Positions 1-64,000 of a stretch of DNA of 64,000 bases are shown one piece after another. How positions within the stretch are numbered: position 1 is the first letter of the stretch; every line of letters starts with the position of its first letter. The notes beneath the pieces are model-generated. The model made no database searches, was not told the DNA's origin, and saw only the letters and a program-made list of their open reading frames with translations. Made by a program: the position numbers and the translations under genes. The DNA comes from Thermoleophilia bacterium (GTDB taxonomy: Bacteria > Actinomycetota > Thermoleophilia > Gaiellales > JAICJC01), in contig JAICJC010000001.1 in assembly GCA_025928655.1 (NCBI GenBank), forward strand, positions 2,898 through 66,897, in the 5' to 3' direction.

Positions 1-773
1 CCTACCCGGCCCGCCGGGTCGGCTCGACGGCCCACGGCACGGCCGAGGCCGACGGCACGTTCACGATCCGGATCACCGCCGCGGACATCGGCACCGGCGC
101 GCGCACCGTCCTCACCCAGATCGCCGCCGACGCGCTCGAGCTGCCGCTCGACCGCGTGCGCGTCGTGATCGGCGACAGCGAGTCGGGCCAGGCGATGGTC
201 GCCGGCGGCTCGATGGGCACGACGTCGTGGGGAACGGCGATCGTGAAGGCGTGCGAGCGCCTGCGGGCGGGCGAGGCCGAGGTGCACGTCGACACCGGCG
301 ACGACGAGGACCCCGGGAAGGACTTCGCGCGCCACGCCTTCGGCGCCCAGTTCATCGAGGTGCGGGTCGACCCGGCGACGGGCGAGGTGCGCATCCCGCG
401 GGCGCTCGGCATGTTCGCGTGCGGCCGGATCATCAACCCGCGGACGGCCCGGTCGCAGTTCCTCGGCGGCATGACGATGGGGATCGGGATGGCGCTCTTC
501 GAGGAGACGATCGTCGACCCCGGGCTGGGCGCCTTCATGAACCACGACCTGGCCCAGTACCACGTGCCGACGAACGCCGACATCCGCGACCTCGAGGCCG
601 ACTGGATCGACGAGGAGGACTTCCGCGTCAACCCGATGGGGTCGAAGGGCATCGGCGAGATCGGGATCGTCGGCACGGCGGCGGCGGTCGCAAACGCGGT
701 CTACAACGCGACCGGCGTGCGCCACCGCGACCTCCCGATCACCCCCGCGCGGATCCTCGCAACCCGCCAATAG
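1..773 (+). CDS. xanthine dehydrogenase/aldehyde oxidase family molybdopterin-binding subunit, C-terminal part (5' end lies outside the window)
   Basis: Frame 3 is open from base 3. The translation contains DIGTGARTVLTQIAAD, GSMGTTSWG, FLGGMTMGIGMALFEE and NPMGSKGIGEIGIVG, typical of the Mo-cofactor subunit C-terminus. The stop is TAG at 771-773. Confidence 0.85.
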   Translation, partial: YPARRVGSTAHGTAEADGTFTIRITAADIGTGARTVLTQIAADALELPLDRVRVVIGDSESGQAMVAGGSMGTTSWGTAIVKACERLRAGEAEVHVDTGDDEDPGKDFARHAFGAQFIEVRVDPATGEVRIPRALGMFACGRIINPRTARSQFLGGMTMGIGMALFEETIVDPGLGAFMNHDLAQYHVPTNADIRDLEADWIDEEDFRVNPMGSKGIGEIGIVGTAAAVANAVYNATGVRHRDLPITPARILATRQ

Positions 774-795
774 GGGTCAGACCCCTTTTGGCGGG
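763..795. terminator. palindromic repeat, family A copy 1 (CCCGCCAA-ta-GGGGTCAGACCCC-tt-TTGGCGGG), between convergent genes
   Basis: The outer 8-nt arms and inner GGGG/CCCC arms are complementary. It sits between stop codons at 771-773 (+) and 797-799 (-). Confidence 0.6.
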
Positions 796-796
796 G

Positions 797-2329
797 TCAG
801 GCGGCCTGATGCTCGCGTGCGGCCAGCCAGGCCCGCAGCGCGTCGGCGGGCACCGGCCTGGTGAGGTAGTAGCCCTGCGCGGAGGTGCAGCCGAGCCGGC
901 GCAGCTCCGACCAGACGCCCTCGCTCTCGACGCCCTCCGCGACGACGGACAGGCCCAGGTTGCGGCCGAGGTCGATCGTCGAGCGGACGATCACGGCGTC
1001 GTCCTCGCACCCGTCCATGTTCATCACGAACGAGCGGTCGATCTTGATCTCGCTGATCGGCAGGCGGCGCAGGTAGGCGAGCGAGGAGTAGCCGGTGCCG
1101 AAGTCGTCGACCGAGATGCGGATGCCGAGCGCCGAGAGCCGGTCGAGGGCCGACTTGGTGCGGGGGCCGTCGCTCAGCATCGTCGTCTCGGTGATCTCGA
1201 GCTCGAGCAGCGCCGGCGGCAGGCCCGCCTCCGCCAGCAGCCGCTCCACCTGGTCGGGGAAGTCGGCGTCGAGCAGGTTACGCGCCGACAGGTTCACCGA
1301 CACGGCCAGCTCGAGCCCGCCGTCCCGCCACTCGCGGCACTGGCGCACGGCCTCCTCGAGCACGTAGCGGGTGAGCGGGCGGATGAGGCCGGTCTCCTGG
1401 GCGAGCGGGATGAAGGCGTCGGGGAAGACGAGGCCGTGCTCGGGGTGGTTCCAGCGCACGAGCGCCTCGACGGAGTCGACGGCGCCGCTCGCGAGCCGCG
1501 CCATCGGCTGGTAGTGCAGCACGAGCTCGCCCCGGCGCAGCCCGCGGCGCAGCTCGGCGATCAGCTTCAGCCGCGACGGGTCGCGGCGTTTGTCGGTCTC
1601 GTCGTAGACGGCGAACGGCAGGTCGGAGCGCTTGGCGGCGTACATCGCGACGTCGGCGTGGCGCAGGAGAGTGTCCGCGTCGGCGCCGTGGTCGGGGAAG
1701 GCGGCGACGCCCATCGAGCCCGAGATCGCGAGCGGGACGCCGCGGAACATGATCGGCGCCTCGATCGCCTCCCGGACGAGGTCGAGCACGGTCTCGAGGC
1801 CGGCATCGGCCGCCGGCGCGGCGAGCAGCAGCCCGAACTCGTCGCCGCCCAGCCGCGCCACCATGTCGGACGTGCGCAGGGCGCCCTCGACGCGGCGGGC
1901 GACCTCGACCAGCAGCGCGTCGCCGGCGTCATGGCCCATGAGGTCGATGATCTCCTTGAACCGGTCGAGATCCATGATCACGACCGCGAATGCGCGCTCG
2001 GGGCCGGCGGCGGCCATCCGCGTGATCCGCTGCCGGAAGCGGGCGCGGTTGGGCAGGCCGGTGAGCGCATCATGGGCATGGCTGACCGCCGCGGAGAGCA
2101 GGACGCGGAGCAGCTCCTGGGCATGGCCGTGCGCCTCGGTCAGCGGGGCCCCGCAGGCGGCGGTGAGCGCCCGCGAGCGCGCGTGCACGAGCTCGGTCAC
2201 GGCCTCCACGTCCGAGCCGGCGGCCGTGATCTGGCGCTGCGTCTCGACGATCAGGGACAGCAGCGAGCGATCGCTCTCGCCGTCGGTGCAGGGAGCGGCC
2301 GCGGAGGACATGTGGTCACTAGTCGGCAT
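797..2329 (-). CDS. diguanylate cyclase/phosphodiesterase (GGDEF-EAL) protein
   Basis: Contains LTGLPNR, RLGGDEFGLLL, then YQPM...VEALVRW...ELEITE...DDFGTGYSSL...KIDRSF. The 839-aa track ORF is trimmed to an ATG at 2329 (alternative ATG at 2311) because the upstream part is Arg-rich and overlaps the next gene. Confidence 0.85.
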   Translation of the reverse strand: MPTSDHMSSAAAPCTDGESDRSLLSLIVETQRQITAAGSDVEAVTELVHARSRALTAACGAPLTEAHGHAQELLRVLLSAAVSHAHDALTGLPNRARFRQRITRMAAAGPERAFAVVIMDLDRFKEIIDLMGHDAGDALLVEVARRVEGALRTSDMVARLGGDEFGLLLAAPAADAGLETVLDLVREAIEAPIMFRGVPLAISGSMGVAAFPDHGADADTLLRHADVAMYAAKRSDLPFAVYDETDKRRDPSRLKLIAELRRGLRRGELVLHYQPMARLASGAVDSVEALVRWNHPEHGLVFPDAFIPLAQETGLIRPLTRYVLEEAVRQCREWRDGGLELAVSVNLSARNLLDADFPDQVERLLAEAGLPPALLELEITETTMLSDGPRTKSALDRLSALGIRISVDDFGTGYSSLAYLRRLPISEIKIDRSFVMNMDGCEDDAVIVRSTIDLGRNLGLSVVAEGVESEGVWSELRRLGCTSAQGYYLTRPVPADALRAWLAAREHQAA

Positions 2330-2361
2330 CTGGCGCGCGAGCCTTAGAGGCAGTTTTCCGC

Positions 2362-3537
2362 CTACCGGCGTCTGAAGTCCGCGCCGTAGTGCGTGCTCGT
2401 GCCGCCGGTCGGGAACGCGCCTTCGTCCAGGTACCGCTGGTGGCATCGCTTCAGCGCCCGGGGGTCGAGGGTGACGCCGAGGCCCGGGCCGTCGGGAACG
2501 TCGACGTGGCCGCCGTGCGGGGCGAGCGGGCCCTCGCGGGTCACGTCGTCGGTCAGCCACCGCAGGAGCGTCTGGCTGGGCTCGCGAACGGGCTCGAGGG
2601 CGGCCGAGACGTGCAGCGCGGCGGCCGTCGCGATGCCCGCTTCCTGGCTGTGGAACCAGAACGCGATGCCGAACAGCTCGCACGCCCGGATGAACTCCAC
2701 CGTGCGGCGGATCCCGCCCAGCTCGACCAGATTGCACACGAACGCGTCGGGAACCCCCAGCTCGACCGCCGTTCGGAGGTCGGGGTTGTGGGTCGAGAAG
2801 GTGCACGACATGTGCGGGCGCAGCCGCCGCATCTCGGGGAGCGTGTCGACCGGATCCTCGAACGTCCGGATGTCGTACGGCTCGATCCGTCTCCAGTACT
2901 CGAGCGCCGTCCCGACCGTGAAGGCGCCGTTGGCGTCGACGCGCAGGAGCCGTTCGTCGCCGATGGCCGCGCGCACCTCGCGCAGCATCCGCACCTCCAC
3001 GGAGAGGCTCTCGACCCCGATCTTGCCCTCGAACCCGGCGGCGTCGTGCAGCTCGATCATGCGGGCGCAGTAGCGGGCGATGTCGACCGGGCCGGCCTCG
3101 CCGGGCTCGGTCGCGCCGGGGAGGCGGAAGGAGAAGTACTCGGTGAGCGGGATGCGGGTGCGGACAGCGCCCCCCAAAAGACGGTGCAGCGGCAGCCCCT
3201 CGGCTCGCCCGCGCACGTCCCAGAGCGCGATCTCGATGGCGCCGAACGCACGCCGAAGCGCGGTCAGGTTGTCCCAGGGCGCGTGGGACATGGCCGGAAC
3301 GCATCGCCGCTGGCACGCGTTCAGGTCGAGCGGATCGAGCCCCGCGAGCCGCTCGCCGAGCGTCTCGATCAGCCGGGCGGTGTCGCCGTCGGCGCCTTCG
3401 CCCAGCCCGACGAGGCCCTCATCGGTCTCCACCTCGACGATGGTCTTCGTGAGCGACGCGGTGGAGCCGTACGCGAACCGGTACGGCGCCGAGAACGGCA
3501 GGTTCACCGGCGTCGCGCGGACGCGCCGGATCTGCAT
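2362..3537 (-). CDS. mandelate racemase/muconate lactonizing enzyme family (enolase superfamily) protein
   Basis: 391 aa. The N-terminal capping domain reads VEVETDEGLVGLGEG and AIEIALWDVRGRAEGLPLHRLLGG. A barrel region with conserved acidic positions follows. Confidence 0.85.
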   Translation of the reverse strand: MQIRRVRATPVNLPFSAPYRFAYGSTASLTKTIVEVETDEGLVGLGEGADGDTARLIETLGERLAGLDPLDLNACQRRCVPAMSHAPWDNLTALRRAFGAIEIALWDVRGRAEGLPLHRLLGGAVRTRIPLTEYFSFRLPGATEPGEAGPVDIARYCARMIELHDAAGFEGKIGVESLSVEVRMLREVRAAIGDERLLRVDANGAFTVGTALEYWRRIEPYDIRTFEDPVDTLPEMRRLRPHMSCTFSTHNPDLRTAVELGVPDAFVCNLVELGGIRRTVEFIRACELFGIAFWFHSQEAGIATAAALHVSAALEPVREPSQTLLRWLTDDVTREGPLAPHGGHVDVPDGPGLGVTLDPRALKRCHQRYLDEGAFPTGGTSTHYGADFRRR

Positions 3538-3603
3538 CAGGGGCCTCCGGCGCTGTGATGGACGGGGGTCAGGGGGCGCATGTTAATGCCCCCGGGGCTC
3601 CTG

Positions 3604-3618
3604 TAGTGTGGCCCGATG
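3604..3618 (+). promoter_or_regulatory. candidate -10 box TAGTGT placed 6 nt before the ATG (leaderless-type promoter)
   Basis: TAGTGT at 3604-3609, spacer ggcccg, ATG at 3616. No Shine-Dalgarno sequence is present. Confidence 0.4.
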
Positions 3619-4719
3619 CGCGACGTCGGGATCGGGCTGGTCGGCTCGGGGTTCATCGCCCAGGCCCACGCCGAGGGTTTCGCCCACGTGCCGGCCGCGA
3701 GCGTGCGCGGGGTGGCGTCGCCGACGCCCGGGAACGCCGCCCGCTTCGCCGAGGCGCACGGCATCCCCGCCCACCACACGGATTACCGGGCGCTGATCGA
3801 GCAGCCCGACGTCGACGTCGTCTGCATCGGCGCCCCGAACGACCTGCACCGCGACATCTGCGTCGCCGCGGCCTCCGCCGGCAAGCACGTCATCTGCGAG
3901 AAGCCGCTCGCGCGCACGCTGGCCGACGCCGACGCGATGCTCGCGGCCTGCCGGGAGGCCGGCGTCCTGCTCATGTACGCCGAGGAGCTGTGCTTCGCTC
4001 CCAAGTACGTCCGCGCCAAGGAGCTCGCCGACGAGGGGGCGCTCGGCGACGTGCACCTGGTACGCCAGGGCGAGCAGCACTTCGGGCCGCACGCGGACTG
4101 GTTCTGGGATCCCGACCGGGCCGGGGGCGGCGTGCTGATGGACATGGGCTGTCACGGGATCGAGTTCGCCCGCTGGGTGTACGGCAAGCCGGCGGCGGAG
4201 TCGGCCAGCGCGGAGCTGGGGACGTTCGTGCACGGCGGCCGCACCCGGGCCGAGGATCACGCCGTCGCCACCGTCCGCTTCGCCGGCAACCGGCTGGGTG
4301 TGGTCGAGACGAGCTGGGCCAAGCCGGGCGGGATGGACGACCGGGCCGAGCTGATCGGCTCGGCCGGCGTCACCTACGTCGACATTCTGCGCGGCTCGGC
4401 GCTCATGACCTACAGCGAGCACGGCTACGGCTACGCCGTCGAGAAGGCGCCGCAGACGAGCGGCTGGACGTTCACGATGTTCGAGGAGCTCTGGAACTAC
4501 GGCTTCCCGCAGGAGATGCGCCACTTCGTCGAGTGCGTGCAGCACGGCTCGCAGCCGCTCGAGACGGGCGAGGACGGCCGGGCCGTGCTCGAGATCATCT
4601 ACGCGCTCTACCTGGCGGCGGGTGACGCCGGCCGCGTCTCGCTCCCGCTCGAGATCTCGGCCGAGGACGCCGCCCGGCCGCCCTACCTGCTCTGGAAGGA
4701 ACCGGCCCAGGTGCGGTGA
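3616..4719 (+). CDS. Gfo/Idh/MocA family oxidoreductase
   Basis: The N-terminal Rossmann motif is GIGLVGSGFIAQAHA, followed by the EKP motif (HVICEKPLA). 367 aa. Confidence 0.9.
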   Translation: MRDVGIGLVGSGFIAQAHAEGFAHVPAASVRGVASPTPGNAARFAEAHGIPAHHTDYRALIEQPDVDVVCIGAPNDLHRDICVAAASAGKHVICEKPLARTLADADAMLAACREAGVLLMYAEELCFAPKYVRAKELADEGALGDVHLVRQGEQHFGPHADWFWDPDRAGGGVLMDMGCHGIEFARWVYGKPAAESASAELGTFVHGGRTRAEDHAVATVRFAGNRLGVVETSWAKPGGMDDRAELIGSAGVTYVDILRGSALMTYSEHGYGYAVEKAPQTSGWTFTMFEELWNYGFPQEMRHFVECVQHGSQPLETGEDGRAVLEIIYALYLAAGDAGRVSLPLEISAEDAARPPYLLWKEPAQVR

Positions 4720-5165
4720 GCGCCTCGATGGACGTCGACGTCGAGACCAGCATCGAGATCGCCCGGCCCCGCGCGCAGGTGGCCGCCTTCGCCGCCGACC
4801 CCGACAACGTCCACAGGTGGTACCGCAACATCAAGCGGGTCGAGTGGCTGACCGACCGGCCGCTGCGGGTCGGCACCCGGCTCGCCTTCGCGGCCGAGTT
4901 CTTCGGCCGGCGGATGGCCTACACCTACGAGATCATCGAGCACGTTCCGGGCGAGCGGCTGGTGATGCGCACGGCCGACGGCCCGTTTCCGATGGAGACC
5001 ACGTACCTGTGGGTCGACGGCCCCGCCGGCACGACGCTGATGGCGCTGCGAAACCGCGGCCGCCCGGCCGGCCTCTCGGCGATTGCGGCCCCGATGATGG
5101 CCGCCGGCGTGCGCCGCGCGAACCGGGCCGACCTGCGCCGGCTGAAGGCGGCGCTGGAGTCGTGA
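4716..5165 (+). CDS. SRPBCC family (polyketide cyclase/dehydrase-like) protein
   Basis: 149 aa with a 4-bp overlap onto the upstream gene. The pattern IEIARPRAQVAAFAADPDNVHRWY is typical of the family. Confidence 0.75.
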   Translation: MSASMDVDVETSIEIARPRAQVAAFAADPDNVHRWYRNIKRVEWLTDRPLRVGTRLAFAAEFFGRRMAYTYEIIEHVPGERLVMRTADGPFPMETTYLWVDGPAGTTLMALRNRGRPAGLSAIAAPMMAAGVRRANRADLRRLKAALES

Positions 5166-5167
5166 GA

Positions 5168-5193
5168 GGACTGTCCCCGTCCGGGGACAGTCC
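5168..5193. terminator. palindromic repeat, family B copy 1 (GGACTGTCCCC-gtcc-GGGGACAGTCC)
   Basis: An 11-bp perfect stem with a 4-nt loop, between convergent stops at 5163-5165 (+) and 5201-5203 (-). Confidence 0.65.
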
Positions 5194-5200
5194 CCACCGC

Positions 5201-5611
5201 TCACAGCACCGACGGCAGGCTTGCCTCCCACGCGTAGTACGTCGCGAAGCCGAGCCGGTCGCGGGTCATGACGCGCGCGTAGGCGAGCACCGCGTCCACG
5301 TACAGCGTCGAGCGGTTGTAGGCGAAGAGCGCCCGCCGCTCGTCGTCCGGGGCGCCCGAGCGGTGCAGGTAGTTGGCGGCGCCGAGGATCGCGTCCTGGG
5401 CGTCGTGGACGTTTCCGCCGAGCCCGTAGGCCCGCCACGTCGAGGGCAGGAACTGCATCGGGCCCTGGGCGCCCGCGCTCGAGCGGTTGACGACGCGGCC
5501 GAAGGCCGACTCGATCAGGTTGACCGCCGCGAGCAGCTGCCAGCGGACGCCGAAGCGCGCCTGCGCGCGGCGGTAATCGGCCAGGAGGACGCCGGCCGGG
5601 GGCGGCGGCAC
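5201..5611 (-). CDS. lytic transglycosylase domain protein (the true 5' end is probably further upstream, near 5980-5990)
   Basis: Contains AGAQGPMQFLPSTWRAYG and AILGAANYL (SLT-type motif). The first canonical start is a GTG at 5611, but the frame stays open upstream and encodes a lipoprotein-like signal. Confidence 0.75.
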   Translation of the reverse strand: MPPPPAGVLLADYRRAQARFGVRWQLLAAVNLIESAFGRVVNRSSAGAQGPMQFLPSTWRAYGLGGNVHDAQDAILGAANYLHRSGAPDDERRALFAYNRSTLYVDAVLAYARVMTRDRLGFATYYAWEASLPSVL

Positions 5612-6014
5612 GAGGTGGAGGCGGTGCGGGCGCCCGGCGCGCGGCGGGCCCGCCAGGCGGCGCAGGGCGACGGCGGCCGTGACGTCCAGGCGGATGCGCC
5701 CCCGCAGCGGCCGCGGCAGCGCCGCGATCGTCTCGCGGGCGAGTCTGGGCGCGCCGGCAAGCGTGTGGACGATCGCCCGCTCCGTCGCGGCTGTGTGCAG
5801 GACGTCCCGGGGCGGGCGATCGCGCAGCCGCCAGTCCCGGATCGCGGCGTGCAGCCCGGCGTCCGCCGCCTCGAGCCGGCTCGCGAGTGAGACGCGCGCC
5901 GGCCGGTGCCCGTCGCTCGAGGGCGGCCCCGATCCGCCGCCGCACGCCGCCGCCGCGGTGCACGCCGCGACGAGCGTGATGGCGAGCCGGCGGCCTCCCG
6001 CCGCCCGAGGATAG

Positions 6015-6903
6015 TCAGCCCGGCGCGTGCGCCGCGCGCCGGATTGCTCCCAGCCGCATCTGCCCGAAGAGCACGAACGCGGCCATGGCGCCGAGCGCCA
6101 CGTTGAACACGAGGATCACCGCCTGCGCTCCGATCGAGTAGGCGAGGACCTGGGTGGACCCGGCCGCGCCCGCGAGCGCGAAGACGAGCAGGCCCTGCTG
6201 GGCGCCGACGCCGCCGGGGGTGAACGGGAGCGCCGTGGAGATCGAGTCGATCGCGACCGCGACGATCGCGAATCGGACCCTGGGGTGGATCCCGAAGGCG
6301 TCGAGCATCGCGTACGGCGGACTCCCGCCGCCGCCCGCGCGCAGAAGCCGCGCACGTGATGGGCGGCCCAGCGGGCCACGGTGAGCCCCGCGGCCGCGGC
6401 CACGCCCGTGACGAGCACGGCCAGCAGCGCGCGGCGCGCGGTGAACGAGAACTCGAACGCGCCGGCATCCGGAAGCTGCACGATGGGCGGCAGCCAGCCC
6501 ATCGCGACGACCGTCGCCGCCATCCCGCCCACCACGACCGCCCGAAGACCGTCTCCGCGACCAGCGTGGAGACGATGGTCGTCACCGACGCGCCGCCGAG
6601 CTCCCGCCGGATCGCGATGACCCTGGCGACGTCGCCGCCGCGGAACGGCGCCAGGACGTTTGCACCGATGCCGATGAAGGATGCGAGCACCGAGGAGCGC
6701 ATCCGCACCCGCCGGTCGGGGAAGGTGGCGGCCAGGATGCCGCGCCAGACGCCCGCCCGCACGAGCAGGCTGGCGAGGTGGCATGCGAGCGCGATGGCGA
6801 GCGGTAGGAGATGGGTGTCGCCGAAGCGATCCCCCCACGCCGCAGCGGCCGCGCCCAGCCGGGGCAGGTCATCCTGCATCCGCCCTGCATCGTGCCCCAC
6901 CAC
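6015..6903 (-). pseudogene. UPF0104 / lysylphosphatidylglycerol-synthase-TM-like (flippase-like) membrane protein, split across three frames
   Basis: Membrane-protein-like sequence runs in the frame of ORF 5515..6903 (down to about 6541). It continues in the frame of ORF 6116..6838 (about 6541 to 6335), then in ORF 6015..6308 (…TPGGVGAQQGLLVFAL…). The first junction lies at a C-run at 6541-6543. Confidence 0.55.
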
Positions 6904-6939
6904 GATGAGAGCCTCCTCAGACTGCCGGCCGGGCGCGCG

Positions 6940-7659
6940 CTACGGGAGCTCGACCCGGCCGAGGGCGCGGGCCGCGATCCAGGCGGTCGCGGCCGCGACG
7001 GCGACCAGCACGATCCCGGCCACGAGCGTCCCCGACACCGGGGCCGCCGCCTGCGGCAGCACCTTGCCGACGAACGCCCGCCCGTACGCGGAGATCGAGA
7101 GCTTGGCGGCCGAGGCGGCGAACGTCGCGATCGAGCCCTCCCAGAGCACGATGTAGAGCACGCCGATCACGATCGGCCGCCGGGTGTAGAGCGACAGCAG
7201 CACCGACGCCGCGCAGTAGGCGAGGCTGGCGAGCACCACGCCCACCAGCGGCCATCCCACCAGGCCGGCGGTGAGGCCGTGGCGGAGGCTGAGCGCGCCG
7301 CTCAGGATCAGGCTCGGGACGAGCAGCAGGAGCGAGGCCGTCCAGGCCGCCGCCACCTTCGCGACCACCAGCCGCAGCCGCGCCTGCGGCGTCGCGACCA
7401 GGTAGAGGATGGTGCCGTCCTCGCGCTCGTCCCCGAACGCCGACACCCCGAACACGAGCGCGACGAGCGCGGCGACCGTCGGCACGAACAGCTGCTGCAC
7501 GAGGTCGGAGTAGAACGAGTGGTCGTGGTCGCCCGGCGAGCGGGCGAGCGCGTAGGCGAGCGCCATCAGCACCGGCGTCAGCGCGACGACGACGAGCACG
7601 ATCGTCCGCTTCTGCAGGAGCAGCGAGCGCAGCGTGAGGGCGTAGACGGCGTCGATCAC
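6940..7659 (-). CDS. ABC-2 type transporter permease
   Basis: Six predicted hydrophobic segments. GTG start at 7659 overlaps the upstream stop (GTGA). The N-terminal part of the 464-aa track ORF is Arg-rich and was rejected. Confidence 0.8.
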   Translation of the reverse strand: MIDAVYALTLRSLLLQKRTIVLVVVALTPVLMALAYALARSPGDHDHSFYSDLVQQLFVPTVAALVALVFGVSAFGDEREDGTILYLVATPQARLRLVVAKVAAAWTASLLLLVPSLILSGALSLRHGLTAGLVGWPLVGVVLASLAYCAASVLLSLYTRRPIVIGVLYIVLWEGSIATFAASAAKLSISAYGRAFVGKVLPQAAAPVSGTLVAGIVLVAVAAATAWIAARALGRVELP

Positions 7660-8597
7660 CGCGCCTGCCCCCGGGCGCGATCGTGCAGGTAGGCGTAGAC
7701 GCTCTCGAGGTCGTCGCCGACCGGGCGGATCCCGCGCAGGAGCGTCCCCGTGCGCTTCGCGGCCTGCGGCAGCTCGTGGCTGAGCGCGGCCGGGTCGCTC
7801 GTCTCGATCTCGATCGTCCCGTTCTGGAGCCGCACGGCGTCGACGTCGGCGAGGGCGAGCAGCTCGCGCGCCAGCGCTCGGCCGTCGCGGTCGGGCTCGA
7901 CCAGCACCCGCCGCGGGCGCTCGCTGATCAGCCGCCGGATCGCATCGGTGGCTCCCTCGGCGACCAGGTGCCCGTTCACGAGCACGAGCACCCGCGGCGC
8001 CATCCGCTCCACCTCGTGCAGCACATGCGAGGACACGATCACCGTCCGGCCCTCGCGCCCGAGCCGGGTGAGGAGCTCGATCACGTGGCTGCGCTGGGTG
8101 GGGTCGAGCCCGTTCAGCGGCTCGTCGAGGAGCAGCAGGTCGGGCCCGTGCGCGAGCGCCTGGGCGAGCTTCACCCGCTGGCGCATGCCGTGCGAGAACC
8201 CGCCCACCGGCCGGTCGGCCGCGTCCTCCAGGCCGACGGTTTCGAGCGCGGCCGCCGCGGCGCCGCGGTGGTCTTCGACGTGGTGCAGCTCGGCCGACAG
8301 CTCGACCACCCGGCGGGCGGTCAGAAACGGCCACGGCGGGCTGTGGTCGGGGACGATGCCGATCCGGCGGTAGACATCCGGCGTCCGCCGCGGGTTCGTG
8401 CCGAAGATGCGCACCGTGCCGCTGCTCGGCGTCGAGAAGCCGGCGCAGAGCTTGAGCGTCGTCGACTTGCCGGCGCCGTTGTGGCCGAGCAGGCCGATCA
8501 CGCCGCCGTCGGCGGTGAACGAGACGTCGGCCAGCGCGACGGTGTCGCCGAACCAGCGCGACACCGCCTCGAACGCGATCGCCGGCGCGTCGCTCAT
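7656..8597 (-). CDS. ABC transporter ATP-binding protein
   Basis: Walker A GHNGAGKST, signature FSHGMRQR, Walker B LLLLDEP. ATG at 8597 overlaps the upstream stop (ATGA). Confidence 0.9.
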   Translation of the reverse strand: MSDAPAIAFEAVSRWFGDTVALADVSFTADGGVIGLLGHNGAGKSTTLKLCAGFSTPSSGTVRIFGTNPRRTPDVYRRIGIVPDHSPPWPFLTARRVVELSAELHHVEDHRGAAAAALETVGLEDAADRPVGGFSHGMRQRVKLAQALAHGPDLLLLDEPLNGLDPTQRSHVIELLTRLGREGRTVIVSSHVLHEVERMAPRVLVLVNGHLVAEGATDAIRRLISERPRRVLVEPDRDGRALARELLALADVDAVRLQNGTIEIETSDPAALSHELPQAAKRTGTLLRGIRPVGDDLESVYAYLHDRARGQAR

Positions 8598-9463
8598 CCC
8601 GTGTCCCGCCCGTAGCGGATGGCGAGCACGGCGAGCGCGACCACCATCAGCTCCACCGACGTCGCCGCCCACACGCCCGCGCTGATGTGGCCCTCGTCGC
8701 TGTAGCCCGGGTAGAGGCCGCGGGCGGCCTGGAGCGGCACGGCCGCGAACGCGAGCAGGCGCAGGTAGCGCTCGTCGAGCGCGTGGGCGAGCACGCCGCC
8801 GATGACGGTCGGGATGGCGAGGAAGGCCAGGTAGCCGCCGACGGCGAAGGCCCGGCGCGCGGTGAGCGACGAGACCGCGAGGCCGACGAGGGCGTAGTAG
8901 ATCCCGATCAGAAGGCCGGCGCCGATGATGCGGAAGATGTCGAGCCAGTGCCGTTCGAGGTAGGCGAGCGGGTGCACGGCGAAGAGCATGTTGCCGGCGT
9001 ACAGGATCAGCGGCGGCGCCAGCGTGACGAGCAGGATGGGCATCAGCGCGGCGAGCACCTTCCCGGCCACGTAGTCGCCCCGGCTGATCGCCGTGGAGAA
9101 GTACAGGGAGAGCGTACGGTCGCGGCGGTCGGGGCACACCAGCTCGGGGGTCACGACGACGCTGAAGATGAGGATCACGATCGAGATGATCCCGGCGTAG
9201 TCCGAGTACGGAAGCGCGTCCGCGAGGCCGCCCTTGAAGACGCTCGGCCCGAACAGCGCCCGCAGGCCGAGCACGACGATGCCGGGGGCGAAGCCGAGCA
9301 GGATGAGCGTGATCGGGATGAGCTTCGCCTTCCACCCGCGGCGGGCGCCGAGCGCGCGCAGCGAGCTCCACCGCGCGAGCGACCAGATGGCCGCGAACCG
9401 GCCGGCGCGGGGGCCGTCGTAGCGGCTGTAGGCGACGTCGGTGACGCGGGCGTCGCTGCTCAC
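8594..9463 (-). CDS. ABC transporter permease
   Basis: 289 aa with multiple TM segments. Both ends are translationally coupled to the flanking genes. Confidence 0.8.
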   Translation of the reverse strand: MSSDARVTDVAYSRYDGPRAGRFAAIWSLARWSSLRALGARRGWKAKLIPITLILLGFAPGIVVLGLRALFGPSVFKGGLADALPYSDYAGIISIVILIFSVVVTPELVCPDRRDRTLSLYFSTAISRGDYVAGKVLAALMPILLVTLAPPLILYAGNMLFAVHPLAYLERHWLDIFRIIGAGLLIGIYYALVGLAVSSLTARRAFAVGGYLAFLAIPTVIGGVLAHALDERYLRLLAFAAVPLQAARGLYPGYSDEGHISAGVWAATSVELMVVALAVLAIRYGRDTG

Positions 9464-10401
9464 CCGATCGCCCCGATCAGCGACTCCTCGAGCGTCGGCC
9501 CGGCCGGCCGCAGCTCCCGCAGGCCGACCCCGGCGGCGACGGCCGCATCGCGCACGCCCGTGAGCACGCCGTCGGCGTCGCCCCCGCGCACGACCAGCCA
9601 GCCGTCCTCGCCCTCGCCGTCGAGCTGCACCGTGAGGCCGTGGTCGCGCGCGGCCCGCGCGAACCCGTCCGGGTCGCCGACGATGCGCACGCGCATGTCC
9701 CCCCGCACCGCGGCGGCGGAGTGGTCGATGGCCCGGGTGGCGGCCACCTTCCCCTCGCGCAGGACGATGACCGAGTCGCAGGTGCGGGCGACGTCCTCGA
9801 GCACGTGGGACGACATGACGACCGCGATCCCGAGCTCGCTCGACAGCCGGCGGACGAGCTGGAGCATCTCCTCGCGCCCCGCCGGGTCGAGCCCGTTCGT
9901 GGGCTCGTCCAGGATCACGAGGCCGGGCGAGTGGACGATCGCCTGGGCCAGGTTGGTGCGCTGCTTCATGCCGACCGAGAAGGTGCGGATGAGCCGCGAG
10001 CGCTCCTCCTCGAGCCCGACCTGGAACAGCACCTCCGACGCGCGCAGCACCGCCACCCGGCGCGGGAGCCCGCGCAGCTCGCCCATGTGGACGACCAGGT
10101 CGCGGGCGGTCATCCCGAGCGGCAGGCAGCTGTGCTCGGGCATGTAGCCGAGCAGCCGGCGCACCTCCCAGGCCGGCTTGGACGCATCGATGCCGAGCAC
10201 CTTGACCGTGCCCGTGTCGGCCGGGAGCAGGCCGAGCATGACCCGCATCAGCGTCGACTTCCCGGCCCCGTTCGCGCCCAGCAGGCCGACGGCGCGCTCG
10301 CGGACCGTCGCGGACACGCCGTCGAGCGCCACGATGCTGCCGTAGCGCTTGCTGACGCCCTCGATCTCGACGAGCGGCTCGCCGCCGCCGTTTCGGCTCA
10401 C
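9460..10401 (-). CDS. ABC transporter ATP-binding protein
   Basis: Walker A GANGAGKST, signature FSVGMKQR, Walker B LVILDEPTNGLD. GTG at 10401 overlaps the upstream stop (GTGA). Confidence 0.9.
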   Translation of the reverse strand: MSRNGGGEPLVEIEGVSKRYGSIVALDGVSATVRERAVGLLGANGAGKSTLMRVMLGLLPADTGTVKVLGIDASKPAWEVRRLLGYMPEHSCLPLGMTARDLVVHMGELRGLPRRVAVLRASEVLFQVGLEEERSRLIRTFSVGMKQRTNLAQAIVHSPGLVILDEPTNGLDPAGREEMLQLVRRLSSELGIAVVMSSHVLEDVARTCDSVIVLREGKVAATRAIDHSAAAVRGDMRVRIVGDPDGFARAARDHGLTVQLDGEGEDGWLVVRGGDADGVLTGVRDAAVAAGVGLRELRPAGPTLEESLIGAIG

Positions 10402-11564
10402 GTCAGGGATTTCGCCGCGGACAGGATCCGCTCCGCCGACTGCGACCCGGCGATCGTGTACGTGACGCCGCCGCGGCTCCACTGGATGACCGAGCCGAGC
10501 GTCGTGTCGAGCCCGTGCGCCCGGATCCCGTTCACGGTCACGGACGGCAGCGAGGCGAGCGGCGTGTGCGCGCCCGTCTTGCGCTGCTCGAGCAGGAAGA
10601 CCGTGCCGAGGCCGCGGCCGTAGGTGACAAGCGCGACGCGGTGCGAGCCGACGCCGATCGCGCGCACGTGGTGCTGCGGCAGGCCGGCGAGCGTCTCGGG
10701 CGCTGCGACCGTGAAGCCCACCGCGTTCGACGCGGCGGCCTGTCCGACGGCCGTGGTCACGTGCGGCTTCTGCGCCGCCCGGTCGTGCCGGCCCGGCATG
10801 TGCACGCGCACGATCCTGGTCCCGGTGGGCGGGGTGGCGCTGAGGGCGCTCGCCGGCACCGAGCCGTAGCGGATGTGGGTGACCGAGATCGAGATCGCCG
10901 CCGTGCTCGAGCCGCGCGGGAAGATCGCGAAGCGCAGCGGCACGCCGTGGACCGCGTCCCAGGCCAGGTCGAACTCGCCGAAGAGACCGCCGTTTTGGCG
11001 CGGCGAGACGTGCACGGAGTAGGCCTCGCGGCCGGCGACGTTGCTCGGGATCGCGCCCGAGATGACCGCGAACTGCGCCGCCCGCGCGAGCGCGTGGCTG
11101 ATCGCCGCGAGCGACGGGGCGTTCCGCTCCGTGGCGCCGCCGGGGTGCTCGTGGTGCTTCACGGGCAGGACGTAGGCGACGTGGTGCTTGCGGTCATAGA
11201 GCGTCACCTTGCGGCCGTCGAAGGCGATCGACGTCGAGCCGAGCTGCGAGTCGAGGACGAGGCGGGCGTGGCCGCCGCCGATCCAGACGTGCCCGGTGGC
11301 GCCAGCGAGCAGCGGGTTGGACGAAAGGCTCGTCGATGTCCCCGCGAGCAGGTGCTGGTCGACCCGGAACTGGGCGGTGAGGCCGGTCACGGGCTTGGCG
11401 GTGGCGGCCCGGTGCAGGGCGCTCGCGAGCGATCGCTTGGGCGGCTTGGCGGCTCCGCCTCGGGTCATCGCGTAGGCGGTGACGGAGATGGCGCAGAGCA
11501 GGGCGGCGGCGAGGGCGAGCCAGCCGGCCAGGCTCGTGGCAGACGAACGCTTGATGATGCCCAT
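10398..11564 (-). CDS. membrane-anchored LolA-like / DUF4367-type beta-rich exported protein
   Basis: N-terminal signal/anchor LAGWLALAAALLCAISVTAYA. Beta-rich body with a C-terminal segment resembling DUF4367. SD GGGAAGGAA lies upstream of the ATG. First gene of the ABC operon. Confidence 0.55.
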   Translation of the reverse strand: MGIIKRSSATSLAGWLALAAALLCAISVTAYAMTRGGAAKPPKRSLASALHRAATAKPVTGLTAQFRVDQHLLAGTSTSLSSNPLLAGATGHVWIGGGHARLVLDSQLGSTSIAFDGRKVTLYDRKHHVAYVLPVKHHEHPGGATERNAPSLAAISHALARAAQFAVISGAIPSNVAGREAYSVHVSPRQNGGLFGEFDLAWDAVHGVPLRFAIFPRGSSTAAISISVTHIRYGSVPASALSATPPTGTRIVRVHMPGRHDRAAQKPHVTTAVGQAAASNAVGFTVAAPETLAGLPQHHVRAIGVGSHRVALVTYGRGLGTVFLLEQRKTGAHTPLASLPSVTVNGIRAHGLDTTLGSVIQWSRGGVTYTIAGSQSAERILSAAKSLT

Positions 11565-11633
11565 GAGCGTGGTTCCTTCCCGGGTGTGACCACCGCAGGG
11601 TACCCCTCGACTCTGAGAGGTATGTGAGCGGGC

Positions 11634-13334
11634 TCAGGCGGCCCGCTCGGTCTCGGTCCGGGCGACCGGGGCCTGCTCGATCTGGGCCGCGGTGCGGCCC
11701 CCGCGCATGAGCGAGGCGGCCGCGGCGATCAGGCAGGCGGTGATCGCAAACGCGAAGGCGGCGTGCAGGCCGTTGCGAAACGGCGTCGAGATCAGGTGGG
11801 GGAAGAACGAGCGGCCGGTGAGGGCCGCCTGCTGGTGGGCGGAAAGCGCGTGCAGCGTCCCGGGCCCGAGCAGGTGGCCGATCGGATTGTAGCCGAGGAA
11901 GGCGGCGAAGAGGATCGAGACGGGGGGCAGGTGCGAGACGTGCGCCGCGGTGGCGGCCGGGACGCCGTGGCTGACGAGGCCGCCCCGGACCGCGTCGGGG
12001 AGCGTCGCCGCGAGGCCGAGGATCATGAGCGTGAAGAAGATCCCGATCGAGAGCACCTGGGCGGAGTTCTGGAAGGTCTGGTTCATGCCCCCGCCGGCGC
12101 CGCGGTCGGATGCCGGGAGGCTGTTCATCACCCCGGCCCGGTTGGGCGAGGCGAAGAGGCCCATCGAGATCCCGGTCAGCGCCAGCACGCCCGCGAAGAC
12201 GGGGTAGGAGAAATCGATCGGGAGCAGCAGCAGGAGCCCGAAGCTGCAGGCGGCGCCGACCATGCCCAGGGTGGCGAAGAGGCGCGCGCCGAAACGGTCG
12301 GACAGGTACCCCGACGTCGGCCCGGCGACCAGCATGCCGAGCGTGAGCGGGAGCATGTAGATGCCGGCCCAGAGCGGCGTGTCCTTGAAGTCGTAGCCGT
12401 GCTGGGGCAGCCAGATCCCCTGCAGCCAGATGATCAGCATGAACATGAGCCCGCCGCGGGCGACGGCCGAGAGGAAGGTTGAGAGCGTCCCGAACGTGAA
12501 CGCGCGGATGCGGAAGAGCGGCAGCCGGAACATCGGGTTTTCCGCCCGCCGCTCGACAAGCCAGAAGGCGGCCAGGCTCGCGGCCGCGCCCGCGACCAGG
12601 ACGATCACGCGGGTGCTCGTCCAGCCGGTGGCGTGGCCGTTCGCCGGCCGGATGCCGTAGGTCACCGCCACCATCAGGAGCACCAGGCCGAGGGCGAAGG
12701 TGATGTTGCCCCACCAGTCGACCGGCGCCCGCTTACGCACGCCCCGCTCCTCGAGCTTCAGGTAGGCCCAGATCGTGCCGGCGACGCCGACCGGGACCGA
12801 GATCAGGAACACGAGCCGCCAGCTGACGGGGGCGAGCAGGCCGCCGAGCACGAGGCCCACGAACATGCCGCTCACGCCGACGATGTTGTTGATACCGAGC
12901 GCCATGCCGCGCTGGTTCGACGGGAACGCGTCGGTGATGATCGCGGCGGCGTTCGCGAGCAGGCAGGCGCCGCCGAGCCCCTGGACGATGCGAAAGACGA
13001 TCAGGTACGTGGCGCCGGCGCGGCCGGTCATCCAGGTGACGGTCAGAAAGAGCGACGCGACGGTGTAGATGACGAAGCCGAGGTTGTAGATCCGCACCCG
13101 CCCGTACATGTCGCCGAGCCGGCCCAGGCTGACGATGAGGACGCTCGAGACGACCAGGTAGCCCAGGATCATCCACAGCAGGTAGAAGCTGTTCGACGGC
13201 ACGAGCGGGTCGAGCCTGATGCCGCGGAAGATGTCCGGCATCGCGATCAGCGTGATCGATGCGTCAAGTGTCGCGAGCAGGACGCCGAGCGTCACGTTCG
13301 AGAGCGCGATCCACTTGTACCGGTCGGCGGCCAC
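11634..13334 (-). CDS. MFS transporter, DHA2 (EmrB/QacA-like, about 14 TMS) family
   Basis: 566 aa. Contains LDASITLIAMPDI and GRLGDMYGRVRIY. The C-terminal extension has additional TM helices. Confidence 0.9.
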   Translation of the reverse strand: MAADRYKWIALSNVTLGVLLATLDASITLIAMPDIFRGIRLDPLVPSNSFYLLWMILGYLVVSSVLIVSLGRLGDMYGRVRIYNLGFVIYTVASLFLTVTWMTGRAGATYLIVFRIVQGLGGACLLANAAAIITDAFPSNQRGMALGINNIVGVSGMFVGLVLGGLLAPVSWRLVFLISVPVGVAGTIWAYLKLEERGVRKRAPVDWWGNITFALGLVLLMVAVTYGIRPANGHATGWTSTRVIVLVAGAAASLAAFWLVERRAENPMFRLPLFRIRAFTFGTLSTFLSAVARGGLMFMLIIWLQGIWLPQHGYDFKDTPLWAGIYMLPLTLGMLVAGPTSGYLSDRFGARLFATLGMVGAACSFGLLLLLPIDFSYPVFAGVLALTGISMGLFASPNRAGVMNSLPASDRGAGGGMNQTFQNSAQVLSIGIFFTLMILGLAATLPDAVRGGLVSHGVPAATAAHVSHLPPVSILFAAFLGYNPIGHLLGPGTLHALSAHQQAALTGRSFFPHLISTPFRNGLHAAFAFAITACLIAAAASLMRGGRTAAQIEQAPVARTETERAA

Positions 13335-13345
13335 GAACCAATTCT

Positions 13346-13358
13346 ACAGTCAAACTGT
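13346..13358. promoter_or_regulatory. inverted repeat ACAGTcaaACTGT in the 41-bp MFS/MarR divergent intergenic region (candidate MarR operator)
   Basis: Perfect 5-bp arms. They are flanked by TATGCT-6nt-GTG (plus strand) and TAGAAT-6nt-GTG (minus strand) candidate leaderless promoters. Confidence 0.4.
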
Positions 13359-13375
13359 TCAGGTATGCTGGATAT

Positions 13376-13804
13376 GTGGTCGAGCCCGAAACGGTTGCGA
13401 GCGAGCTGCGCGTCGTCCTCGGCAGGATCGTCCGGCGCCTGCGCGCGGAGCGCGCCGGCCGCCGCGGGCTCCCGCTCGCGCAGGTGGTCGTGCTCGGCCG
13501 CCTCGACCGCGGCGGCCCGTCAGGGATCAGCGCGCTGGCCGCGGCGGAGCACATGCGCCCCCAGTCGATGGCCGCGACCGTGGCCGCGCTCGAGGCGGCG
13601 GGCCTCGTCGCGCGGCACCCCGACCCCGAGGATCGCCGCCGGGTGGCGATCGACCTCACGCCCGCCGGCCGCGAGGTGCTGGCCGCCGACCGCGCCCGCC
13701 GCGAGGGCTGGCTGGCCGAGGCGATCCGCACCGACCTGACCGCCCGCGAGCGCAAGCTGCTGGCCGAGGCAACCGGCCTCCTGGCCCGCCTGGCCGGCGA
13801 CTGA
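13376..13804 (+). CDS. MarR family transcriptional regulator
   Basis: Winged-helix core LPLAQVVVLGRLDRGGPSGISALAAAEHMRPQSMAATVAALEAAGLVARHPDPEDRRR. The GTG at 13376 was chosen because the track ORF start overlaps the MFS gene. Confidence 0.85.
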   Translation: MVEPETVASELRVVLGRIVRRLRAERAGRRGLPLAQVVVLGRLDRGGPSGISALAAAEHMRPQSMAATVAALEAAGLVARHPDPEDRRRVAIDLTPAGREVLAADRARREGWLAEAIRTDLTARERKLLAEATGLLARLAGD

Positions 13805-13837
13805 CGCACCACACGGGGTCAGCCCCCTTTTGGTGCG
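13805..13837. terminator. palindromic repeat, family A copy 2 (CGCACCA-cac-GGGGTCAGCCCCC-ttt-TGGTGCG)
   Basis: Complementary arms, between convergent stops at 13802-13804 (+) and 13842-13844 (-). Confidence 0.6.
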
Positions 13838-13841
13838 CAGG

Positions 13842-15362
13842 TCAGCGCACGGTGAAGTTCGCGCCCGCGATCTTCACGTACAGGTCGTCGCGCAGCAGGT
13901 AGACGCTGTAGCGCCCGGGCGTCAGCGGAACGGCGAAGATGCCGCTCGGCCGCAGCCTGAACGTGCCGTCGATGGCGGCGTGGGTGTAGCGCCACTGCAG
14001 GTAGGAGGCGACGAGCGGGTTCGCGCCCCGGTGGTAGATGCCGAGCCAGTCCCACCGATCGCCGGGGGCGTTCGTGACCGTGACACCGACCGCCTCGCCG
14101 ACCGCGAAGACCGGCTTCGTCGTGCGAACGACCGGCCGCGCGCCGGGGGCGGCGACCCAGAACGGGAAGCGCGAACGCACATTTCCGCTGCGGCCGAGCA
14201 GGACGGCCGCGTAGGCGCCGGCGGCCCAACGGCCGCTCGAGAACCGGACCGTCTTGATGCCGTCGGCGGCGGCGATCCGGTGCCGCGCCACGGCGGTGGC
14301 GTGCCCTCCGCGCAGGTGCTCGATCGCCACGGCGCTCACCGGACCGCCGGCATGGAACGAGACGGGCACCGAGTCGCCGATACGGACGAGCCGGTGCGGC
14401 ACCGTGACGAGCGCGGGCGGCGTTGCCCCGCGGACGCGGAACGTCGAGACGACCAGGCGGTGGTCGGACGGCCACGGCGCGATCGACGCCGAGATGCCGG
14501 GCGCGCCGGGCTCGCCGACGATGGTGCTCGCGAGCGGCTTCGCGCCGCGCGCGAAGACGAAGTCGATCCGGTCCTTCAGCTCGCCCCGGAAGAGGTCGAC
14601 GCCCGGGATGGTGCGATGCGCCGGCCATGTAAGGCCCGGCGTCCTCACCGGGTTCGGGTGCACGGCCCGGAAGGAGTCGGTCAATCCGGCCGCTTCGACC
14701 GCCGCCGCGACCGGCCAGCGGAGCGGATACCGCAGCCATGGGCGCGTGCCGACCGTCGCCTTCGTCCAGTCTCGGAACGACGGCGAGTTGAAATCGCCGG
14801 TCAGGAAGGTGGGAATCCCGCGCGAGTGAAGCGTGCGGGCGGCGGCCAGATCGGGCTCGATCGCCGGCAGCCGGACGCGCTTCTCCATGGCGATCACCTG
14901 CGCCGCCGTCTTGCCGTGCTTCACCCAGACCGGCCCGTACGGCGCGGAGGGCAGATGCACGTTCTCGATGGCGACGACGCGGCCGGGCGAGGCCTCGACG
15001 TAGGTGTAGAGGCCGTTGCCGTCGAGCGGGTCGACCAGGGGCAGGCGCGAGACGATCTGCATGCGGATGTCGTAGTAGCGCCACCCGAGCGCGTGGGCGA
15101 TCTGGGGGATCTCGCCGCCGCCCTCCTCGATCCCGACGACGTCGGCGCCGCTCGCCCGGATCGCGCGGGCCACGAGCGAGGCCTTGATGATCGGATACTC
15201 GTCGGAGATGTCGCAGTTGAACTGCGCGATGCGCACCGTGGTCGCCTGCACCACCGTGGCAGGCTTGGCAATTGACGTCCGCGCGACGCCAATTGACGCG
15301 TGGGCCGCAGCCGGCGACCCTCCGCCGAGAAGCGCCCCGGCGGCGAAGGCTGCCACGAGCAT
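13842..15362 (-). CDS. secreted endonuclease/exonuclease/phosphatase (EEP) family protein with C-terminal beta-sandwich domains
   Basis: Signal peptide MLVAAFAAGALLGGGSPAAAHA after SD GAGGGGA. The EEP core contains VGIEEGG, FLTGDFNS and PSDHRLV. Confidence 0.8.
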   Translation of the reverse strand: MLVAAFAAGALLGGGSPAAAHASIGVARTSIAKPATVVQATTVRIAQFNCDISDEYPIIKASLVARAIRASGADVVGIEEGGGEIPQIAHALGWRYYDIRMQIVSRLPLVDPLDGNGLYTYVEASPGRVVAIENVHLPSAPYGPVWVKHGKTAAQVIAMEKRVRLPAIEPDLAAARTLHSRGIPTFLTGDFNSPSFRDWTKATVGTRPWLRYPLRWPVAAAVEAAGLTDSFRAVHPNPVRTPGLTWPAHRTIPGVDLFRGELKDRIDFVFARGAKPLASTIVGEPGAPGISASIAPWPSDHRLVVSTFRVRGATPPALVTVPHRLVRIGDSVPVSFHAGGPVSAVAIEHLRGGHATAVARHRIAAADGIKTVRFSSGRWAAGAYAAVLLGRSGNVRSRFPFWVAAPGARPVVRTTKPVFAVGEAVGVTVTNAPGDRWDWLGIYHRGANPLVASYLQWRYTHAAIDGTFRLRPSGIFAVPLTPGRYSVYLLRDDLYVKIAGANFTVR

Positions 15363-15426
15363 CGCGCGTTCCCCTCGCACGGCACGAGCGTACCACCGCT
15401 GCCGCCCGCCGTCGGCGCGCGTCCCG

Positions 15427-15441
15427 TAAGATCGCCCGGTG
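15427..15441 (+). promoter_or_regulatory. candidate -10 box TAAGAT placed 6 nt before the GTG (leaderless-type promoter)
   Basis: TAAGAT at 15427-15432, spacer cgcccg, GTG at 15439. Confidence 0.35.
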
Positions 15442-18400
15442 GAGGCTTGTAACGACAGTCGCGAGCCGGTGGCGGCTGCCCGTGTTCGCAAGACGGTGAC
15501 GATCGTCTTCTCCGACGTCGTCGGCTCGACGGCGCTCGGGGAGCGGCTCGATCCGGAGTCGTTCCAGCACGTCATGACCCGCTACGGCGGCGCGATGCAG
15601 CGCGTCGTCGAGCTGCACGGTGGTCGGGTGGAGAAGTTCATCGGCGACGCGGTCATGGCCGTGTTCGGCGTGCCGGTGCTGCACGAGGACGACGCCCTCC
15701 GGGCGGTGCGGGCGGCGCTCGAGATGCGCGCCGTCCTCGCGGACCTGAACCGCGAGCTCGACCGCGAATACGGCGTCGAGCTCGGCATCCGGCTCGGCGT
15801 CCACACGGGCGAGGTCATCACCGACGCGCGCGCGGAGAAGCAGGGCCTGATCGCGGGCGACGCGGTGAACGCGGCCGCCCGGCTGCAGGCGTCGGCGCCG
15901 ACGGGCGAGGTGCTGATCGGGCCCGAGACGCACCGGCTCGTGGCCGGCGCCGTGCGCGTGCGCCGCCACGGCGACCTGGAGCTGCGGGGCAAGACCGGCC
16001 GGATGCGCACCTGGCGCGTCGAGGGGCTCGCGCCGGACCGCATCCGCCTGCGCCGCGCCGGGGGCACCGGCATGGTCGGCCGGCGGCGGGAGCTGCAGAC
16101 GCTCCGCCGCCGTTTCGACGCGTCCGTCCACGGCCGCCGGTGCATCGTCACCACGGTGCTCGGGCCGGCGGGTATCGGGAAGTCGTGCCTCGTGCGGGAG
16201 CTCGTGGCGGACGTGGAGCCGGGCGCGGGCATCGTCGTCGGCCGCTGCCTCCCCTACGGCGAGGGCATCACCTACTGGCCGCTGAAGGAAATCGTCGACG
16301 ACCTCGGCGGCGTGGCGGCCCTCGAGCGGCTGATGCCCGGCGAGGAGCAGGACGCCCTGGCGGCGGCGATGGTCTCGGGCGCCATCGGCCGGTCAGGGTC
16401 GACCGCGACCGCGCAGGACGTCCAGTGGGCGGTACGGCGGCTGCTCGAGTCGGTCGCCCGTCCGCGGCCGCTGCTGGTGGCGTTCGACGACATCCAGTGG
16501 GCCGAGCCGCCGCTGCTCGACCTGATCGAATACCTGGCCGGCTACCTGACGAGCGCGCCGGTCAACGTGGTCTGCCTGGCCCGGGAGGATCTGCTCGAGC
16601 GGCGGCCGTCGTGGGCGACGGCGTTCGGGCGCGGGGCGACCCTGCGGCTGCGGCCGCTCTCCGACACCGACTCGGCCAGGCTGCTGCGCGGGCTCGCGGG
16701 ACGCCAGGGCGCGCGCCTGCGCCGGTTCGAGATCCTGGCGGCGGCCGAGGGCAATCCGCTCTTCCTGCAGCACCTCGTCGCGATGCGCGCGGACGACCCC
16801 GCCAGGGCGGTGCCGCCCAGCATCCAGGCGCTTCTGGCCGCCCGCGTCGACGGACTGCCGCACCACGCCCGCCGAGTGATCGAGGCGGCGTCGGTCGAAG
16901 GGCGCGAGTTCCACCGCGGCGTCGTGGCCGCGCTGCTCACCGACCATCCGGACGTGCACGTCGACGCCGGCCTGGCCGAGCTCGAGCGGCGCGAGCTGGT
17001 GCGCCCGGCCCAGCGCGTCTACGCCGGCGAGCGCGGCTACCGCTTCACCCACCTGCTCGTCCGCGACGCGGCCTACGAGCTGATTCCGAAGCGGCGCCGG
17101 GCCGACCTCCACGTCGGGTTCGCGGAGTGGCTCCGGCGGCCGGCCGAGGAGGAGCGCGAGCTCGACGAGATCATCGGTTACCACCTCGAGCGCGCCTACG
17201 CCTACCGGCGTGAGCTGGGCCGGGTCGACGCGCCGCCGCACCGGGCGCTCGCGGCCGACGCGTCGGGCTTCCTGAGCGCCGCCGGCCGGCGGGTGCTGCG
17301 GGCCGGCGATCGCGCGGCGGCCGCGAAGCTGCTGCGCCGGGCCGTCGAGCTGCGCACCGCCGGGGACCCCGAGCGGGCCGTGCTCCTGATCGATCTCGGC
17401 GGCGTGCTCCGTGAGGAGGGCCGGTTCGACGAGGCCCGCCGCGCGCTGGCCGAGGCGCTGCGCATCGCCGAGGACCCGATCGCCGCCCGCGGCGAGGTCG
17501 AGCGGCTGCTGACGCAGCTGCAGATCGATCCCGACCGGGCGGCCCGCCATGCGGCCCGGCTCGGCGGCAGGCTGACGCGGGTGCTGGCCGACGCCGAGGA
17601 TCATGCCGGGCTCGCCCGGCTCTGGCACCTGCGCGGGCTGCTGGCGTGGATCCGGGCCCAGGCGGGCGATGCGGCCGTCTGCTGGCGATGCGCGGCCGAC
17701 GAGGCGGGGGCCGCCGGCGATGCGCGCATGCTGGCCGACGTCCTGGGGTGGGAGGCCTCGGCGTTCATGCACGGGCCGACGCCGGTCGACGAGGCGTTCG
17801 CGCGGTGCGCCGAGATCCAGGGGCAGCTGCGCGGCAACCCGTGGGCCGAGGCGCTCGTCATGCACCAGATGGCCGGGCTGCACGCGATGCGGGGCGCGTT
17901 CGATGCCGCCTACGCGCTGCTCGATGAGTCCAATGCGGCCCTCGACGGGTTCTCGCCGACCGTCGACGCGGCCGTCTCGCACCCGACCGTGCTGGTCGCG
18001 ATGCTGGCCGGGGATCCGGCCCGGGCCGAGCAGCACCTGCGCGCGGGGCGGCGGCAGCTGGAGGCGATGGGCGAGCGGGCCGTGCTCGCGTCGACCGAGG
18101 CGCTGCTCGCGCGGGTGGTGCTGGCACAGGGACGGGACGCGGAGGCCGACCGGCTCGCACGCCGCGCCAGCCGCCTGACGACCGACCTCGACGCCGCCGC
18201 CCAGGCGCTGTGGCGGCGCGTCGGCGCCATCGTGCTGGCCGGGCGCGGTCGAGCCCGAGAGGCGGAGCGCCTGGCGCAGGAGGCGGTGGAGTTCATGGCC
18301 GGCACCGACTACCTGAACGATCACGCGGATGCGCTCGCGGACCTCGCCCGCGTGTACAACCTGGGCGGGGACGCCGAGGCGGCCCGGCAGGCGTGCGCCG

Positions 18401-18486
18401 ACGCGATGGCGCTGTTCGTGCGGAAGGGAAACGTCATCTCGGCCGTCCGGTTAGAGCGAATGGTGACAAGCCAGCAATTGACATGA
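15439..18486 (+). CDS. class III adenylate/guanylate cyclase fused to a STAND (AAA_16-type) NTPase and TPR-like helical repeats
   Basis: The cyclase carries TIVFSDVVGST, EKFIGDAVMAVFG and GDAVNAAARL. Walker A is LGPAGIGKS and Walker B is LLVAFDDIQWAE. A long helical-repeat C-terminus follows. 1015 aa. Confidence 0.85.
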   Translation: MEACNDSREPVAAARVRKTVTIVFSDVVGSTALGERLDPESFQHVMTRYGGAMQRVVELHGGRVEKFIGDAVMAVFGVPVLHEDDALRAVRAALEMRAVLADLNRELDREYGVELGIRLGVHTGEVITDARAEKQGLIAGDAVNAAARLQASAPTGEVLIGPETHRLVAGAVRVRRHGDLELRGKTGRMRTWRVEGLAPDRIRLRRAGGTGMVGRRRELQTLRRRFDASVHGRRCIVTTVLGPAGIGKSCLVRELVADVEPGAGIVVGRCLPYGEGITYWPLKEIVDDLGGVAALERLMPGEEQDALAAAMVSGAIGRSGSTATAQDVQWAVRRLLESVARPRPLLVAFDDIQWAEPPLLDLIEYLAGYLTSAPVNVVCLAREDLLERRPSWATAFGRGATLRLRPLSDTDSARLLRGLAGRQGARLRRFEILAAAEGNPLFLQHLVAMRADDPARAVPPSIQALLAARVDGLPHHARRVIEAASVEGREFHRGVVAALLTDHPDVHVDAGLAELERRELVRPAQRVYAGERGYRFTHLLVRDAAYELIPKRRRADLHVGFAEWLRRPAEEERELDEIIGYHLERAYAYRRELGRVDAPPHRALAADASGFLSAAGRRVLRAGDRAAAAKLLRRAVELRTAGDPERAVLLIDLGGVLREEGRFDEARRALAEALRIAEDPIAARGEVERLLTQLQIDPDRAARHAARLGGRLTRVLADAEDHAGLARLWHLRGLLAWIRAQAGDAAVCWRCAADEAGAAGDARMLADVLGWEASAFMHGPTPVDEAFARCAEIQGQLRGNPWAEALVMHQMAGLHAMRGAFDAAYALLDESNAALDGFSPTVDAAVSHPTVLVAMLAGDPARAEQHLRAGRRQLEAMGERAVLASTEALLARVVLAQGRDAEADRLARRASRLTTDLDAAAQALWRRVGAIVLAGRGRAREAERLAQEAVEFMAGTDYLNDHADALADLARVYNLGGDAEAARQACADAMALFVRKGNVISAVRLERMVTSQQLT

Positions 18487-18517
18487 GACAGTTGGCAATA
18501 TCAGGAGAGGAAGAGTC

Positions 18518-18868
18518 ATGACATCGAAGGTCAACGACAAGCTGCGTCTCAGCCGCGACGGGAAGACCATCGAGGTCACGGGGCCGATTCAGAACTGGCA
18601 GAGCGACGAGGCGGCCGCGGTTTTCAGCGTCGTGATCTCGCAGGCGGCCGGCAACGGCGGGCCGACCACCGCGATCGGGGCGTCGACGCTCACGTATGTG
18701 CCGACGGCGGGCACGTGGACGGCCGAGGCGAGGGTCACGGGCAAGAACATGGAGTTCCACGAAGGCAACGCGACCGCGCACGCCTGGGCGACGATCGCGC
18801 AGCCGGGTGGGGACGCCGAGTCGTATGAGTGGACCGTCCCGACCACCCTTTCGAAGAACGGAGCCTGA
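18518..18868 (+). CDS. hypothetical small protein (paralog 1 of a tandem pair)
   Basis: Strong SD AGGAGAGGAAG lies 5 nt before the ATG. The amino-acid composition is non-shadow. 116 aa. Confidence 0.6.
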   Translation: MTSKVNDKLRLSRDGKTIEVTGPIQNWQSDEAAAVFSVVISQAAGNGGPTTAIGASTLTYVPTAGTWTAEARVTGKNMEFHEGNATAHAWATIAQPGGDAESYEWTVPTTLSKNGA

Positions 18869-19212
18869 TGCATCCCAAGATCGACGAGAACCAGCACCTC
18901 GGCCCCCCGTTCAAGATCACGGGACCGGTCGATGACGCGGCCGCCGGCTCCGGGAACGACGACGACCTCGCGATGGCGATCACCTTCGTGATCACGCAGC
19001 GACAGGGCCGTGTCGTCGCGAAGGGGGTCGGCAAGGGCGACGCCATCTACACCCAGAGCGACAAGGGCGGTCAATGGGCGGGCGCGGTGAAGGTTCAGGG
19101 GACGCCGGCGTTCCAGGCCGGTCCCGCACACATCGCGGCGTTCGCCGCCATCGTCACCGACGAGGGCGAATGGGAGCTCTATCCCTGGGGTCGTGACGTC
19201 AAGCTCTCCTAA
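18868..19212 (+). CDS. hypothetical small protein (paralog 2 of a tandem pair)
   Basis: The ATG overlaps the upstream TGA (TGATG). By-eye alignment with paralog 1 matches at ITGPV, VITQ and EWELYPW. 114 aa. Confidence 0.6.
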   Translation: MHPKIDENQHLGPPFKITGPVDDAAAGSGNDDDLAMAITFVITQRQGRVVAKGVGKGDAIYTQSDKGGQWAGAVKVQGTPAFQAGPAHIAAFAAIVTDEGEWELYPWGRDVKLS

Positions 19213-20363
19213 TCCCTGATCACCCAGAAGAGCGCGGCCGGCCGCTGCGCGATGTTGCGCCAGCCGCGGATGCTCGACCGGTCGGCGAGCAGCGCCTCAC
19301 CCTGCCGCAGCACCGGCCGCCCGCTCGTCAGCTGCACCTGCACGAGCCCGCCGACCACGGCGACGAGCTCGGTGCCCTTGTGGTCGATGTTCGGGGTCGC
19401 GGTCGCGCCCGGGGCGAGCCGCACCAGGTAGGCGCGCAGGCCCGCCTCGGGGTCGTCGAGCAGCGGGATCGGGGTGCCGGTCGGCGTGGCGGCGGGGTCG
19501 TCCCGCCGCCCGAGCCGGTAGCCCGGAGAGACGTGGCCGCGCAGCAGCTCGTCGACGGTGATGTTCAGGTTCGCGGTCAGCGTCAGCAGCGTCTCGAGCG
19601 AGAGGCCGCGCTGGCCGCGCTCGGCCTGTGAGATCGCGCTCGCCGAGACCTCCGCCAGCGCCGCGAGCTGGGCCTGGCTCATCTGGCGCTGCATGCGCAC
19701 GGCCCGCAGCGCCCCGCCCAGCCGGGCCGCGGCCGGCGCCTGGGTCAGCTCGGGCTTCCCGTCGGCCAGCCGGTAGTGGTACACGCTGCCCTGCACGCCG
19801 GCCGGGCGGCCCTCCGCCTTCGCGATGCGCAGGCGCCCGTCGCGGACGACGAGCACGCACTGGGTCACGTCCTCGACGTCGCGCCGCAGCGGCTCGAACC
19901 GCTCGCCCTGCGAGAGCGACCAGTAGGCGATGGCGCCCACCTCGAGCAGGAGCGGGCAGCAGCGGGTGAAGAAGCGCCGGGCCATGTCGGTGCCCCAGCG
20001 GGCCGCCATGTCGTCGAGCGGGTCGAACAGGAGCAGCGTCCGCGCCTGCGGTTTCGAGCGGCGCCGCACCTCGTTCAGGAGCGCGCCCGCCTCGGCCAGC
20101 GGCGTGTCGGGCCGCGCGTCGATGACGCCCAGGCCGGGGTAGTGGCGGAGGATCACCTCCGGCTCGAGCGTCAGGGTGACGTAGGCGGCGTGGTCGTACA
20201 CGTCGGAGTGCTCGGCGACGGCGGTGAAGAACGGCTGGGCCGTATCGGTGCTGTCGGGCTCGAAGACGACGTTGTCGCCCCAATAGAGGCCGTGCAGGGC
20301 GCGATCGAGGTCAGCCACGCCGGTGCTGGCGACGGGGAAGTGCCCGCTTCCTGGATCTGCCAT
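19209..20363 (-). CDS. XRE-family HTH regulator with a C-terminal cupin domain and an N-terminal KaiC/RecA-like domain lacking a Walker A motif
   Basis: N-terminus STGVADLDRALHGLYWGDNVVFEPDSTD (KaiC-like fold signature without GxxGxGKT). HTH MSQAQLAALAEVSASAISQAERGQRGLSLETLLTLTANL. Cupin HKGTELVAVVGGLVQVQL. Confidence 0.75.
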   Translation of the reverse strand: MADPGSGHFPVASTGVADLDRALHGLYWGDNVVFEPDSTDTAQPFFTAVAEHSDVYDHAAYVTLTLEPEVILRHYPGLGVIDARPDTPLAEAGALLNEVRRRSKPQARTLLLFDPLDDMAARWGTDMARRFFTRCCPLLLEVGAIAYWSLSQGERFEPLRRDVEDVTQCVLVVRDGRLRIAKAEGRPAGVQGSVYHYRLADGKPELTQAPAAARLGGALRAVRMQRQMSQAQLAALAEVSASAISQAERGQRGLSLETLLTLTANLNITVDELLRGHVSPGYRLGRRDDPAATPTGTPIPLLDDPEAGLRAYLVRLAPGATATPNIDHKGTELVAVVGGLVQVQLTSGRPVLRQGEALLADRSSIRGWRNIAQRPAALFWVIRD

Positions 20364-20456
20364 CAGGGCCTATGAAGCACTGCTGTCGAAAACAGGGATT
20401 CGCTTCACGATCGCTCTAGCGTACTTCGCAACGAGAGCGAGAGGAGCGAGTTCATC

Positions 20457-20927
20457 ATGGAGACAATCATCGTGGCGCTCGACGGGCCCGAGTCGGAGCG
20501 CGCGCTCCCGGCGGCCCAGGAGCTTGCCAAGCAGTTCATGTCGCGCATCGTCGTCGTGCACGTGAACCAGCTCATGCCCGGCGCCCGCGGCGGCCGCTTC
20601 GCGACCCACGCGGACGAGGACGAGCGTACCGCCCGGCTGCACGAGGTCGTCGCGAAGCTGCGCGCCGAGGGGTTCGAGGCCGACCTGGAGCTGGCGACGA
20701 CGTCGCTCGGCCATCCGGCGTCGATCATCTCCCGCAAAGCGCAGGAGCACCGCGCCGGCGCGATCGTCATCGCCACCCGCGGCCACAAGCCGATGGTGGG
20801 CGTGCTCGCGTCGAGCGTGACGCAGCGGCTGCTGCACGACGCGCCGTGCCCGGTCATGGTCATCACCCCGGCGACGACCCGCGAGACGTTCCACGCGGTG
20901 CGGCGGCAGGAGCCGGTGGCGGCCTGA
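20457..20927 (+). CDS. universal stress protein (UspA family)
   Basis: IIVALDGPESERAL, then AGAIVIATRGHKPMVGVLASSVTQRLLHDAPCPVMVI. SD GAGGAG lies upstream. Confidence 0.9.
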   Translation: METIIVALDGPESERALPAAQELAKQFMSRIVVVHVNQLMPGARGGRFATHADEDERTARLHEVVAKLRAEGFEADLELATTSLGHPASIISRKAQEHRAGAIVIATRGHKPMVGVLASSVTQRLLHDAPCPVMVITPATTRETFHAVRRQEPVAA

Positions 20928-20944
20928 CGGTCGCTTCATAGGTC

Positions 20945-21571
20945 ATGCTGCACCAAGGACACGTCGAACGCGTTCTGGGGCGACGAGGGTCGCGCCGGCT
21001 CGGTGGAGCCCGCGCGATCCTCACGCCGTCCCTGCCCTATCTCGTCCCGCTGGCCGCGGCGATCGCCGCGTCGCTGGTCGGGTTCGAGTCCGCCTCCGTC
21101 TTCGCCGCGGTCGCCGCGTCGGCGGCGCTCTGCGCGCTCGTGCGCATCGGCGTCGAGCACGAGCGGATCGAGCGTCGCCGCGAGCGCGCGGACGGCTGGC
21201 TCGCCACGCGCTGCGGGCACCAGCCGGACGACGAGATGCTGCTCGCCCGGCTGGACGAGCTGCGCGACCCGCGCCTGCGAAGGACGCTCGCGCGCTCGCT
21301 CCGGCGGGTCGCGGGCGACGTCTCGAGCTTCGGCCGGCCCACGACGCCCGCGCAGCACAACCGGCGCACGCTGCGCCCGCATGTCGAGCAGATCCACCGT
21401 CTGGCCGACCGGCTGGACGACCGGACGCGCCCCGCGAACCCGCGCGGGATGGCGATGGCCTACCGCCTGATCACGATGGGCGCCGGGCCGCTCTACAACT
21501 CGAGCCGGGCGCAGGAGCTGCCGGCGCACCTGAACGCCACCCTGGGGGCGCTGGACGAGCCCGTCCGCTAG
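20945..21571 (+). CDS. hypothetical membrane protein
   Basis: 208-aa ORF with high GC3, two hydrophobic segments and varied composition. No recognisable domain. Confidence 0.45.
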   Translation: MLHQGHVERVLGRRGSRRLGGARAILTPSLPYLVPLAAAIAASLVGFESASVFAAVAASAALCALVRIGVEHERIERRRERADGWLATRCGHQPDDEMLLARLDELRDPRLRRTLARSLRRVAGDVSSFGRPTTPAQHNRRTLRPHVEQIHRLADRLDDRTRPANPRGMAMAYRLITMGAGPLYNSSRAQELPAHLNATLGALDEPVR

Positions 21572-21603
21572 ACGTCGCCGCCGCGGGCGACCCGCTCAGC
21601 CCA

Positions 21604-21810
21604 TCAGAGGTCGCTGCGCGGGTCGGCGTCGCGGTCCGACCACATCTCGCCCCGCTGCTCCGCGCGGTTGTCGGCGGCCAGCCCTTCCATGTCGCCCGAG
21701 ATTTCGTCGCGCTCCTCCACGGAACCGCTGCGCATCTCGTCCTCGGCGCGCTCGATCGTGTCGTCGTCGGCCTGCTTGCGCTGCTTGGAAAACCACTGAC
21801 GTATTCCCAT
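21604..21810 (-). CDS. hypothetical small acidic protein
   Basis: 68 aa, rich in D/E, with coding-like third-position GC. No recognisable domain. Confidence 0.4.
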   Translation of the reverse strand: MGIRQWFSKQRKQADDDTIERAEDEMRSGSVEERDEISGDMEGLAADNRAEQRGEMWSDRDADPRSDL

Positions 21811-21819
21811 GCCGAGATC

Positions 21820-22005
21820 CTAGTCCGTCCGTCCCGGCGGAGGCGGCTCGGCGGCCGGTGTGTCGGGCCCATAGTCGGCCTGGAGCTCCTCGGAGAGCTC
21901 GCGCGACCCGGTCTCGGGCTCCGTGTCTGCGGGCGGATGGCCGCCGGCGACCATCTTCGTGCCGCGCGCGGTGAGGCGATCCATGAGGCGGTCGAGCCAG
22001 CTCAT
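21820..22005 (-). CDS. hypothetical small acidic protein
   Basis: The internal ATG (MSWLDRLMDRL...) of the 113-aa track ORF gives 61 aa. It lies directly upstream of the previous small ORF. Confidence 0.35.
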   Translation of the reverse strand: MSWLDRLMDRLTARGTKMVAGGHPPADTEPETGSRELSEELQADYGPDTPAAEPPPPGRTD

Positions 22006-22088
22006 CGGCGCAGTGTAGAGGTTGCAGGGGCTGACGTCGTGTGAGAGGGTGACAGTTCGCACAAGGGTCGGACTGGGAGGGTGGACGG

Positions 22089-23477
22089 ATGACCCGATGG
22101 CACTTGGCCCGAGTGGCGGCGTTTGCGGCGCTTGCCGCGGCCGCCGGCGCGGCCCCGGCACAGGCGGCGCACCACGAGGCCGACGGCGGGCTCGCCGTCG
22201 TCGTGGCGGGCGCGCGCATCGCGACCGCGATGCCGGACGGGTCGGGCCTGGCCACGATCAGCGCCGGCCCCGGCAAGGATCTCGACCCCGCCTTCTCGCC
22301 GGACGGGGCCCGGATCGCGTTCGAGAGCACCCGCACCGGCGGCGGCGACCTCTACGTGATGAACGCCGACGGGACGGGCGTGGTGCAGCTGACCTCCGAT
22401 CCGGGCGAGGACGCGCAGCCGACCTGGTCGCCGAACGGCACCCAGATCGCGTTCACCCGCTGCGGGCCGACGAGCTGCAACATCTGGGCCATGACGAGCG
22501 CGGGGGCGAACCAGCACCAGGTCACGAACGGCCCGGGCAACGCCGACCTCGAGACCGATCCGGCCTGGTCGCCGGGCGGGCACTGGATCGCGTTCCGAGC
22601 CATCCTGGCCGGGCAGCTCTGCAACCGGATCACGATCGTCCACCCCGACGGCACCGGCCGGAAGACCTTGACGACGTGCAGCCGCCAGCCCATGGGTGGG
22701 ACGCAGGACTTCAGCCCGACGTGGTCGCAGAACGGCGACCGGATCGCGTTCTGGCGCTCCTACGACCTGACCGTGCGCCGCCAGGTCGACCAGATCATGG
22801 TGATGCGCCGCGACGGGTCGGGCGTGCATGCCGTGACGCCGGCGTCCATGTCCGCGTCCGATCCCTCCTGGTCGCCGGACGGCACCGAGATCGCCTTCAC
22901 CCGGCAGATCCCGCACGAGCACGACACGATGGTCGTCCGCCCCGACGGCGTCGACCCCATGATGGTCGCCGCCCACACGAAGGCGCCGGCATGGCGGCCG
23001 GTCGCGTGCACGATCTGGGGCAGCGACACGGGCGACATGCTCGCCGGCACGCCCGGGGACGACGTCATCTGTGGCCGGGGCGGCAACGACGTGATCGCGG
23101 GCCGGGGCGGCACCGACATCATCTCGGGCGGACAGGGCGAGGACACGATCTCGTTCGGCTGGGCGCCGGCGAGCGTGCGCATCCGCGTCGACCGGCATGC
23201 CTTCGGTGGAGGCGGGACGGAGTTCCTGTCCAGCTTCGAGGACGTGAACGGCTCGCCGTTCGGCGACGTCATCCGCGGCGGCGCCGTCCCGAACGTCATC
23301 CGCGGCCTGGCGGGCGGGGACACCATCTTCGGCGGGCTGGGCCGTGACCGGCTCCTGGGCGGCAGCGGTGACGACACGATCGATGCGCGTGATGGGCTGC
23401 CGGGGGACGCGGTGAGCGGCGGGCCTGGGGCGGACGTGTGTCGGGCGGATCCGGGCGATGTCGTGCGGCGCTGCTAG
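22089..23477 (+). CDS. secreted TolB-like beta-propeller (PD40 repeats) protein with C-terminal RTX-type calcium-binding repeats
   Basis: Signal peptide AALAAAAGAAPAQA. Repeated motifs DPAFSPDG.RIAF, PTWSPNG, PAWSPGG, PSWSPDG. The C-terminus reads GRGGNDVIAGRGGTDIISGGQGEDTI and GGSGDDTIDA. Confidence 0.8.
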   Translation: MTRWHLARVAAFAALAAAAGAAPAQAAHHEADGGLAVVVAGARIATAMPDGSGLATISAGPGKDLDPAFSPDGARIAFESTRTGGGDLYVMNADGTGVVQLTSDPGEDAQPTWSPNGTQIAFTRCGPTSCNIWAMTSAGANQHQVTNGPGNADLETDPAWSPGGHWIAFRAILAGQLCNRITIVHPDGTGRKTLTTCSRQPMGGTQDFSPTWSQNGDRIAFWRSYDLTVRRQVDQIMVMRRDGSGVHAVTPASMSASDPSWSPDGTEIAFTRQIPHEHDTMVVRPDGVDPMMVAAHTKAPAWRPVACTIWGSDTGDMLAGTPGDDVICGRGGNDVIAGRGGTDIISGGQGEDTISFGWAPASVRIRVDRHAFGGGGTEFLSSFEDVNGSPFGDVIRGGAVPNVIRGLAGGDTIFGGLGRDRLLGGSGDDTIDARDGLPGDAVSGGPGADVCRADPGDVVRRC

Positions 23478-23752
23478 GTCTGCGTCTCGCGGGGTGCGTC
23501 CGCGGACGGCCCCGGATCCTCCGGCACGCGCAGGCCAAACCCGGTCTGGAGCGAGCCGCGCAGCTGGGAGATCGGCGTTCCGCCGTGGCCCCACCGCCGC
23601 CCGCAGACGGTGCAATAGCCCTGCATGGCGCTGAAGACACGGGTCAGAACGACGGTGCATCTGGCATTTGCGCAGTGCCCGTCGTCGTCGAGCTTGGGCT
23701 TGCGGTCTCTGCGGAGTTTCGTGAACGCCGCCCCGTCAGCTCGAGTAGGCAC
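23474..23752 (-). CDS. hypothetical small protein with a possible zinc-ribbon (alternative start at 23626)
   Basis: HCANARC...CTVCGRRW gives a C-x4-C ... C-x2-C pattern. It overlaps the upstream gene by 17 bp if it starts at 23752. Confidence 0.3.
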   Translation of the reverse strand: MPTRADGAAFTKLRRDRKPKLDDDGHCANARCTVVLTRVFSAMQGYCTVCGRRWGHGGTPISQLRGSLQTGFGLRVPEDPGPSADAPRETQT

Positions 23753-24389
23753 GGCTCGCGTCGACGACCTCGCCGCTGCCTTGGAGCATCCCGAGAGCTT
23801 CGCTGCTCGTCATCGGCTGCGAGAACATCGGATAGTCCTGCGAGGTCGCGGACTGCTGCTCCTCGGCGCTCGTGGCGGCGGTGCAGTCGGTGAGCGTGAT
23901 GACGTCGTAACCCTTCTCGTAGGCCGAGCGCATGGTCGACTCGACGCAGCAGTTGGTGAGGAAGCCGCCGAGCATGACCGTCTCGATCTCGCGGCTGCGC
24001 AGGATGAAGTCGAGGTTCGTGGTCGCGAAGGTGTCCAGGCCGCGCTTGCCCTCGACGACGATGTCCGACTCCGCCGGCTTCATGTCGTCGCAGATCTCCG
24101 CGCCCCAGGTGCCCTTGACGAAGGCGGTCGAGTCGATCACGCCCTTCAGGATCCCGTAGACCTTGTCGTGGTTTCCGAGCTCGCCGTAGCCGGGCGCGAA
24201 GGTGATCGGCGCGTGGATGACGGTGGCGCCGGCCTTGCGTGCCTCGTCGGCCATGCGGCGCGAGTTGGCGAGCATGCCCGAGTCGTCCATGACGCCCTTG
24301 ACGGCCTCGTGCAGGGCGCCCCCGTCCGTCGTGAAGTCGTTCTGGTACTCGATCAGGACGACGGCGGTCTTTGCGGGGTCGACATCCAT
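23736..24389 (-). CDS. isochorismatase family cysteine hydrolase
   Basis: AVVLIEYQNDF, KRGLDTFATTNLDFILR and MLGGFLTNCCVESTMRSA (catalytic Cys context). Confidence 0.9.
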   Translation of the reverse strand: MDVDPAKTAVVLIEYQNDFTTDGGALHEAVKGVMDDSGMLANSRRMADEARKAGATVIHAPITFAPGYGELGNHDKVYGILKGVIDSTAFVKGTWGAEICDDMKPAESDIVVEGKRGLDTFATTNLDFILRSREIETVMLGGFLTNCCVESTMRSAYEKGYDVITLTDCTAATSAEEQQSATSQDYPMFSQPMTSSEALGMLQGSGEVVDASRAYSS

Positions 24390-24422
24390 GGTGGCCTCCC
24401 GTGCGCGTGGTGGAATTCGAGT

Positions 24423-25519
24423 CTATCCCCGCACACGGGCCGGGACGAGCTCGGGCCGCCGCTCCGGAGCATCGAGCCACGGCCGCACCTGCTCCAGCGC
24501 GGCGCCCAGCCGGAACGGGGTCTCGTCCTCGTAGGTGCGTCCCACGATCTGGATGCCGACCGGCACGCCGTTGGCGGCGAACCCGGCGGGCACGACCAGC
24601 ACGGGGCAGCGGCTGAGGATGTTGAACGTCGGTGTCAGCATCGACTCGAAGTAGTCCTCGAGCATGCGGCCGCCCACCTCGAGCCCGTGGCCGACGTAGT
24701 CGTCGCCGGCCGCGAGGCCACGCGCGCCGCAGGTGGGGCAGATCAGTGCGTCGTAGCGCTCGAGCAGCTCGCCCAGCGGTGGGTACAGGGCCGCCTCCAG
24801 CTCCAGCTTCTCGAGCATGCCCGCCCCGGCGCCGTTCCGGCGCGCCCAGCGGGGGAACTCGAGCGCATACTCGGTCATGAGCTCGCCGTGCTCGGCCGCG
24901 GTCGCCTCCACCCAGGCCGCGAACATGAGCCCGAAGTGGACTGCGCTCGCCTGCTGGACGGCGTCGCCCGGCAGGTGTAGGTCGACCTCGTCCACCTCGA
25001 CGCCCGCCTCGCGCAGCGCCGTGGCGGCGGCCAGCGTGGCCGCGGCCACGTCGGGGTCGACCGCCCGGTCGCCGAGGTCGATCGACACCGCCACCGCAGG
25101 CCGGCGGCGGGTTCGGGCCGTGCGGGCAGCTCCAGCTTGGGCCGCAGCGAGGCGTGGTCGTGCGGGTGGGGGCCCGCGAGCGCGTTCTCGAACAGGGCGC
25201 AGTCGGCGACCGTGCGGGCCATCGGGCCGCAGTGGCAGTACACGTCCAGGTTGAACGGCGCCTCCTGCGGCACGCGGCCGTACGGCGGCTTGAAGCCGAC
25301 GACGCCGTTGTAGGCGGCCGGGATGCGGATCGAGCCGCCGATGTCCGAGCCGCTCGCGAGCGTCGCCGTGCCCGACGCCAGGGCGGCGCCGGAGCCGCCG
25401 GACGAGCCGCCGACCGCGAAGTCGGGGTTCCAGGGGTTGCGGGTGACGCCCCAGATGCGCGAGTGGGTGAAGCCGGCGCAGGAGAACTCGGGCGCCGTGG
25501 TGCGCGCGTGCACGATGGC
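24423..25519 (-). pseudogene. amidase-signature family amidase remnant: N-terminally truncated and frameshifted near 25091-25097
   Basis: AIVHARTTAPEF...NPWNPDFAVGGSSGGSGAALASG...GGSIRIPAAYNGVVGFKPPYGRVP lies in the frame of ORF 24875..27520. The C-terminal half (VAVSIDLGD...IQIVGRTYEDETPFRLGAALE) lies in the frame of ORF 24423..25688. Roughly 110-125 N-terminal residues, including the catalytic-Lys region, are absent. Confidence 0.6.
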
Positions 25520-27196
25520 GCCGGGGATGTCGGCGGCGCGTCCGCTGACCACGTGAGCGCAGGCCTCGACGACGCGGTCGCGGCCGATGCCCTCCACTCG
25601 ATCGAGCGACCCGAGAAACGCTGGGCCGAGCACGGGGTCGAGCCATGGGTAGCGCTCGCGGTCGGCGGCTGTCGTCTGTCGCTTCCATGAGGCGCGGACT
25701 TCGGCCACAAAATGCGTTCCCGGGTCTCGCTCGACGTCCGTGTTTTCCAGTCGGTCGCCCCGCGCTCGCTCGGCCCGAAGCTCCTTCGTCAGCCGCTCCG
25801 TGCGCCGTCCCTCGTCGCGGGCGCGGCCGCGTTCGAGCTGCAGCCGTTCAACGAGCTTGAGCCGATCCTGCTCGGCAGCGGCCAGCCGCTCCCGCAGGTC
25901 GTCCAGCTCGCGGCGCGCACCCGCCAGAGCCGCCTCGGCTGAGCCGGCGAGCGCCTTCGTCTCGGTGTCGGCGAATTCGAGCACGCGCAGGCGCGCCTCG
26001 ACGAGGTCGCGCTCGAGGATCCGCCGGACGTGAGCCGCCTCCGCCCGGAGCTCCTCGATGCGGCGCTCCGCCCCGGCGAAGAGCGCTCCCACCTGCCCCT
26101 GGAGCTCACGCCCGTCCGTGATGGCCCTCTCGAGCGCCTCGGCCTCGGCCTCGCCGGCGGAGGCCATCTCCTCAGCCTCTTGCTCCGGCTCAGGTTCCGG
26201 TTCCGCCTCCGGCGGGGGCGTCTTGCGCATCGGTGGCAGCCACGGCGGCCCCTCCGGGTAGATGCTCGCCGGCCGCTCGGGCTCGGCTCCCTCGGGGACA
26301 TCGACGATCGACAGCTCAATCCGCTCCTCCGCGGGTGTCAGACGAATGATCTGCACCGCGATCCGCTCGCCCACCTCGAGAAAGTCCTCCGCGTGCGAGA
26401 CCCACTCGTGGCTGATGCTCCTGCTCGGGACGAGGCCGGTGATGCCCGGAAAGATCTCGACGAATGCCCCGAAGTTGCGCAAGCCGTCGACGAGCCCCTC
26501 AACCACCATCCCCTCGCGGTACTGCTCGGTGAGTCGCGCCCACCCGTCCGGCTCGAACGGGAGCAGCGACGCCTGGATGCGGCCGGTCTGGGCCGTCCCG
26601 TCCCCGACACGCACGCGGACACCCTGACCGAGACGCACGACTTGATCGGGATCGAGCCCCGCAAGCTCGGTCAGGTGCGACCTGTGTGCGAACGCCCGGT
26701 AACCACCGGCGAGGGTCAGCTCGGCCCCGGCACCGAGCACGCGCGTCACCACTCCCCCGAGCTCCGTGCCGGGTTCCGGGGCATCCGCCGGCGCGCCGCC
26801 GCGGCCGAACGCCGCCGTCACCTTGCGGATCACCTCGGCCGACTCACCCGTTCGGTGCACGAAGAAGAGCGGGTGCGCGGACGGATCGGCCACCTCCTCG
26901 CCGAACGGCCACCAGATTCGGATCGCGCCGCCATAGACGTCCAGCCGAGGAGGTAGGAGGTCGGTGAGCTCCCACGAGCGGTCGCCGGTCGCCATCAGGT
27001 ACAGGTGCGCGTCGGATGGCAGCGCCCCCCGCAGCCCCGCCAGGTCGATCAGCGGCTCCGACGACCATGTCGGGAGGGTCGCGCACACGACGGCGTGCTC
27101 GCGTCCAGGGTCGAGGATGTCGCGCGCGAGCGCGTCGACCGCCGCGGTCGTTGTCACGTCGATCACGTGAAGCGCGTCCGTGCCCAGGACGCTCAT
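24875..27196 (-). CDS. S1 RNA-binding-domain / coiled-coil protein (native part about 25520-27196); the ORF as it stands continues in frame into the amidase remnant
   Basis: ATG at 27196 overlaps the addA-like stop (ATGA). A canonical S1 domain reads GMVVEGLVDGLRNFGAFVEIFPGITGLVPSRSI...RIELSI, with a weaker one upstream. An acidic linker and about 170 aa of heptad-like E/R/L-rich sequence follow. Confidence 0.65.
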   Translation of the reverse strand: MSVLGTDALHVIDVTTTAAVDALARDILDPGREHAVVCATLPTWSSEPLIDLAGLRGALPSDAHLYLMATGDRSWELTDLLPPRLDVYGGAIRIWWPFGEEVADPSAHPLFFVHRTGESAEVIRKVTAAFGRGGAPADAPEPGTELGGVVTRVLGAGAELTLAGGYRAFAHRSHLTELAGLDPDQVVRLGQGVRVRVGDGTAQTGRIQASLLPFEPDGWARLTEQYREGMVVEGLVDGLRNFGAFVEIFPGITGLVPSRSISHEWVSHAEDFLEVGERIAVQIIRLTPAEERIELSIVDVPEGAEPERPASIYPEGPPWLPPMRKTPPPEAEPEPEPEQEAEEMASAGEAEAEALERAITDGRELQGQVGALFAGAERRIEELRAEAAHVRRILERDLVEARLRVLEFADTETKALAGSAEAALAGARRELDDLRERLAAAEQDRLKLVERLQLERGRARDEGRRTERLTKELRAERARGDRLENTDVERDPGTHFVAEVRASWKRQTTAADRERYPWLDPVLGPAFLGSLDRVEGIGRDRVVEACAHVVSGRAADIPGAIVHARTTAPEFSCAGFTHSRIWGVTRNPWNPDFAVGGSSGGSGAALASGTATLASGSDIGGSIRIPAAYNGVVGFKPPYGRVPQEAPFNLDVYCHCGPMARTVADCALFENALAGPHPHDHASLRPKLELPARPEPAAGLRWRCRSTSATGRSTPTWPRPRWPPPRRCARRASRWTRSTYTCRATPSSRRAQSTSGSCSRPGWRRPRPSTASS

Positions 27197-30186
27197 CCTA
27201 CGTCGGCGGCGCCGCCCACGGCCGCCCGCACGCGGGCGTCGAGCCGGCCGGCGTCGCCCGGGTCGTAGCGGCCGGCCACGACCGATCCGTCGTGGGCCAC
27301 GTGACACCACGCCGTCTCCACCCGCGCCGGCCCCGCCTCCAGCGCCGCCAGCGCATAGATCGCGGCCTGGAGCGCGTACCCGGGATCGTCCGGCCCGTGG
27401 AGCGTGCCCGTCTTCCAGTCGACGATCAGCACCGTCCCGTCCGCCTCGCGTGCCCAGACGTCGGCGACGCCCTCGACGATCGCGCCGTCGATGCCGAGCA
27501 GGAGCGGCCACTCGGCGCACAGCTCCTCAGCGGCCGCCAGGCGGCGGCCGATCTCGCCCTCGCGGATCGTCGCGAACAGCCTCTGCGCCCGCTCGTCCTG
27601 CCAATCGAGCGACGGTGCGCGCCAATCGACGTGCTGGATCGCGTCGTGGAACCGCTCCCCGAACGCGCGGGCGCCGGTCGGCCCGGCGGCGCCGGCGCCC
27701 GCCGCCGACCCGTCCGCCGGCGGCGGCTCGAGCTCGAGCTCGAGGGACGAGTAGCTCACCCGCAGCCCCCGCAGCGGGTTCGCCGCCGGGATTGGCGCCA
27801 CCGGTGTCGGCGTCGCGCCGGCCTCGGCCAGCGCCGGCACCTCGACCTCATCCGGCACGACCTCCTCCGCCGGCGTCACGTACCGCACCGCCACGGACGC
27901 CGGCGGCGCCCCGGCGATCCAGCGCATCTGGCCCTCGTACGCGCGCGTGCCGTCGGCCCGGAAGTACGCTCGGCCGATCACGGTCAGGTGCCGCTTCGCG
28001 CGCGTCATCGCCACGTAGGTGATCCTCCGCTCCTCCTCGTCGCCGAGGGCGTTGTCCTCCTCGCACAGCGCCTTGTGGTCGAAGCCGCTGCGCAGCTCGA
28101 GCCCGTCCGGGCGGCAGCGGATCCCGACCAGGGTTCCGTCCTGGGAGACGAGCACCGCCGGCCCGCCCGCGCCGCCGGCGTTCGAGCAGTCGGCGAACAC
28201 GACCGCCGGGAACTCGCGCCCCTTCGCGCCATGCACGGTCATCAGCTGCACCGCGTCGAGTTGCTCGTCGACGACGACCGCCTCGCCGGGGTCGGCGCCG
28301 AGGTCGACCGCCCGCTGCATGAACCGCAGGAACCCGCGCAGGTCGGCCCCGCGCACCTGGCCGTACCGTTCCGCCATCAGCACGAGCCGGCGCAGGTTCG
28401 CATACCGCGCCGCCCCGTCCCGAAGGCCGAGGGCGGCCAGCTCGTAGTCACGGAAGCGCAGGCACTCCTCGACCAGCTCGCCGAGCGGGATCCCCGCGCG
28501 CCGCGCCCGCAGCGCGAACAGATCGCGGCCGAACTCCTGCAGCGCCGGCACGACGTCGATCGCGTCCCACAGCGCGCCGTCCGCCCCCGCCGCCTCGCGC
28601 AGCGCCAGCAGGTCGTCGTCGCACGCGGCGACGTACGGCGACGCGAGCACCCGGACGAGCCGCTCCTCGTCGTGCGGGTTCTCGACGAGCGCGAGCAGGG
28701 CGAGCGCGTCCGCCACCTGCTCGTGCTCGGCGAAGACGTTCCCGCCGATCAGGACGGTCGGCACGCCGGCGGCGCGCAGGGCGGCGTCGTAGAGGCCGAT
28801 CCCCGTGCGGGCCCGGAAGAGCATGACGATCTCGCCCCAGCCGAGGCCCTCCTCGTCGTGCAGGCGCCGCACGCTGGCGGCCGCCTCGGCGGCCTCCTGC
28901 TCCCGCGTCGCCTTCCGCCCCGTGTCCTCGACCACGACCAGCTCGACCGGCACGGCTGGCACCGGCTCGGGCGCGACGGCGACCGTGAGCGGGTCGAAGC
29001 CCGTCAGGATCCCGCGGAACCAGTCGTTCAGGGGCTCGAGCACCGCCGCCTGGCTGCGGTAGTTCTCGCGCAGGGGGAATGTCGCCGTCCGCGCCTGCGC
29101 CTCGCGGAAGCAGGAGACGTCCGCCCACCGGAAGCGGTAGATCGACTGCTGCGCGTCGCCGACGCGGAGCACCCGCTCGGCCCCCTCGCCGAGCAGCGCG
29201 ATCAGCTCGTCCTGGAGCGGGTTCACGTCCTGGGCCTCGTCCACGTATACGCGCCGGAACCGGTACGCGGCCCGGGCGGCCGGGTCGTCTCGCAGGACGT
29301 CGCGCGCGAGCAGCTGGAGATCCTCGAAGTCGACCGCGCCGCGCTCCTGCTTCAGCCGCGCGTACTCGCCCCCGAGGCAGGCGACATATGCGGCGAAGGC
29401 CTCGAGATGGGGCCGGCAGGCGATGTCGGCGAGGGCCGCGATCGCCTCGCCGACCACCGCGTCGAACGCCGCGCAGACGGACGCGAACTGGGCGGCGACG
29501 TTCCCTCCGATCTTCGACATGCCGAGGTCGATGCCGGCGTCGGCGCTCGCGCGCGCCGTCTCCGCCCTCCGACAGCGCACCGCGCTCATGCCCGGCGTCG
29601 AGAGCACCGCCTCCGCCGCCTGCCGCAGCGGCGCCGGGTCGAAGGCGGGCGCGGGCGGCACGGGCACGGCCGGGCGGGCGACCCCGCCGGCGCGGCCGCG
29701 GTCGAGCACCGAGCGGGCCGCCGCCCGCGGATCGGTGAGCGCGCCCAGCATCGGGACGAGCCCGGGATGCTCGCACGTCTCCGCGGCCGCGTCGACCGCG
29801 TGCTCGAGCAGCATCCGGCTCTCGAGCTCGTCCAGCACGACGAGGTCGGGAGCGACGCCGGCGGCGTGCGCCCGCTCGCGCACGATCCGGCCGCACAGCG
29901 CGTGGAACGTGCCCACCCAGGCACAGGACAGGTCGACCGCGGGCTCCGACGCGTCGCGCCCCTCCACGAACTCGGCCTGGATCCGGGCCACGAGATGCGC
30001 CGCCGCGGCGTTGTTGAAGGCGACGACGAGGATCCGCTCGACGGGGATGCCCCGAGCCGTGACGTCCTCGAAGACGGCCCGCGCCAGCAGCGTGGTCTTG
30101 CCGGATCCGGCGCCGGCCGAGACGACGCCGGACGCATGCGAGTCGAGGATCGCCCGCTTCTCGTCCGAGAGCTGCGTCAGCGCCAT
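27193..30186 (-). CDS. addA: UvrD/Rep-family helicase with C-terminal PD-(D/E)XK (RecB-type) nuclease, AddA-like
   Basis: Helicase motifs AGAGSGKTT, VDEAQDVNP, VGDAQQSIYRFRWAD, TVHGAKGREF and YVAMTRAKRHL. Nuclease IVDWKTG plus QAAIYALA. The ATG at 30186 is used instead of the longer Arg-rich track ORF. Confidence 0.85.
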   Translation of the reverse strand: MALTQLSDEKRAILDSHASGVVSAGAGSGKTTLLARAVFEDVTARGIPVERILVVAFNNAAAAHLVARIQAEFVEGRDASEPAVDLSCAWVGTFHALCGRIVRERAHAAGVAPDLVVLDELESRMLLEHAVDAAAETCEHPGLVPMLGALTDPRAAARSVLDRGRAGGVARPAVPVPPAPAFDPAPLRQAAEAVLSTPGMSAVRCRRAETARASADAGIDLGMSKIGGNVAAQFASVCAAFDAVVGEAIAALADIACRPHLEAFAAYVACLGGEYARLKQERGAVDFEDLQLLARDVLRDDPAARAAYRFRRVYVDEAQDVNPLQDELIALLGEGAERVLRVGDAQQSIYRFRWADVSCFREAQARTATFPLRENYRSQAAVLEPLNDWFRGILTGFDPLTVAVAPEPVPAVPVELVVVEDTGRKATREQEAAEAAASVRRLHDEEGLGWGEIVMLFRARTGIGLYDAALRAAGVPTVLIGGNVFAEHEQVADALALLALVENPHDEERLVRVLASPYVAACDDDLLALREAAGADGALWDAIDVVPALQEFGRDLFALRARRAGIPLGELVEECLRFRDYELAALGLRDGAARYANLRRLVLMAERYGQVRGADLRGFLRFMQRAVDLGADPGEAVVVDEQLDAVQLMTVHGAKGREFPAVVFADCSNAGGAGGPAVLVSQDGTLVGIRCRPDGLELRSGFDHKALCEEDNALGDEEERRITYVAMTRAKRHLTVIGRAYFRADGTRAYEGQMRWIAGAPPASVAVRYVTPAEEVVPDEVEVPALAEAGATPTPVAPIPAANPLRGLRVSYSSLELELEPPPADGSAAGAGAAGPTGARAFGERFHDAIQHVDWRAPSLDWQDERAQRLFATIREGEIGRRLAAAEELCAEWPLLLGIDGAIVEGVADVWAREADGTVLIVDWKTGTLHGPDDPGYALQAAIYALAALEAGPARVETAWCHVAHDGSVVAGRYDPGDAGRLDARVRAAVGGAADVG

Positions 30187-32909
30187 ACCAGCCCGTGCAG
30201 GCAGTAGCGGGGGCAGTCGTCCGGCGGGGGCGCGAGCTCGCCGGCGCGCATCCGCGCCACCGCGTCCCGGGCGCCGGAGACGGCGGCGGCAACGCGGGCG
30301 TCCCATGCCTCCGCCGACTCGAGCCACGCGTCCTTCACCTCGTCGTAGGGCTGGGCGTCGGCGCGGACGCGCACGTCGATCCGGTCGTTCATCACCGCCA
30401 GGTACGCGCCCCCGCCGGGCTCGGCGCCGAACGCCCGCCCGGCCATGAGGGCGTAGAGCGGGATCTGGAGGTACACCTCGCCCTCCTGGTCGAGCCGGCG
30501 GCCGCTGCGCTTGTAGTCCACGGCGACGACGAAGCGGCCGTCGGGGGACACATCGATGCGGTCGCAGGTGCCGGACAGGATGACGCCGGGGACGATCCAG
30601 TCGACCTTGAAGCGGTGCTCGAAGCGGGTCGGGACGAAGCGCGGGCCGCGGCGCGCCTCCTCGGCCAGGCGGTGGCCCAGGCGCACGCCGAGCGCGTGCA
30701 CGAACGCGTCGAACGCGCGGCCCGCATCCGGCGGCCGCACCTCGTCCGCCTGCTCCCGAAGCGCCGCCAGCATCGCCTCCCGGTAGCGGTCGAGTGCGGC
30801 CGGCGTGCACGCGCCCACGCCTTCGGCGGCCATGCGGGTGAACGTCCGCTCGAGTACCTGGTGGCCGAACGTCCCCTCCGCGGCCGGATCCCACTGCAAC
30901 TCCAGCGGACGCGGCGCCAGCACGCTCGCGACGAACCAGCCATATGCGCAGCCGACGAACCGCTCGAGCTCGGTCACACGCACCCGGTCGCGCACGACGC
31001 CGCAGGTGAGGCCGCGCTGGCCCCTTCGGCGCTTCAGGGCGGCGGCGACCGCCGGCACCGCGGGGCGGGTCTCGAGCGCCAGCCGCCGTTCCTGCTCCCG
31101 TGACGAGACGGCGTCGGCCAGCCCGGGTACGAGGCCTGTCACGCCGCGCCGCACCGGCACGGCCGCCGCAAGCAGCCGCTGCGACTCGACCCAGTACGGT
31201 GAGGGTGCGAGCTCGCGGCCGTCATCGTCGGCGAACCGCCGAATCAGCGTCAGCCGCTCCCCCGCGCAGGCGCACGCGGCATGGAAGCGTAAGAGGGCCT
31301 CGCTGGTGCCCGGGGCCCGCGGCGGGAGGAACTCGATCCGTTCCCGCAGGCCGTCAGGCAGGTACGGATCGGGCCTGGGGGAGGCCGGGAGCGTCCCGTC
31401 CTCGAGTCCGAGCACGATCACCTCGTCGAAGGCGACGCCGCGGGCCTGGGAGAGGTCGAGCAGGGCGACCGCCCCGATCGGCCCGGACTCCTCGGGGAAC
31501 CCAAGATCGGCGAGCAGCGCCCCCAGTCTGCCCGGCAGCACGTCGCCACGCGCGGCCGGGCGGTCGTCGTCGGGCAGCTCGGAGGCCGCGCCGCCGAGCA
31601 CGGCCAAGGCAGCGTCGTCGAGCAGGTCGGATGGCGACGGCGCACTCGACGAGGCCAGCTTCAGCCGCTCGTGCCCAACCCGAACCAGGAAGGCGGCCTG
31701 GCTCCAAAGGGGTTGGTCACGCAGGCCGCGGAGCGCGATCGCCGGCTGGATCGCCTCGCCCTGCCAGCGCGCCATGAGTTGCCCGCGCGACGCGCGCGAC
31801 CCCCGGCGCATCGCGGCTTCGAACGCGTCAACAGCCGGAGGGTCTGCGCCGGAGTACGGGCTGCGAAGCCATGCGACCAGGCGGTCGACAGATTCCGGCC
31901 CGTCCGCGTCGAGGGCGAACGCGAAGAGCGAAACGAGCGCTCGGGCCAGCGGCGAGGCGGCGAACGGCCGGCGCACGCGGTGGCGTGCCTGGACACCGGC
32001 CTCCGACAGCGCGGCGCGCAACCCCGCCAAGTGTTCGGTAAGCCGCGGCGCGACGATCGCGATCTTGTTTGGGGGCGTTCCAGCGCGGAGCGCGGCGACG
32101 ACTCGCGCGCTCGCCATGCGGTGGACGACATCCGTGCCCGCGCCCTCCAGCCACTCCACGCCTCCGGCTGGTTCGGGAGCGGCATGCTCGAAAAGGCGCC
32201 GTTCCAGGATGTCGATGCCGCCGATTGGCGCACGCGCCGGATGCCAATTGACGGAGTCGGCGTCATCCAGCCAGCGTCGTACACGCGTATGGCGGGCGGC
32301 GAACACCCGCCGCCCCTCCTCGTATGCGAGACCGGCCTCCACGGGATTGCGTTTGGCGAGCGCGCGGAGGAGCGCCCACTCGATCGGCGCGTAGTCGTCG
32401 AAACCGATGACGAAGATGGGGTCGAGCTCGACCCTTTCAGCCCCATCCACGGTCGCCCACTCCGGCGCGTCGGGCGAGGGTATCTCGGCCGTTGCCGCGT
32501 AGATGTCGGCCGCGGTACGGAGCGGTGCAAACCCGGTGGCCTTCGCCGCTGCCGTGAATTGCGAAGGGCTTGCGCGCGCCGCCCGGACCTCGTGAATGAG
32601 GCGCTCGAGCGGCGCGACGTGGCCCGCGCCGGGCGGATCAAGCTGCTCCGTGATGGCGCAGCGGAGGGCAAGTCCGTCGCGTCGCACGGCGTCTTGCAGG
32701 CCGGCGGCGTCTCGGGTGCGCCCGAAGAGGGTCGCAAACGTCCCTGCCCGACATCCCCAGATCGCGCCGTTCGCGGTGGCGATTTCGAGCGCGCGCCCCA
32801 GCACGATGTCGTCCCGGGCTACCAGCGTTCCGCCGCCGTCGCGCCAGCGGTCGACAAGCAGCCGATCCACCCCGCTCGAGCGGGAGCCCACGTGCAGCAT
32901 CAAGCCCAT
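30177..32909 (-). CDS. addB: AddB-like helicase-nuclease subunit (degenerate Walker A, C-terminal PD-(D/E)XK nuclease)
   Basis: 910 aa. The N-terminus HVGSRSSGVDRLL replaces GxxGxGKT. The C-terminus carries GTCDRIDVSPDGRFVVAVDYKRSG, LQIPLYAL and cysteines (VGCAYGWF, CPRYC). It overlaps addA by 10 bp. Confidence 0.8.
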   Translation of the reverse strand: MGLMLHVGSRSSGVDRLLVDRWRDGGGTLVARDDIVLGRALEIATANGAIWGCRAGTFATLFGRTRDAAGLQDAVRRDGLALRCAITEQLDPPGAGHVAPLERLIHEVRAARASPSQFTAAAKATGFAPLRTAADIYAATAEIPSPDAPEWATVDGAERVELDPIFVIGFDDYAPIEWALLRALAKRNPVEAGLAYEEGRRVFAARHTRVRRWLDDADSVNWHPARAPIGGIDILERRLFEHAAPEPAGGVEWLEGAGTDVVHRMASARVVAALRAGTPPNKIAIVAPRLTEHLAGLRAALSEAGVQARHRVRRPFAASPLARALVSLFAFALDADGPESVDRLVAWLRSPYSGADPPAVDAFEAAMRRGSRASRGQLMARWQGEAIQPAIALRGLRDQPLWSQAAFLVRVGHERLKLASSSAPSPSDLLDDAALAVLGGAASELPDDDRPAARGDVLPGRLGALLADLGFPEESGPIGAVALLDLSQARGVAFDEVIVLGLEDGTLPASPRPDPYLPDGLRERIEFLPPRAPGTSEALLRFHAACACAGERLTLIRRFADDDGRELAPSPYWVESQRLLAAAVPVRRGVTGLVPGLADAVSSREQERRLALETRPAVPAVAAALKRRRGQRGLTCGVVRDRVRVTELERFVGCAYGWFVASVLAPRPLELQWDPAAEGTFGHQVLERTFTRMAAEGVGACTPAALDRYREAMLAALREQADEVRPPDAGRAFDAFVHALGVRLGHRLAEEARRGPRFVPTRFEHRFKVDWIVPGVILSGTCDRIDVSPDGRFVVAVDYKRSGRRLDQEGEVYLQIPLYALMAGRAFGAEPGGGAYLAVMNDRIDVRVRADAQPYDEVKDAWLESAEAWDARVAAAVSGARDAVARMRAGELAPPPDDCPRYCLHGLVWR

Positions 32910-32964
32910 CTGCCACCCGCAATCCTATCGCCGCCAATCGCCCTCGACGGGAACGGATCTGGTT

Positions 32965-33609
32965 CTACGGCCCGGTCACAGTCACGGTGACCGTCGGCCC
33001 CGGAACGGTGACCGTGATCGGCTGGCCGAACACCGTCGTCGTCGGCCCGGTAACCGTCTGAACGGTCGTGCGCACCGTTGTGACCGTGCGGTTGACCGTG
33101 GTCGTCTGCGTGTCCGTCGACGACACGGTCACCGGCACCTTGACGGTGCGGTTCACGTCGACCTTGACCGGGACGGTCTTGCCCTTGATCACCGTGTGCG
33201 CCGGCAGCTTGACCGTCTTCGCGGGGATGTGGACGGTCTTGCCCTTCACCTTGACGGTGATGGCGGGCGTCGAGATGAAGCGGCTGCCGTCGATCGTGAT
33301 GATCTTGCCCTTCAGCTTGACCGTGCTCGTGAGGACGGCCGCGCTCGCATGCCCGCCGACGACGCCGCCCAGCCAGAAGCCGCCGACGATGAGCGTCAGC
33401 GCCGCGACCACGGCGGGAATGGCATACCACGGGCGCAGCCGGTGCCTGGTCGCGGCGAGCCAGCCGCCGTGCTCGTCCAGGCGGTCGCGCACGCCGTCCA
33501 GGTTCGGGCGCCGGCCGCTCGCCCAGCGTCGCGAATCCTGTGCCCGGTCGCGGAGCCCGTCCATGGCATCCAGCAGTCGACCCCGAAGGTCCTCGATCTT
33601 GCCTCCCAT
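32965..33609 (-). CDS. single-pass membrane protein with an extracytoplasmic Thr/Val/Lys-rich repetitive beta-strand region
   Basis: Charged N-terminus, one TM segment (AIPAVVAALTLIVGGFWLGGVVGG), then repeats such as VKVKGKTVHIPAKTVKLPAHTVIKGKTVPVKV and TVTVPGPTVTVTVTGP. Confidence 0.6.
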   Translation of the reverse strand: MGGKIEDLRGRLLDAMDGLRDRAQDSRRWASGRRPNLDGVRDRLDEHGGWLAATRHRLRPWYAIPAVVAALTLIVGGFWLGGVVGGHASAAVLTSTVKLKGKIITIDGSRFISTPAITVKVKGKTVHIPAKTVKLPAHTVIKGKTVPVKVDVNRTVKVPVTVSSTDTQTTTVNRTVTTVRTTVQTVTGPTTTVFGQPITVTVPGPTVTVTVTGP

Positions 33610-33689
33610 CGGAAGTGGTAAACTCTACCATCCGTACCCAGACAGGGTGACGCGTTATCCAGGCGTTCACGGGCCCCACGGCTCGCCGC

Positions 33690-34574
33690 TCATGCGTAGG
33701 CCGAGAGCTGGAGCAGCTCCCCGTCCAGCTCGAGCCCGGTCGCGGCGATCAGCTTCGTCGCCGCCCGCAGGTCGGTGCCGAGTCCCGCCGACCGCCGCCG
33801 GGAGAGGGGGACGAGCGAGAGCCGGTGCAGCATCCGGTTCACGGGCTCGATCCCGGCGGCGGGCCGGTCGAGCTGGTCGAGGGCGTCCATCAGGTACCCG
33901 TCGAGCAGCTTGCGGTGGTGGTCGGCGTAGGCGTCCGGCCGCGACAGGTAGTCGAGGCAGGTGTGCCCGTCCGGCAGGACGAGGATGACGCCGCACTGGC
34001 CCGGCCGGGCCGGGAACGCCTCCCGCAGCTCGTGCAGCGCGCCGCGATGGTGCGCGAACAGGTCGGCGTGGGCGGCGGTCGGCGACGAGACGCCGCGGCG
34101 GGTCGACTGCTCGTCGATCGCCCGCCACACCTCGCTCTGGGCGGCGCCGCGCACGAGCGGGTCCGGCGCGAGCATCCGCGCCTTGCGCAGCCGCAGCTCC
34201 GGGCCGGCCGTGTGCTCGGCGGCCGCGAACGCGGCGGAGCGCATCCGCCACCGCCCCGCCTCGACGCAGCTCACCGGGATCGGCGTCACTGACCTCGGCG
34301 CGACGAGCACCGTCAGGTTGAGGATCCGGTTCTGCTTCGCGCCGGTCAGCTCCTCGCCGTCGTAGAGCAGCACCCGCTCGTCCAGCGGGTTCTCGACGAC
34401 GAGCTCCGGCACCGTCCCGTCCGGCCCCGTCTCGGTCACGCGCACGCCGCGGCGCAGGCCGTCGGCGAGCGTCGCGTAGGCCGCCTCCGGGTCGCGGCGG
34501 GGGTAGAGCGGGACGACCGTGATGCCCCGGTGGACGGTCGGCTCGTCGAGCTGGGCGGGCAGGGTGATCGGCAT
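33690..34574 (-). CDS. conserved protein of unknown function (motifs VVPL, GEELTGAKQNR, PVSCVEAGRW)
   Basis: ATG at 34574 is preceded by SD GAGGAGG at a 10-nt spacing. The track start (TTG at 34601) falls inside the palindrome. I recognise the motifs as a conserved DUF-type family but cannot name it with certainty. Confidence 0.7.
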   Translation of the reverse strand: MPITLPAQLDEPTVHRGITVVPLYPRRDPEAAYATLADGLRRGVRVTETGPDGTVPELVVENPLDERVLLYDGEELTGAKQNRILNLTVLVAPRSVTPIPVSCVEAGRWRMRSAAFAAAEHTAGPELRLRKARMLAPDPLVRGAAQSEVWRAIDEQSTRRGVSSPTAAHADLFAHHRGALHELREAFPARPGQCGVILVLPDGHTCLDYLSRPDAYADHHRKLLDGYLMDALDQLDRPAAGIEPVNRMLHRLSLVPLSRRRSAGLGTDLRAATKLIAATGLELDGELLQLSAYA

Positions 34575-34598
34575 CGGGCGGGGCCTCCTCGGTGGCGC

Positions 34599-34626
34599 CA
34601 ATTGACGTTCGATCGAATGTCAATTG
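34599..34626. promoter_or_regulatory. 28-bp near-perfect palindrome CAATTGACgTTCGATCGAAtGTCAATTG (candidate operator or attenuator hairpin)
   Basis: 26 of 28 positions are self-complementary, and the two exceptions would be G-U pairs in RNA. It lies 25 bp upstream of the ATG at 34574, in the 100-bp gap after the ImmA-like gene. Confidence 0.5.
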
Positions 34627-34674
34627 CGTGGGGGGTGGTGTGCCGAGGAGACGTCCGCAGACGCCGCCCGATCC

Positions 34675-35235
34675 TTACACGCCGCGCCAGCGGTCGACCT
34701 CGGCCTGGAGGTCGACCGGGAGCGCCTCCAGGTAGCCGAGCGTCACGAGCCGGAACCCCATCGCCACGTCGGAGACGCCGAATGCGGCCGAGAGCGCGAT
34801 CGGGTCGGGGCCGTCGCGGTCGGCCGCCTCGCGCACCATCGCCTCGGGCATGAGCAGCTCGGCGGCGAAGCGGTTGGCCTCGCGCTCGCGGGTGCGCACG
34901 TCGCCCTGAACGGTCTCGACGTCGGAGGGACGGCACAGCACCGCGGCGCCGTCGGAGTGGAGCAGGTGGTGGCCGACCTCGTGCGCGACGGTGAACCGGC
35001 GCCGCGGGGCCGGCTCGTCGCGGCGCACCCAGATCTCCCACCGCGCGGGCAGGAGCACGCCCGAGAGCGGCACCGAAGGCGCCGCCCCGGCGATCGGGCC
35101 CAGGTCGTCGGCCGCCCGCACCCGCAGGCAGCACAGGCTGGCGGCCAGCTCCTCGACGTCCACCGGCGGGACGGAGGCGGCGTACGTCCCGCAGAAGCGG
35201 CCCAGCGCCTCCCGGGCCGCCGTGACCTCATCCAC
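34675..35235 (-). CDS. ImmA/IrrE family metallo-endopeptidase (COG2856)
   Basis: HEVGHHLLH zinc motif plus EREANRFAAELLMP. The GTG start overlaps the upstream gene by 8 bp. Confidence 0.85.
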   Translation of the reverse strand: MDEVTAAREALGRFCGTYAASVPPVDVEELAASLCCLRVRAADDLGPIAGAAPSVPLSGVLLPARWEIWVRRDEPAPRRRFTVAHEVGHHLLHSDGAAVLCRPSDVETVQGDVRTREREANRFAAELLMPEAMVREAADRDGPDPIALSAAFGVSDVAMGFRLVTLGYLEALPVDLQAEVDRWRGV

Positions 35236-35821
35236 CGCCGGTGAAGAGGTCGTCGACCTCGGCGACGCGCGGCGCGGCGTCGGCCGCCTCTGCCGCGGCC
35301 GGGGGCGGCGCTCCGGCCGGCGCCGCGCGCAGGAACGCCGAGGCGGCCGTCATCCCCACCTGCGGCGGGGCGATCCGCCGTCCCATCTCGAGCAGGCCCT
35401 CGGGCACCTCCAGGATCCGGGCCAGGGCCGCCACCACCGGCGGGCGCACCCGCGCCGGCGCCAGCTGCCCGGTCTCGAGCGCGTGCACGTGCTCCTCGAC
35501 CTGCGCCCGCGCCTCGGGGAACCCGAGCATCTCGGCCAGGCGGGCGACGAGCGCCCCGCGGGTGGTGCCCGTCCGCGCGCGCAGGGCCGGGAGCACCTCG
35601 GCCCAGGCCTGCGGCGGGTCGCTGCTCGGGTGGGCGGCGCGGGCCATGACCTGCCCCTCGGTGACGTCCGTCCGCGGGTTGGCGGCCAGGTAGGCGGCGA
35701 GCATGGCGGCGAGCGCTTCGCGCTCGGCCGCGTCGGCGGCGGCGACCGCGGCCGCCGGGTCGGGTCGCTCGCCCCGCTCCCAGGCGGCGACGAAGGCGTC
35801 GAAGGCGCGCTCGGCGCTCAT
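35228..35821 (-). CDS. XRE-like helix-turn-helix protein (partner of the ImmA/IrrE protease)
   Basis: The internal ATG (residue 42 of track ORF 35228..35944) overlaps the sigma-factor stop (ATGA). The HTH-like segment reads TRGALVARLAEMLGFPEARAQVEEHVHALETGQL...VVAALARIL. Confidence 0.65.
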   Translation of the reverse strand: MSAERAFDAFVAAWERGERPDPAAAVAAADAAEREALAAMLAAYLAANPRTDVTEGQVMARAAHPSSDPPQAWAEVLPALRARTGTTRGALVARLAEMLGFPEARAQVEEHVHALETGQLAPARVRPPVVAALARILEVPEGLLEMGRRIAPPQVGMTAASAFLRAAPAGAPPPAAAEAADAAPRVAEVDDLFTGGG

Positions 35822-36405
35822 CCCCGAAGCTCCTTGCCCATCCGTTCCATCGCGCGGAAGAAGATCACATCGACGTTGCGGCGGCTGATGTCGAGCCACC
35901 CCGCGATCTCGGCGCCGCTCATACCGCCCCACAGCCGCCCCCACACGACCGAGCGCTGGCGCTCGTTGAGCACGGACAGGAGCTGCTCGACCACCTCACG
36001 GGAGGCGATCTCGTTGTACCCGTCCTCGTCGACCGGCACCTCCGCCAGGTCGTCGAGCGGGGCGTCGGCGGGCTTTCGACCGTCGTGGAACGATGCGACC
36101 ACCCGCCGCGCCATGACGACGAGCAGCCCCGACGGCGACTCGATCCGGCCCGCGCCCAGGTAGACGGCCCGCACGAACCGCACGTACACGTCGGACTCGA
36201 GATCGTCGACGACGTCGATTGGCGCCTTGGCCGCGCACACCGACCGCACCAGCATCCGGTGCCGCTCGAACACGAGCGCGACGCACCGCTTGGCCGTCTC
36301 CAGGCCGGCCTCGCCCTCGGCGTAGTACTTGCGCGCATGCGCGACCAGATCCGCGTCTGACTTCTCGCGGAGCGCTGCGAACGACGTCGGGTGCTCGGAA
36401 CCCAC
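35818..36405 (-). CDS. sigma-70 family (ECF-like) RNA polymerase sigma factor
   Basis: 195 aa. The region 2-like segment is DDLESDVYVRFVRAV. The region 4 HTH is ERQRSVVWGRLWGGMSGAEIAGWLDISRRNVDVIFFRAMERM. Confidence 0.8.
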   Translation of the reverse strand: MGSEHPTSFAALREKSDADLVAHARKYYAEGEAGLETAKRCVALVFERHRMLVRSVCAAKAPIDVVDDLESDVYVRFVRAVYLGAGRIESPSGLLVVMARRVVASFHDGRKPADAPLDDLAEVPVDEDGYNEIASREVVEQLLSVLNERQRSVVWGRLWGGMSGAEIAGWLDISRRNVDVIFFRAMERMGKELRG

Positions 36406-36532
36406 CGGTGCAGAATGCTAAGCCACATACGCCAGACGTCGCACACCGGCGTGCGCCGCTTACACCCGATGACTTTCCGACGAGGTGCGAGTCTCTCCAC
36501 CACGCACACGAAAAACCCACAGGAGAGTCGCA

Positions 36533-37123
36533 ATGGGAAAGATCGTTGTCACGGAGTTCGTCTCGCTCGACGGCGTCATGGAGGATCCGGGCGGGGCCGA
36601 GGGCACGCCCGCGGGCGGCTGGGCGTTTCGGTTCGAGCGCGGCAGCGACGGCGACACGTACAAGCTTGAGGAGCTGATGGACGCCGAGGCGATGCTGCTC
36701 GGCCGCGTCACCTACGAGGGCTTCGCCAGGGCATGGCCGACGATCGAGGACGAGCAGGGCTTCGCCGCCAGGATGAACAGCATGCCCAAGTACGTCGTCT
36801 CGTCGTCGATCGAGGACGCGGGCTGGGAGAACTCGACCGTCCTGCGCGGCGACCCGGTCGCAGAGGTGACGGCGCTGCGCCGGAAGATCGACGGGAACAT
36901 CCTCGTCGCCGGGAGCACCTCGCTCGTGCACGCGCTGCACGACGCCGGCCTGGTGGACGAGTATCGCCTGATGATCTACCCGGTCGTGCTCGGGAGCGGC
37001 AAGCGCCTCTTCCGCGACGGGGCGGCTCCGGCGGGCTACGAGGCCGTCGAGGTGCGCCCGGCCGGCGCCGTGGCCGTGATGACCCTGCGGCCGCTCCCCG
37101 CGGGCGGCGCCGCCGCGGCATGA
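36533..37123 (+). CDS. dihydrofolate reductase family protein (RibD C-terminal domain type)
   Basis: MGKIVVTEFVSLDGVMEDP...LLGRVTYEGFA...ILVAGSTSLVHAL...DEYRLMIYPVVLGSGKRLF. SD AGGAGA lies upstream. Confidence 0.85.
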   Translation: MGKIVVTEFVSLDGVMEDPGGAEGTPAGGWAFRFERGSDGDTYKLEELMDAEAMLLGRVTYEGFARAWPTIEDEQGFAARMNSMPKYVVSSSIEDAGWENSTVLRGDPVAEVTALRRKIDGNILVAGSTSLVHALHDAGLVDEYRLMIYPVVLGSGKRLFRDGAAPAGYEAVEVRPAGAVAVMTLRPLPAGGAAAA

Positions 37124-37551
37124 GGCCCGTCCCGCCGGCCCGGCACCTCCTGCGTGCCAAGGACCTGATCGACGCCCGCTACCGCGAGCGCCTCGACGTG
37201 GAGGCGCTCGCGCGGGCGTCCCACCTCTCGCCGGCCCATTTCAGCCGCGAGTTCCGGCGCGCCTTCGGCGAGGCCCCGCACGGGTACCTGCTCACCCGCC
37301 GCCTCGAGCGGGCGGCGGCGCTCCTGCGCCACACCGACCACTCGGTGGCCGAGATCTGCATGGCGGTCGGCCTGCGCAGCGTCGGCTCGTTCACGACCAG
37401 CTTCGGCCGCGCCTACGGCCTCTCGCCGACCGCCTACCGCGCGGCCTACCCGCCCGCCGACCGCGTGCCCGTCCCCGGCTGCCTGGCCCAGGCGTGGGCG
37501 CGGCGGCCGTCCAGCACGTTTCGAGAAGACACCGCGCTCGCCGCTCACTAG
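37120..37551 (+). CDS. AraC family transcriptional regulator (HTH domain only)
   Basis: ATG at 37120 overlaps the upstream stop (ATGA). Sequence LSPAHFSREFRRAFGEAPHGYLLTRRLERAAALL...SVAEICMAVGLRSVGSFTTSF. Confidence 0.85.
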   Translation: MRPVPPARHLLRAKDLIDARYRERLDVEALARASHLSPAHFSREFRRAFGEAPHGYLLTRRLERAAALLRHTDHSVAEICMAVGLRSVGSFTTSFGRAYGLSPTAYRAAYPPADRVPVPGCLAQAWARRPSSTFREDTALAAH

Positions 37552-37584
37552 CGTGGAGTCAATCGATCCCCAGGGAGGGAACCC

Positions 37585-38010
37585 ATGCTGAACAAGCTGA
37601 CCAACGTGAACGTCTGGGTGCACGACCAGGAGGAGGCGCTCGCCTTCTACACCGAGAAGCTGGGCATGGAGGTGCGCGCCGACGTCACCGTTCCCGAGCT
37701 GGGCGGCTTCCGCTGGCTCACGGTCGGGCTGCCAGGCCAGGACGACGTCGCCCTCGCGCTCATGACCGTGCCGGGGCCGCCGGTCTTCGACGACGAGACC
37801 CGGGCCGCGCTCGCGACCATCGTCGCCAAGGGCGCCGCCGGCGGGCTGTTCTTCTCGGTCGACGACTGCCACGCCGCCTACGAGGAGCTGCGGCGGCGCG
37901 GCGTCGAGTTCTCGCAGGAGCCGACCCAGCAGCCCTACGGCGTCGACGCCGGGTTCCGCGACCCGTCCGGCAACCAGATGCGGATGGCGACGCTCTCCGA
38001 GCCGGCCTGA
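37585..38010 (+). CDS. VOC (glyoxalase/bleomycin resistance) family protein
   Basis: 141 aa. VWVHDQEEALAFYTEKLGMEV...FRDPSGNQMRM. SD GGGAGGGA lies upstream. Confidence 0.9.
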   Translation: MLNKLTNVNVWVHDQEEALAFYTEKLGMEVRADVTVPELGGFRWLTVGLPGQDDVALALMTVPGPPVFDDETRAALATIVAKGAAGGLFFSVDDCHAAYEELRRRGVEFSQEPTQQPYGVDAGFRDPSGNQMRMATLSEPA

Positions 38011-38019
38011 CGGAGAACC

Positions 38020-38052
38020 GGGGACAGTCCCCGCGCGGCGGGGACTGTCCCC
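38020..38052. terminator. palindromic repeat, family B copy 2 (GGGGACAGTCCCC-gcgcggc-GGGGACTGTCCCC)
   Basis: A 13-bp perfect stem between convergent genes. It is followed by a second palindrome, CCCCACATGTGGGG, at 38049-38062. Confidence 0.65.
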
Positions 38053-38062
38053 ACATGTGGGG

Positions 38063-38719
38063 TCAAATCGCGAGCTCCGCCCGCACGGCGGCGTCCAGCG
38101 CGTCCGGGTCAAACCCGTACGGCCCCTCGCCTCCCTGGTAGGCGACGCGCCCGGCTGCGTCGATCAGGTAGAGGCGGTCGGGCCAGCCGCCATACGCCGA
38201 TGCGGCGGCGTCGTCGGTGTCATCGAGCAGCATCGGGATGGTCGTCTCGAGCTTGAGCTCGAGGGCGCAGGTCGCAGCGACCTCGGCCCGCTCGGACAGC
38301 ATGCGTGGGTCGGCCACCGCGACCCCCGCCGCGCGGTTCTCCTCGAGCACCCAGCCGTCCTCGGGATGCGCCTCGCGGATGTAGACGATCAGGTAGGCGA
38401 CCCGGTCGCCGTAGCGGCGGTGTTGCTCCTCGAGGGCGCCCAACTGGCGCCGGAACGGCGGTCAGGTGTACGACCCGAAGATCAACGCCACCGGCCGGGT
38501 GCCCAGGTGGTCGCCGAGGTCGACGATCTCCGCCGTCACCCGCCGGTGGGCATCCAGCCGCGGCAGCCGGACCGCCGGCGCGGTGTCGCCGACCGCGACC
38601 GTGGGCGTGCCCAGGTTGCGGTAGAGCCCCGACGTCCGGATGTCGGCCAGCCTCAGCGGCGAGTCGGCGGGCGTGGGCGGCTCCCCGGGGGCGCCGTTCG
38701 GGTCCTGCGCACCTCGCAC
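38063..38719 (-). CDS. iodothyronine-deiodinase-like thioredoxin-fold protein with an in-frame TGA at 38462-38464 (candidate selenocysteine)
   Basis: Track ORFs 38462..38719 and 38063..38443 share one frame and are separated only by a TGA plus 6 codons. The joined sequence reads ALIFGSYT-[TGA]-PPFRRQLGALEEQHRRYGDRVAYLIVYIREAHPEDGW. This matches the deiodinase-family FGS.T(U/C)PPF active site. Confidence 0.7.
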
Positions 38720-38869
38720 GGCGGCACCGTATGCGAGCTCGCTCGGTCGCGCAAGGGCCCGCGTTCGCCGGTGCTAGGATGGCCGGTGTTTTGTTGCCGG
38801 GGGGCTGAACGGCGGGCCGAAAGGCCGCTCGGGACGGGTCGTGTGGGGGGCCGGCGGAGGGGAGGGCCG

Positions 38870-40096
38870 TTGGCGACAGTGAGCTTCGAAAACGTCGCGA
38901 AGGTGTACCCGGATGGGACGCGCGCGGTGTCGGGTATGAACCTCACGATCGACGATCGCGAGTTCATGGTGTTCGTCGGGCCGTCCGGGTGCGGGAAGAC
39001 GACGGCCCTGCGCATGGTCGCCGGGCTCGAGTCGATCTCGGAAGGCGTGGTGCGGATCGGCGATCGCCCGGTCAACCACGTCCCGTCGCGCGACCGCGAC
39101 ATCGCCATGGTGTTCCAGAGCTACGCCCTCTACCCGCACCTCTCGGTCTACGAGAACATCGCCTTCGGGCTGCGGGTGCGGAAGATGTCCAAACAGGAGA
39201 TCGACCAGCGCGTGCAAAATGCCGCGTCGATCCTCGGCCTGGAGGGGTTCCTCGACCGCAAGCCCCGCGCCCTCTCGGGCGGCCAGCGGCAGCGCGTTGC
39301 GATGGGCAGGGCGATCGTGCGGGAGCCGGCGGCGTTCCTGATGGACGAGCCGCTGTCGAATCTCGACGCCAAGCTGCGGGTGCAGATGCGAGCCGAGATC
39401 GGCGGCCTCCAGCACGACCTGGGCGTCACCACGATCTACGTCACCCACGATCAGGTGGAGGCCATGACGATGGGCGACCGTGTGGCGGTGATGCGCAAGG
39501 GCGAGGTGCAGCAGGTCGCGCCTCCCCAGGAGCTCTACGACAACCCCGTCAACCTGTTCGTGGCCGGGTTCATCGGCAGCCCGGCGATGAACATGTTCGA
39601 GGGTGTGATCCGCGCCGACAACGGCAGCCTCGCCGTCGAGGCGGGCAGCCAGCGGCTGACCCTCGACGAGAGCCTGGTGGGGGCGCGGCCGGCCCTGCGC
39701 GCGTACGCCGACCGCACCGTCGTCGTCGGTGTCCGGCCCGAGGACATCCAGGACGTCGCCCTCGCGCCCGACACACCCTCCGATCGGCGCCTGCGCGGGA
39801 AGGTGCTCCTCACCGAGGCCCTGGGCTCCGAGATCGTCGTCCACCTCGCCGTCGACACGCCTCCGGCGTCCACCGACGAGGCGCTGGAGCTGGCCTCGGA
39901 GGCCGACGAGGTGCGACGGCCGGCGTTGAACGAGGACGACCAGACCACCACGACCTTCGTCGGCCGTTTCGGCCCCCGATCGCGCGTCGCCGTGGGAGAC
40001 CAGATCGAGAGCGCGGTGGACACGCGCTCGCTGCACTTCTTCGATCCCGCCACCGGGCTCGGAATCCATGACCAGACAGAAGGAGCTCGCCCATGA
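38870..40096 (+). CDS. sugar ABC transporter ATP-binding protein (MalK/UgpC/MsiK type)
   Basis: The TTG start gives MATVSFENVAKVY after SD GGAGGGGAGGG. Walker A GPSGCGKTT, LSGGQRQR, Walker B FLMDEPLSNLDA. A C-terminal TOBE-like domain is present. Confidence 0.9.
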   Translation: MATVSFENVAKVYPDGTRAVSGMNLTIDDREFMVFVGPSGCGKTTALRMVAGLESISEGVVRIGDRPVNHVPSRDRDIAMVFQSYALYPHLSVYENIAFGLRVRKMSKQEIDQRVQNAASILGLEGFLDRKPRALSGGQRQRVAMGRAIVREPAAFLMDEPLSNLDAKLRVQMRAEIGGLQHDLGVTTIYVTHDQVEAMTMGDRVAVMRKGEVQQVAPPQELYDNPVNLFVAGFIGSPAMNMFEGVIRADNGSLAVEAGSQRLTLDESLVGARPALRAYADRTVVVGVRPEDIQDVALAPDTPSDRRLRGKVLLTEALGSEIVVHLAVDTPPASTDEALELASEADEVRRPALNEDDQTTTTFVGRFGPRSRVAVGDQIESAVDTRSLHFFDPATGLGIHDQTEGARP

Positions 40097-41415
40097 GCCT
40101 TCGGCATCGAACCCTTGCGTGTGTCCTGGCCGCCGGCGCGGTCTCCCTGGCCGCGGGCTGCGGCGGGAGCTCCGGCGGCTCGTCCAGCGGTGGAGCGGGC
40201 GGCTCGACCAGCTCGGTCTCCGGCTCCGTCTCCTTCGTCGGCATCTGGTCGGGCCCGGAGCAGAAGTCGTTCCAGACCGTGATCGACGCCTTCAACAAGC
40301 AGTATCCGAAGGTGCACGTCAAGTACACGTCCGCAGGCAACAACATCACGACCGTGCTCTCCACCGCCGTCCAGGGCGGGAATCCGCCCGACCTCGCCGA
40401 CATCGCCCAGCCCGGGTTCGTGACGCAGCTCCAGCAGAAGGGCGCCCTCAAGCCGATCGAGTTCGCACGCAGCGCGATCCAGCAGAACTTCGGCACCGGC
40501 GGGACGCAGCTCGGCGAGATCAACGGGAAGCTGTACGGGCTCCTGTTCAAGGCGTCCAACAAGTCGACCGTCTGGTACAACGTCGCGGCGTTCAAGAACG
40601 CCGGCGTCACGCCCCCGACGACATGGCCGGACTTCCTCAACGACGCGAAGACCCTCAAGGCGTCGGGGACGCCCGCCTACTCGATCGGCGGCTCCGAGGG
40701 CTGGACGCTGACCGACCTGTTCGAGAACATCTATCTGCGGCAGGCCGGCCCGGACAAGTACGACCAGCTGTCGAAGCACGAGATCAAGTGGACCGACCCG
40801 TCGGTGATCGCGGCGCTGAAGACGATGGCGCAGGTCATCGGCGACACGAGCAACATCTACGGCGGCACGTCCGGCGCCCTTCAGACCGACTTCGCGACGT
40901 CGGTCAACAACGTGCTCGTGCCGTCCGGCAAGACCGCGAAGGCGGCCATGGTGATCGAGGGCGACTTCGTCCCCGGCACCGCGACGACGGGGGCGAAGCC
41001 CGTCACCGACTACAACGTCTTCGCGTTCCCGTCGATCGACAACTCGCCGCCGGTCACCGAGGTCTCCGGCGACGAGATCGTGATGTTCAAGGACTCGCCG
41101 GCGTCGGAGGCGTTCATCAAGTTCCTGGCGACGCCGCAGGCCGCAGAGGCGTGGGCGAGCCGCGGAGGCTTCGGCACGCTCAACAAGAAGGTGCCCTTGA
41201 GCACGTACTCCGATCCGATCTCGAGGAAGGTCGCCCAGACGCTGGCGACGTCCAAGGTGTCCCGGTTCGACCTCTCGGACCTCCAGCCGGCGGCGTTCGG
41301 CGCGACGGTCGGCCAGGGTGAGTTCAAGATCTTCCAGGACTTCCTCAAGAACCCGAGCAACGTCAACGGGATCGCCCAGGAGCTCGAGAGCTCGGCCGCG
41401 GCCGCATACAAGTGA
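40093..41415 (+). CDS. sugar ABC transporter substrate-binding lipoprotein
   Basis: Lipobox LAAGCGG. 440 aa with a family-1 solute-binding pattern. ATGA overlap with the ATPase gene. Confidence 0.9.
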   Translation: MSLRHRTLACVLAAGAVSLAAGCGGSSGGSSSGGAGGSTSSVSGSVSFVGIWSGPEQKSFQTVIDAFNKQYPKVHVKYTSAGNNITTVLSTAVQGGNPPDLADIAQPGFVTQLQQKGALKPIEFARSAIQQNFGTGGTQLGEINGKLYGLLFKASNKSTVWYNVAAFKNAGVTPPTTWPDFLNDAKTLKASGTPAYSIGGSEGWTLTDLFENIYLRQAGPDKYDQLSKHEIKWTDPSVIAALKTMAQVIGDTSNIYGGTSGALQTDFATSVNNVLVPSGKTAKAAMVIEGDFVPGTATTGAKPVTDYNVFAFPSIDNSPPVTEVSGDEIVMFKDSPASEAFIKFLATPQAAEAWASRGGFGTLNKKVPLSTYSDPISRKVAQTLATSKVSRFDLSDLQPAAFGATVGQGEFKIFQDFLKNPSNVNGIAQELESSAAAAYK

Positions 41416-42755
41416 CCGACGCAGGCATCACGGCGGACGGGCCGCCCGCGCCGACGGCGCCGGGCGGCCCCGGCGTCGTCCAGCGGTACGGGATGGTGGC
41501 CGTGTTCCTGGCCCCGGCCATCGTCGTGCTCGGGGTCTGGATCGTCTACCCCACCGTCTACACGATCGTCCGCAGCCTCTTCGGAGCCTCGGGGTGGGAC
41601 GACTTCGTCGGCGTCCACAACTACCGCACGCTGTTCTCCGACAGCAACCTGCGCACGGCGATCAAGAACAACGCGATCTGGGTCGCGGTCATCCCGGCCC
41701 TCGTCACGTCGATCGGGCTCGTGTTCGCGGTCCTGATCGAACGCATCCGGTGGTCGGTGGCATTTCGCCTGGCCGTGTTCATGCCCATGGCGATCTCGCT
41801 GTTCGCCGCCGGCGTGATCTGGCGCATCCAGTATCAGCAGGACCCGAGCCTGGGGGCGATCAACGCCGCGGTCGCCTCGGTCAAGAACGCCGTGAGCCCG
41901 CCCGGAGTGCTGTCGACGGCATCGCCGTCCACCAAGGCGCTCTCGGGCAGCCCGCAGAAGGACGGCCTGCAGCTCCGCTCGCCGGTGCGGAAGGGCAGCG
42001 TCGCCCTGCTCGGCGTGACGGCCATCAACATCACGGAGATCCCGAAGACGTCGAAGCAGGCCGTCAAGCCCCAGCCGGACCCGAGCGGCATCACGGGCGT
42101 GGTCTGGCGCGACTTCAAGCCGGGCGGCGGCAAGCCGGGCGTCCTGGAGCACGGCGAGGCCGGGCTCCCCGGCGTGACCGTCGAGCTGCGCGACTCCTCC
42201 GGCCACTCCGTGGCGACCGCCAAGACGGGCGACGACGGCGACTTCGTGTTCCCGAGCGTCGCCTCGGGCAGCTACCACGTCGCCATCGGCGCGTCGACGT
42301 TCGCGAAGCCCTACGGCGGCGTCGGCTGGCTCACCTCCAAGCTGATCACGCCGGCGATCATGATCGCCTACCTGTGGGTGTGGGCGGGCTTTGCGATGGT
42401 GGTGATCGCCGCCGGCCTCGCCGCCATCCCGCGCGACGTCCTGGAGGCCGCCCGCACGGACGGCGGGAGCGAATGGCAGGTGTTCCGGCGGGTCACGGTC
42501 CCGCTGCTCGCGCCGGTGCTCTCGGTGGTGTTCATCACGATGATCATCAACGTCCTCAAGGTCTTCGACGTCGTCCTGGCCGTCGCCCCCGAGTCGGTGC
42601 AGCCGGACGCGAACGTGATCGCGCTCGCGATGTGGCGGACGTCCTTCGGCGGCGTGAACGACTTCGGCCTCGGGTCGGCGATCGCCGTGCTCCTGTTCGT
42701 GCTCGTCGTACCCGTCCTGCTCCTGAACGTGCGCCGATTCCGTAGGGAGGTGTGA
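41412..42755 (+). CDS. sugar ABC transporter permease (MalF-like) with a large inserted extracytoplasmic loop
   Basis: 447 aa. The EAA-type loop is AAGLAAIPRDVLEAARTDGGSEWQVFRRVTVP. A roughly 170-aa insertion between TM3 and TM4 contains an Ig-like module. Confidence 0.85.
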   Translation: MTDAGITADGPPAPTAPGGPGVVQRYGMVAVFLAPAIVVLGVWIVYPTVYTIVRSLFGASGWDDFVGVHNYRTLFSDSNLRTAIKNNAIWVAVIPALVTSIGLVFAVLIERIRWSVAFRLAVFMPMAISLFAAGVIWRIQYQQDPSLGAINAAVASVKNAVSPPGVLSTASPSTKALSGSPQKDGLQLRSPVRKGSVALLGVTAINITEIPKTSKQAVKPQPDPSGITGVVWRDFKPGGGKPGVLEHGEAGLPGVTVELRDSSGHSVATAKTGDDGDFVFPSVASGSYHVAIGASTFAKPYGGVGWLTSKLITPAIMIAYLWVWAGFAMVVIAAGLAAIPRDVLEAARTDGGSEWQVFRRVTVPLLAPVLSVVFITMIINVLKVFDVVLAVAPESVQPDANVIALAMWRTSFGGVNDFGLGSAIAVLLFVLVVPVLLLNVRRFRREV

Positions 42756-42757
42756 GG

Positions 42758-43660
42758 ATGACCGCCGCCGCCGAGATCGCGACCGAGGCGCCGACAATGC
42801 CCGCCGAGCCGCACGATTCCGTTGCGGCGCGGATCGGCCGGGCGGTCGCCAAGGCGCCGCTGCAGATCTTCCTGATCCTCGTGGCGCTGCTCTGGCTCGT
42901 GCCGACATTCGGCCTGTTCATCACGTCGATCATGCCGACGTCGCTGGTCAGCCAGGAAGGGTGGTGGAAGTTCTTCTCCCACCCGAGCATCGCGACGTTC
43001 TCCAACTACCGGGCCCTCTACGACAACTCCACCATCACGTCGTCGCTGCGCACCACGGCGGAGATCGCGATCGGCGGCACGGTGCTCCCGATCCTGATCG
43101 CCGCGCTTGCGGGATACGCGTTCGCATGGCTCGAGTTCCCGGGGCGCGACATCCTGTTCGTGGTCGTGATCGGGCTGCTGGTGGTGCCCGTGCAGATGGC
43201 CCTGATCCCCATCTTCAGCATCTACGACCATCTCGGCCTGTTCGACACGGTGCTCGGGCTGGTGCTCTTCCACACGGCGTTCGGGCTGCCGTTTGCGATC
43301 TTCCTGCTGCGGAACTTCTTCGTCGGCATCCCCCGGGACATCCTCGAGTCCGCGCGCATCGACGGCGCCTCCGAGATGCGCATCTTCATCCGCCTCATCC
43401 TGCCGCTCGGGCTGCCGGCGATCGCGTCGCTTGCGATCTTCCAGTTCCTGTGGACGTGGAACGACCTGATCGTCGCGCTGACGCTCGCCCGCAACACGCA
43501 GCCGATCACCGTGGCGATCTTCTCCCAGATGCGCGAGTTCGGCACCAACGTCGACATCATCGCCCCGGCCAGCTTCATCTCGCTCGTGGTGCCGCTGATC
43601 GTGTTCTTCGCCTTCCAGCGCTACTTCGTGCAGGGGCTCCTGGCGGGGTCGGTCAAGTAG
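42758..43660 (+). CDS. sugar ABC transporter permease (MalG-like)
   Basis: ATG at 42758 lies 7 nt after SD GGGAGG (the track GTG at 42752 is too close to the SD). Motif ILESARIDGASEMRIFIRLILP. Confidence 0.85.
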   Translation: MTAAAEIATEAPTMPAEPHDSVAARIGRAVAKAPLQIFLILVALLWLVPTFGLFITSIMPTSLVSQEGWWKFFSHPSIATFSNYRALYDNSTITSSLRTTAEIAIGGTVLPILIAALAGYAFAWLEFPGRDILFVVVIGLLVVPVQMALIPIFSIYDHLGLFDTVLGLVLFHTAFGLPFAIFLLRNFFVGIPRDILESARIDGASEMRIFIRLILPLGLPAIASLAIFQFLWTWNDLIVALTLARNTQPITVAIFSQMREFGTNVDIIAPASFISLVVPLIVFFAFQRYFVQGLLAGSVK

Positions 43661-43661
43661 C

Positions 43662-44768
43662 GTGGCCGACCAGCCGGTCGCCGTCGTGGGATCGGGGCTC
43701 GCGGCCTTCTGCGCCTACGTCACGCTTCGGCACGGCGGCCTGGAGCCTGGCGAGGTGGCGGTGTTCGGCCCGACCGCCGACCCCGCCCATGCCTGGCGCC
43801 GGCGCGCGGACGCGATCAGCCAGCGGGCGATGCGATCGGAGAGCGACGGCCACTGCTTCGCATCGAGCTTCCCCGGTCTCGCGATCCGCACGATCAACCG
43901 GCGCAGCAGCCTGGGGCCGCTCGTCCAGACCGTCCTCGACCGGTACCACCCGACCGTCGAGGAGTTCCTCGACCACGTGTCCGCCCTGCGGGCCCGTTGC
44001 GGCTGGGACGAGAGCCTGCGTCCCGCGCGGGTCGAGCGTGTCCGCGCCGTCGGCGAGGGGTTCGAGATCGACGGGCAGGGGCCGTTCGCCCACGTGCTGG
44101 TCGCGCCGGGGCATCCCGGGCTGGCGCGGCCGGCCGAGCTCGCCGGCGATCCCCGCGCCGTGCACGCCTACGAGCCCCACGGGTACGCCTCGAGCGTGAC
44201 GGTCGTGGGGGCGGGGCTGGCGGCAGCGACCGAGTGGCTGAACGCGCTTGCGGCGGGGGCGACGGTCGTGTCCGTGCGCCGTCGCGAGCCGGTGCGGCGC
44301 CCGCTCAACGTCCCCCGATCCCTGTTGTCGCGTCGGGGCCTCGGCCGGTTCCACGCGGCCCCCGCCGCCGAGCGGCTTGCGACCCTCGAGCGGGTGCTGG
44401 CACCGTCGTTTCCGCCCAGCCGGCACGTCGACCGGGTGCTGGCCGACGCCGCCCGGGCCGGCCGCTTCGCCACGGCCCCGAGCGTGAACGGCTCCGCGCA
44501 GATCATCTGCGCCACCGGGTTCGCGCGCGGATACCGGGCCGACCCGTTGCTGAGCAGGCTGGTCGACGACCACGGGCTCGAGACGGCCGGTCATCTGATC
44601 GTGCTGGATCCCGATTCGACCGTGCCGGCGCTGACGGGCCGCGGGCGGACGCTGGCGCTGGCCGGCGTCCCCGCCCAGTGGGCGTACCCGGCCGCGGACA
44701 CGCTGGCCGGTGCCAAGTACTCGGCCCGCCGCTTCCTCCGCAGGGTGAGGGCATGTCGTACACGCTGA
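43662..44768 (+). CDS. FAD/NAD(P)-binding oxidoreductase
   Basis: Two dinucleotide-binding motifs are present: VAVVGSGLAAF at the N-terminus and VTVVGAGLAAATE internally. 368 aa. Confidence 0.7.
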   Translation: MADQPVAVVGSGLAAFCAYVTLRHGGLEPGEVAVFGPTADPAHAWRRRADAISQRAMRSESDGHCFASSFPGLAIRTINRRSSLGPLVQTVLDRYHPTVEEFLDHVSALRARCGWDESLRPARVERVRAVGEGFEIDGQGPFAHVLVAPGHPGLARPAELAGDPRAVHAYEPHGYASSVTVVGAGLAAATEWLNALAAGATVVSVRRREPVRRPLNVPRSLLSRRGLGRFHAAPAAERLATLERVLAPSFPPSRHVDRVLADAARAGRFATAPSVNGSAQIICATGFARGYRADPLLSRLVDDHGLETAGHLIVLDPDSTVPALTGRGRTLALAGVPAQWAYPAADTLAGAKYSARRFLRRVRACRTR

Positions 44769-45958
44769 GAGGCCGGATGGAGTCGCGTCTCGCCGGATGG
44801 ATCGTGGCCTTCGGGGTGGCGGTGGCGGCGACGGGGTGGACGCGGGTGTGGTGGCCGGTGGAGCTGGCGGTGGTGATGCTGGGCGTGGGCCTCGCGTGCG
44901 ACCTCCTCCTGTACCACCGGCCCCTCGACTACCAGCCCGGGTGGGCGGCGCTCCCGATCGGCCTGTTCGAGCTGGGGCTGGTGATGGCGCTCGCCCGCGT
45001 GATCCCGATCGCGGCGCCGGCCCGCCCGGCGATTGCGCTGTTCGCGGTCGGCTGGGTGTCGGGGCTTGTCCTGGGGCAGGCCCTGCTCCCGATGCTGCGG
45101 TTGTCCTACGCCGAGGACGGGGGCGAGCTCGGTCGCGCCGGGCCGGCGCTCGCCCTGGCCGTTGCCGGCGTCGTCGCAGCCGCCGGTGGGATCGCCTGGG
45201 TGTCACAGCCGCCGACGGTCTATCTCGCCGCCGGCGTCCATCGCGGGCCCCTCGTCATCGACCGCACGGAAACGCTCATCGGCCGACCGGGCGCGGTGAT
45301 CCACGGCGGGCTCGTGATCAAGGCCGACAACGTCACCGTCCGCGACGTCACCGTCGTCGGCGGCCAGGACGGCGTGACCGTCGAGGGCGCCACCGGCGTC
45401 GTCCTTGACCGGGTGCACGTGCGGGGCGCCGAGCTGGACGGCTTCCACGTCCGCCGGGCCCAGGTCATGATCGACGACTGCTCCGTGCGCGGGATGCGAA
45501 GCCGGTTCGCCCAGGGCATCGATATCTCGTTCACGTTCGACCAACCCATGAGCATGGTGGAGGGGTGCCGGATCCGCGGCGGCCAGGAGGGGATCGTCTC
45601 GGACTCGGCGCGGGTGATGGTGGAGCGCAACACCGTCACGACCACCACGCTTCGCGGCATCACCGTGACGGAGATGTCGATGAGCTCCGTCGAGGACAAC
45701 AACGTCGACGGCGGCCTCGGGATCGGCATCTTCTGTGCCGACCAGTCGGAGTGCCTGATCGCCGGGAACCGGGTCGCCGGCACGCGCCCCGACCCCGCGT
45801 CGTCCGATCTCAGCAGGCTCGGCTATGCCATCGTCGCCCATTCGGCCGCGACCGCGTACCTGGAGGCCAACCGGGTGGCGGGCAACCCCCACGGGATCGG
45901 CGTCTTCGCGGGCGGCTACCTCCGCCGGGGCGACTCCGGCTTCAGCACCACGATGTGA
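44753..45958 (+). CDS. membrane protein with right-handed parallel beta-helix (NosD/pectin-lyase-like) repeats
   Basis: ATG at 44753 after SD GGTGAGGG. About 4 N-terminal TM helices, then repeated V.V....V.G motifs (VTVRDVTVVGGQDGVTVEGATGVVLDRVHVRGA...). Confidence 0.7.
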   Translation: MSYTLRGRMESRLAGWIVAFGVAVAATGWTRVWWPVELAVVMLGVGLACDLLLYHRPLDYQPGWAALPIGLFELGLVMALARVIPIAAPARPAIALFAVGWVSGLVLGQALLPMLRLSYAEDGGELGRAGPALALAVAGVVAAAGGIAWVSQPPTVYLAAGVHRGPLVIDRTETLIGRPGAVIHGGLVIKADNVTVRDVTVVGGQDGVTVEGATGVVLDRVHVRGAELDGFHVRRAQVMIDDCSVRGMRSRFAQGIDISFTFDQPMSMVEGCRIRGGQEGIVSDSARVMVERNTVTTTTLRGITVTEMSMSSVEDNNVDGGLGIGIFCADQSECLIAGNRVAGTRPDPASSDLSRLGYAIVAHSAATAYLEANRVAGNPHGIGVFAGGYLRRGDSGFSTTM

Positions 45959-45960
45959 CC

Positions 45961-45983
45961 CGGTCGGGGTCAGACCCCGATCG
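45961..45983. repeat. palindromic repeat, family A copy 5 (CGGTC-GGGGTCAGACCCC-GATCG)
   Basis: The same 13-nt core as the other family A copies, located 3 nt after the stop at 45956-45958. Confidence 0.55.
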
Positions 45984-46037
45984 GTCGCCGTCGCACCCGG
46001 GCGACACCTTTGTGACGCCCGATCCTTGAACTCGGTG

Positions 46038-47348
46038 ATGGAGTGTTTCGTCCGGCACGAGCCGGGGAAACGTGGCCTCACCTTGAGTACGCGTCGAATT
46101 CTGGGCGTCGCGGTGGGGGTCATGGGTCTTCTGGCAGTGGCCGCCGCATGCGGGAGCAGCAGCGGCACCGGCAAGGGCCCGGTCACGCTCAACTGGTACA
46201 TCTTCCCCGAGTTCTCCGGCGCGTTCGTGAAGAGCGCCGCCCAGTGCTCCGCGCACTCGAACGGCTCGTACAACATCAAGATCCAGACGCTCCCGAACGC
46301 GGCCGACGGCCAGCGCCAGCAGATGGTGCGCCGCCTGGCCGCCGACGACTCCTCGCTCGACATCCTCGGCCTGGACGTCACCTGGACGCCCGAGTTCGCC
46401 GAGGCCGGGTGGATCCAGCCCTGGCCGCAGAACCTGGCCCAGCGGGTCGAGAAGGGCACGCTGAAGTCGATGGTGGACACCGCGACGTGGGACGGCAAGC
46501 TCTACTCGGCCCCGTTCAACACGAACACCCAGCTGCTCTGGTACCGCAAGGACCTGGTGCCGCACCCGCCCACGACGTGGAAGCAGATGATCTCGATGGC
46601 GAACAAGCTCGCCCAGGAGGGCAAGCCGCACCACATCGAGATCCAGGGCGCCCAGTACGAGGGCTACACCGTCTGGTTCAACACCCTCGTGAACTCGGCT
46701 GGCGGCAAGATCATGAGCGACGACGGCCAGAAGGTCATCCTCGGGCATCCGGCCGTGGTGGCGCTCGACACGATCCACGACCTGGTGCACTCCAAGGGCG
46801 CCGACCCGTCGATCGGAAACCAGATGGAGGACCAGACCCGGCTCCAGTTCGAGGCGGGCGTGGCGGCGTTCGAGCTCAACTATCCGTACGTCTACCCGTC
46901 GGCCAAGGCCGACGTGCCGGACATCTTCAAGAACATGCGCTGGACGGTGTACCCGACGGTGAAGCCGGGCGAGCCGACGCACGTCACCATCGGCGGCATC
47001 GACCTCGCCGTCGGCAAGTTCTCCAAGCACAAGGCGCAGGCGTTCGCGGCCATCCAGTGCCTGCGCAACCCGCAGAACGAGATCCGCAACGCCGTGCTCG
47101 GCGGCCTGCCGCCGGTGCTCGAGTCGATCTACTCGCAGCCGTCGTTCCAGAAGGCCTACCCGATGTGGAAGGCCATCTTCCAGACCCTGAAGCAGGCCAG
47201 CGTGCGGCCGAAGACGCCGGCCTACCAGAGCGTGTCGCTGCAGATCTCCTACACCCTGTCGCCGCCGAGCTCGGTCTCGGCGAGCGATCTCGGGACCCTG
47301 AAATCGCGCATCCAGGACGCGATCGACTCGAAGGGGCTGGTGCCGTGA
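46038..47348 (+). CDS. sugar ABC transporter substrate-binding lipoprotein (alternative TTG start at 46083)
   Basis: Lipobox [12 protein letters not shown] and a family-1 SBP body. The start is uncertain among GTG 46035, ATG 46038 and TTG 46083. Confidence 0.85.
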
Positions 47349-48316
47349 GGCCCCCGTTGGGGACGCCCAGGCTGGGTGCGGTCGCCGACGCCGGCGTGCA
47401 GGTCGGACAGCCCCCGCGCAAGCGGATGCTCACGGAGCGGCAGCGGGCCGAGCGCAAGCTGGCCTGGATGCTGTGCGCCCCGGCCGTGGCCGTCATGGCG
47501 CTCGTCGCGATCTACCCGATCATCTACGCCATCTACCTGTCGTTCCAGCGCTACGACCTGCGCTTCCCGGCCGACAAGACGTGGGTCGGGATCTCGAACT
47601 ACACGACGATCCTCACGTCGACGAGCCTGTGGTGGCAGGCGTTCGGCGTCACGGTGCTGATCACCGTCGTCTCGGTGGTCATCGAGCTCGTCCTGGGGAT
47701 GCTCGCCGCCATCGTCATGCACCGGGCGATCTTCGGGCGCGGGATCGTCCGCACGGCCGTGCTGCTCCCGTACGGGATCGTCACGGTCGTCGCCGCCTTC
47801 AGCTGGCAGTATGCGTGGACCCCCGGCACGGGCTACCTGGCGGGTCTCCTGGGCGGGAACTCGGCGCCGCTCACGCACCAGTGGCAGGCCATCCCGATCA
47901 TCATCCTGGCCGAGGTGTGGAAGACCACCCCGTTCATGGCGCTGCTCCTGCTGGCCGGGCTCTCGCTCGTGCCCGAGGAGCTGCTGCGGGCGGCCAAGGT
48001 CGATGGCGCGACCGCGTGGCAGCGCTTCTGGCGGGTGATGGTGCCGGTGATGAAGCCCGCGATCCTGGTCGCGCTGCTCTTCCGCACCCTGGACGCCTTC
48101 CGCATCTTCGACAACATCTACATCCTCACCCAGGGCTCGCAGAACACGCGCTCGGTCTCGATCCTCGACTACGACCAGCTGTTCACCGCGCTCAACCTGG
48201 GGGTGGGCTCGGCGATGTCGGTGCTGATCTTCCTCTTCACCGCGCTGATCGCCTTCGGCTACATCAAGGGCTTCGGGGCGGCCGCCCCCGGCCAGGACGT
48301 GAGGGGGGTGCGATGA
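47345..48316 (+). CDS. sugar ABC transporter permease (alternative ATG start at 47426)
   Basis: GTG at 47345 overlaps the SBP stop (GTGA) and follows SD GAAGGGG. Motif [22 protein letters not shown]. Confidence 0.8.
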
Positions 48317-49143
48317 ACGTCACCGCACGGCAGCGCGTGGGCTGGGGCGCCGCGAACGTGGTCGTGGTGCTGATCGCGGCGATCCCGGTGCTGTGGCTCG
48401 TGTCGCTCTCGTTCAAGGATCCGACCACGCTCACCGACGGCAGCTTCTACCCGCACAAGTGGACGACCGCGAACTACCGCGGCATCTTCAACCAGCCGCT
48501 GTTCACGCACGCGCTCATCAACTCGATCGGCATCGCCCTCATCTCGACGATCCTGGGCGTCGTCCTGGGCGCCATGGCCGCCTACGCGATCGCGCGGCTC
48601 GACTTCCCCGGCAAGCGCCTGCTCGTGGCCTCGGCGCTCCTGATCGCGATGTTCCCGGCCATCTCGCTCGTGAACCCGATGTTCAACCTGTGGCGGACGC
48701 TCGGGATCTTCGACACCTGGATCGGGCTCATCATCCCGTACATGACCTTCTCGCTGCCGCTCTCGATCTACACGCTGTCGGCCTTCTTTCGCGAGATCCC
48801 GTGGGAGCTCGAGCGGGCGGCGGCGCTCGACGGGGCCACGCCGCTGCAGGCATTCCGGCGCGTGATCGTGCCGCTGGCGGCGCCGGGGGTCTTTACCACG
48901 GCGATCCTGGTCTTCCTGTACTGCTGGAACGACTTCGTGTTCGCGATCTCGCTCACGTCCACCAACAACGCGCGCACGGTGCCGGCCGCGATCGCGTTCT
49001 TCACGGGGGCGTCCCAGTTCCAGCAGCCCACCGGGTCGATCGCCGCGGCGGCGGTCGTCATCACCGTCCCCGTCATCGTCGTCGTCATGCTGTTCCAGCG
49101 CCGGATCGTCGCCGGCCTCACCGCCGGCGCGGTGAAGGGCTAG
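48313..49143 (+). CDS. sugar ABC transporter permease
   Basis: ATGA overlap with the upstream gene. Motif [23 protein letters not shown]. Confidence 0.9.
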
Positions 49144-49150
49144 GGGTCAC

Positions 49151-50350
49151 ATGGCAGAGATCGTCCTCGACCACGTCACCAAGCGATTCCCGGACGGCGC
49201 CCTGGCCGTCAACGACGTCAACCTCACGATCGCCGACGGCGAGTTCGTGATCCTGGTCGGCCCCTCGGGGTGCGGCAAGTCGACGACCCTGAACATGATC
49301 GCCGGGCTCGAGGACATCTCCGAAGGACAGCTGCGCATCGGCGGCGACGTCGCGAACGAGAAGTCGCCGCGCGACCGCGACATCGGCATGGTGTTCCAGA
49401 GCTACGCCCTCTACCCGCACATGACCGTGCGCGAGAACATGGCCTTCGCGCTGCGGCTGGCCAAGGAGGACGACGAGAAGATCAAGGAGCGGGTCGACTG
49501 GGCGGCCGACATCCTCGACCTGAAGCAGCACCTCGACCGCAAGCCCGGCCAGCTCTCGGGCGGCCAGCGCCAGCGGGTGGCGATGGGGCGCGTGATCGTG
49601 CGCACGCCGAACGCCTTCCTGATGGACGAGCCGCTCTCGAACCTGGACGCGAAGCTGCGCGTGCAGATGCGCACCGAGGTCTCGCGGCTGCAGAAGCGGC
49701 TCGGGACGACCACCGTGTACGTCACCCACGACCAGGTCGAGGCGATGACGCTCGGCGACCGCGTGGCCGTCATGCGCGCGGGCCAGATCCAGCAGGTCGA
49801 CAGCCCCGAGGTGCTGTACGAGCACCCGACGAACCTGTTCGTGGCCGGGTTCATCGGCTCCCCGGCCATGAACTTCCTGCCGGCGAAGGCGAAGGACGGG
49901 ACGCTGCAGACACCGCTCGGCGAGCTGCGGCTGCCCGCCGGCCGGGGCCGTGGGCTGGGCGGCGGCGAGCGCGACGTCATCATCGGGATCCGGCCCGAGC
50001 ACTTCGAGGACGCATCGCTGGTGGGGGCCGACAAGCGCGACCGCGGCGCCACCGTCAAGGCCAAGATCGACCTGCTCGAGTCGCTCGGCTCGGACAAGTT
50101 CGCCTACTTCACCGTCCAGAGCGAGCGGGCGACGGCGGAGCACCTGCAGGAGCTCGCGGCCGACGCCGGCACGGGCGACCTGGGCGCAGGCGAGGAGGGC
50201 GTGCAGGTGACGGCACGGCTCGACGCGGCCAGCAAGGCGGCCGAGGATCAGGAGCTCGAGATCTGGCTCGACCTCGAGAAGGTGCACGTCTTCGACCCCG
50301 AGAGCGGCGAGAACCTGACGCTGGCCGACGGCGAGCCGCAGGCCGAATAG
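49151..50350 (+). CDS. sugar ABC transporter ATP-binding protein (MalK/MsiK type)
   Basis: Walker A GPSGCGKST, LSGGQRQR, Walker B FLMDEPLSNLDA. 399 aa. Confidence 0.9.
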   Translation: MAEIVLDHVTKRFPDGALAVNDVNLTIADGEFVILVGPSGCGKSTTLNMIAGLEDISEGQLRIGGDVANEKSPRDRDIGMVFQSYALYPHMTVRENMAFALRLAKEDDEKIKERVDWAADILDLKQHLDRKPGQLSGGQRQRVAMGRVIVRTPNAFLMDEPLSNLDAKLRVQMRTEVSRLQKRLGTTTVYVTHDQVEAMTLGDRVAVMRAGQIQQVDSPEVLYEHPTNLFVAGFIGSPAMNFLPAKAKDGTLQTPLGELRLPAGRGRGLGGGERDVIIGIRPEHFEDASLVGADKRDRGATVKAKIDLLESLGSDKFAYFTVQSERATAEHLQELAADAGTGDLGAGEEGVQVTARLDAASKAAEDQELEIWLDLEKVHVFDPESGENLTLADGEPQAE

Positions 50351-50352
50351 CC

Positions 50353-50365
50353 GGGGACAGTCCCC
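50353..50365. repeat. palindromic repeat, family B single unit (GGGGACAGTCCCC)
   Basis: Lies between convergent stops at 50348-50350 (+) and 50370-50372 (-). Confidence 0.5.
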
Positions 50366-50369
50366 ATGC

Positions 50370-51221
50370 CTACGCGCGGCGGCCCCGACGCGGGCGCAGG
50401 CGGGCGACGATCTCATCGCTCCACTCGTGGGTGCGGATGAGCCGGTAGCGGTCGCAGGCGACGCGCAGGTAGGCCTCGGCGTCGGTGCCGTCGCCGACGA
50501 GCCCGGCGTCGTGCAGCATGGCCACCACCGGCAGGTACTCCTCCTCGAACCAGCGCCGGGCGGCGGTGGGCCGGTCGAGGAACGCGCGCTCGTCCTGGAC
50601 GAGCCGGAACGACCATGCCTCGACCGCCTCGGACAGCTGGGCGTAGTCCCACGGGTCGGCGACGCGGATCCGCGCCGCCATCTCCGGCGGCAGCGGCACC
50701 CGGCCGCGGAAGAGGCGCTGGTAGTCCTTGACGACGAGGTCGCCGCGGCGCGAGATCCCGTCCGCCGCGATCTCGGTCTCGATCTCGGTCACGCGGGCCT
50801 CGATCACCGAGTGGCGCAGCGCGAGCGCCACCGAGACGCGATGGTGGCCGTCGCGGACGAAGTGCAGGTCGCCGATGCGGTAGACCGAGATCGGCGGCAT
50901 GCCCCGCCCCCGCCGCAGCGCCATGTCGATGCCCTGCCACCGCTCCCGCATCCGGTTCGACCGCGGGCGGAAGCGGCGGTCGAAGTCGCGCGCGCGATCG
51001 ACGGTGCCGACGATGCTCGCGAGCGGGATCGTCTGCAGGCCGAGCGAGCGCTCGCCCTTGCGGCCGAGGGCGCGCACGACCTCGTCGAACGGGAGGATCA
51101 GGTTGATGTCGTCGGGCTCGCGGCGGAGCCGACCCGAGAGGGCGGCGAGCACCTGCCGCCGCCGCGCCCGCTGGAAGTCCGTCTCCGCGTCGACCTGGTG
51201 CAGGCCGGTGTCCCACGGCAT
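50370..51221 (-). CDS. ParB/Srx-like N-terminal domain protein
   Basis: ISVYRIGDLHFVRDGHHRVSVA (DGHHR motif of the ParB/sulfiredoxin fold). 283 aa. Confidence 0.7.
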   Translation of the reverse strand: MPWDTGLHQVDAETDFQRARRRQVLAALSGRLRREPDDINLILPFDEVVRALGRKGERSLGLQTIPLASIVGTVDRARDFDRRFRPRSNRMRERWQGIDMALRRGRGMPPISVYRIGDLHFVRDGHHRVSVALALRHSVIEARVTEIETEIAADGISRRGDLVVKDYQRLFRGRVPLPPEMAARIRVADPWDYAQLSEAVEAWSFRLVQDERAFLDRPTAARRWFEEEYLPVVAMLHDAGLVGDGTDAEAYLRVACDRYRLIRTHEWSDEIVARLRPRRGRRA

Positions 51222-51230
51222 GGCCGTAGG

Positions 51231-52649
51231 CTACCCGCGCAGCATCGCGCCCTCACCCGGGCCGAGGCGGGGGCCCGGATGCGTGCGCAGGAGCGGCTCG
51301 CCGGCCGGCAGGTCGAGCTCGTCCCCGCCCAGGTTCAGCGCGACGAGGACGTCGCCGCGCCGGTAGGCGAGCAGGCCGCCCGGCTCGGCCGCCACCAGCT
51401 CGAGGCCGCCGCGCAGCTCGTGCCGCAGCGCGATCAGGTCGCGGTGGAGCGACCAGAGCGAGGCCGGGTCGGCGCGCTGGTCGGCGACGTTGCGCGCCGC
51501 CGGGTCGACGGCGGGCAGCCAGGGCGTGCCGGTCGTGAACCCGCCCTGCCGCCCGCCGTCCCACTGCATCGGGTGGCGCACGCGGTCGCGGTTGTAGCGG
51601 TCGACGGGCGGGTCGCCGCCGGGCCCGTCCAGCAGGCCGATCTCGTCGCCCTGGTAGAGGAACGCCGTCCCCGGCAGCGTGAGAAGCAGCATCGCGGCGG
51701 CGCGCTGGTTGCGCTCGCCGATGCGCGCCCCGACGCGTCCGAAGTCGTGGTTGGACAGCACCCAGGCCGCGCCGTCCAGCCCCGCGGCGCGATCGAGCGC
51801 GCCGCCGACTGCCTCGGCCTCCCAGGGCGAGAACAGCAGCTCGAACACGAACGCGCACGTGAGCGACTCCAGGTAGGGCCCGAGCTCGTCCGTCGGCCGG
51901 TACACCTCGCCGACCAGGAAGGCGTCGCCCGCGGCCTCCCGCAGCGCCGCCAGGACCGGCCGGATGGTCGGCATCCAGTTGCGGGAGTGGCGCCGCTCGA
52001 GGCCGGCCGCGTCGGGGGTGTCGGGGAAGGGCGGCGGCCCGGCCGCGGGCGGGTCGTCGAGCAGGTCGGGGTGCTTGCCCAGCGAGTCGAGGGCGTCCAG
52101 GCGGAAGCCGTCGACGCCCCGGCCGAGCCAGGTGCGCACGACGTCCCGCATCGCGGCGGGCACCTCCGGGTTGCGCCAGTCGAGGTCGGGCTGCTCGGGG
52201 AAGAAGGAGTGCAGGTACCAGCGCCCGGCGCGCTCGTCGCGCGTCCACACCGACCCGCCGAACGCCGCCTTCCAGTTGTTCGCCGCCCCGCCGGCCCAGA
52301 TGTAGCGGTCGGGGTGCGCGCGGAACCAGGGATGCTCGATCGAGGTGTGGTTGGGGACGAGGTCGAGCAGGAGCCGCATCCCGCGGCGGTGCGTCCCGGC
52401 GACCAGCTCCGCGAGGTCGTCCAGGGTCCCGAGGCTGGGATCGACGCCGGTGAAGTCGGTGATGTCGTAGCCGCCGTCCGCGAGCGGCGACGGGTACATG
52501 GGCGAGAGCCAGAGCGCGTCGACGCCGAGCGCGGCCACCTCGTCCAGGCGGCGCGTGATCCCGCGGATGTCGCCCACCCCGTCGCCGTCGGAGTCCTGGA
52601 ACGAGCGGGGATAGACCTGGTAGACGACCGCGTCGCGCCACCACGTCAC
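51231..52649 (-). CDS. GH13 alpha-amylase family alpha-glucosidase (oligo-1,6-glucosidase-like)
   Basis: WWRDAVVYQVYPRSFQDSDGDGVGD, DLVPNHTS, GFRLDA, VGEV and SNHD motifs. GTG at 52649 overlaps the upstream stop (GTGA). Confidence 0.9.
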   Translation of the reverse strand: MTWWRDAVVYQVYPRSFQDSDGDGVGDIRGITRRLDEVAALGVDALWLSPMYPSPLADGGYDITDFTGVDPSLGTLDDLAELVAGTHRRGMRLLLDLVPNHTSIEHPWFRAHPDRYIWAGGAANNWKAAFGGSVWTRDERAGRWYLHSFFPEQPDLDWRNPEVPAAMRDVVRTWLGRGVDGFRLDALDSLGKHPDLLDDPPAAGPPPFPDTPDAAGLERRHSRNWMPTIRPVLAALREAAGDAFLVGEVYRPTDELGPYLESLTCAFVFELLFSPWEAEAVGGALDRAAGLDGAAWVLSNHDFGRVGARIGERNQRAAAMLLLTLPGTAFLYQGDEIGLLDGPGGDPPVDRYNRDRVRHPMQWDGGRQGGFTTGTPWLPAVDPAARNVADQRADPASLWSLHRDLIALRHELRGGLELVAAEPGGLLAYRRGDVLVALNLGGDELDLPAGEPLLRTHPGPRLGPGEGAMLRG

Positions 52650-53632
52650 AGCCGCAGCACCTCGCGGGCGTTGCCCTCGTAGACTCGCCCCGCATCGGCG
52701 GCGGCCAGGCCGAGCAATTCGACGTCGGCGATCGTCTCGCCGACGACGTCCGGGCCGCCGAGCGGCATGTCGGTGCCGAACAGGACGTTCCCCGGGCCGA
52801 AGAAGTCGAGGGTGCAGCGCAGGGCGTGCGGCGCCCCGAAGAGGGCCGTGTCGGCGTAGAAGCGGCGGAGGTAGGTGAGCGGCTCGTGCGGCAGCCGCTC
52901 GAGCGCAGGCCGCTGGTCCTCGGTCTGGATCTTGCGGAACCGGCCCGAGAAGTAGGGGATCATCGCGCCCGCATGGTGGGTCAGGATCCGCAGGCCCGGG
53001 TGCTCCTCCATGACGCCGGAGTAGACCAGCCGGCACATCGCCGCCGCCGTCTCGAACGGCCACCCGATCGACCACCAGATGCCGTGCTGCGAGGCCGTCT
53101 CGGCCGGGTAGTCCGGCCAGGCGGGGCTGCGGGTCGGGTGCAGCCAGATCGCGACGTCGAGCTCCTCGGCGAGGGCGAAGAGCGGCCGGTAGCGGGGGTC
53201 GTCGAGCGGCCGGCCGTTCACGTTCGAGTACACCTGGAACCCGAGCGCGCCCAGGTCGCGGGCGGCCCGCCGCAGCTCCTCCAGGCCGGCGTCGACGTCG
53301 TTCAGCGGCAGCGCGGCGGCGAACCCGACGAACCGGTCGTGATCGCGCACGAGCCCGGCCATCTCGTCGTTCGCAAGCTGCGCCAGCGCGCGCGTGACGG
53401 CAGGCTCGCCGAGCTCCTCGATCGGCGGCGCGCCGAGCACGAGCACCTGGCGGTAGTCGTCGAACGGCTCGAGCGCCCGCTCGCGCGCCTCCAGGTCGTA
53501 GAGCACCGGATCCTCGCGCAGCCACGGGCCGTGCTCGCGCACCGCCGCGCTCGCGCCCGGGCCCGCCAGGATCTCCTCGACCCGTTCCAGGTAGCGGACG
53601 GGTGAGATGTGTGCGAAGGCGTCGATCTTCAC
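52646..53632 (-). CDS. amidohydrolase family protein (amidohydrolase_2 / ACMSD-like)
   Basis: MKIDAFAHISP, IWLHPT, LTHHAG and FGTDMP metal-ligand pattern. 328 aa. Confidence 0.85.
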   Translation of the reverse strand: MKIDAFAHISPVRYLERVEEILAGPGASAAVREHGPWLREDPVLYDLEARERALEPFDDYRQVLVLGAPPIEELGEPAVTRALAQLANDEMAGLVRDHDRFVGFAAALPLNDVDAGLEELRRAARDLGALGFQVYSNVNGRPLDDPRYRPLFALAEELDVAIWLHPTRSPAWPDYPAETASQHGIWWSIGWPFETAAAMCRLVYSGVMEEHPGLRILTHHAGAMIPYFSGRFRKIQTEDQRPALERLPHEPLTYLRRFYADTALFGAPHALRCTLDFFGPGNVLFGTDMPLGGPDVVGETIADVELLGLAAADAGRVYEGNAREVLRL

Positions 53633-53704
53633 CGCGTCCCGATCCTAATCCCGACTTCAAAGGGCGGGGGTAGGGTGATGTGCTCCCAACCGAATCGAGG
53701 CGAC

Positions 53705-54211
53705 ATGGCCGACTCCACCCGGATGATCCTGGCGGCGAGCTTCACCACCATCGACGGCGGCACCCGCGGCGCGGCCTCGGTGGGCGGGGCGTTCCCCGAC
53801 CGCGTCGGCAACACCGCCGTCCTCGTCGTGCGCGACGACGGCAAGGTCAAGTTCATCGAGTCGAAGGACTGGGGCGCCGGCCGCGGCGCGCTCCTCGGCG
53901 GCGCGATCGGCATCATCGGCGGCCCGATCGGCATCCTGGCTGGAGGCAGCATCGGCGCCCTCACGTCGAAGCTGCGCGACTCCGGCTTCAAGAACAGCCA
54001 GCTCGAGGCGCTCGGCACGTCGATGCAGCCCGGCTCCTCGGCGGCCGTGATCGAGATCTCGCAGGACGCGGTGGCGCAGGCCGAGGCGATCCTGAAGGTG
54101 CTGAACGCGTCCCAGATCGTGACCGAGGCGATCGACTCGAGCGTCGCGGCCCTCTTCGAGGGCGAGGCCGCGCCGGCGCCCGAGACCGAGGTCGCCTCAG
54201 CGGCGCACTAG
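53705..54211 (+). CDS. DUF1269-type membrane protein
   Basis: ATG at 53705 after SD GAGG. Gly-rich TM segment GALLGGAIGIIGGPIGILAGGSIGAL. Family-like N-terminus ILAASF...VLVVRDDGKVKF. Confidence 0.7.
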   Translation: MADSTRMILAASFTTIDGGTRGAASVGGAFPDRVGNTAVLVVRDDGKVKFIESKDWGAGRGALLGGAIGIIGGPIGILAGGSIGALTSKLRDSGFKNSQLEALGTSMQPGSSAAVIEISQDAVAQAEAILKVLNASQIVTEAIDSSVAALFEGEAAPAPETEVASAAH

Positions 54212-54215
54212 ACGT

Positions 54216-54244
54216 GAATAGCCGGTGCCGGGCACCGGCTATTC
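54216..54244. terminator. bidirectional hairpin GAATAGCCGGTGCC-g-GGCACCGGCTATTC
   Basis: 14-nt perfectly complementary arms between convergent genes. It overlaps the stop codon at 54243-54245. Confidence 0.65.
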
Positions 54245-55325
54245 AGGCGGTGGGGCGGCGGGCGGTGATGGGCCAGCCGTCCGCCCCCGGCCACCACACG
54301 CCGTGGGCGAAGTTCGGCTCGCGGCGGACGCGCACGTCGACGAAGCCCGCGGCCTCGAGCCGCGCGAGCAGATCGGGCAGGGCGAAGAAGCGCAGCTCGA
54401 GCGTCTCGCCCGGGCCGCCGTGGAACACGAGTCCGCGGTGCTCCTCGAGCCGGCCGTCGCGGGTCGTGTTGCGGAGCACGTGCTCGCCGTCGCGGAGCGC
54501 GATCTCGTAGTCGTGGAGCTCCGGGAAGTGCTCGACCGTCTCGCCGTCGGGCCGGTAGGGGACGCTGAAGACGAGCAGCCCGCCCGGCTTCAGCAGGTCG
54601 TGGAGGCCCGTGAAGGCCGGCTCGACCGGCGGCGGCACATGCTCGAGCACCTCGCTGCAGACGACCAGGTCGTAGCGGCCGGCGTGGTCGCCCGGGGCGC
54701 ACACGTCGAGGCGCGGCTCGCAGTGGTAGTAGGTGTTGGCGTAGGCCATGCGCCGGCCGAGCAGGGCCGCCAGCGGGAGCGGGTCGCTCATGCCGACGCC
54801 CGTCAGGTCGGGCCGGACGGGAAGGGTGTGGAGCGGCGCGGCGCTTCCGAACAGCTCGCGGCCGATCAGGTCGGCGAGGCCGCGGAAGCGGGCGGCCGAG
54901 CCGCATCCGCTGCAGGTGGCGGTGTCGCGCGGCCACCCCCGGGTCTCGGCGATCCCGGCCGTGCCGCACAGGTTGCAGGTGAACCGGTGCGCCCGCGCCG
55001 CCCCGGGCAGCCGCAGGTCGTAGAGCGCGCGCAGGTCGCCGGCGCCCAGCCGTGGGAGCTCCGCGAGGGCGCTATCGGCCGAGCCGGTCGAGAGGACGGC
55101 GTCGACGCGGGGCTCGAGCTGCGCGGCGGCGACGTCCTCGACGAGCACCATGGCCGGCGCGGCCTCGCCGAGCGCCGCTGCGACGGGCGCGACGTCCGCG
55201 GCGCTGCCGCCGTGGATGAGGAGGGTTGCGTGGTCGTCCGGGCCGAAGCGGCCGGCGTAGTCGTGCAGCAGCCCGGCCGCGTCCCGGACGCGCCAGTCGA
55301 GCGCGGCGACGAACAGGGAATCCAT
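54243..55325 (-). CDS. class I SAM-dependent methyltransferase with a Cys4 zinc-ribbon-like insert
   Basis: CNLCG...CSGCGS, then the MTase core DLVVCSEVLEHV...LLKPGGLLVFSVP. 360 aa. Confidence 0.8.
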   Translation of the reverse strand: MDSLFVAALDWRVRDAAGLLHDYAGRFGPDDHATLLIHGGSAADVAPVAAALGEAAPAMVLVEDVAAAQLEPRVDAVLSTGSADSALAELPRLGAGDLRALYDLRLPGAARAHRFTCNLCGTAGIAETRGWPRDTATCSGCGSAARFRGLADLIGRELFGSAAPLHTLPVRPDLTGVGMSDPLPLAALLGRRMAYANTYYHCEPRLDVCAPGDHAGRYDLVVCSEVLEHVPPPVEPAFTGLHDLLKPGGLLVFSVPYRPDGETVEHFPELHDYEIALRDGEHVLRNTTRDGRLEEHRGLVFHGGPGETLELRFFALPDLLARLEAAGFVDVRVRREPNFAHGVWWPGADGWPITARRPTA

Positions 55326-55395
55326 GCCGCCTGCTCATCGGCGGTTCGGCTCCGGGCCTTGAGCGCGTCGCTGCAAACTTCGGCGTCACAGGAGA

Positions 55396-55423
55396 TTGAC
55401 AGTTTCCAAACACCGGGTAGGAT
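55396..55423 (+). promoter_or_regulatory. candidate sigma-70-type promoter TTGACA-16nt-TAGGAT
   Basis: Perfect -35 hexamer at 55396-55401 and a -10 at 55418-55423. Downstream, SD AGGAGG lies 6 nt before the GTG at 55473. Confidence 0.5.
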
Positions 55424-55472
55424 TGCGCTCAATAGGCGGCGCGTTTCTGGACGAAACACATAGGAGGCTGGT

Positions 55473-56648
55473 GTGAGGAGAACGGGTATCCGTGGCGTGG
55501 TCCTGCTCGGGGTGGGCGTGGTCACGCTGGCAATGGCGTCGGTGGCCGACGCGGCGATCGTCGCGTCGAAGCCGATCAAGACGTGGCAGGCGAACGGAAC
55601 CGTTCGCACGGAACTGATCGTGGGCAACACTGTCTATCTCGGCGGCAGCTTCACGGCCATGCTCCCCGCCGGCTCGACGGGCTCGGGCGCCGTCACCCGC
55701 AACGGGGCGGCCGCCATGAACCTCGACACCGGGGCGCTCCTGAACTGGAACCCGAACGTCACCAACGGCACGGTGTACACCATCAAGGCGTCGGGCTCGA
55801 ACCTGTACCTCGGCGGCGGCTTCTCGACCGTCGGCGGCGCGACCCACAAGAAGATCGTCGAGGTCGACAACTCGACGGGCGCGGTGGTGACGGGCTTCAA
55901 GCCGCCCACGCCGAACAAGACCGTGTACGCCATCACCCCCTCGGGCTCCGACCTCTACATCGGCGGGGCCTTCACGAAGATGGGCGGCGCGACGAAGTCG
56001 TTCGCGGCCAAGCTGAACGCGTCGACCGGCGCGCTCAACTCGACCTGGAGCCCCTCGGTCGACGCCCAGGTGCACGCGATCGCCCTCAACGGGGCCGGCA
56101 CGCGCGCCGTGCTGGGCGGGTTCTTCCGGACCCTGAACGGCGCCTCCTTCATCGGGATCGGCGCGGTCGACACCAACACCGGCGCGACCGTTCCGTGGGC
56201 GTGGCACACGTCCGACCTGCAGACGTTCCGCCCGTTCCAGGTGCTCCGTTTCACCCAGGACGGGAGCACGCTCTTCGGGGCCGGGACCGGCAACGGCGGT
56301 GAGCTGCTCAGCTTCAACATCGAGACGGGCACGCTGAACTACGTCTCCGGTGTGAACGGCAACGTGACCGACCTGGCCGTGCTCGACGGGTTCGTGTACT
56401 ACGGCGGCCACTTCTCCGGCTACTGCGGAGCGATCCCGGGGAACAACTTCTGCACCGTCCAGGCCTCCCGCGACAAGCTGGTTGCCCTCGACGAGGCGAC
56501 CGGGGCGCTGCAGAGCTGGCACCCCGCGGTGAACACCAGCCTCGGCATGGAGGCCATGGCCGCGGGTGACGGCTCGCTGACGATCGGCGGCCAGTTCACG
56601 AAGGCCGGCGGAGTCGCACAGCAGCACTTCGCCCAGTTCAAGGAGTAG
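55473..56648 (+). CDS. secreted beta-propeller repeat protein
   Basis: Signal peptide VVLLGVGVVTLAMASVADA. Recurrent motifs YLGGSFT, YLGGGFST, YIGGAFTK, LGGFFRT and TIGGQFTK, about 50 aa apart. Confidence 0.75.
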   Translation: MRRTGIRGVVLLGVGVVTLAMASVADAAIVASKPIKTWQANGTVRTELIVGNTVYLGGSFTAMLPAGSTGSGAVTRNGAAAMNLDTGALLNWNPNVTNGTVYTIKASGSNLYLGGGFSTVGGATHKKIVEVDNSTGAVVTGFKPPTPNKTVYAITPSGSDLYIGGAFTKMGGATKSFAAKLNASTGALNSTWSPSVDAQVHAIALNGAGTRAVLGGFFRTLNGASFIGIGAVDTNTGATVPWAWHTSDLQTFRPFQVLRFTQDGSTLFGAGTGNGGELLSFNIETGTLNYVSGVNGNVTDLAVLDGFVYYGGHFSGYCGAIPGNNFCTVQASRDKLVALDEATGALQSWHPAVNTSLGMEAMAAGDGSLTIGGQFTKAGGVAQQHFAQFKE

Positions 56649-56657
56649 ATCGCGCGT

Positions 56658-56691
56658 GGGGACTGTCCCCGGCTGACCGGGGACAGTCCCC
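56658..56691. terminator. palindromic repeat, family B copy 4 (GGGGACTGTCCCC-ggctgacc-GGGGACAGTCCCC)
   Basis: A 13-bp perfect stem between convergent stops. The outer AGGAGTAG and CTACTCCT arms are also complementary. Confidence 0.65.
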
Positions 56692-57879
<1,188 letters not shown>

Positions 57880-57882
57880 GGA

Positions 57883-58914
57883 TCAGCCCTCCGTCCAGTC
57901 GAGCACGACCTTGCCGGATCGGCCCGAGCGCGCGATGGCGAAGCCCTCGGCGAACTCGGAGTACGGCAGGCGGTGCGTGATGACCGGCGAGATGTCGAGC
58001 CCCGACTGCACCATGACGGTCATCTGGTACCAGGTCTCGTACATCTCGCGGCCGTAGATCCCGCGCAGCGTCAGCATGTTGAAGACGACCTGCGTCCAGT
58101 CGATCGCGATCTCCTCGGTGGGAATGCCGAGCAGCGCGATGCGGCCGCCGTGGGACATGCTCGCGATCAGCTGGTGCAGGGCCGCGGGGTTCCCCGACAT
58201 CTCGAGCCCGACGTCGAAGCCCTCCGTCATGCCGAGCTGGTGCTGCACGTCAGGGAGCGCTCGCTCGCCCGGATCGACGGTCAGGCTCGCGCCCAGCGCC
58301 GCCGCCAGCTCGCGCCGGTACGGGTTGGGGTCGCTCACGACGACGTGGCGCGCGCCGGCGTGACGGACGACCGCCGCCGCCATGCAGCCGATCGGCCCGG
58401 CACCCGTGATGAGCACGTCCTCGCCCAGGACCGGGAAGGCGAGCGCGGTGTGCACGGCGTTCCCGAACGGGTCGAAGATCGCAGCCACCGCCTCGTCGAT
58501 CCCCGGCCAGTGGTGCCAGATGTTCGTCATCGGCAGGGCGATCAGCTCGGCGAACGCGCCCGGCCGGCTCACGCCGACGCCCTGCGAGTGGGCGCACAGG
58601 TGGCGGCGCCCCGCCATGCAGTTGCGACAGCGGCCGCAGACGACGTGGCCCTCGCCGCTCACGAGGTCGCCGGGGTGGAAGTCGCTCACGTTGCAGCCGA
58701 CCTCGACCACCTCGCCCACGAACTCGTGCCCGATCACGAGCGGGACGGGGATCGTCCGCTGCGCCCAGCTGTCCCAGCGCTCGATGTGGACGTCGGTGCC
58801 GCAGATCCCCGTGCGCCGGACGCGGATCAGGACGTCGTTGATGCCGTGCTCCGGCTCGGGGACGTCCTCCAGCCACAGGCCCGGCTCGGCGCGGCTCTTC
58901 ACCAGGGCGCGCAT
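57883..58914 (-). CDS. tdh: L-threonine 3-dehydrogenase
   Basis: MRALVKS..., [36 protein letters not shown] and ITGAGPIG. The ATG at residue 11 of the track ORF was chosen. Confidence 0.92.
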
Positions 58915-58930
58915 ATCCGAGCAGGAGGAT

Positions 58931-58979
58931 ATGCCCGAACGCACCAGACGGGGTCAGACCCCTTTTGGTGCGCGGGCAT
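58931..58979. terminator. palindromic repeat, family A copy 3, nested arms ATGCCCG/GCACCA/GGGGTC-a-GACCCC/TGGTGC/CGGGCAT
   Basis: A 49-nt three-tier palindrome between the PNPOx-family gene stop (58983) and the tdh start (58914). Confidence 0.6.
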
Positions 58980-58982
58980 GCC

Positions 58983-59495
58983 TCAGCCCGCCCCCTCCTC
59001 GTAGACGAACGTGTACATGCGGCGGGCGTCGATGCGCGCGTACGGGTGCTGCTCGGCCCACCCGATCCAGTCCTCGCCGTAGCGGGGCGCGTACACCTCG
59101 ACGAGCGCGGCGCGGAGGCCGGCCGTCTCCGGGTCGCGCAGGTCGGCGATGTGGGCGCGGCCGTGGACGGTGACGGCGAAGGGCTCGCCCTCGATGTGGG
59201 TCGCGCTCACGTCCGGCCGCGACCGGATGTGCCGGAAGCGGACGGAGTCGGGCGCCGAGCCGAACCAGAACGCGCCCCGGTAGAAGATCCCGTCGACGGG
59301 GCCGACGATCGGCCGGCCGTCCTTGGTCGCCGTCGCGAGCGCGAGCAGGCGCACGCCGGTCAGGCGCGCCGCCAGCGCCGCCGCGCCGATCCGCCGCTCC
59401 GGGGTGATGATGCGGCGCATGTGCGCGCCGGCCGCGGCATGGCTTTCGTCCAGCAGGCGCTGGAGCGCGTCGAGGTCGGCCGCGGTCTCGTGCAC
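58983..59495 (-). CDS. pyridoxamine 5'-phosphate oxidase family protein
   Basis: GTG at 59495. LLALATATKDGRPIVGPVDGIFYRGAFWFGS is a typical split-barrel FMN-binding pattern. 170 aa. Confidence 0.8.
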   Translation of the reverse strand: MHETAADLDALQRLLDESHAAAGAHMRRIITPERRIGAAALAARLTGVRLLALATATKDGRPIVGPVDGIFYRGAFWFGSAPDSVRFRHIRSRPDVSATHIEGEPFAVTVHGRAHIADLRDPETAGLRAALVEVYAPRYGEDWIGWAEQHPYARIDARRMYTFVYEEGAG

Positions 59496-59511
59496 GCGCG
59501 TACGGTAGTCA

Positions 59512-61035
59512 TCAGGCGGCGGCGGGCGGGATCCCCTGCCGGAACCGGAACACCCGGTCGGGATCCCACCTGCGCTTGATCGCGCGCAGGCGGGGCAGGT
59601 TGGTCGCGTAGTAGGCCTGCTCCCAGCCCTGGAGGCCGGGATCGATGTAGTTCTGGTACGCCTGCCCCGACGTGTGCGGCCGCAGGCCGTCCGCGAGGCC
59701 GTCCAGCCACTCCTCGGCGGCGGCGCCCTGGCCGGTCGCCCCCCAGTACGCGAGCATCTGGGCGGAGTAGAGCTGGTCGCGGTGCACGAACGCGGTCGCA
59801 CCGGGCGCCACCCGGTTGAGCGCGCCGCCGTAGGGGTCGAGCAGCACCGCGCCCGAGCCGGCCCCGGCCGTCTGGCGGGCCTCGATCGCGCGCACGATCG
59901 CGGTCGCCCCGTCCGCGCCGAGCGGGCGGGCGACGTATGCCGAGCGGGCGGCGAAGCTGGACGGCTGGATCGTCCGGCAGGCGGCCGCCGACTCGCTCGC
60001 GCACCCGGCCCAGATCTCCTGCACGTCGAGGTAGCTGCCGGAACCGGTCGAGAGCGATGCGCCGGGGACGGCGGTGATCGGCGCCATCGCCGCGCGCAGG
60101 TCATCCTCGCCACCTCCGAGTAGCTGCCCGAACACGCGCACCTGGGGCGCGGAGGAGCCCGTCTCGAGCGCGCAGATCAGGTACAGCTCGTCGGGCCCGT
60201 GCGGGGCCACGCCCTGCCAGGCGGCCAGCGCCGCGGACGCCTCCGACCAGGGGAAGTCGCAGAAGCCGTAGGCGGCCGTCGAGACGGGATGGGTGGCGAG
60301 CGTGAGCGCCGTGACCGCACCGAAGTTGCCGCCGCCGCCACCGCGGCAGGCCCACAGGAGATCGGGGTTCGTGTTCGGGTCTGCGACCTGAACGCGGCCG
60401 TCGGCCGTCACGATCCGCACCGCCAGGATGTTATCGCAGGTCGCTCCCATGGCGCGGCCGGCGAACCCCACGCCGCCGCCGAGCGCGAGGCCCGAGATGC
60501 CCACGGTCGGGCACGACCCCGTCGGCACGGCCAGCCCGTGGGCCGCGAGGGCCGTGATCAGGTCGATGGCGAGCACGCCCGCGCCGACGGTCACCGACCG
60601 CCGGTCGGCCGCGAGGCTGATCGTGTCGAGGCGGCGGACGTCGCAGACGAGCCCGCCGTTCGTGGAGTACCCGGCGTAGCTGTGCCCGCCGCAGCGGACG
60701 GTGAACGGGAGCGACGAGCGGGCGGCGAAGCGCACGCAGGCGGCGACGTCGTCCTCGACGACGGCCCGCGCGATCGCGTGCGGGCGCACACCGGCGTAGC
60801 GGTCGTTCGAGATCACGCGCGCGCTCGCGTAGTGCGGGTCGGCGGGCCGCAGCAACGGCCCGCGCAGCTGCCCGGCCAGGTCGGCCAGCGTCATCCGGCC
60901 GCCGGGGGCGGGCGGGTTTGCCCGCGTCGCGGACGGGCCGGTCCCCGCGCACGCGGCCAGCGCCCCGGCCAGCGGCAGGGCGGCCGCCCGCTCGAGCAGC
61001 TGGCGCCGTCGCACCCCGGCATCCTGCCAGCGCAT
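59512..61035 (-). CDS. FAD-linked (BBE/berberine-like) oxidase with a twin-arginine signal
   Basis: RRRQLLERAAALPLAGALAACAG. FAD-binding domain VRCGGHSYAGYS...GSCPTVGISGLALGGGVG. The C-terminal BBE-like motif is YQNYID. Confidence 0.85.
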   Translation of the reverse strand: MRWQDAGVRRRQLLERAAALPLAGALAACAGTGPSATRANPPAPGGRMTLADLAGQLRGPLLRPADPHYASARVISNDRYAGVRPHAIARAVVEDDVAACVRFAARSSLPFTVRCGGHSYAGYSTNGGLVCDVRRLDTISLAADRRSVTVGAGVLAIDLITALAAHGLAVPTGSCPTVGISGLALGGGVGFAGRAMGATCDNILAVRIVTADGRVQVADPNTNPDLLWACRGGGGGNFGAVTALTLATHPVSTAAYGFCDFPWSEASAALAAWQGVAPHGPDELYLICALETGSSAPQVRVFGQLLGGGEDDLRAAMAPITAVPGASLSTGSGSYLDVQEIWAGCASESAAACRTIQPSSFAARSAYVARPLGADGATAIVRAIEARQTAGAGSGAVLLDPYGGALNRVAPGATAFVHRDQLYSAQMLAYWGATGQGAAAEEWLDGLADGLRPHTSGQAYQNYIDPGLQGWEQAYYATNLPRLRAIKRRWDPDRVFRFRQGIPPAAA

Positions 61036-61074
61036 CCCGCCGGACGTGTATCGGCTGCACTACGATCGCCTGCG

Positions 61075-61998
61075 ATGGCACTTCCCTGGACGGTCCCCGT
61101 GATGCAGGCGCCGGTCGGCCCCGCGGCGACGCCGGAGCTGGCCGCGGCCGTCTCCGAGGCGGGCGGCCTCGGCAGCCTGGGCGCGTCGTGGACCGAGCCC
61201 AAGGTCCTGCGCGAGCAGATCCGGGCGATCCGGCGGCGCACCGACCGGCCGTTCTTCGTGAACCTGGTGCTGTCCTTCGACCAGGAGGAGCGGCTCGAGC
61301 TCGTGTGCGAGGAGGGCGTGCCGATCGTCTCGTTCTCGTGGGGCGTCGAGGCGCGGCTGGTCGAGCGCGCGCACGCGGCCGGGTGCCTGGTGGTCGCCCA
61401 GGCGGGATCGGCCGCCGAGGGCCGGGCCGCGGTCGACGCGGGCGCCGACGCGCTGATCGCGCAAGGGGTCGAGGCGGGCGGCCACGTCGAGGGCGAGACG
61501 CCCCTGGTCGAGCTTGTGCGGCAGCTGCACGGCGGGGTGCCGGTGGTCGCCGCCGGCGGGATCGCCGACGCCGACGGTTTGCGCCGCGCGCAGGCGGCGG
61601 GCGCCGCCGGCGTCGTGATGGGCACCCGCTTCCTGGCGACGCCCGAGGCCGACATCCATGCCGGCTACGCCGAGCGGCTCGTCGCCGCCGGCCCCGACGA
61701 CACCGTGCGCACCTTCCTGTTCGACGGCGGCTGGCCGGGCGCCGCCCACCGCGTGCTGCGCAACAGCACCTACCGCGCCTGGGAGGCGGCCGGCAGCCCC
61801 GAGCCGGGCGAGCGCCCAAACGAGGGCGAGACCGTGGCCGAGACCGACGGCGTGCCGATCGCGCGCTACGCGGCCGACGAGCCGCGCCGCTCGACGACGG
61901 GCGACATCGAGGCGATGTGCCTCTACGCCGGCCGCGGCGTCGGCCTGATCACGTCGGTCGAGCCCGCCGCCGAGATCGTGGCCCGCATGGCGCCCTAG
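61075..61998 (+). CDS. nitronate monooxygenase (NMO, 2-nitropropane dioxygenase-like)
   Basis: PVMQAPVG...AVSEAGGLGSLG...LIAQGVEAGGHVEG...VVAAGGIADADG...GVVMGTRFLAT. ATG at 61075 lies 8 nt after TACGAT. Confidence 0.88.
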   Translation: MALPWTVPVMQAPVGPAATPELAAAVSEAGGLGSLGASWTEPKVLREQIRAIRRRTDRPFFVNLVLSFDQEERLELVCEEGVPIVSFSWGVEARLVERAHAAGCLVVAQAGSAAEGRAAVDAGADALIAQGVEAGGHVEGETPLVELVRQLHGGVPVVAAGGIADADGLRRAQAAGAAGVVMGTRFLATPEADIHAGYAERLVAAGPDDTVRTFLFDGGWPGAAHRVLRNSTYRAWEAAGSPEPGERPNEGETVAETDGVPIARYAADEPRRSTTGDIEAMCLYAGRGVGLITSVEPAAEIVARMAP

Positions 61999-62000
61999 GA

Positions 62001-62033
62001 CCCGCCAATCGGGGTCAGACCCCTTTTGGCGGG
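62001..62033. terminator. palindromic repeat, family A copy 4 (CCCGCCAA-tc-GGGGTCAGACCCC-tt-TTGGCGGG)
   Basis: It differs from copy 1 (763-795) at a single base. It lies 3 nt after the stop at 61996-61998. Confidence 0.6.
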
Positions 62034-62094
62034 TGGCGTCGACTCGCGGGGAGGCCGCCAGGGCCTCTCTGTCTGGCGAACCCGTTGCGTGACC

Positions 62095-62133
62095 TTGGAA
62101 CGCCTGTGCGTCGCCAGTATGGTTGCTTGAGTG
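62095..62133 (+). promoter_or_regulatory. candidate promoter TTGGAA-17nt-TATGGT with the -10 box 7 nt before the GTG (leaderless-type)
   Basis: -35 at 62095-62100, -10 at 62118-62123, GTG at 62131. No SD is present. Confidence 0.4.
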
Positions 62134-63135
62134 AGCGCGATCGCTGCCGATCGACCGCAGAGCCCGCCGCCCGTCTCCTACGTGAATGCCTTGTGGGCGG
62201 TGGCGCAGTCGTTGGTGGGCGGGCTAGTGATCCTCGTCCTGGTCGGAGTGGCGTTGATGTTTGTCGGCTACGCGGCTCCGCTTCCGTTGGGAGTGCCGGG
62301 GAGCTCTGCGACTCCGCTGGCGGGAGTTTCCAACTTGGTGCGGTGGCCGTTTGATCCGAGCTTGCTGTGGTTCCGGGCGGTGGACGTGCTGGCGCTGGGG
62401 ACGGTCGTGCTGTGGTTGGGTCGTCGTCTTCGGGCTCGGTTCCTGGTGATCGATGTGCGGGTGCGGCTCACAGACGCGGTGCTGTCGGCGGGCGGGATCA
62501 TGGTGATCGCGGCGATGTCGCACTGGGCGGGGGTGGTGGCCCTGTTCGTGATCGCGGGCCTGCTGCGCCGGGCAGACGACCCGGCGTCTTCGCGAGTGCA
62601 GGTGAGGACTCGCCGCTGGGGCCGATGGCTCGCGGCTGCGTGGGTCGTGGCGATCCTCGGCAGCTTCGTGGCGGTCAACCTCGTCCCGGTCGGCGCCGCC
62701 GCGGGCGCGTCCTGCTCGATCAGCGGGGGCTCGGTACAGCCCCCGTCCCGGACGACCTTCGGGGCGGGGGAGGCGGCCATCCCGTACAGGTTCCGCGGCG
62801 GCGGAACGTTCACAACGTGCGCCATGGCTCAGAACCGAGCCTGGTTCGCGAAGGCCACCGTGCTTGGCATCGACGCCCGCCGGTTACCGCCCGCGCCCTG
62901 GCAGGTCACGCTCGTCCGTGATCTCGGATCGAGCTTCCGGCCCATCCGCCCAGTCAGACTGAGCCCGCGAAGTTCTCACCAGATGTTCGTGCTCGTGCGA
63001 TTCACAGCGTGTCGTCCAGGGATGAGCGGGCGAACGTTCACGCTCTCGACGCTCCCCGTGCGCGTGCATGCCTACGGGGGCACCCAGACTGACCCGGTGC
63101 CGCTCTCGCAGCCGGTCTCGACAACCTGTCCGTGA
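62131..63135 (+). CDS. hypothetical membrane protein
   Basis: 334 aa with about 5 hydrophobic segments in the N-terminal two-thirds and a soluble C-terminal part with Cys residues. No recognisable domain. Confidence 0.55.
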   Translation: MSAIAADRPQSPPPVSYVNALWAVAQSLVGGLVILVLVGVALMFVGYAAPLPLGVPGSSATPLAGVSNLVRWPFDPSLLWFRAVDVLALGTVVLWLGRRLRARFLVIDVRVRLTDAVLSAGGIMVIAAMSHWAGVVALFVIAGLLRRADDPASSRVQVRTRRWGRWLAAAWVVAILGSFVAVNLVPVGAAAGASCSISGGSVQPPSRTTFGAGEAAIPYRFRGGGTFTTCAMAQNRAWFAKATVLGIDARRLPPAPWQVTLVRDLGSSFRPIRPVRLSPRSSHQMFVLVRFTACRPGMSGRTFTLSTLPVRVHAYGGTQTDPVPLSQPVSTTCP

Positions 63136-63203
63136 CGTCCCTGACGACCAAGGCCACGTCCCCGCAGATATCCTCGACCCCAACCACCGATGCGACCCCG
63201 AGC

Positions 63204-64000
63204 ATGAACCGCCCTCCCGCGGCCGTCGATCTCTTTCGCACGCTCGAGCTGCGCACCGACATCGGCGTGCTCTACGACGACGCGCGTTGCACGGTGCGCG
63301 ACGGCTTCGTCGCCGTGGAGAACCCCCAAAACCCGCTGCACTTCGGCGGCAACATGCTCGTGTTCCCCGGGCCGCCTCGGGACGGCGATCTCGAGCGATG
63401 GCTCGCCTTGTGGGACGAGACCTTCGGCGATCGCTTCGACCACCGCACCTTCGAGTGGGACACGGCCGGCGGAGAGGAGGGCGCGTCGGCCGAGTTCGTG
63501 GATGCGGGCTTCGATCTGCACCGCACGTCGATCCTCGCGGCGTCGCCTCGCGACATCCGCCTGCCCGAGAAGGACTCCTCGCACGTGGCGGTGGTCGAGG
63601 TCGACCTTGCGGCTGCGGGGGACGACGTGGTGGCGCTCGGCCTTGCCTCCGACCCCGCGATGGCCGCCAGGGAGGGCGTCGAGCGGCACCGGGAGTGTCA
63701 ACGCAAACAGCTCGCGCGCAGGCGGCGCGCGATCGAGGCGGGCAGGGGCTTCTGGCTCGGCGCACGCGCCGGGGACGGCACACTGACGGGTGCGCTGGGC
63801 CTGTTCGACGTCGGCGGTGGTATCGCTCGCTACCAGCACGTCGACACGCATCCTGACTGGCGCCGGCAGGGGATCTGCAGCCGTCTGCTCTACGGAGCAG
63901 CACAACTGGGAGCGGAGCGCTTCGACGTCGACACGCTGGTGATCGCCGCCGATCGCGAGTATCACGCGCTCGACCTGTACCGCAAGGCCGGCTTTGCCGA
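63204..64000 (+). CDS. GNAT family N-acetyltransferase (3' end lies outside the window; alternative GTG start at 63132 overlapping the upstream stop)
   Basis: I translated this by hand because it is not in the ORF track (no stop in the window): MNRPPAAVDLFRTLELRTD...IARYQHVDTHPDWRRQGICSRLLYGAAQLG...ALDLYRKAGFA. It carries the acetyl-CoA-binding R/Q-x-x-G-x-G/A-like motif. Confidence 0.7.
   Translation, partial: MNRPPAAVDLFRTLELRTDIGVLYDDARCTVRDGFVAVENPQNPLHFGGNMLVFPGPPRDGDLERWLALWDETFGDRFDHRTFEWDTAGGEEGASAEFVDAGFDLHRTSILAASPRDIRLPEKDSSHVAVVEVDLAAAGDDVVALGLASDPAMAAREGVERHRECQRKQLARRRRAIEAGRGFWLGARAGDGTLTGALGLFDVGGGIARYQHVDTHPDWRRQGICSRLLYGAAQLGAERFDVDTLVIAADREYHALDLYRKAGFA

Follow-up and report, generated by a model that had tools for sequence, protein, structure and literature searches.

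Which genes does a sigma factor control when it is encoded in one overlapping unit with a helix-turn-helix (HTH) protein and a metalloprotease, and what might set it free to act? This question is raised by a locus of a Thermoleophilia bacterium, which we analysed in a window of 64,000 nucleotides (the whole stretch of DNA under study). Switches composed of a protease and a repressor, such as ImmA/ImmR, IrrE/DdrO and CapP/CapH, are a main stress route for mobile elements, repair genes and immune operons, and a sigma gene beside such a pair has been noted once, in passing. The triad described here is a compact and conserved version of that arrangement.

Three overlapping genes and their products

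All three genes lie on the minus strand, and their ORF coordinates were confirmed as follows:

35818 to 36405, minus strand: ECF-type sigma-70 family sigma factor, 195 aa, with sigma2, a disordered linker (residues 114-134) and sigma4
35228 to 35821, minus strand: protein X, 197 aa, the HTH partner, characterised by conservation, a structural model and fold matches
34675 to 35235, minus strand: M78 (ImmA/IrrE/CapP-type) zinc metallopeptidase, 186 aa, recognised by PF06114 and CapP matches

At the sigma/X junction, GGATGAGCG, the sigma stop TGA (35820-35818) and the X start ATG (35821-35819) share a 4-bp ATGA overlap, and at the X/M78 junction, GGTGGATGAGG, the X stop TGA (35230-35228) and the M78 start GTG (35235-35233) produce an overlap of 8 bp, as an earlier note on this DNA had described. 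Identical 4-bp and 8-bp overlaps are found in five other loci (L001, L003, L028, L029 and L030), and in a second subfamily the overlap that couples sigma to X is 11 nt long instead of the ATGA. This recurrence of a conserved, coupled unit agrees with the earlier suggestion that the genes are probably co-translated. X has about 90 close homologues and over 280 in the second subfamily, and an exhaustive HMM search gathered 964 clusters (50% identity), of which the top 150 have a common architecture; such numbers indicate that the three genes are real and not chance ORFs. A survey for sigma-XRE-ImmA triads, which the earlier note had called for, found the triad conserved in about 25 related loci and in more distant relatives too; motifs and synteny were compared across these roughly 25 loci, most of which come from one bacterial class, so part of the conservation is shared descent. 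The chromosomal position is conserved, with ordinary neighbours across loci (RibD_C, AraC, glyoxalase and an ABC transporter), and all three proteins, as well as both predicted promoters described below, show clear purifying selection over hundreds of clusters. Judged by sequence, sigma-X-M78 is a conserved, translationally coupled three-gene regulatory cassette of Gaiellales/Thermoleophilia soil actinobacteria, spread over about a thousand clusters at 50% identity that are nearly all unannotated.

The sigma protein matches Pfam Sigma70_r4_2 at 3.7e-9 and TIGR02937 (sigma70-ECF) at 44.0 bits, just over the cutoff of 42.9, and the Pfam search detected no Sigma70_r2. Its AlphaFold model (pLDDT 81) has a full-length Foldseek match to sigmaE (1OR7, E=3.5e-5), and other full-length matches are to AlgU, BldN, SigK, SigL, CnrH and SigW. 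The protein contains sigma2 and sigma4 only and falls within the size of about 170-200 aa that is typical of ECF (group 4) sigma factors; the sigma-70-family identity assigned previously is thus borne out by the profiles and the ECF fold matches.

The protease belongs to Peptidase_M78 (PF06114, 2.4e-19). It matches the PADLOC capP profile at 4.8e-25, over profile positions 21-165 of 242 only, and its best PDB relative is CapP 7T5T (4.9e-7, aligned to CapP residues 34-173 of 291); IrrE (8SLM, 3DTE) is also among its sequence matches. It carries HEVGH at residues 84-88, a Cys100-Arg101 "cysteine-switch" loop and ERxANxFAAELLMPE, and in 16 sequences from both subfamilies HEVGH, ERxANxFAAxLxMPE and Cys-Arg are invariant. 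In addition, the switch Cys of CapP 7T5T has its aligned counterpart in Cys100, which predicts a cysteine switch here as well. The gene had been read before as a COG2856 HExxH protease that forms an ImmA/IrrE-type pair with the HTH protein, and both parts of this reading stand: the first by PF06114 and HEVGH, the second by CapP as the closest relative. According to the CapP and capP profile alignments, the 186-aa protein has no GAF domain and ends after the post-peptidase helical domain. The GAF domain of CapP and IrrE serves ssDNA sensing, its binding groove being formed with the peptidase domain. Thus, the CapP ssDNA-binding groove is missing in this protease, and the DNA-damage trigger put forward in the earlier note is unsupported and has the standing of an analogy, not a result.

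Protein X is composed of an N-terminal 4-helix domain (residues 3-62), an XRE-type 5-helix HTH (73-148), a disordered Pro/Ala linker (153-181) and a conserved C-terminal helix with an invariant D190-x-L192-F193 motif. No family scored over threshold in Pfam or among profiles with curated cutoffs; HTH_31 gives a below-threshold match over residues 77-144 in 16 of 22 X family members. The model of X (pLDDT 80) finds XRE/Cro-C1 folds, namely C.AhdI, C.BclI, HipB, P22 c2, SinR and DdrO (6JQ1), which together with the HTH_31 matches justifies calling the protein XRE-like. The model superposes on the N-terminal domain of CapH with a TM of 0.74, and its disordered linker followed by an invariant C-terminal helix has the layout of protease-docked CapH. 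Whereas the HTH is N-terminal in CapH, an extra 62-residue domain precedes it in X, and we infer that its presence is tied to that of the additional partner, sigma.

A promoter-like motif at the sigma and ARPP-1 genes

A bipartite motif, TGTAAG-N17-(C/G)GAC, occurs exactly twice in the 64-kb window, where 0.02 occurrences are expected. Both copies are on the gene strand, one upstream of sigma and the other upstream of a gene for an ARPP-1 domain protein:

36435 to 36464, minus strand: P_sig, predicted promoter, TGTAAGCGGCGCACGCCGGTGTGCGACGTC, with a -35-like TGTAAG, a 17-nt spacer and a -10-like CGAC
36415 to 36420, minus strand: TAGCAT hexamer of the conserved GTATGTGGCyTAGCAT block, 9 nt ahead of the start codon GTG
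34650 to 34679, minus strand: P_arpp, predicted promoter, TGTAAGGATCGGGCGGCGTCTGCGGACGTC, overlapping the M78 stop TAA (34677-34675)
33690 to 34574, minus strand: ARPP-1 domain protein (PF20208), 294 aa, starting at ATG 34574 with a GGAGG ribosome-binding site
32965 to 33609, minus strand: single-pass membrane protein of 214 aa, Thr/Val-rich in its C-terminal region

The sigma start codon follows 33 nt after the GAC of P_sig. An oriented copy of the motif stands upstream of sigma in 19 of 20 loci, at 32-34 nt except in two loci with an extrapolated sigma start (27 and 21 nt), and before ARPP-1 in all 21 of 21. ARPP-1 keeps the motif when it is divergent (L005), about 1 kb (L024) or about 7.5 kb (L025) off, about 4 kb away on the opposite strand (L027), or when a 1.9-kb insert stands between it and M78 (L028 and L021). 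A loose scan over about 477 kb of loci gave 58 matches, concentrated at sigma and ARPP-1, versus 21 in shuffles. Both boxes are conserved and the 17-nt spacer is not, and the motif is asymmetric, always faces the gene and keeps a constant distance to the start; these properties, together with its tracking of ARPP-1, fit a promoter better than a dimer operator. The B. subtilis SigX promoter, TGTAAC-N17-CGAC, resembles it. From this pattern, the ECF-type sigma most likely recognises TGTAAG-N17-(C/G)GAC and the motif is its own promoter; another factor could in principle recognise it. By the same pattern, ARPP-1 is most likely the core predicted target of sigma and the constant member of its regulon.

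Extra copies of the motif stand before an inserted S1/coiled-coil gene in L019, before VWA and TY-Chap3 genes in L026 and, in L015, before a secreted-protein gene that an AddBA-like pair follows. TAGCAT is conserved in an alignment of 16 sigma-upstream regions and is possibly a housekeeping-type -10 box that would give a basal, nearly leaderless transcript. A scan of 27-37.5 kb for consensus sigma-70 promoters found none, and no terminator on the gene strand; TANNNT hexamers lie before the membrane gene and before addB, so either of the two may be transcribed from a promoter of its own.

The ARPP-1 protein clearly belongs to PF20208 (4.1e-77; 259.9 bits vs a cutoff of 27), and residues 17-302 of the longer ORF correspond to profile positions 3-297 of 297. 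The membrane protein gene follows it in at least 12 loci, that is, in most, and has no family match in Pfam, curated profiles or PADLOC. The group that defined ARPP reported it from conflict systems, with ARG systems, HIRAN, WYL regulators and a deacetylase as partners (Iyer, Burroughs, Anand, Aravind 2022, PMC9503650). In one relative of the triad (L026), genes for ADP-ribosylglycohydrolase and phosphatase come immediately after it and TY-Chap3 is close by, all of them components of those systems. A sigma/XRE/M78 regulator or any promoter is not described there (PMC9503650). The conditions of ARPP-1 expression would give the first regulatory handle on this domain.

The AddBA-like cassette and other cargo

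Downstream of ARPP-1 and the membrane gene, the order is as described in the earlier note, whose unnamed conserved gene is ARPP-1, and continues with a variable cassette:

30177 to 32909, minus strand: AddB-like PD-(D/E)XK nuclease subunit of 910 aa, opening the variable cassette (PF12705, 8.8e-25)
27193 to 30186, minus strand: AddA-like UvrD-family helicase with a C-terminal PD-(D/E)XK nuclease, 1005 aa, its start overlapping the end of addB
24875 to 27196, minus strand: S1-domain/coiled-coil protein gene, in an ATGA overlap with the addA stop

The two proteins have the domains of AddAB, a helicase and a RecB-type PD-(D/E)XK nuclease (PF00580, PF13361 and PF12705 in the AddA-like protein), and are not similar to AddA and AddB at equivalog level: addA_Gpos scores 228.9 bits vs a cutoff of 707.65, and the AddB-like protein has weak, partial matches to addB_alphas (39.9 vs 486.5) and TIGR03623, far below cutoff. 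AddBA-like genes follow the triad in only about 5 of at least 20 loci, and in a close relative (L030) whose flanks are 97.8% identical in DNA, the pair is replaced by another with 37% identity in AddB (over 132 aa) and 30% in AddA. By these comparisons the AddBA-like pair behaves as swappable variable cargo and not as a housekeeping end-processing enzyme, and the tie between triad and addBA that the earlier note drew is not a constant one. Its broader hypothesis that the triad switches on the downstream genes gains sequence evidence for ARPP-1, which has the same oriented promoter-like motif as sigma in nearly every locus.

The S1/coiled-coil ORF continues into an amidase fragment after about residue 564 (about 25505), and it is a homologue of this protein that is encoded between M78 and ARPP-1 in L019. 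PADLOC assigned none of sigma, X, ARPP-1 and the membrane protein to a defence system, and placed AddA only under generic UvrD/GajB. Distant relatives of the triad front type I R-M, MNT/HEPN-methylase-helicase, ARG/phosphatase or contractile-injection (eCIS) clusters, the last being phage-tail-like and following the triad in L003 and L017, and toxin-antitoxin genes are neighbours in relatives' loci. Because these clusters are so varied and of defence type, the triad looks like a portable regulator of such cargo. It offers a readable promoter code, a constant target in ARPP-1 (a predicted conflict-system enzyme) and swappable cargo, and the locus marks a hotspot of variable cassettes in Gaiellales, which are abundant but little-studied soil actinobacteria.

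Possible modes of control

Our best model as a whole, to which we give an even chance of being right, is a switch between X and sigma that is opened by the protease and drives ARPP-1 and the cargo. X, kept in a fixed ratio to sigma by the ATGA overlap, would hold sigma inactive via its N-terminal 4-helix domain, and its HTH domain and C-terminal DxLF helix would form the protease handle, as in CapH-CapP. The protease would be latent as long as Cys100 sits on the zinc, until a stress signal opens this cysteine switch; by analogy the signal may be DNA damage or phage infection, and since the GAF domain is absent, a redox or zinc signal is also possible. X would then be cut in its disordered linker, and the freed sigma would amplify its own operon and turn on ARPP-1 and the cargo. 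By sequence, the predicted promoter before the sigma operon implies positive feedback, the one before ARPP-1 (and the membrane gene) marks ARPP-1 as the constant regulon member, and variable defence-type cargo comes under the same control through extra motif copies or plain operon fusion, with the AddBA-like helicase-nuclease cassette and the S1/coiled-coil gene as candidates in the window. Three aspects of this scheme can be tested directly, namely how sigma is wired into the protease switch, which signal acts on a GAF-less cysteine-switch M78 and under which conditions ARPP-1 is expressed.

Within this model, we tentatively propose, at somewhat less than even confidence, that X is a new kind of anti-sigma, a soluble XRE-HTH scaffold whose N-terminal 4-helix domain sequesters an ECF sigma and which is destroyed by a dedicated cytoplasmic cysteine-switch metalloprotease of the CapP/ImmA type. 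In the standard ECF layout, a sigma gene is followed by its partner gene with a 4-bp overlap, behind an autoregulated promoter. The triad resembles pairs such as sigmaE-RseA, SigW-RsiW and SigK-RskA in its two-domain sigma2-sigma4 fold, in the coupled partner gene next to sigma, and in a predicted autoregulated promoter with an AA-containing -35 and a short GAC/CGTC-type -10 about 17 nt apart; proteolysis of the partner, the classical route of activation, is also the release proposed here. In contrast, the candidate anti-sigma X is soluble and has an XRE HTH, with neither a transmembrane helix nor any anti-sigma domain that can be recognised, and its candidate protease belongs to the cytoplasmic M78 enzymes rather than being a site-1/site-2 membrane protease or ClpXP. 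If X is indeed an anti-sigma, ECF sigma factors would have a new activation route besides the membrane site-1/site-2 cascade, and the role of sigmas beside capH/capP would be explained, turning local derepression into a self-amplifying switch able to drive the scattered promoters of a defence island, ARPP-1 being its constant target.

Alternatively, X may be a DNA-binding repressor of the sigma operon, of the CapH/ImmR/DdrO type, so that its cleavage derepresses the operon and newly made sigma activates ARPP-1 and the cargo, sigma being an amplifier that X never binds. We consider this possible but doubtful. A repressor role is equally natural for X, since its nearest folds (CapH, DdrO and C proteins) all bind DNA, and CapH and DdrO are moreover protease substrates; the protease is CapP-like, and sigma-70 genes are found beside bona fide capH/capP in 24 CBASS systems (Lau et al. 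2022). In addition, the GTATGTGGCyTAGCAT block is unique to the sigma promoter region and could hold an operator over the housekeeping -10. However, the upstream alignments revealed no conserved inverted repeat or palindromic operator, either at the sigma promoter or common to it and the ARPP-1 promoter, the same motif on the sigma operon and its target points to sigma autoregulation and not simple derepression, and a repressor cascade accounts neither for the extra N-terminal domain of X nor for the close coupling of X to sigma.

The triad might also be a Gaiellales counterpart of IrrE/DdrO or PafBC, a housekeeping regulon that induces true repair genes upon DNA damage (AddAB, with ARPP-1 as a DNA-lesion enzyme) and has no role in conflict or phage defence. 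The AddA/AddB-like domains, the AddBA-like genes after the module in several loci, the motif before an AddBA-like unit in L015 and the ordinary chromosomal flanks would suit such a regulon, which we nevertheless find unlikely: the AddBA-like pair is swapped between near-identical flanks (30-37% identity vs about 98%) and missing in most loci, both proteins are far under the equivalog cutoffs, the cargo of relatives is R-M, MNT/HEPN, ARG/phosphatase or eCIS with toxin-antitoxin genes nearby, and ARPP was placed in conflict systems by its definers (PMC9503650). Finally, the triad could be a relic of a prophage or ICE, an ImmR/ImmA pair with a phage-type late sigma that no longer regulates host genes. 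ImmR/ImmA pairs are typical of such elements, and the contractile injection cluster of L003 and L017 is phage-tail-like, but the flanks of the triad, in the window and in most loci, are free of integrase, tRNA and phage structural genes, and the conserved chromosomal position and the purifying selection on the three proteins and both promoters also speak against it. A relic is thus very improbable, and we rejected a prophage or ICE origin, for which the flanks hold no supporting genes.

Comparison with the known protease switches places the triad, read as an X-sigma switch, among them without equating it to any. Like ImmR-ImmA of ICEBs1 and phage phi105, it has a short M78 of ImmA size without GAF beside an XRE-type HTH protein, the presumed substrate, but those pairs control mobile-element excision and have no sigma, whereas here the order is sigma, HTH, protease, co-directional and overlapping, with no mobile-element context. 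DdrO-IrrE (PprI) of Deinococcus also joins an M78 protease and an XRE protein, in a stress regulon; in contrast, the cysteine switch is absent from IrrE, which does carry a GAF domain, the operator bound by DdrO is the palindromic RDRM, and no sigma takes part. In Deinococcus, ddrO and irrE are not known to be adjacent. CapH-CapP, which regulates CBASS and other immune operons (Lau et al. 2022; PMC13228613), shares the most: M78 is nearest CapP by sequence with the switch Cys aligned, the partner is an XRE HTH with a linker and a C-terminal helix, and variable defence-type operons lie downstream of the module. In CapH, this helix docks on the peptidase of CapP and the cut falls just before it (PMC13228613). 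The triad differs in that its protease has no GAF, X bears 62 additional residues as an N-terminal domain and has a long disordered linker, sigma is the obligatory, translationally coupled first gene, and the cis-element is asymmetric and promoter-like, not a palindromic operator.

The ARPP-1 leader of the window contains a further element, which the earlier note had considered as a binding site for the HTH protein:

34599 to 34626, unstranded: 28-bp near-palindrome CAATTGACGTTCGATCGAATGTCAATTG, in an insertion of about 46 nt in the ARPP-1 leader

This near-palindrome is unique in the window, recurs with one central change in the 98%-identical L030, and is absent from the homologous spacer of L001, L004, L029 (the closest other relative) and about 15 other loci, with no exact match in metagenome contigs. 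It is therefore private to a species-level lineage, which excludes it as an operator for the conserved system. A hairpin between SD and anti-SD in the leader of ARPP-1 is at most a side observation: RNAalifold gave no consensus structure. In single-sequence folds, a 5' UCUCCUC pairs with the SD in 13 of 15 leaders, with z-scores mostly near zero; the extended leader of the window alone stands out, at z = -3.2.

The sigma-X-M78 cassette and its proteins

The triad in the window, a sigma gene followed by genes for an HTH partner (X) and an M78 protease, is a CapH/CapP-like cassette that includes a sigma factor and lacks a GAF domain. Its regulon is readable, with the downstream gene ARPP-1 (PF20208) as the constant predicted target and variable cargo of defence type. 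The base composition of the window is 70-78% G+C, and the genes are arranged as follows:

36405-35818, minus strand, sigma gene (195 aa)
35821-35228, minus strand, gene X (197 aa)
35235-34675, minus strand, M78 peptidase gene (186 aa), followed by a 100-nt spacer
34574-33690, minus strand, ARPP-1 gene
33609-32965, minus strand, membrane-protein gene
32909-30177, minus strand, AddB-like gene
30186-27193, minus strand, AddA-like gene

The first three genes overlap as claimed in the earlier note, sigma and X by ATGA and X and M78 by GTGGATGA, and identical overlaps recur in five of the related loci compared here (L001, L003, L028, L029 and L030). The divergent upstream neighbours (36485-37123 on the plus strand, and beyond) are a RibD_C/DHFR-like gene, an AraC-type regulator, a glyoxalase and a sugar ABC transporter. 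Several loci (window, L001, L030) keep these neighbours, so the triad occupies a fixed place in the chromosome and only its downstream side varies.

The sigma factor is of the ECF type. Its Pfam match covers region 4 only (3.7e-9), and it barely exceeds the cutoff of the generic NCBIfam ECF model (44.0 bits, cutoff 42.9). An AlphaFold model built from 26 homologues (pLDDT 81), with a disordered linker at residues 114-134, aligns over its full length with ECF sigma factors, including sigmaE (1OR7, E=3.5e-5), AlgU, BldN, SigK, SigL, CnrH and SigW.

By sequence and fold, the protease and X belong to the M78-XRE switch family. The nearest relative of the protease is CapP (PDB 7T5T, 4.9e-7; PADLOC capP, 4.8e-25), but it covers only positions 21-165 of 242 in the capP profile, and thus comprises the peptidase plus one further helical domain but not the GAF domain of CapP and IrrE. 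HExGH, Cys-Arg and ERxANxFAAxLxMPE are invariant in the M78 proteases (16 sequences, both subfamilies), and Cys100 aligns with the cysteine of the CapP cysteine switch. CapP and IrrE sense ssDNA in their peptidase-GAF groove, whereas the window protease has no such groove; GAF-less ImmA responds via RecA or RapI, and links to zinc and redox state have been made for IrrE activity as well.

X matches no curated family. In its structure model (pLDDT 80), X begins with a 4-helix domain (residues 3-62); a second domain of five helices (73-148) follows, and a disordered linker rich in Pro and Ala (153-181) connects it to a short helix at the C-terminus (187-194). The 5-helix domain matches the XRE/Cro-C1 HTH fold, including CapH (7T5U, TM 0.74) and DdrO (6JQ1), the two known substrates of X's partner protease family; HTH_31 matches 16 of 22 X family members, though below threshold. 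Residues invariant across both subfamilies of X include H113, E116 and G118 (XRE 'ExG' signature) as well as D190-x-L192-F193 at the extreme C-terminus. About 90 homologues cover nearly the full length of X at 60-97% identity, and a second subfamily comprises more than 280 clusters. The family numbers 964 clusters (50% identity) in an exhaustive HMM search, 632 of them at E<=1e-10, and the best 150 have a uniform architecture of 185-238 aa. Where a source is named, it is a Gaiellales, Gaiellaceae or Thermoleophilia MAG.

A shared promoter-like motif and the ARPP-1 leader

Alignment of sigma-upstream regions with M78-to-ARPP-1 spacers revealed TGTAAG-N17-(C/G)GAC, whose boxes are conserved and whose spacer sequence is not. 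The strict motif occurs exactly twice in the 64-kb window (0.02 in shuffles), at 36464 and 34679, both on the minus strand. Sigma has a correctly oriented copy no more than 150 nt upstream in 19 of 20 loci, and ARPP-1 in 20 of 21; in the 21st (L005) the copy is 8 nt from the start. GAC stands 32-34 nt from the start of sigma, or 27 and 21 nt in two loci with an extrapolated start, and 20-40 nt from that of ARPP-1 in the tabulated loci other than L005. In addition, the motif accompanies ARPP-1 in loci where the gene is divergent or on the other strand, where 1 to 7.5 kb separate it from the triad, and where an inserted block intervenes (L005, L024, L025, L027, L028 and L021). Extra copies precede an inserted S1/coiled-coil gene in L019, a gene for a secreted protein with an AddBA-like pair behind it in L015, and the divergent VWA and TY-Chap3 genes of L026, where each gene has its own GTAAGA-N18-GAC. 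Being asymmetric, oriented, at a fixed distance and common to the sigma operon and its neighbours, the motif looks like an autoregulated ECF promoter, and it resembles the SigX-type promoter, TGTAAC-N17-CGAC. We infer that it is read by the triad's own sigma. TAGCAT, conserved 9 nt from the sigma GTG start, is possibly a basal housekeeping -10 box. In L016, a further motif copy at 19625 (GTAAGGCGCCGGCGAGGTCGGACGAC) follows the addA-like gene and precedes an ATG of another gene by 19 nt.

The ARPP-1 leader of the window also contains a 28-bp AT-rich near-palindrome (34599-34626; centre TCGATCGA, versus TCGAGCGA in L030), which had been put forward as a possible binding site of the HTH protein. 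It lies within a ~46-nt insertion (~34590-34636) common to the window and L030 only; L029 encodes an X 90% identical to that of the window, yet it lacks the palindrome, as do all other loci. This lineage-limited distribution led us to reject it as the operator of the system. In the predicted RNA, the palindrome forms an inner hairpin within a 10-bp stem in which UCUCCUCGG pairs with the Shine-Dalgarno region; the fold of the window leader has an MFE of -28.7 kcal/mol (z -3.2). In 13 of 15 folded leaders (window 34571-34655; L001, L006-L020, L028, L029), the MFE fold pairs the ribosome-binding site GAGGAG with UCUCCUC, the sequence directly behind the -10 box. RNAalifold found no consensus structure of these leaders and the z-scores are weak, so the pairing may simply reflect sequence conservation.

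A candidate anti-sigma role of X and the nearest known systems

In the mechanism we propose, X would keep sigma inactive until a signal causes the protease to remove X, and the freed sigma would amplify its own operon and switch on ARPP-1 and the cargo. We favour a candidate anti-sigma role of X over a repressor role because the gene order and ATGA coupling are as in sigma/anti-sigma pairs, because the motif common to the sigma operon and its target indicates autoregulation, because X has a pre-HTH domain, absent from CapH, that goes with the extra partner sigma, and because no conserved palindromic operator was found in the sigma and ARPP-1 upstream regions. A repressor cascade, with X acting through its XRE fold, is a serious rival, if a less likely one. 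In CapH-CapP, the C-terminal helix of CapH docks on the CapP peptidase and the cut falls just upstream (PMC13228613), a layout matched by the linker and DxLF helix of X. The earlier note's picture of a damage- or phage-triggered switch, in which the protease removes a repressor or anti-sigma to turn on downstream genes, holds in part: the coupled triad, the M78-XRE family and the motif at sigma and ARPP-1 speak for it, a damage trigger would be by analogy, and a stable addBA link and the palindrome as operator fall away.

CapH-CapP is the nearest known system to the triad. A sigma-70 gene lies alongside 24 CBASS-associated capH/capP pairs, for example in Bradyrhizobium, and these adjoining genes were recorded without further study (Lau et al. 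2022). Thus, a sigma gene beside capH/capP has precedent, and what is new here is the sigma-containing, GAF-less cassette with a readable regulon. ARPP is defined as a conflict-system domain, linked to ARG, HIRAN, WYL regulators or a deacetylase, in a study that does not mention a sigma/M78 regulator (Iyer et al. 2022, PMC9503650). Immune operons are known to be controlled either by CapW/BrxR (WYL) or by CapH/CapP, and the association of ARPP with a WYL regulator or with the triad, depending on the genome, fits such an interchangeable-regulator pattern.

Variable cargo downstream of the triad

Across 18 reference-genome loci plus metagenome contigs, the recurrent core is sigma-X-M78-ARPP-1-membrane protein, and AddBA-like genes follow in only ~5 loci. 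Second-subfamily cassettes precede differing cargo:

L024, SNF2 and type I R-M fragments
L025, type I R-M system
L026, an operon continuing into two ADP_ribosyl_GH (ADP-ribosylglycohydrolase) genes and a DSPc/PTP phosphatase gene
L027, MNT/HEPN, methylase and ResIII helicase

L005, L024, L025 and L027 have ARPP-1 close by, on the other strand. In L026 (4905-7391 and 9109-10555), the triad relative is flanked by ARG-centred conflict-system components (Iyer et al. 2022). Toxin-antitoxin pairs are common near the triad; HipA/HipB, Gp49/HTH, RHH/PIN, Phd/ParE and Mrr genes immediately surround it in several genomes, with toxin-antitoxin/restriction-type clusters at L001 6682-8257, L025 6277-7404 and L027 2098-4311 and 6903-7418. 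Such neighbours are consistent with a defence-island setting. In L003 (10402-18600) and L017, a contractile injection system cluster (Pvc16_N, sheath, gp19 tube, CIS_tube, baseplate/spike) takes the place of ARPP-1, and the M78 stop in this lineage no longer carries the TGTAAG motif; L004, a sister contig with identical X, carries ARPP-1 and AddBA-like genes instead. An insertion separates the M78 stop exactly from the ARPP-1 promoter in L028 (11150-12963) and L021; it consists of a classical ECF sigma/RskA_C anti-sigma pair plus a 200-aa gene on the opposite strand, and the motif stays with ARPP-1.

The addBA genes, which the earlier note places downstream of the module, prove replaceable. 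L030 (GCA_036278615.1, a Gaiellales MAG) matches the window at 97.8% identity on both sides, 46399 to 32897 and 24413 onward, yet between these flanks it carries a different pair (AddB' 37% identical over 132 aa, AddA' 30%) and no S1/coiled-coil gene. Together with scores well under the AddA/AddB equivalog cutoffs, this swap marks the helicase-nuclease genes as a swappable cassette rather than a stable housekeeping locus. The replaced segment spans 24413-32897 in the window and 13506-20263 in L030, and its left breakpoint lies ~12 nt inside addB, right after the conserved TAGGAT-N12-ATGGGC. The AddBA-like genes may be co-regulated with the triad, given the short gaps before the membrane-protein gene and addB (80 and 55 nt), the lack of a gene-strand terminator in that region, the S1/coiled-coil gene that is ATGA-coupled to addA in the window and has its own motif in L019, and the motif before the AddBA-like unit of L015. 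However, in this DNA of ~73% G+C, both the membrane-protein gene (TAGAGT, 33622-33627, minus strand) and addB (TAGGAT, 32922-32927, minus strand, conserved in L030) have a TANNNT hexamer 12 nt before the ATG; these hexamers allow independent promoters, and may be internal housekeeping promoters of short-leader mRNAs. The S1-domain/coiled-coil ORF (24875-27196, minus strand) shares homology with the 638-aa L019 protein no further than residue 564 (junction near 25505), and continues into an in-frame amidase fragment (Pfam Amidase 91-219 of 445) and then low-complexity sequence; the junction is a rearrangement scar or else comes from chimeric MAG assembly.

Follow-up and report, generated by a model that had tools for sequence, protein, structure and literature searches.

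The gene at positions 38063 to 38719 on the minus strand of the analysed window (the whole stretch of DNA, 64 kb in length) is best explained, with a probability of about 0.9, as a single intact gene of an uncultured, high-GC actinobacterium, its product being a soluble selenoprotein of 218 residues that belongs to the deiodinase family (thioredoxin fold). As judged from sequence comparison, the UGA at codon 86 is translated and not terminating, occupies the catalytic selenocysteine (Sec)/Cys position, and very probably encodes selenocysteine. A hairpin at 38435-38451 is the putative bacterial SECIS element. The identification is correct, but the gene adds a fresh member to an established bacterial selenoprotein family and does not represent a new type: Zhang, Fomenko and Gladyshev (2005, PMC1088965) first reported prokaryotic deiodinase-like selenoproteins, in the metagenome of the Sargasso Sea, and reviews list the family (PMC9312934, PMC13188914).

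The gene and its in-frame UGA are located as follows:

38063..38719, minus strand: complete deiodinase-like selenoprotein gene, from the GTG start at 38719 to the TGA stop at 38065-38063, 218 aa
38462..38464, minus strand: in-frame UGA, codon 86, very probably read as selenocysteine, as indicated by TGA conservation, alignment to the catalytic Sec of Dio3 and Dio2 (crystallised as Cys), and Cys homologues with TGC or TGT

An initial annotation of this DNA had described two minus-strand ORFs (38462..38719 and 38063..38443) that share one frame and are split by a TGA and six sense codons, with a read-through product of about 218 aa. Both the layout and the translation agree with our analysis. 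The TGA at 38462-38464 is the sole interruption, and it is followed on the minus strand by the codons CCG CCG TTC CGG CGC CAG and then by TTG 38443, where the listed downstream ORF begins. The joined product, which comprises 85 residues, Sec86, six residues and another 126, thus has 218 aa and reads ...RPVALIFGSYT-U-PPFRRQLGALEEQHRRYGDRVAYLIVYIREAHPEDGW..., the sequence written in the initial annotation. According to the sequence and the N-termini of homologues, GTG 38719 is the only in-frame start 5′ of the conserved DSPL motif. The third-position GC content, taken over 60 codons on either side of the TGA, is 0.98 upstream versus 0.95 downstream; the DNA has 72% GC. When the 64 kb were screened for in-frame TGAs with coding sequence on both sides, two passed the filter, the second being an ordinary gene boundary. 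No further in-frame-TGA gene was found in the window and all loci, just ordinary same-frame gene boundaries. Because TGA is the most frequent ordinary stop in the window (25 of 38 confident ORFs) and also ends this gene, the recoding is local and does not reflect an altered genetic code.

The initial annotation had proposed to check whether orthologs carry TGA or TGC at this codon. TGA occupies codon 86 in 80 of 80 genome loci sampled and, even with a Cys-form profile as query, in 78 of 80 metagenome loci. By record title, the genome loci include Actinomycetota, Chloroflexota, Eisenbacteria, Myxococcota, Deltaproteobacteria and Gammaproteobacteria, most of them stemming from Gaiellales and other Actinomycetota; where this gene is concerned, the closest relatives bear the labels Actinomycetes and Gaiellales. 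The relatives are aligned over residues 11-217, across the TGA. The homologue in OY969568.1 is 88% identical, and both OY969568.1 and OY970171.1 are complete genomes with the TGA form. Codon-position variability among 156 distinct sequences is 0.13, 0.13 and 0.26 upstream and 0.19, 0.15 and 0.31 downstream of the TGA, with position 3 peaking on both sides. Cys-form homologues also exist (13 proteins, with TGC or TGT confirmed in the DNA for six loci, L090 and L170-L174), yet the Sec form far outnumbers the Cys form among the 160 loci sampled. The Sec form of the enzyme is strongly favoured in these loci. The gene also implies that the lineage, and Gaiellales-type soil actinobacteria more broadly, use selenocysteine.

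These comparisons bear on the possibility that a Cys-type gene suffered a TGC-to-TGA nonsense mutation and is now a decaying pseudogene. Such a history would fit the treatment of the gene as two fragments by annotation pipelines, and also a 6-nt insertion that the window copy alone carries among the compared relatives. However, the insertion is in frame and the joined ORF has no other stops or frameshifts. The same TGA recurs in 158 relatives that are independent of one another and represent several phyla, the sequence on either side of it being conserved in the manner of coding DNA, and at 45-88% identity these relatives are not assembly copies of one sequence. A pseudogene was expected in the initial annotation to reveal itself by orthologs with a sense codon and no hairpin, whereas both TGA and hairpin are conserved. 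We regard a nonsense-mutated pseudogene as so improbable that it is ruled out, because the relatives carry TGA and not a sense codon.

The initial annotation had also anticipated that automated callers would split the gene, and exactly this has happened in the automated annotation of the MAG GCA_025928085.1, which lists two products of 85 and 126 aa. For close relatives, most public entries likewise consist of an 85-aa hypothetical protein plus a deiodinase fragment of about 125 aa, or of one protein with a spurious Trp. Since the entries are split or carry this Trp, the full-length selenoprotein is invisible to functional surveys, and the practical meaning of our result is an annotation correction. 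Taken literally, the output of the callers would describe two separate small genes, an 85-aa peptide ending at the UGA and a 126-aa protein starting from TTG 38443, and the 126-aa part alone still matches PF00837. Against this, both the thioredoxin-fold core and the active-site motif extend across the junction, all 158 relatives preserve the frame and the exact adjacency, and the six codons from TGA to TTG are among the most conserved of the gene. Also, the called downstream start varies in relatives, the fragments having 122-137 aa among the matches listed. Two independent genes are therefore a negligible alternative to the single gene with a translated UGA.

The following protein features were assigned around and downstream of codon 86:

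38453..38479, minus strand: active-site motif F81-G-S-Y-T-U-P-P-F89, at least 95% conserved in 158 Sec-form relatives and aligned with Dio3 and Dio2
38351..38383, minus strand: Y113-I-R-E116-A-H118-P-E-D-G-W123, edge of the deiodinase-type insertion and hydrogen-bond network motif, aligned with YIEEAHPSDGW of Dio3
38267..38269, minus strand: Cys151 (TGC), candidate resolving cysteine, the only Cys of the protein and 99% conserved in the 158 Sec forms

Deiodinase-family membership with a thioredoxin fold, an alignment to PF00837 as its check, and a UGA at the Sec/Cys position of the FGSxT-U-PPF motif had all been put forward in the initial annotation, and each is borne out by the profile and structure comparisons. 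The joined protein matches PF00837 (T4_deiodinase) with 100.4 bits against a cutoff of 27 (E 1.3e-28; residues 41-208 on profile positions 73-229 of 237). Sequence matches to the crystallised cores of mouse Dio3 (4tr3, E 5.7e-24) and Dio2 (9h48, E 3.8e-19) place the UGA codon at their Sec-to-Cys position, and the F81-F89 motif matches FGSCT(U/C)PPF of Dio3 and FGSAT(U/C)PPF of Dio2. In the insertion-edge motif, residues Y113, E116, A117, H118, P119 and W123 are each at least 95% conserved in the 158 Sec forms; their role in the Dio enzymes has been described (PMC11592359). For the fold we used an AF2 model (pLDDT 93.8) of the Cys homologue P0011, which is 54% identical to the window protein. 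Its best structural matches are Dio2 and Dio3 (TM 0.71-0.81), followed by ResA, TlpA and Prx proteins.

For the RNA level, one hairpin and one possible extension were considered:

38435..38451, minus strand: SECIS-like hairpin, formed by GGCGCC (38451-38446), the loop AGUUG (38445-38441) and GGCGCC (38440-38435), as indicated by covariation, RNAalifold and a stability minimum
38425..38456, minus strand: possible extended SECIS, whose lower stem pairs GUUCC (38456-38452) with GGAGC (38429-38425), predicted from the window sequence only; MFE of the 45-nt context -17.8 kcal/mol

The RNA 3′ of the UGA reads CCGCCGUUCC (10 nt) and continues with GGCGCC / AGUUG / GGCGCC, so that the 17-nt hairpin with its 6-bp all-GC stem and 5-nt GU-containing loop starts 10 nt past the UGA, just as the initial annotation had noted. 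In the window sequence alone, folding of a 24-nt context gave -12.6 kcal/mol (z -2.7; 3 of 200 shuffles as good). In a 45-nt context the hairpin is the MFE structure with 77% of the ensemble at a z of just -1.15, and in a 71-nt context another, long-range fold becomes the MFE. Because of the 72% GC, the hairpin of a single sequence is thus only weakly above chance, and we hold it to be real because of the comparative evidence and not the single-sequence fold. The RNAalifold consensus hairpin falls at 38435-38451. Paired cells amount to 90.7% versus 77.9% in shuffled alignments, changes on both sides were counted in 46 cells versus 13.9 expected, and the covariation score is 0.289 versus 0.095 shuffled and at most 0.06 with the partners slid; 0 of 500 shuffles reached any of these three observed values. 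Compensatory examples in the alignment are CGCCGGC-AGUU-GCCGGCG, CGCGUCC-AGUU-GGACGCG, GGAUCC-AGUUG-GGAUCC and GGCUUC-AGUUA-GAAGCC. Across 156 distinct sequences, the hairpin is the most stable 26-nt window of a 213-nt stretch (-11.3 versus a mean of -5.7 kcal/mol), and the loop start (A29, G30) is invariant in 81 aligned sequences. The check for a conserved hairpin named in the initial annotation thereby turned out positive, with compensatory substitutions included. The extended lower stem, in contrast, is unsupported, since it is 68% paired across relatives with nearly no compensatory change.

All 158 Sec forms, versus only 3 of 13 Cys forms, have Gln at position +6 (CAG), a codon that contributes the closing pair and the loop start. 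Two of 6 Cys forms (L172, L173) fold well at the hairpin site, and possible SECIS remnants in L173 and L088 would point to Sec-to-Cys conversions; Ser forms of the protein occur as well. Relatives of the RAQVGT class have an MFE structure other than the expected hairpin (L023). Recoding of the hairpin segment with synonymous codons changed the energy from the observed -11.8 to -10.1 kcal/mol (mean z -0.8, not significant). As synonymous recoding hardly weakens the hairpin, the pairing is carried by amino-acid choice, and this control therefore cannot tell RNA-level from protein-level constraint. We therefore relied on the covariation and on the contrast between Sec and Cys forms; part of the hairpin conservation could be protein-level constraint. 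In Rfam, no family matches the hairpin. No SECIS family was returned, either for the whole window at gathering thresholds or for 38350-38500 at E up to 10, and the one miRNA match was a chance one.

The SECIS of E. coli fdhF reportedly lies within the ORF 3′ of the UGA and is recognised by SelB (work credited to Zinoni et al. 1990 and Liu et al. 1998). The hairpin described here shares with this type the in-ORF 17-nt stem-loop about 10-11 nt past the UGA and an apical loop with a conserved G followed by U, but the bulged U of the 5′ arm is missing, and in many relatives one base of the 3′ arm is bulged instead. The hairpin would be bound by the cognate SelB. With E. coli SelA, SelB and SelD as tblastn queries, neither the window nor the 3-kb flanks of the 80 genomic homologues gave a selA, selB or selD, and ARAGORN found no tRNA-Sec in the window or these 80 loci. 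One SelB-like tblastn match, in locus L036, was discarded; its translation resembles BipA/TypA and not SelB. The selA, selB, selD and tRNA-Sec genes are assumed to lie elsewhere in the genome.

This lack of Sec machinery in the window and the flanks of the 80 loci would suit a UGA that is read through as another amino acid (near-cognate Trp, Cys, Arg or other recoding), with the hairpin acting as a stimulator or arising as a by-product of protein constraint. The non-significant recoding control and the 'W' versions of the protein in public databases point in the same direction. However, the public 'W' entry that was checked (P0009) is a TGA translated with code 4 by the gene caller. Codon 86 corresponds to the catalytic Sec of Dio enzymes and to a Cys in homologues. 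The active site would be destroyed by a Trp or Arg at this place, and for a Cys the codon TGC would do, as it does in some lineages. Moreover, the hairpin has the spacing of a bacterial SECIS, covariation, and the small apical loop containing G that is the bacterial SECIS hallmark (PMC1088965), and the family is accepted as a selenoprotein family (PMC1088965, PMC9312934). Read-through with a residue other than selenocysteine is hence very unlikely.

Together with the prokaryotic deiodinase-like selenoproteins known so far, the protein has the PF00837 domain, a UGA-encoded Sec at the deiodinase active site, Cys homologues, a SECIS stem-loop directly 3′ with a G in the small apical loop, and a presumed redox function. 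It differs in that review tables give UxxC, whereas the present protein has U-P-P-F and no Cys close by, its sole Cys (Cys151) being distal; the UxxC of the reviews is a descriptive entry for their representative and not a family definition. Also, the relatives found here are mainly soil Actinomycetota (Gaiellales, Gaiellaceae) and not marine plankton. NCBIfam NF038285 'deiodinase_rel', a hypothetical equivalog with 347 positions, aligned with its catalytic C-terminal half (177-340, E 3e-57), but the score of 194.5 bits is under the cutoff of 250, and its N-terminal part of about 170 residues is missing here.

With Dio1-3 (4tr3 and 4tr4 for Dio3, 9h48 for Dio2) the protein shares the thioredoxin-fold core with the deiodinase insertion (fold taken from the P0011 model), FGSxT-Sec-PPF, the Tyr, Glu, His and Trp of YIxEAHPxDGW, and the Arg of the (D/E)RLY strand. 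The proton-relay set of Dio3 (Ser, Thr, Tyr, Glu, His202, His219; PMC11592359) is represented by S83, T85, Y113, E116 and H118 and is thus incomplete. His219 is replaced by Pro138 (in 156 of 158 sequences), Cys239 by Ile and Cys168 by Tyr. The basic residue of the carboxylate clamp (Arg275 in Dio3, Lys241 in Dio2) corresponds to Glu198, in a column with E 86, V 22, P 19 and R 15. Both Dio3 residues that are lost here, His219 and Arg275, have been linked to the handling of thyroid hormone by the animal enzymes. In contrast to Dio1-3, there is no N-terminal membrane anchor (maximal 19-residue Kyte-Doolittle value 1.21 at residues 147-165, N-terminus not hydrophobic), and instead of a 3′-UTR SECIS element there is a short hairpin inside the ORF. 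The peroxiredoxin peroxidatic motif is PxxxT/SxxC. It is missing here, where Thr85 adjoins Sec86, and the deiodinase-specific insertion is present. With Prx, TlpA and ResA (PF00578, PF08534 Redoxin) the protein shares the fold, a helix 1 that bears the nucleophile at its N-terminus, and an Arg conserved on the neighbouring strand, and an arrangement of one nucleophile and one resolving Cys as in these proteins is plausible. Its match to PF00578 (AhpC-TSA) is weak (28.1 bits against a cutoff of 26), and the deiodinases are clearly nearer in both sequence and structure.

A possible mechanism can be outlined from these data. The hairpin would recruit SelB-GTP-Sec-tRNA(Sec) to the ribosome, and UGA 86 would be read as selenocysteine; the terminal UGA of the same mRNA has no such hairpin, and translation would stop there. 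Going by homology to Dio2 and Dio3 and by the conserved residues, the Sec86 selenolate would be positioned by Ser83, Thr85, Tyr113, Glu116, His118 and Trp123. It would attack an electrophilic substrate atom and become oxidised (Se-X or Se-OH). Cys151 might then resolve the oxidised Sec86 to a selenenylsulfide, which would be reduced by a thioredoxin-type reductant. This catalytic cycle, including the role of Cys151, is pure conjecture. A hydroperoxide or another oxidant might be the substrate, as in peroxiredoxins, although we give this somewhat less than an even chance. A halogenated aromatic compound undergoing true reductive dehalogenation is a weaker candidate, to be ranked with some other substrate altogether, and thyroid hormone itself is unlikely.

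Alternatively, the enzyme might be a true reductive dehalogenase that depends on Sec and acts on natural halogenated phenolics in soil, applying the chemistry of the animal deiodinases to a different substrate, and not a peroxide or disulfide reductase. Both FGSxT-U-PPF and the YI(R/E)EAHPxDGW edge are conserved, the Glu and His of the proposed proton relay included, and are absent from peroxiredoxins, and in structure Dio2 and Dio3 come closer than Prx, ResA and TlpA. Nevertheless, the third relay residue (His219 of Dio3) has given way to proline, and the substrate clamp (Arg275 of Dio3) is a variable position, mostly Glu. The genomic neighbours, which were taken from called-gene tables and targeted tblastn, rather hint at oxidant handling: the gene adjoins a fatty-acid desaturase gene in 46 Gaiellaceae loci, and one Cys form neighbours a 1-Cys Prx gene. 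Neighbour clustering with a crude ORF caller was rejected for its antisense artefacts in high-GC DNA. In the literature we found no experimental report on any bacterial family member. Overall, a dehalogenase of this kind is possible but on the unlikely side. Still more speculative is the broader idea that the subfamily with UPPF and Cys151 is a cofactor-free Sec-dependent reductive dehalogenase for natural organohalogens, a bacterial counterpart and possible evolutionary source of the animal deiodinases, with the Gaiellales as habitual selenium users. The DIF dechlorinase of Dictyostelium was dropped as an analogy for a deiodinase homologue, since this enzyme is a GST, distinct from the deiodinase homologue didA (PMC3205185). 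For mutants and assays, the alignment offers as targets the active-site residues, Cys151, the lost equivalents of Dio3 His219 and Arg275, and the covarying SECIS.

One further element lies just past the stop codon:

38019..38053, no strand assigned: perfect 16-bp GC-rich inverted repeat, terminator-like but with no U tract, between convergent genes

A scan for consensus promoters and terminators in 37900-39000 returned nothing, and the repeat was not called by the consensus terminator scan; it folds with -39.4 kcal/mol (z -4.8), an energy equalled by 0 of 200 shuffles.

The deiodinase-like gene is a single coding unit with a conserved UGA at the catalytic position and a covarying hairpin after it. 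Features of the region are as follows:

38462..38719, minus strand: upstream ORF, terminating with TGA 38464-38462
38063..38443, minus strand: downstream ORF, counted from TTG at 38443
38451-38435, minus strand: SECIS-like hairpin GGCGCC-AGUUG-GGCGCC, beginning 10 nt past the UGA
38019-38053: perfect 16-bp GC-rich inverted repeat right behind the TGA stop of the gene, between it and the convergent gene 37585..38010 (-39.4 kcal/mol, z -4.8)

Translation bore out the layout proposed in the initial annotation, namely two ORFs in a common frame separated by the TGA and six sense codons (CCG CCG TTC CGG CGC CAG). Read-through gives a 218-residue product in which codon 86 is the UGA, within ...PVALIFGSYT-U-PPFRRQLGALEE..., and third-position GC in the joined frame is 0.98 upstream and 0.95 downstream of the TGA. 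Filtering the whole 64 kb for in-frame TGAs with coding on both sides left two, one of them in the deiodinase-like gene; the other, at 57883-57885 (minus strand), is an ordinary stop between the adjoining same-frame genes 57883..58944 and 56692..57879. Automated callers had been expected to split the gene, and exactly this was found in JAICKE010000011.1 (GCA_025928085.1), the contig corresponding to the window, and in three JGI metagenome contigs, where an 85-aa part without Pfam match is followed by a T4_deiodinase part of 126-135 aa. An in-frame 6-nt insertion (AGCTCA, 38254-38259), an imperfect tandem copy of the adjoining AGCTCG, adds two residues just past the conserved Cys151. Of 158 relatives, 157 lack it, among them the near-identical JGI contig L084.

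For Pfam searches the UGA was replaced by Cys. The protein matched T4_deiodinase (PF00837; E 1.3e-28, 100 bits vs a cutoff of 27) and, weakly, AhpC-TSA and Redoxin; NCBIfam NF038285 'deiodinase_rel' was matched by the C-terminal half only, below the model cutoff. The only solved structures matched were the mouse catalytic cores of the iodothyronine deiodinases Dio3 (4tr3, E 5.7e-24) and Dio2 (9h48, E 3.8e-19). In both, the UGA aligns with the catalytic Sec (Cys in the crystals), and YIREAHPEDGW of the window protein aligns with YIEEAHPSDGW, so that the assignment to the deiodinase family and the placement of the UGA at its Sec/Cys position were both upheld. An AlphaFold model of the Cys homologue P0011, 54% identical to the window protein (pLDDT 93.8, pTM 0.90), had Dio2 and Dio3 as top structural matches (TM 0.71-0.81), with ResA, TlpA and peroxiredoxins ranking behind.

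Among the matches listed, the database proteins nearest to the query (60-98% identity) consist almost entirely of 122-137-aa fragments, which align with just its C-terminal 57%; full-length homologues share about 50% identity. The comparison of orthologous codons suggested in the initial annotation gave TGA within FGSYT*PPF in all 80 genomic relatives recovered (45-88% identity), whose record titles name Gaiellales, Gaiellaceae, other Actinomycetota, Chloroflexota, Eisenbacteria, Myxococcota, Deltaproteobacteria and Gammaproteobacteria. When a profile of Cys forms was used to scan metagenomes, 78 of the loci obtained still had TGA, one had TGC and one lacked the motif. Variability at codon positions 1/2/3 was 0.13/0.13/0.26 over the 15 codons upstream of the TGA and 0.19/0.15/0.31 over the 55 codons downstream, which is a coding-type pattern on both sides.

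Full-length entries carry Cys, 'Trp' or Ser at the Sec site. Cys occurs in 13 proteins, with TGC or TGT seen in the DNA of six loci. For 'Trp', the single entry checked (P0009) has TGA in its DNA and was called with genetic code 4; false-Trp entries of this kind conceal selenoproteins. Trp is also given at this position in P0007, P0013, P0033, P0043 and P0086, and L087:410-1093 is listed as well. P0030 (L088:446-1054) has the Ser codon TCA and P0011 (L173:301-930) the Cys codon TGT, each with an intact hairpin (CGCCGGC-AGUU-GCCGGCG and GGCGUC-AGUUG-GACGUC, respectively). Both seem to have been converted from Sec recently; alternatively, the TCA may be a sequencing variant. TGA is the commonest ordinary stop in the window (25 of 38 confident ORFs, the stop of the deiodinase-like gene included), and therefore the genetic code is standard and recoding is local to codon 86. 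Taken together, TGA in relatives, two-sided coding conservation, the residues at the site and stop usage exclude both a pseudogene and two independent genes.

From the window sequence alone, support for the hairpin was modest: it folds with -12.6 kcal/mol (z -2.7) in a 24-nt context and is the MFE structure with a z of just -1.15 in a 45-nt context, and with 71 nt of context another structure is the MFE. Comparison of relatives argues strongly for it. The sole consensus helix from RNAalifold falls at this site, and covariation was tested with a six-pair helix plus one 3' bulge against 500 shuffles. Paired cells amounted to 90.7% vs 77.9% in shuffled alignments and cells changed on both sides to 46 vs 13.9 expected (each reached by 0 of 500). 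The covariation score was 0.289, compared with 0.095 for shuffles and at most 0.06 when partners were slid by 1-3 columns. The 6-bp all-GC stem with a 5-nt loop 10 nt past the UGA is present in the window as first described. Compensations are visible as CGCCGGC-AGUU-GCCGGCG, CGCGUCC-AGUU-GGACGCG, GGAUCC-AGUUG-GGAUCC, GGGUUC-AGUUA-GGACCC and GGCUUC-AGUUA-GAAGCC. Register classes have loops of 4 or 5 nt and either one bulged 3' base or none. Of 159 sequences, only 5 form fewer than five pairs, and loop positions A29 and G30 do not vary in 81 aligned sequences. Across 156 distinct sequences, the most stable 26-nt windows of a 213-nt stretch start 9-11 nt past the TGA (mean -11.3 vs -5.7 kcal/mol overall; 97% at -8 or below).

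All 158 Sec forms have Gln at +6, and its CAG codon supplies the closing pair and the start of the loop; among Cys forms, only 3 of 13 have it. Three of six Cys-form DNAs fold weakly at the site (-3.8 to -7.6 kcal/mol). Against a null of synonymously recoded sequences, the hairpin did not stand out significantly (z -0.8), since the pairing follows from the amino-acid sequence; a lower stem predicted for the window sequence had no covariation support across relatives, and no Rfam model matched the hairpin. In size and spacing the hairpin resembles the minimal SECIS of E. coli, a stem-loop of 17 nt that lies about 11 nt from the UGA. The hairpin also has the features published for bacterial SECIS elements, namely a stem-loop right after the UGA whose small apical loop contains G (PMC1088965). 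The AGUUG hairpin retained in the Cys-form locus L173 looks like a remnant SECIS, as reported after Sec-to-Cys conversion (PMC1794560).

We infer SelB-dependent Sec insertion at codon 86; the UGA at the end of the gene would terminate translation in the usual way. tRNA genes of any kind were absent from the window, which is essentially one whole contig of a MAG, and no tRNA-Sec was found in the 80 genomic loci. tblastn searches of the window and loci with E. coli SelA, SelB and SelD gave no match except a BipA/TypA-like GTPase in the relative L036. In the neighboring class Rubrobacteria, Rubrobacter xylanophilus uses Sec in five selenoproteins (PMC1794560); no report of Sec use in Gaiellales was found in the literature.

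The 158 Sec forms conserve Ser83, Thr85, Sec86, Pro87, Pro88, Phe89 and Arg90 in the active-site stretch, further Tyr113, Glu116, His118, Trp123, Arg144, Asp181, Arg182, Leu183, Tyr184, Gly199 and Pro200, and, at 99%, Cys151, the sole cysteine of the window protein. Counterparts of several residues of the Dio hydrogen-bond/proton-relay network (PMC11592359) are among those conserved. In contrast to Dio3, His219 is replaced by Pro138 (156/158 sequences), Arg275 by Glu198 in a variable column, Cys239 by Ile161 and Cys168 by Tyr84, and the window protein has no membrane anchor. Based on these features, a deiodinase- or peroxiredoxin-like cycle is proposed, in which the Sec86 selenolate would attack an electrophile, Cys151 would resolve the oxidised selenium by forming a selenenylsulfide, and a thioredoxin-type reductant would regenerate the enzyme. 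Thyroid hormone is an unlikely substrate. The retained deiodinase-specific motifs would favour a halogenated aromatic; neighboring desaturase (46 Gaiellaceae loci) and 1-Cys peroxiredoxin (one locus) genes hint at peroxides.

In 2005, a study of the Sargasso Sea described Sec-containing deiodinase-like proteins together with Cys homologues and bacterial SECIS elements, and its authors stated that the proteins probably perform a different redox reaction (PMC1088965). Recent compilations of selenoproteins in prokaryotes include the family (PMC9312934, PMC13188914). The locus is a new, misannotated member of this family; its interpretation as a selenoprotein gene in the initial annotation was correct, as was the underlying observation, given TGA conservation, the deiodinase match and the covarying hairpin. 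The representative tabulated in the reviews has UxxC and comes from another lineage, whereas the window protein has U-P-P-F. No experimental work on any bacterial deiodinase-like member was found in the literature.

In 46 Gaiellaceae loci (within L005-L071 and L108-L169), the gene follows immediately on a fatty-acid desaturase gene (PF00487) in the same orientation, an arrangement missing from the window. The desaturase gene of Gaiellaceae-type loci shares the strand of the TGA and has its end about 215-255 nt before it, and 39 such loci have a convergent acyl-CoA dehydrogenase gene downstream. In two loci with called genes (L175:8877-9767 and L176:8814-9746), the desaturase ends 2-5 nt before the N-terminal deiodinase-like fragment, which looks like an operon. 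The Cys-form P0032 in a Candidatus Dormibacteria MAG (L171:4017-5588) is divergent from a 1-Cys peroxiredoxin gene (AhpC-TSA + 1-cysPrx_C). Both contexts are lineage-specific.

In the window, a glyoxalase-family gene (37585..38010) converges on the deiodinase-like gene, and a sugar ABC transporter operon diverges from it. The inverted repeat at 38019-38053 has no U tract and was not called by a consensus terminator scan; it may act as a bidirectional terminator of actinobacterial type. On the plus strand, 38870-50350 holds two consecutive sugar-type ABC transporter sets, each with a MalK-like ATPase, an SBP_bac_1 binding protein and two permeases, separated by one gene without Pfam match and one NosD/Beta_helix-domain gene. 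One of the permeases carries an SdrD_B + CarboxypepD_reg insertion.
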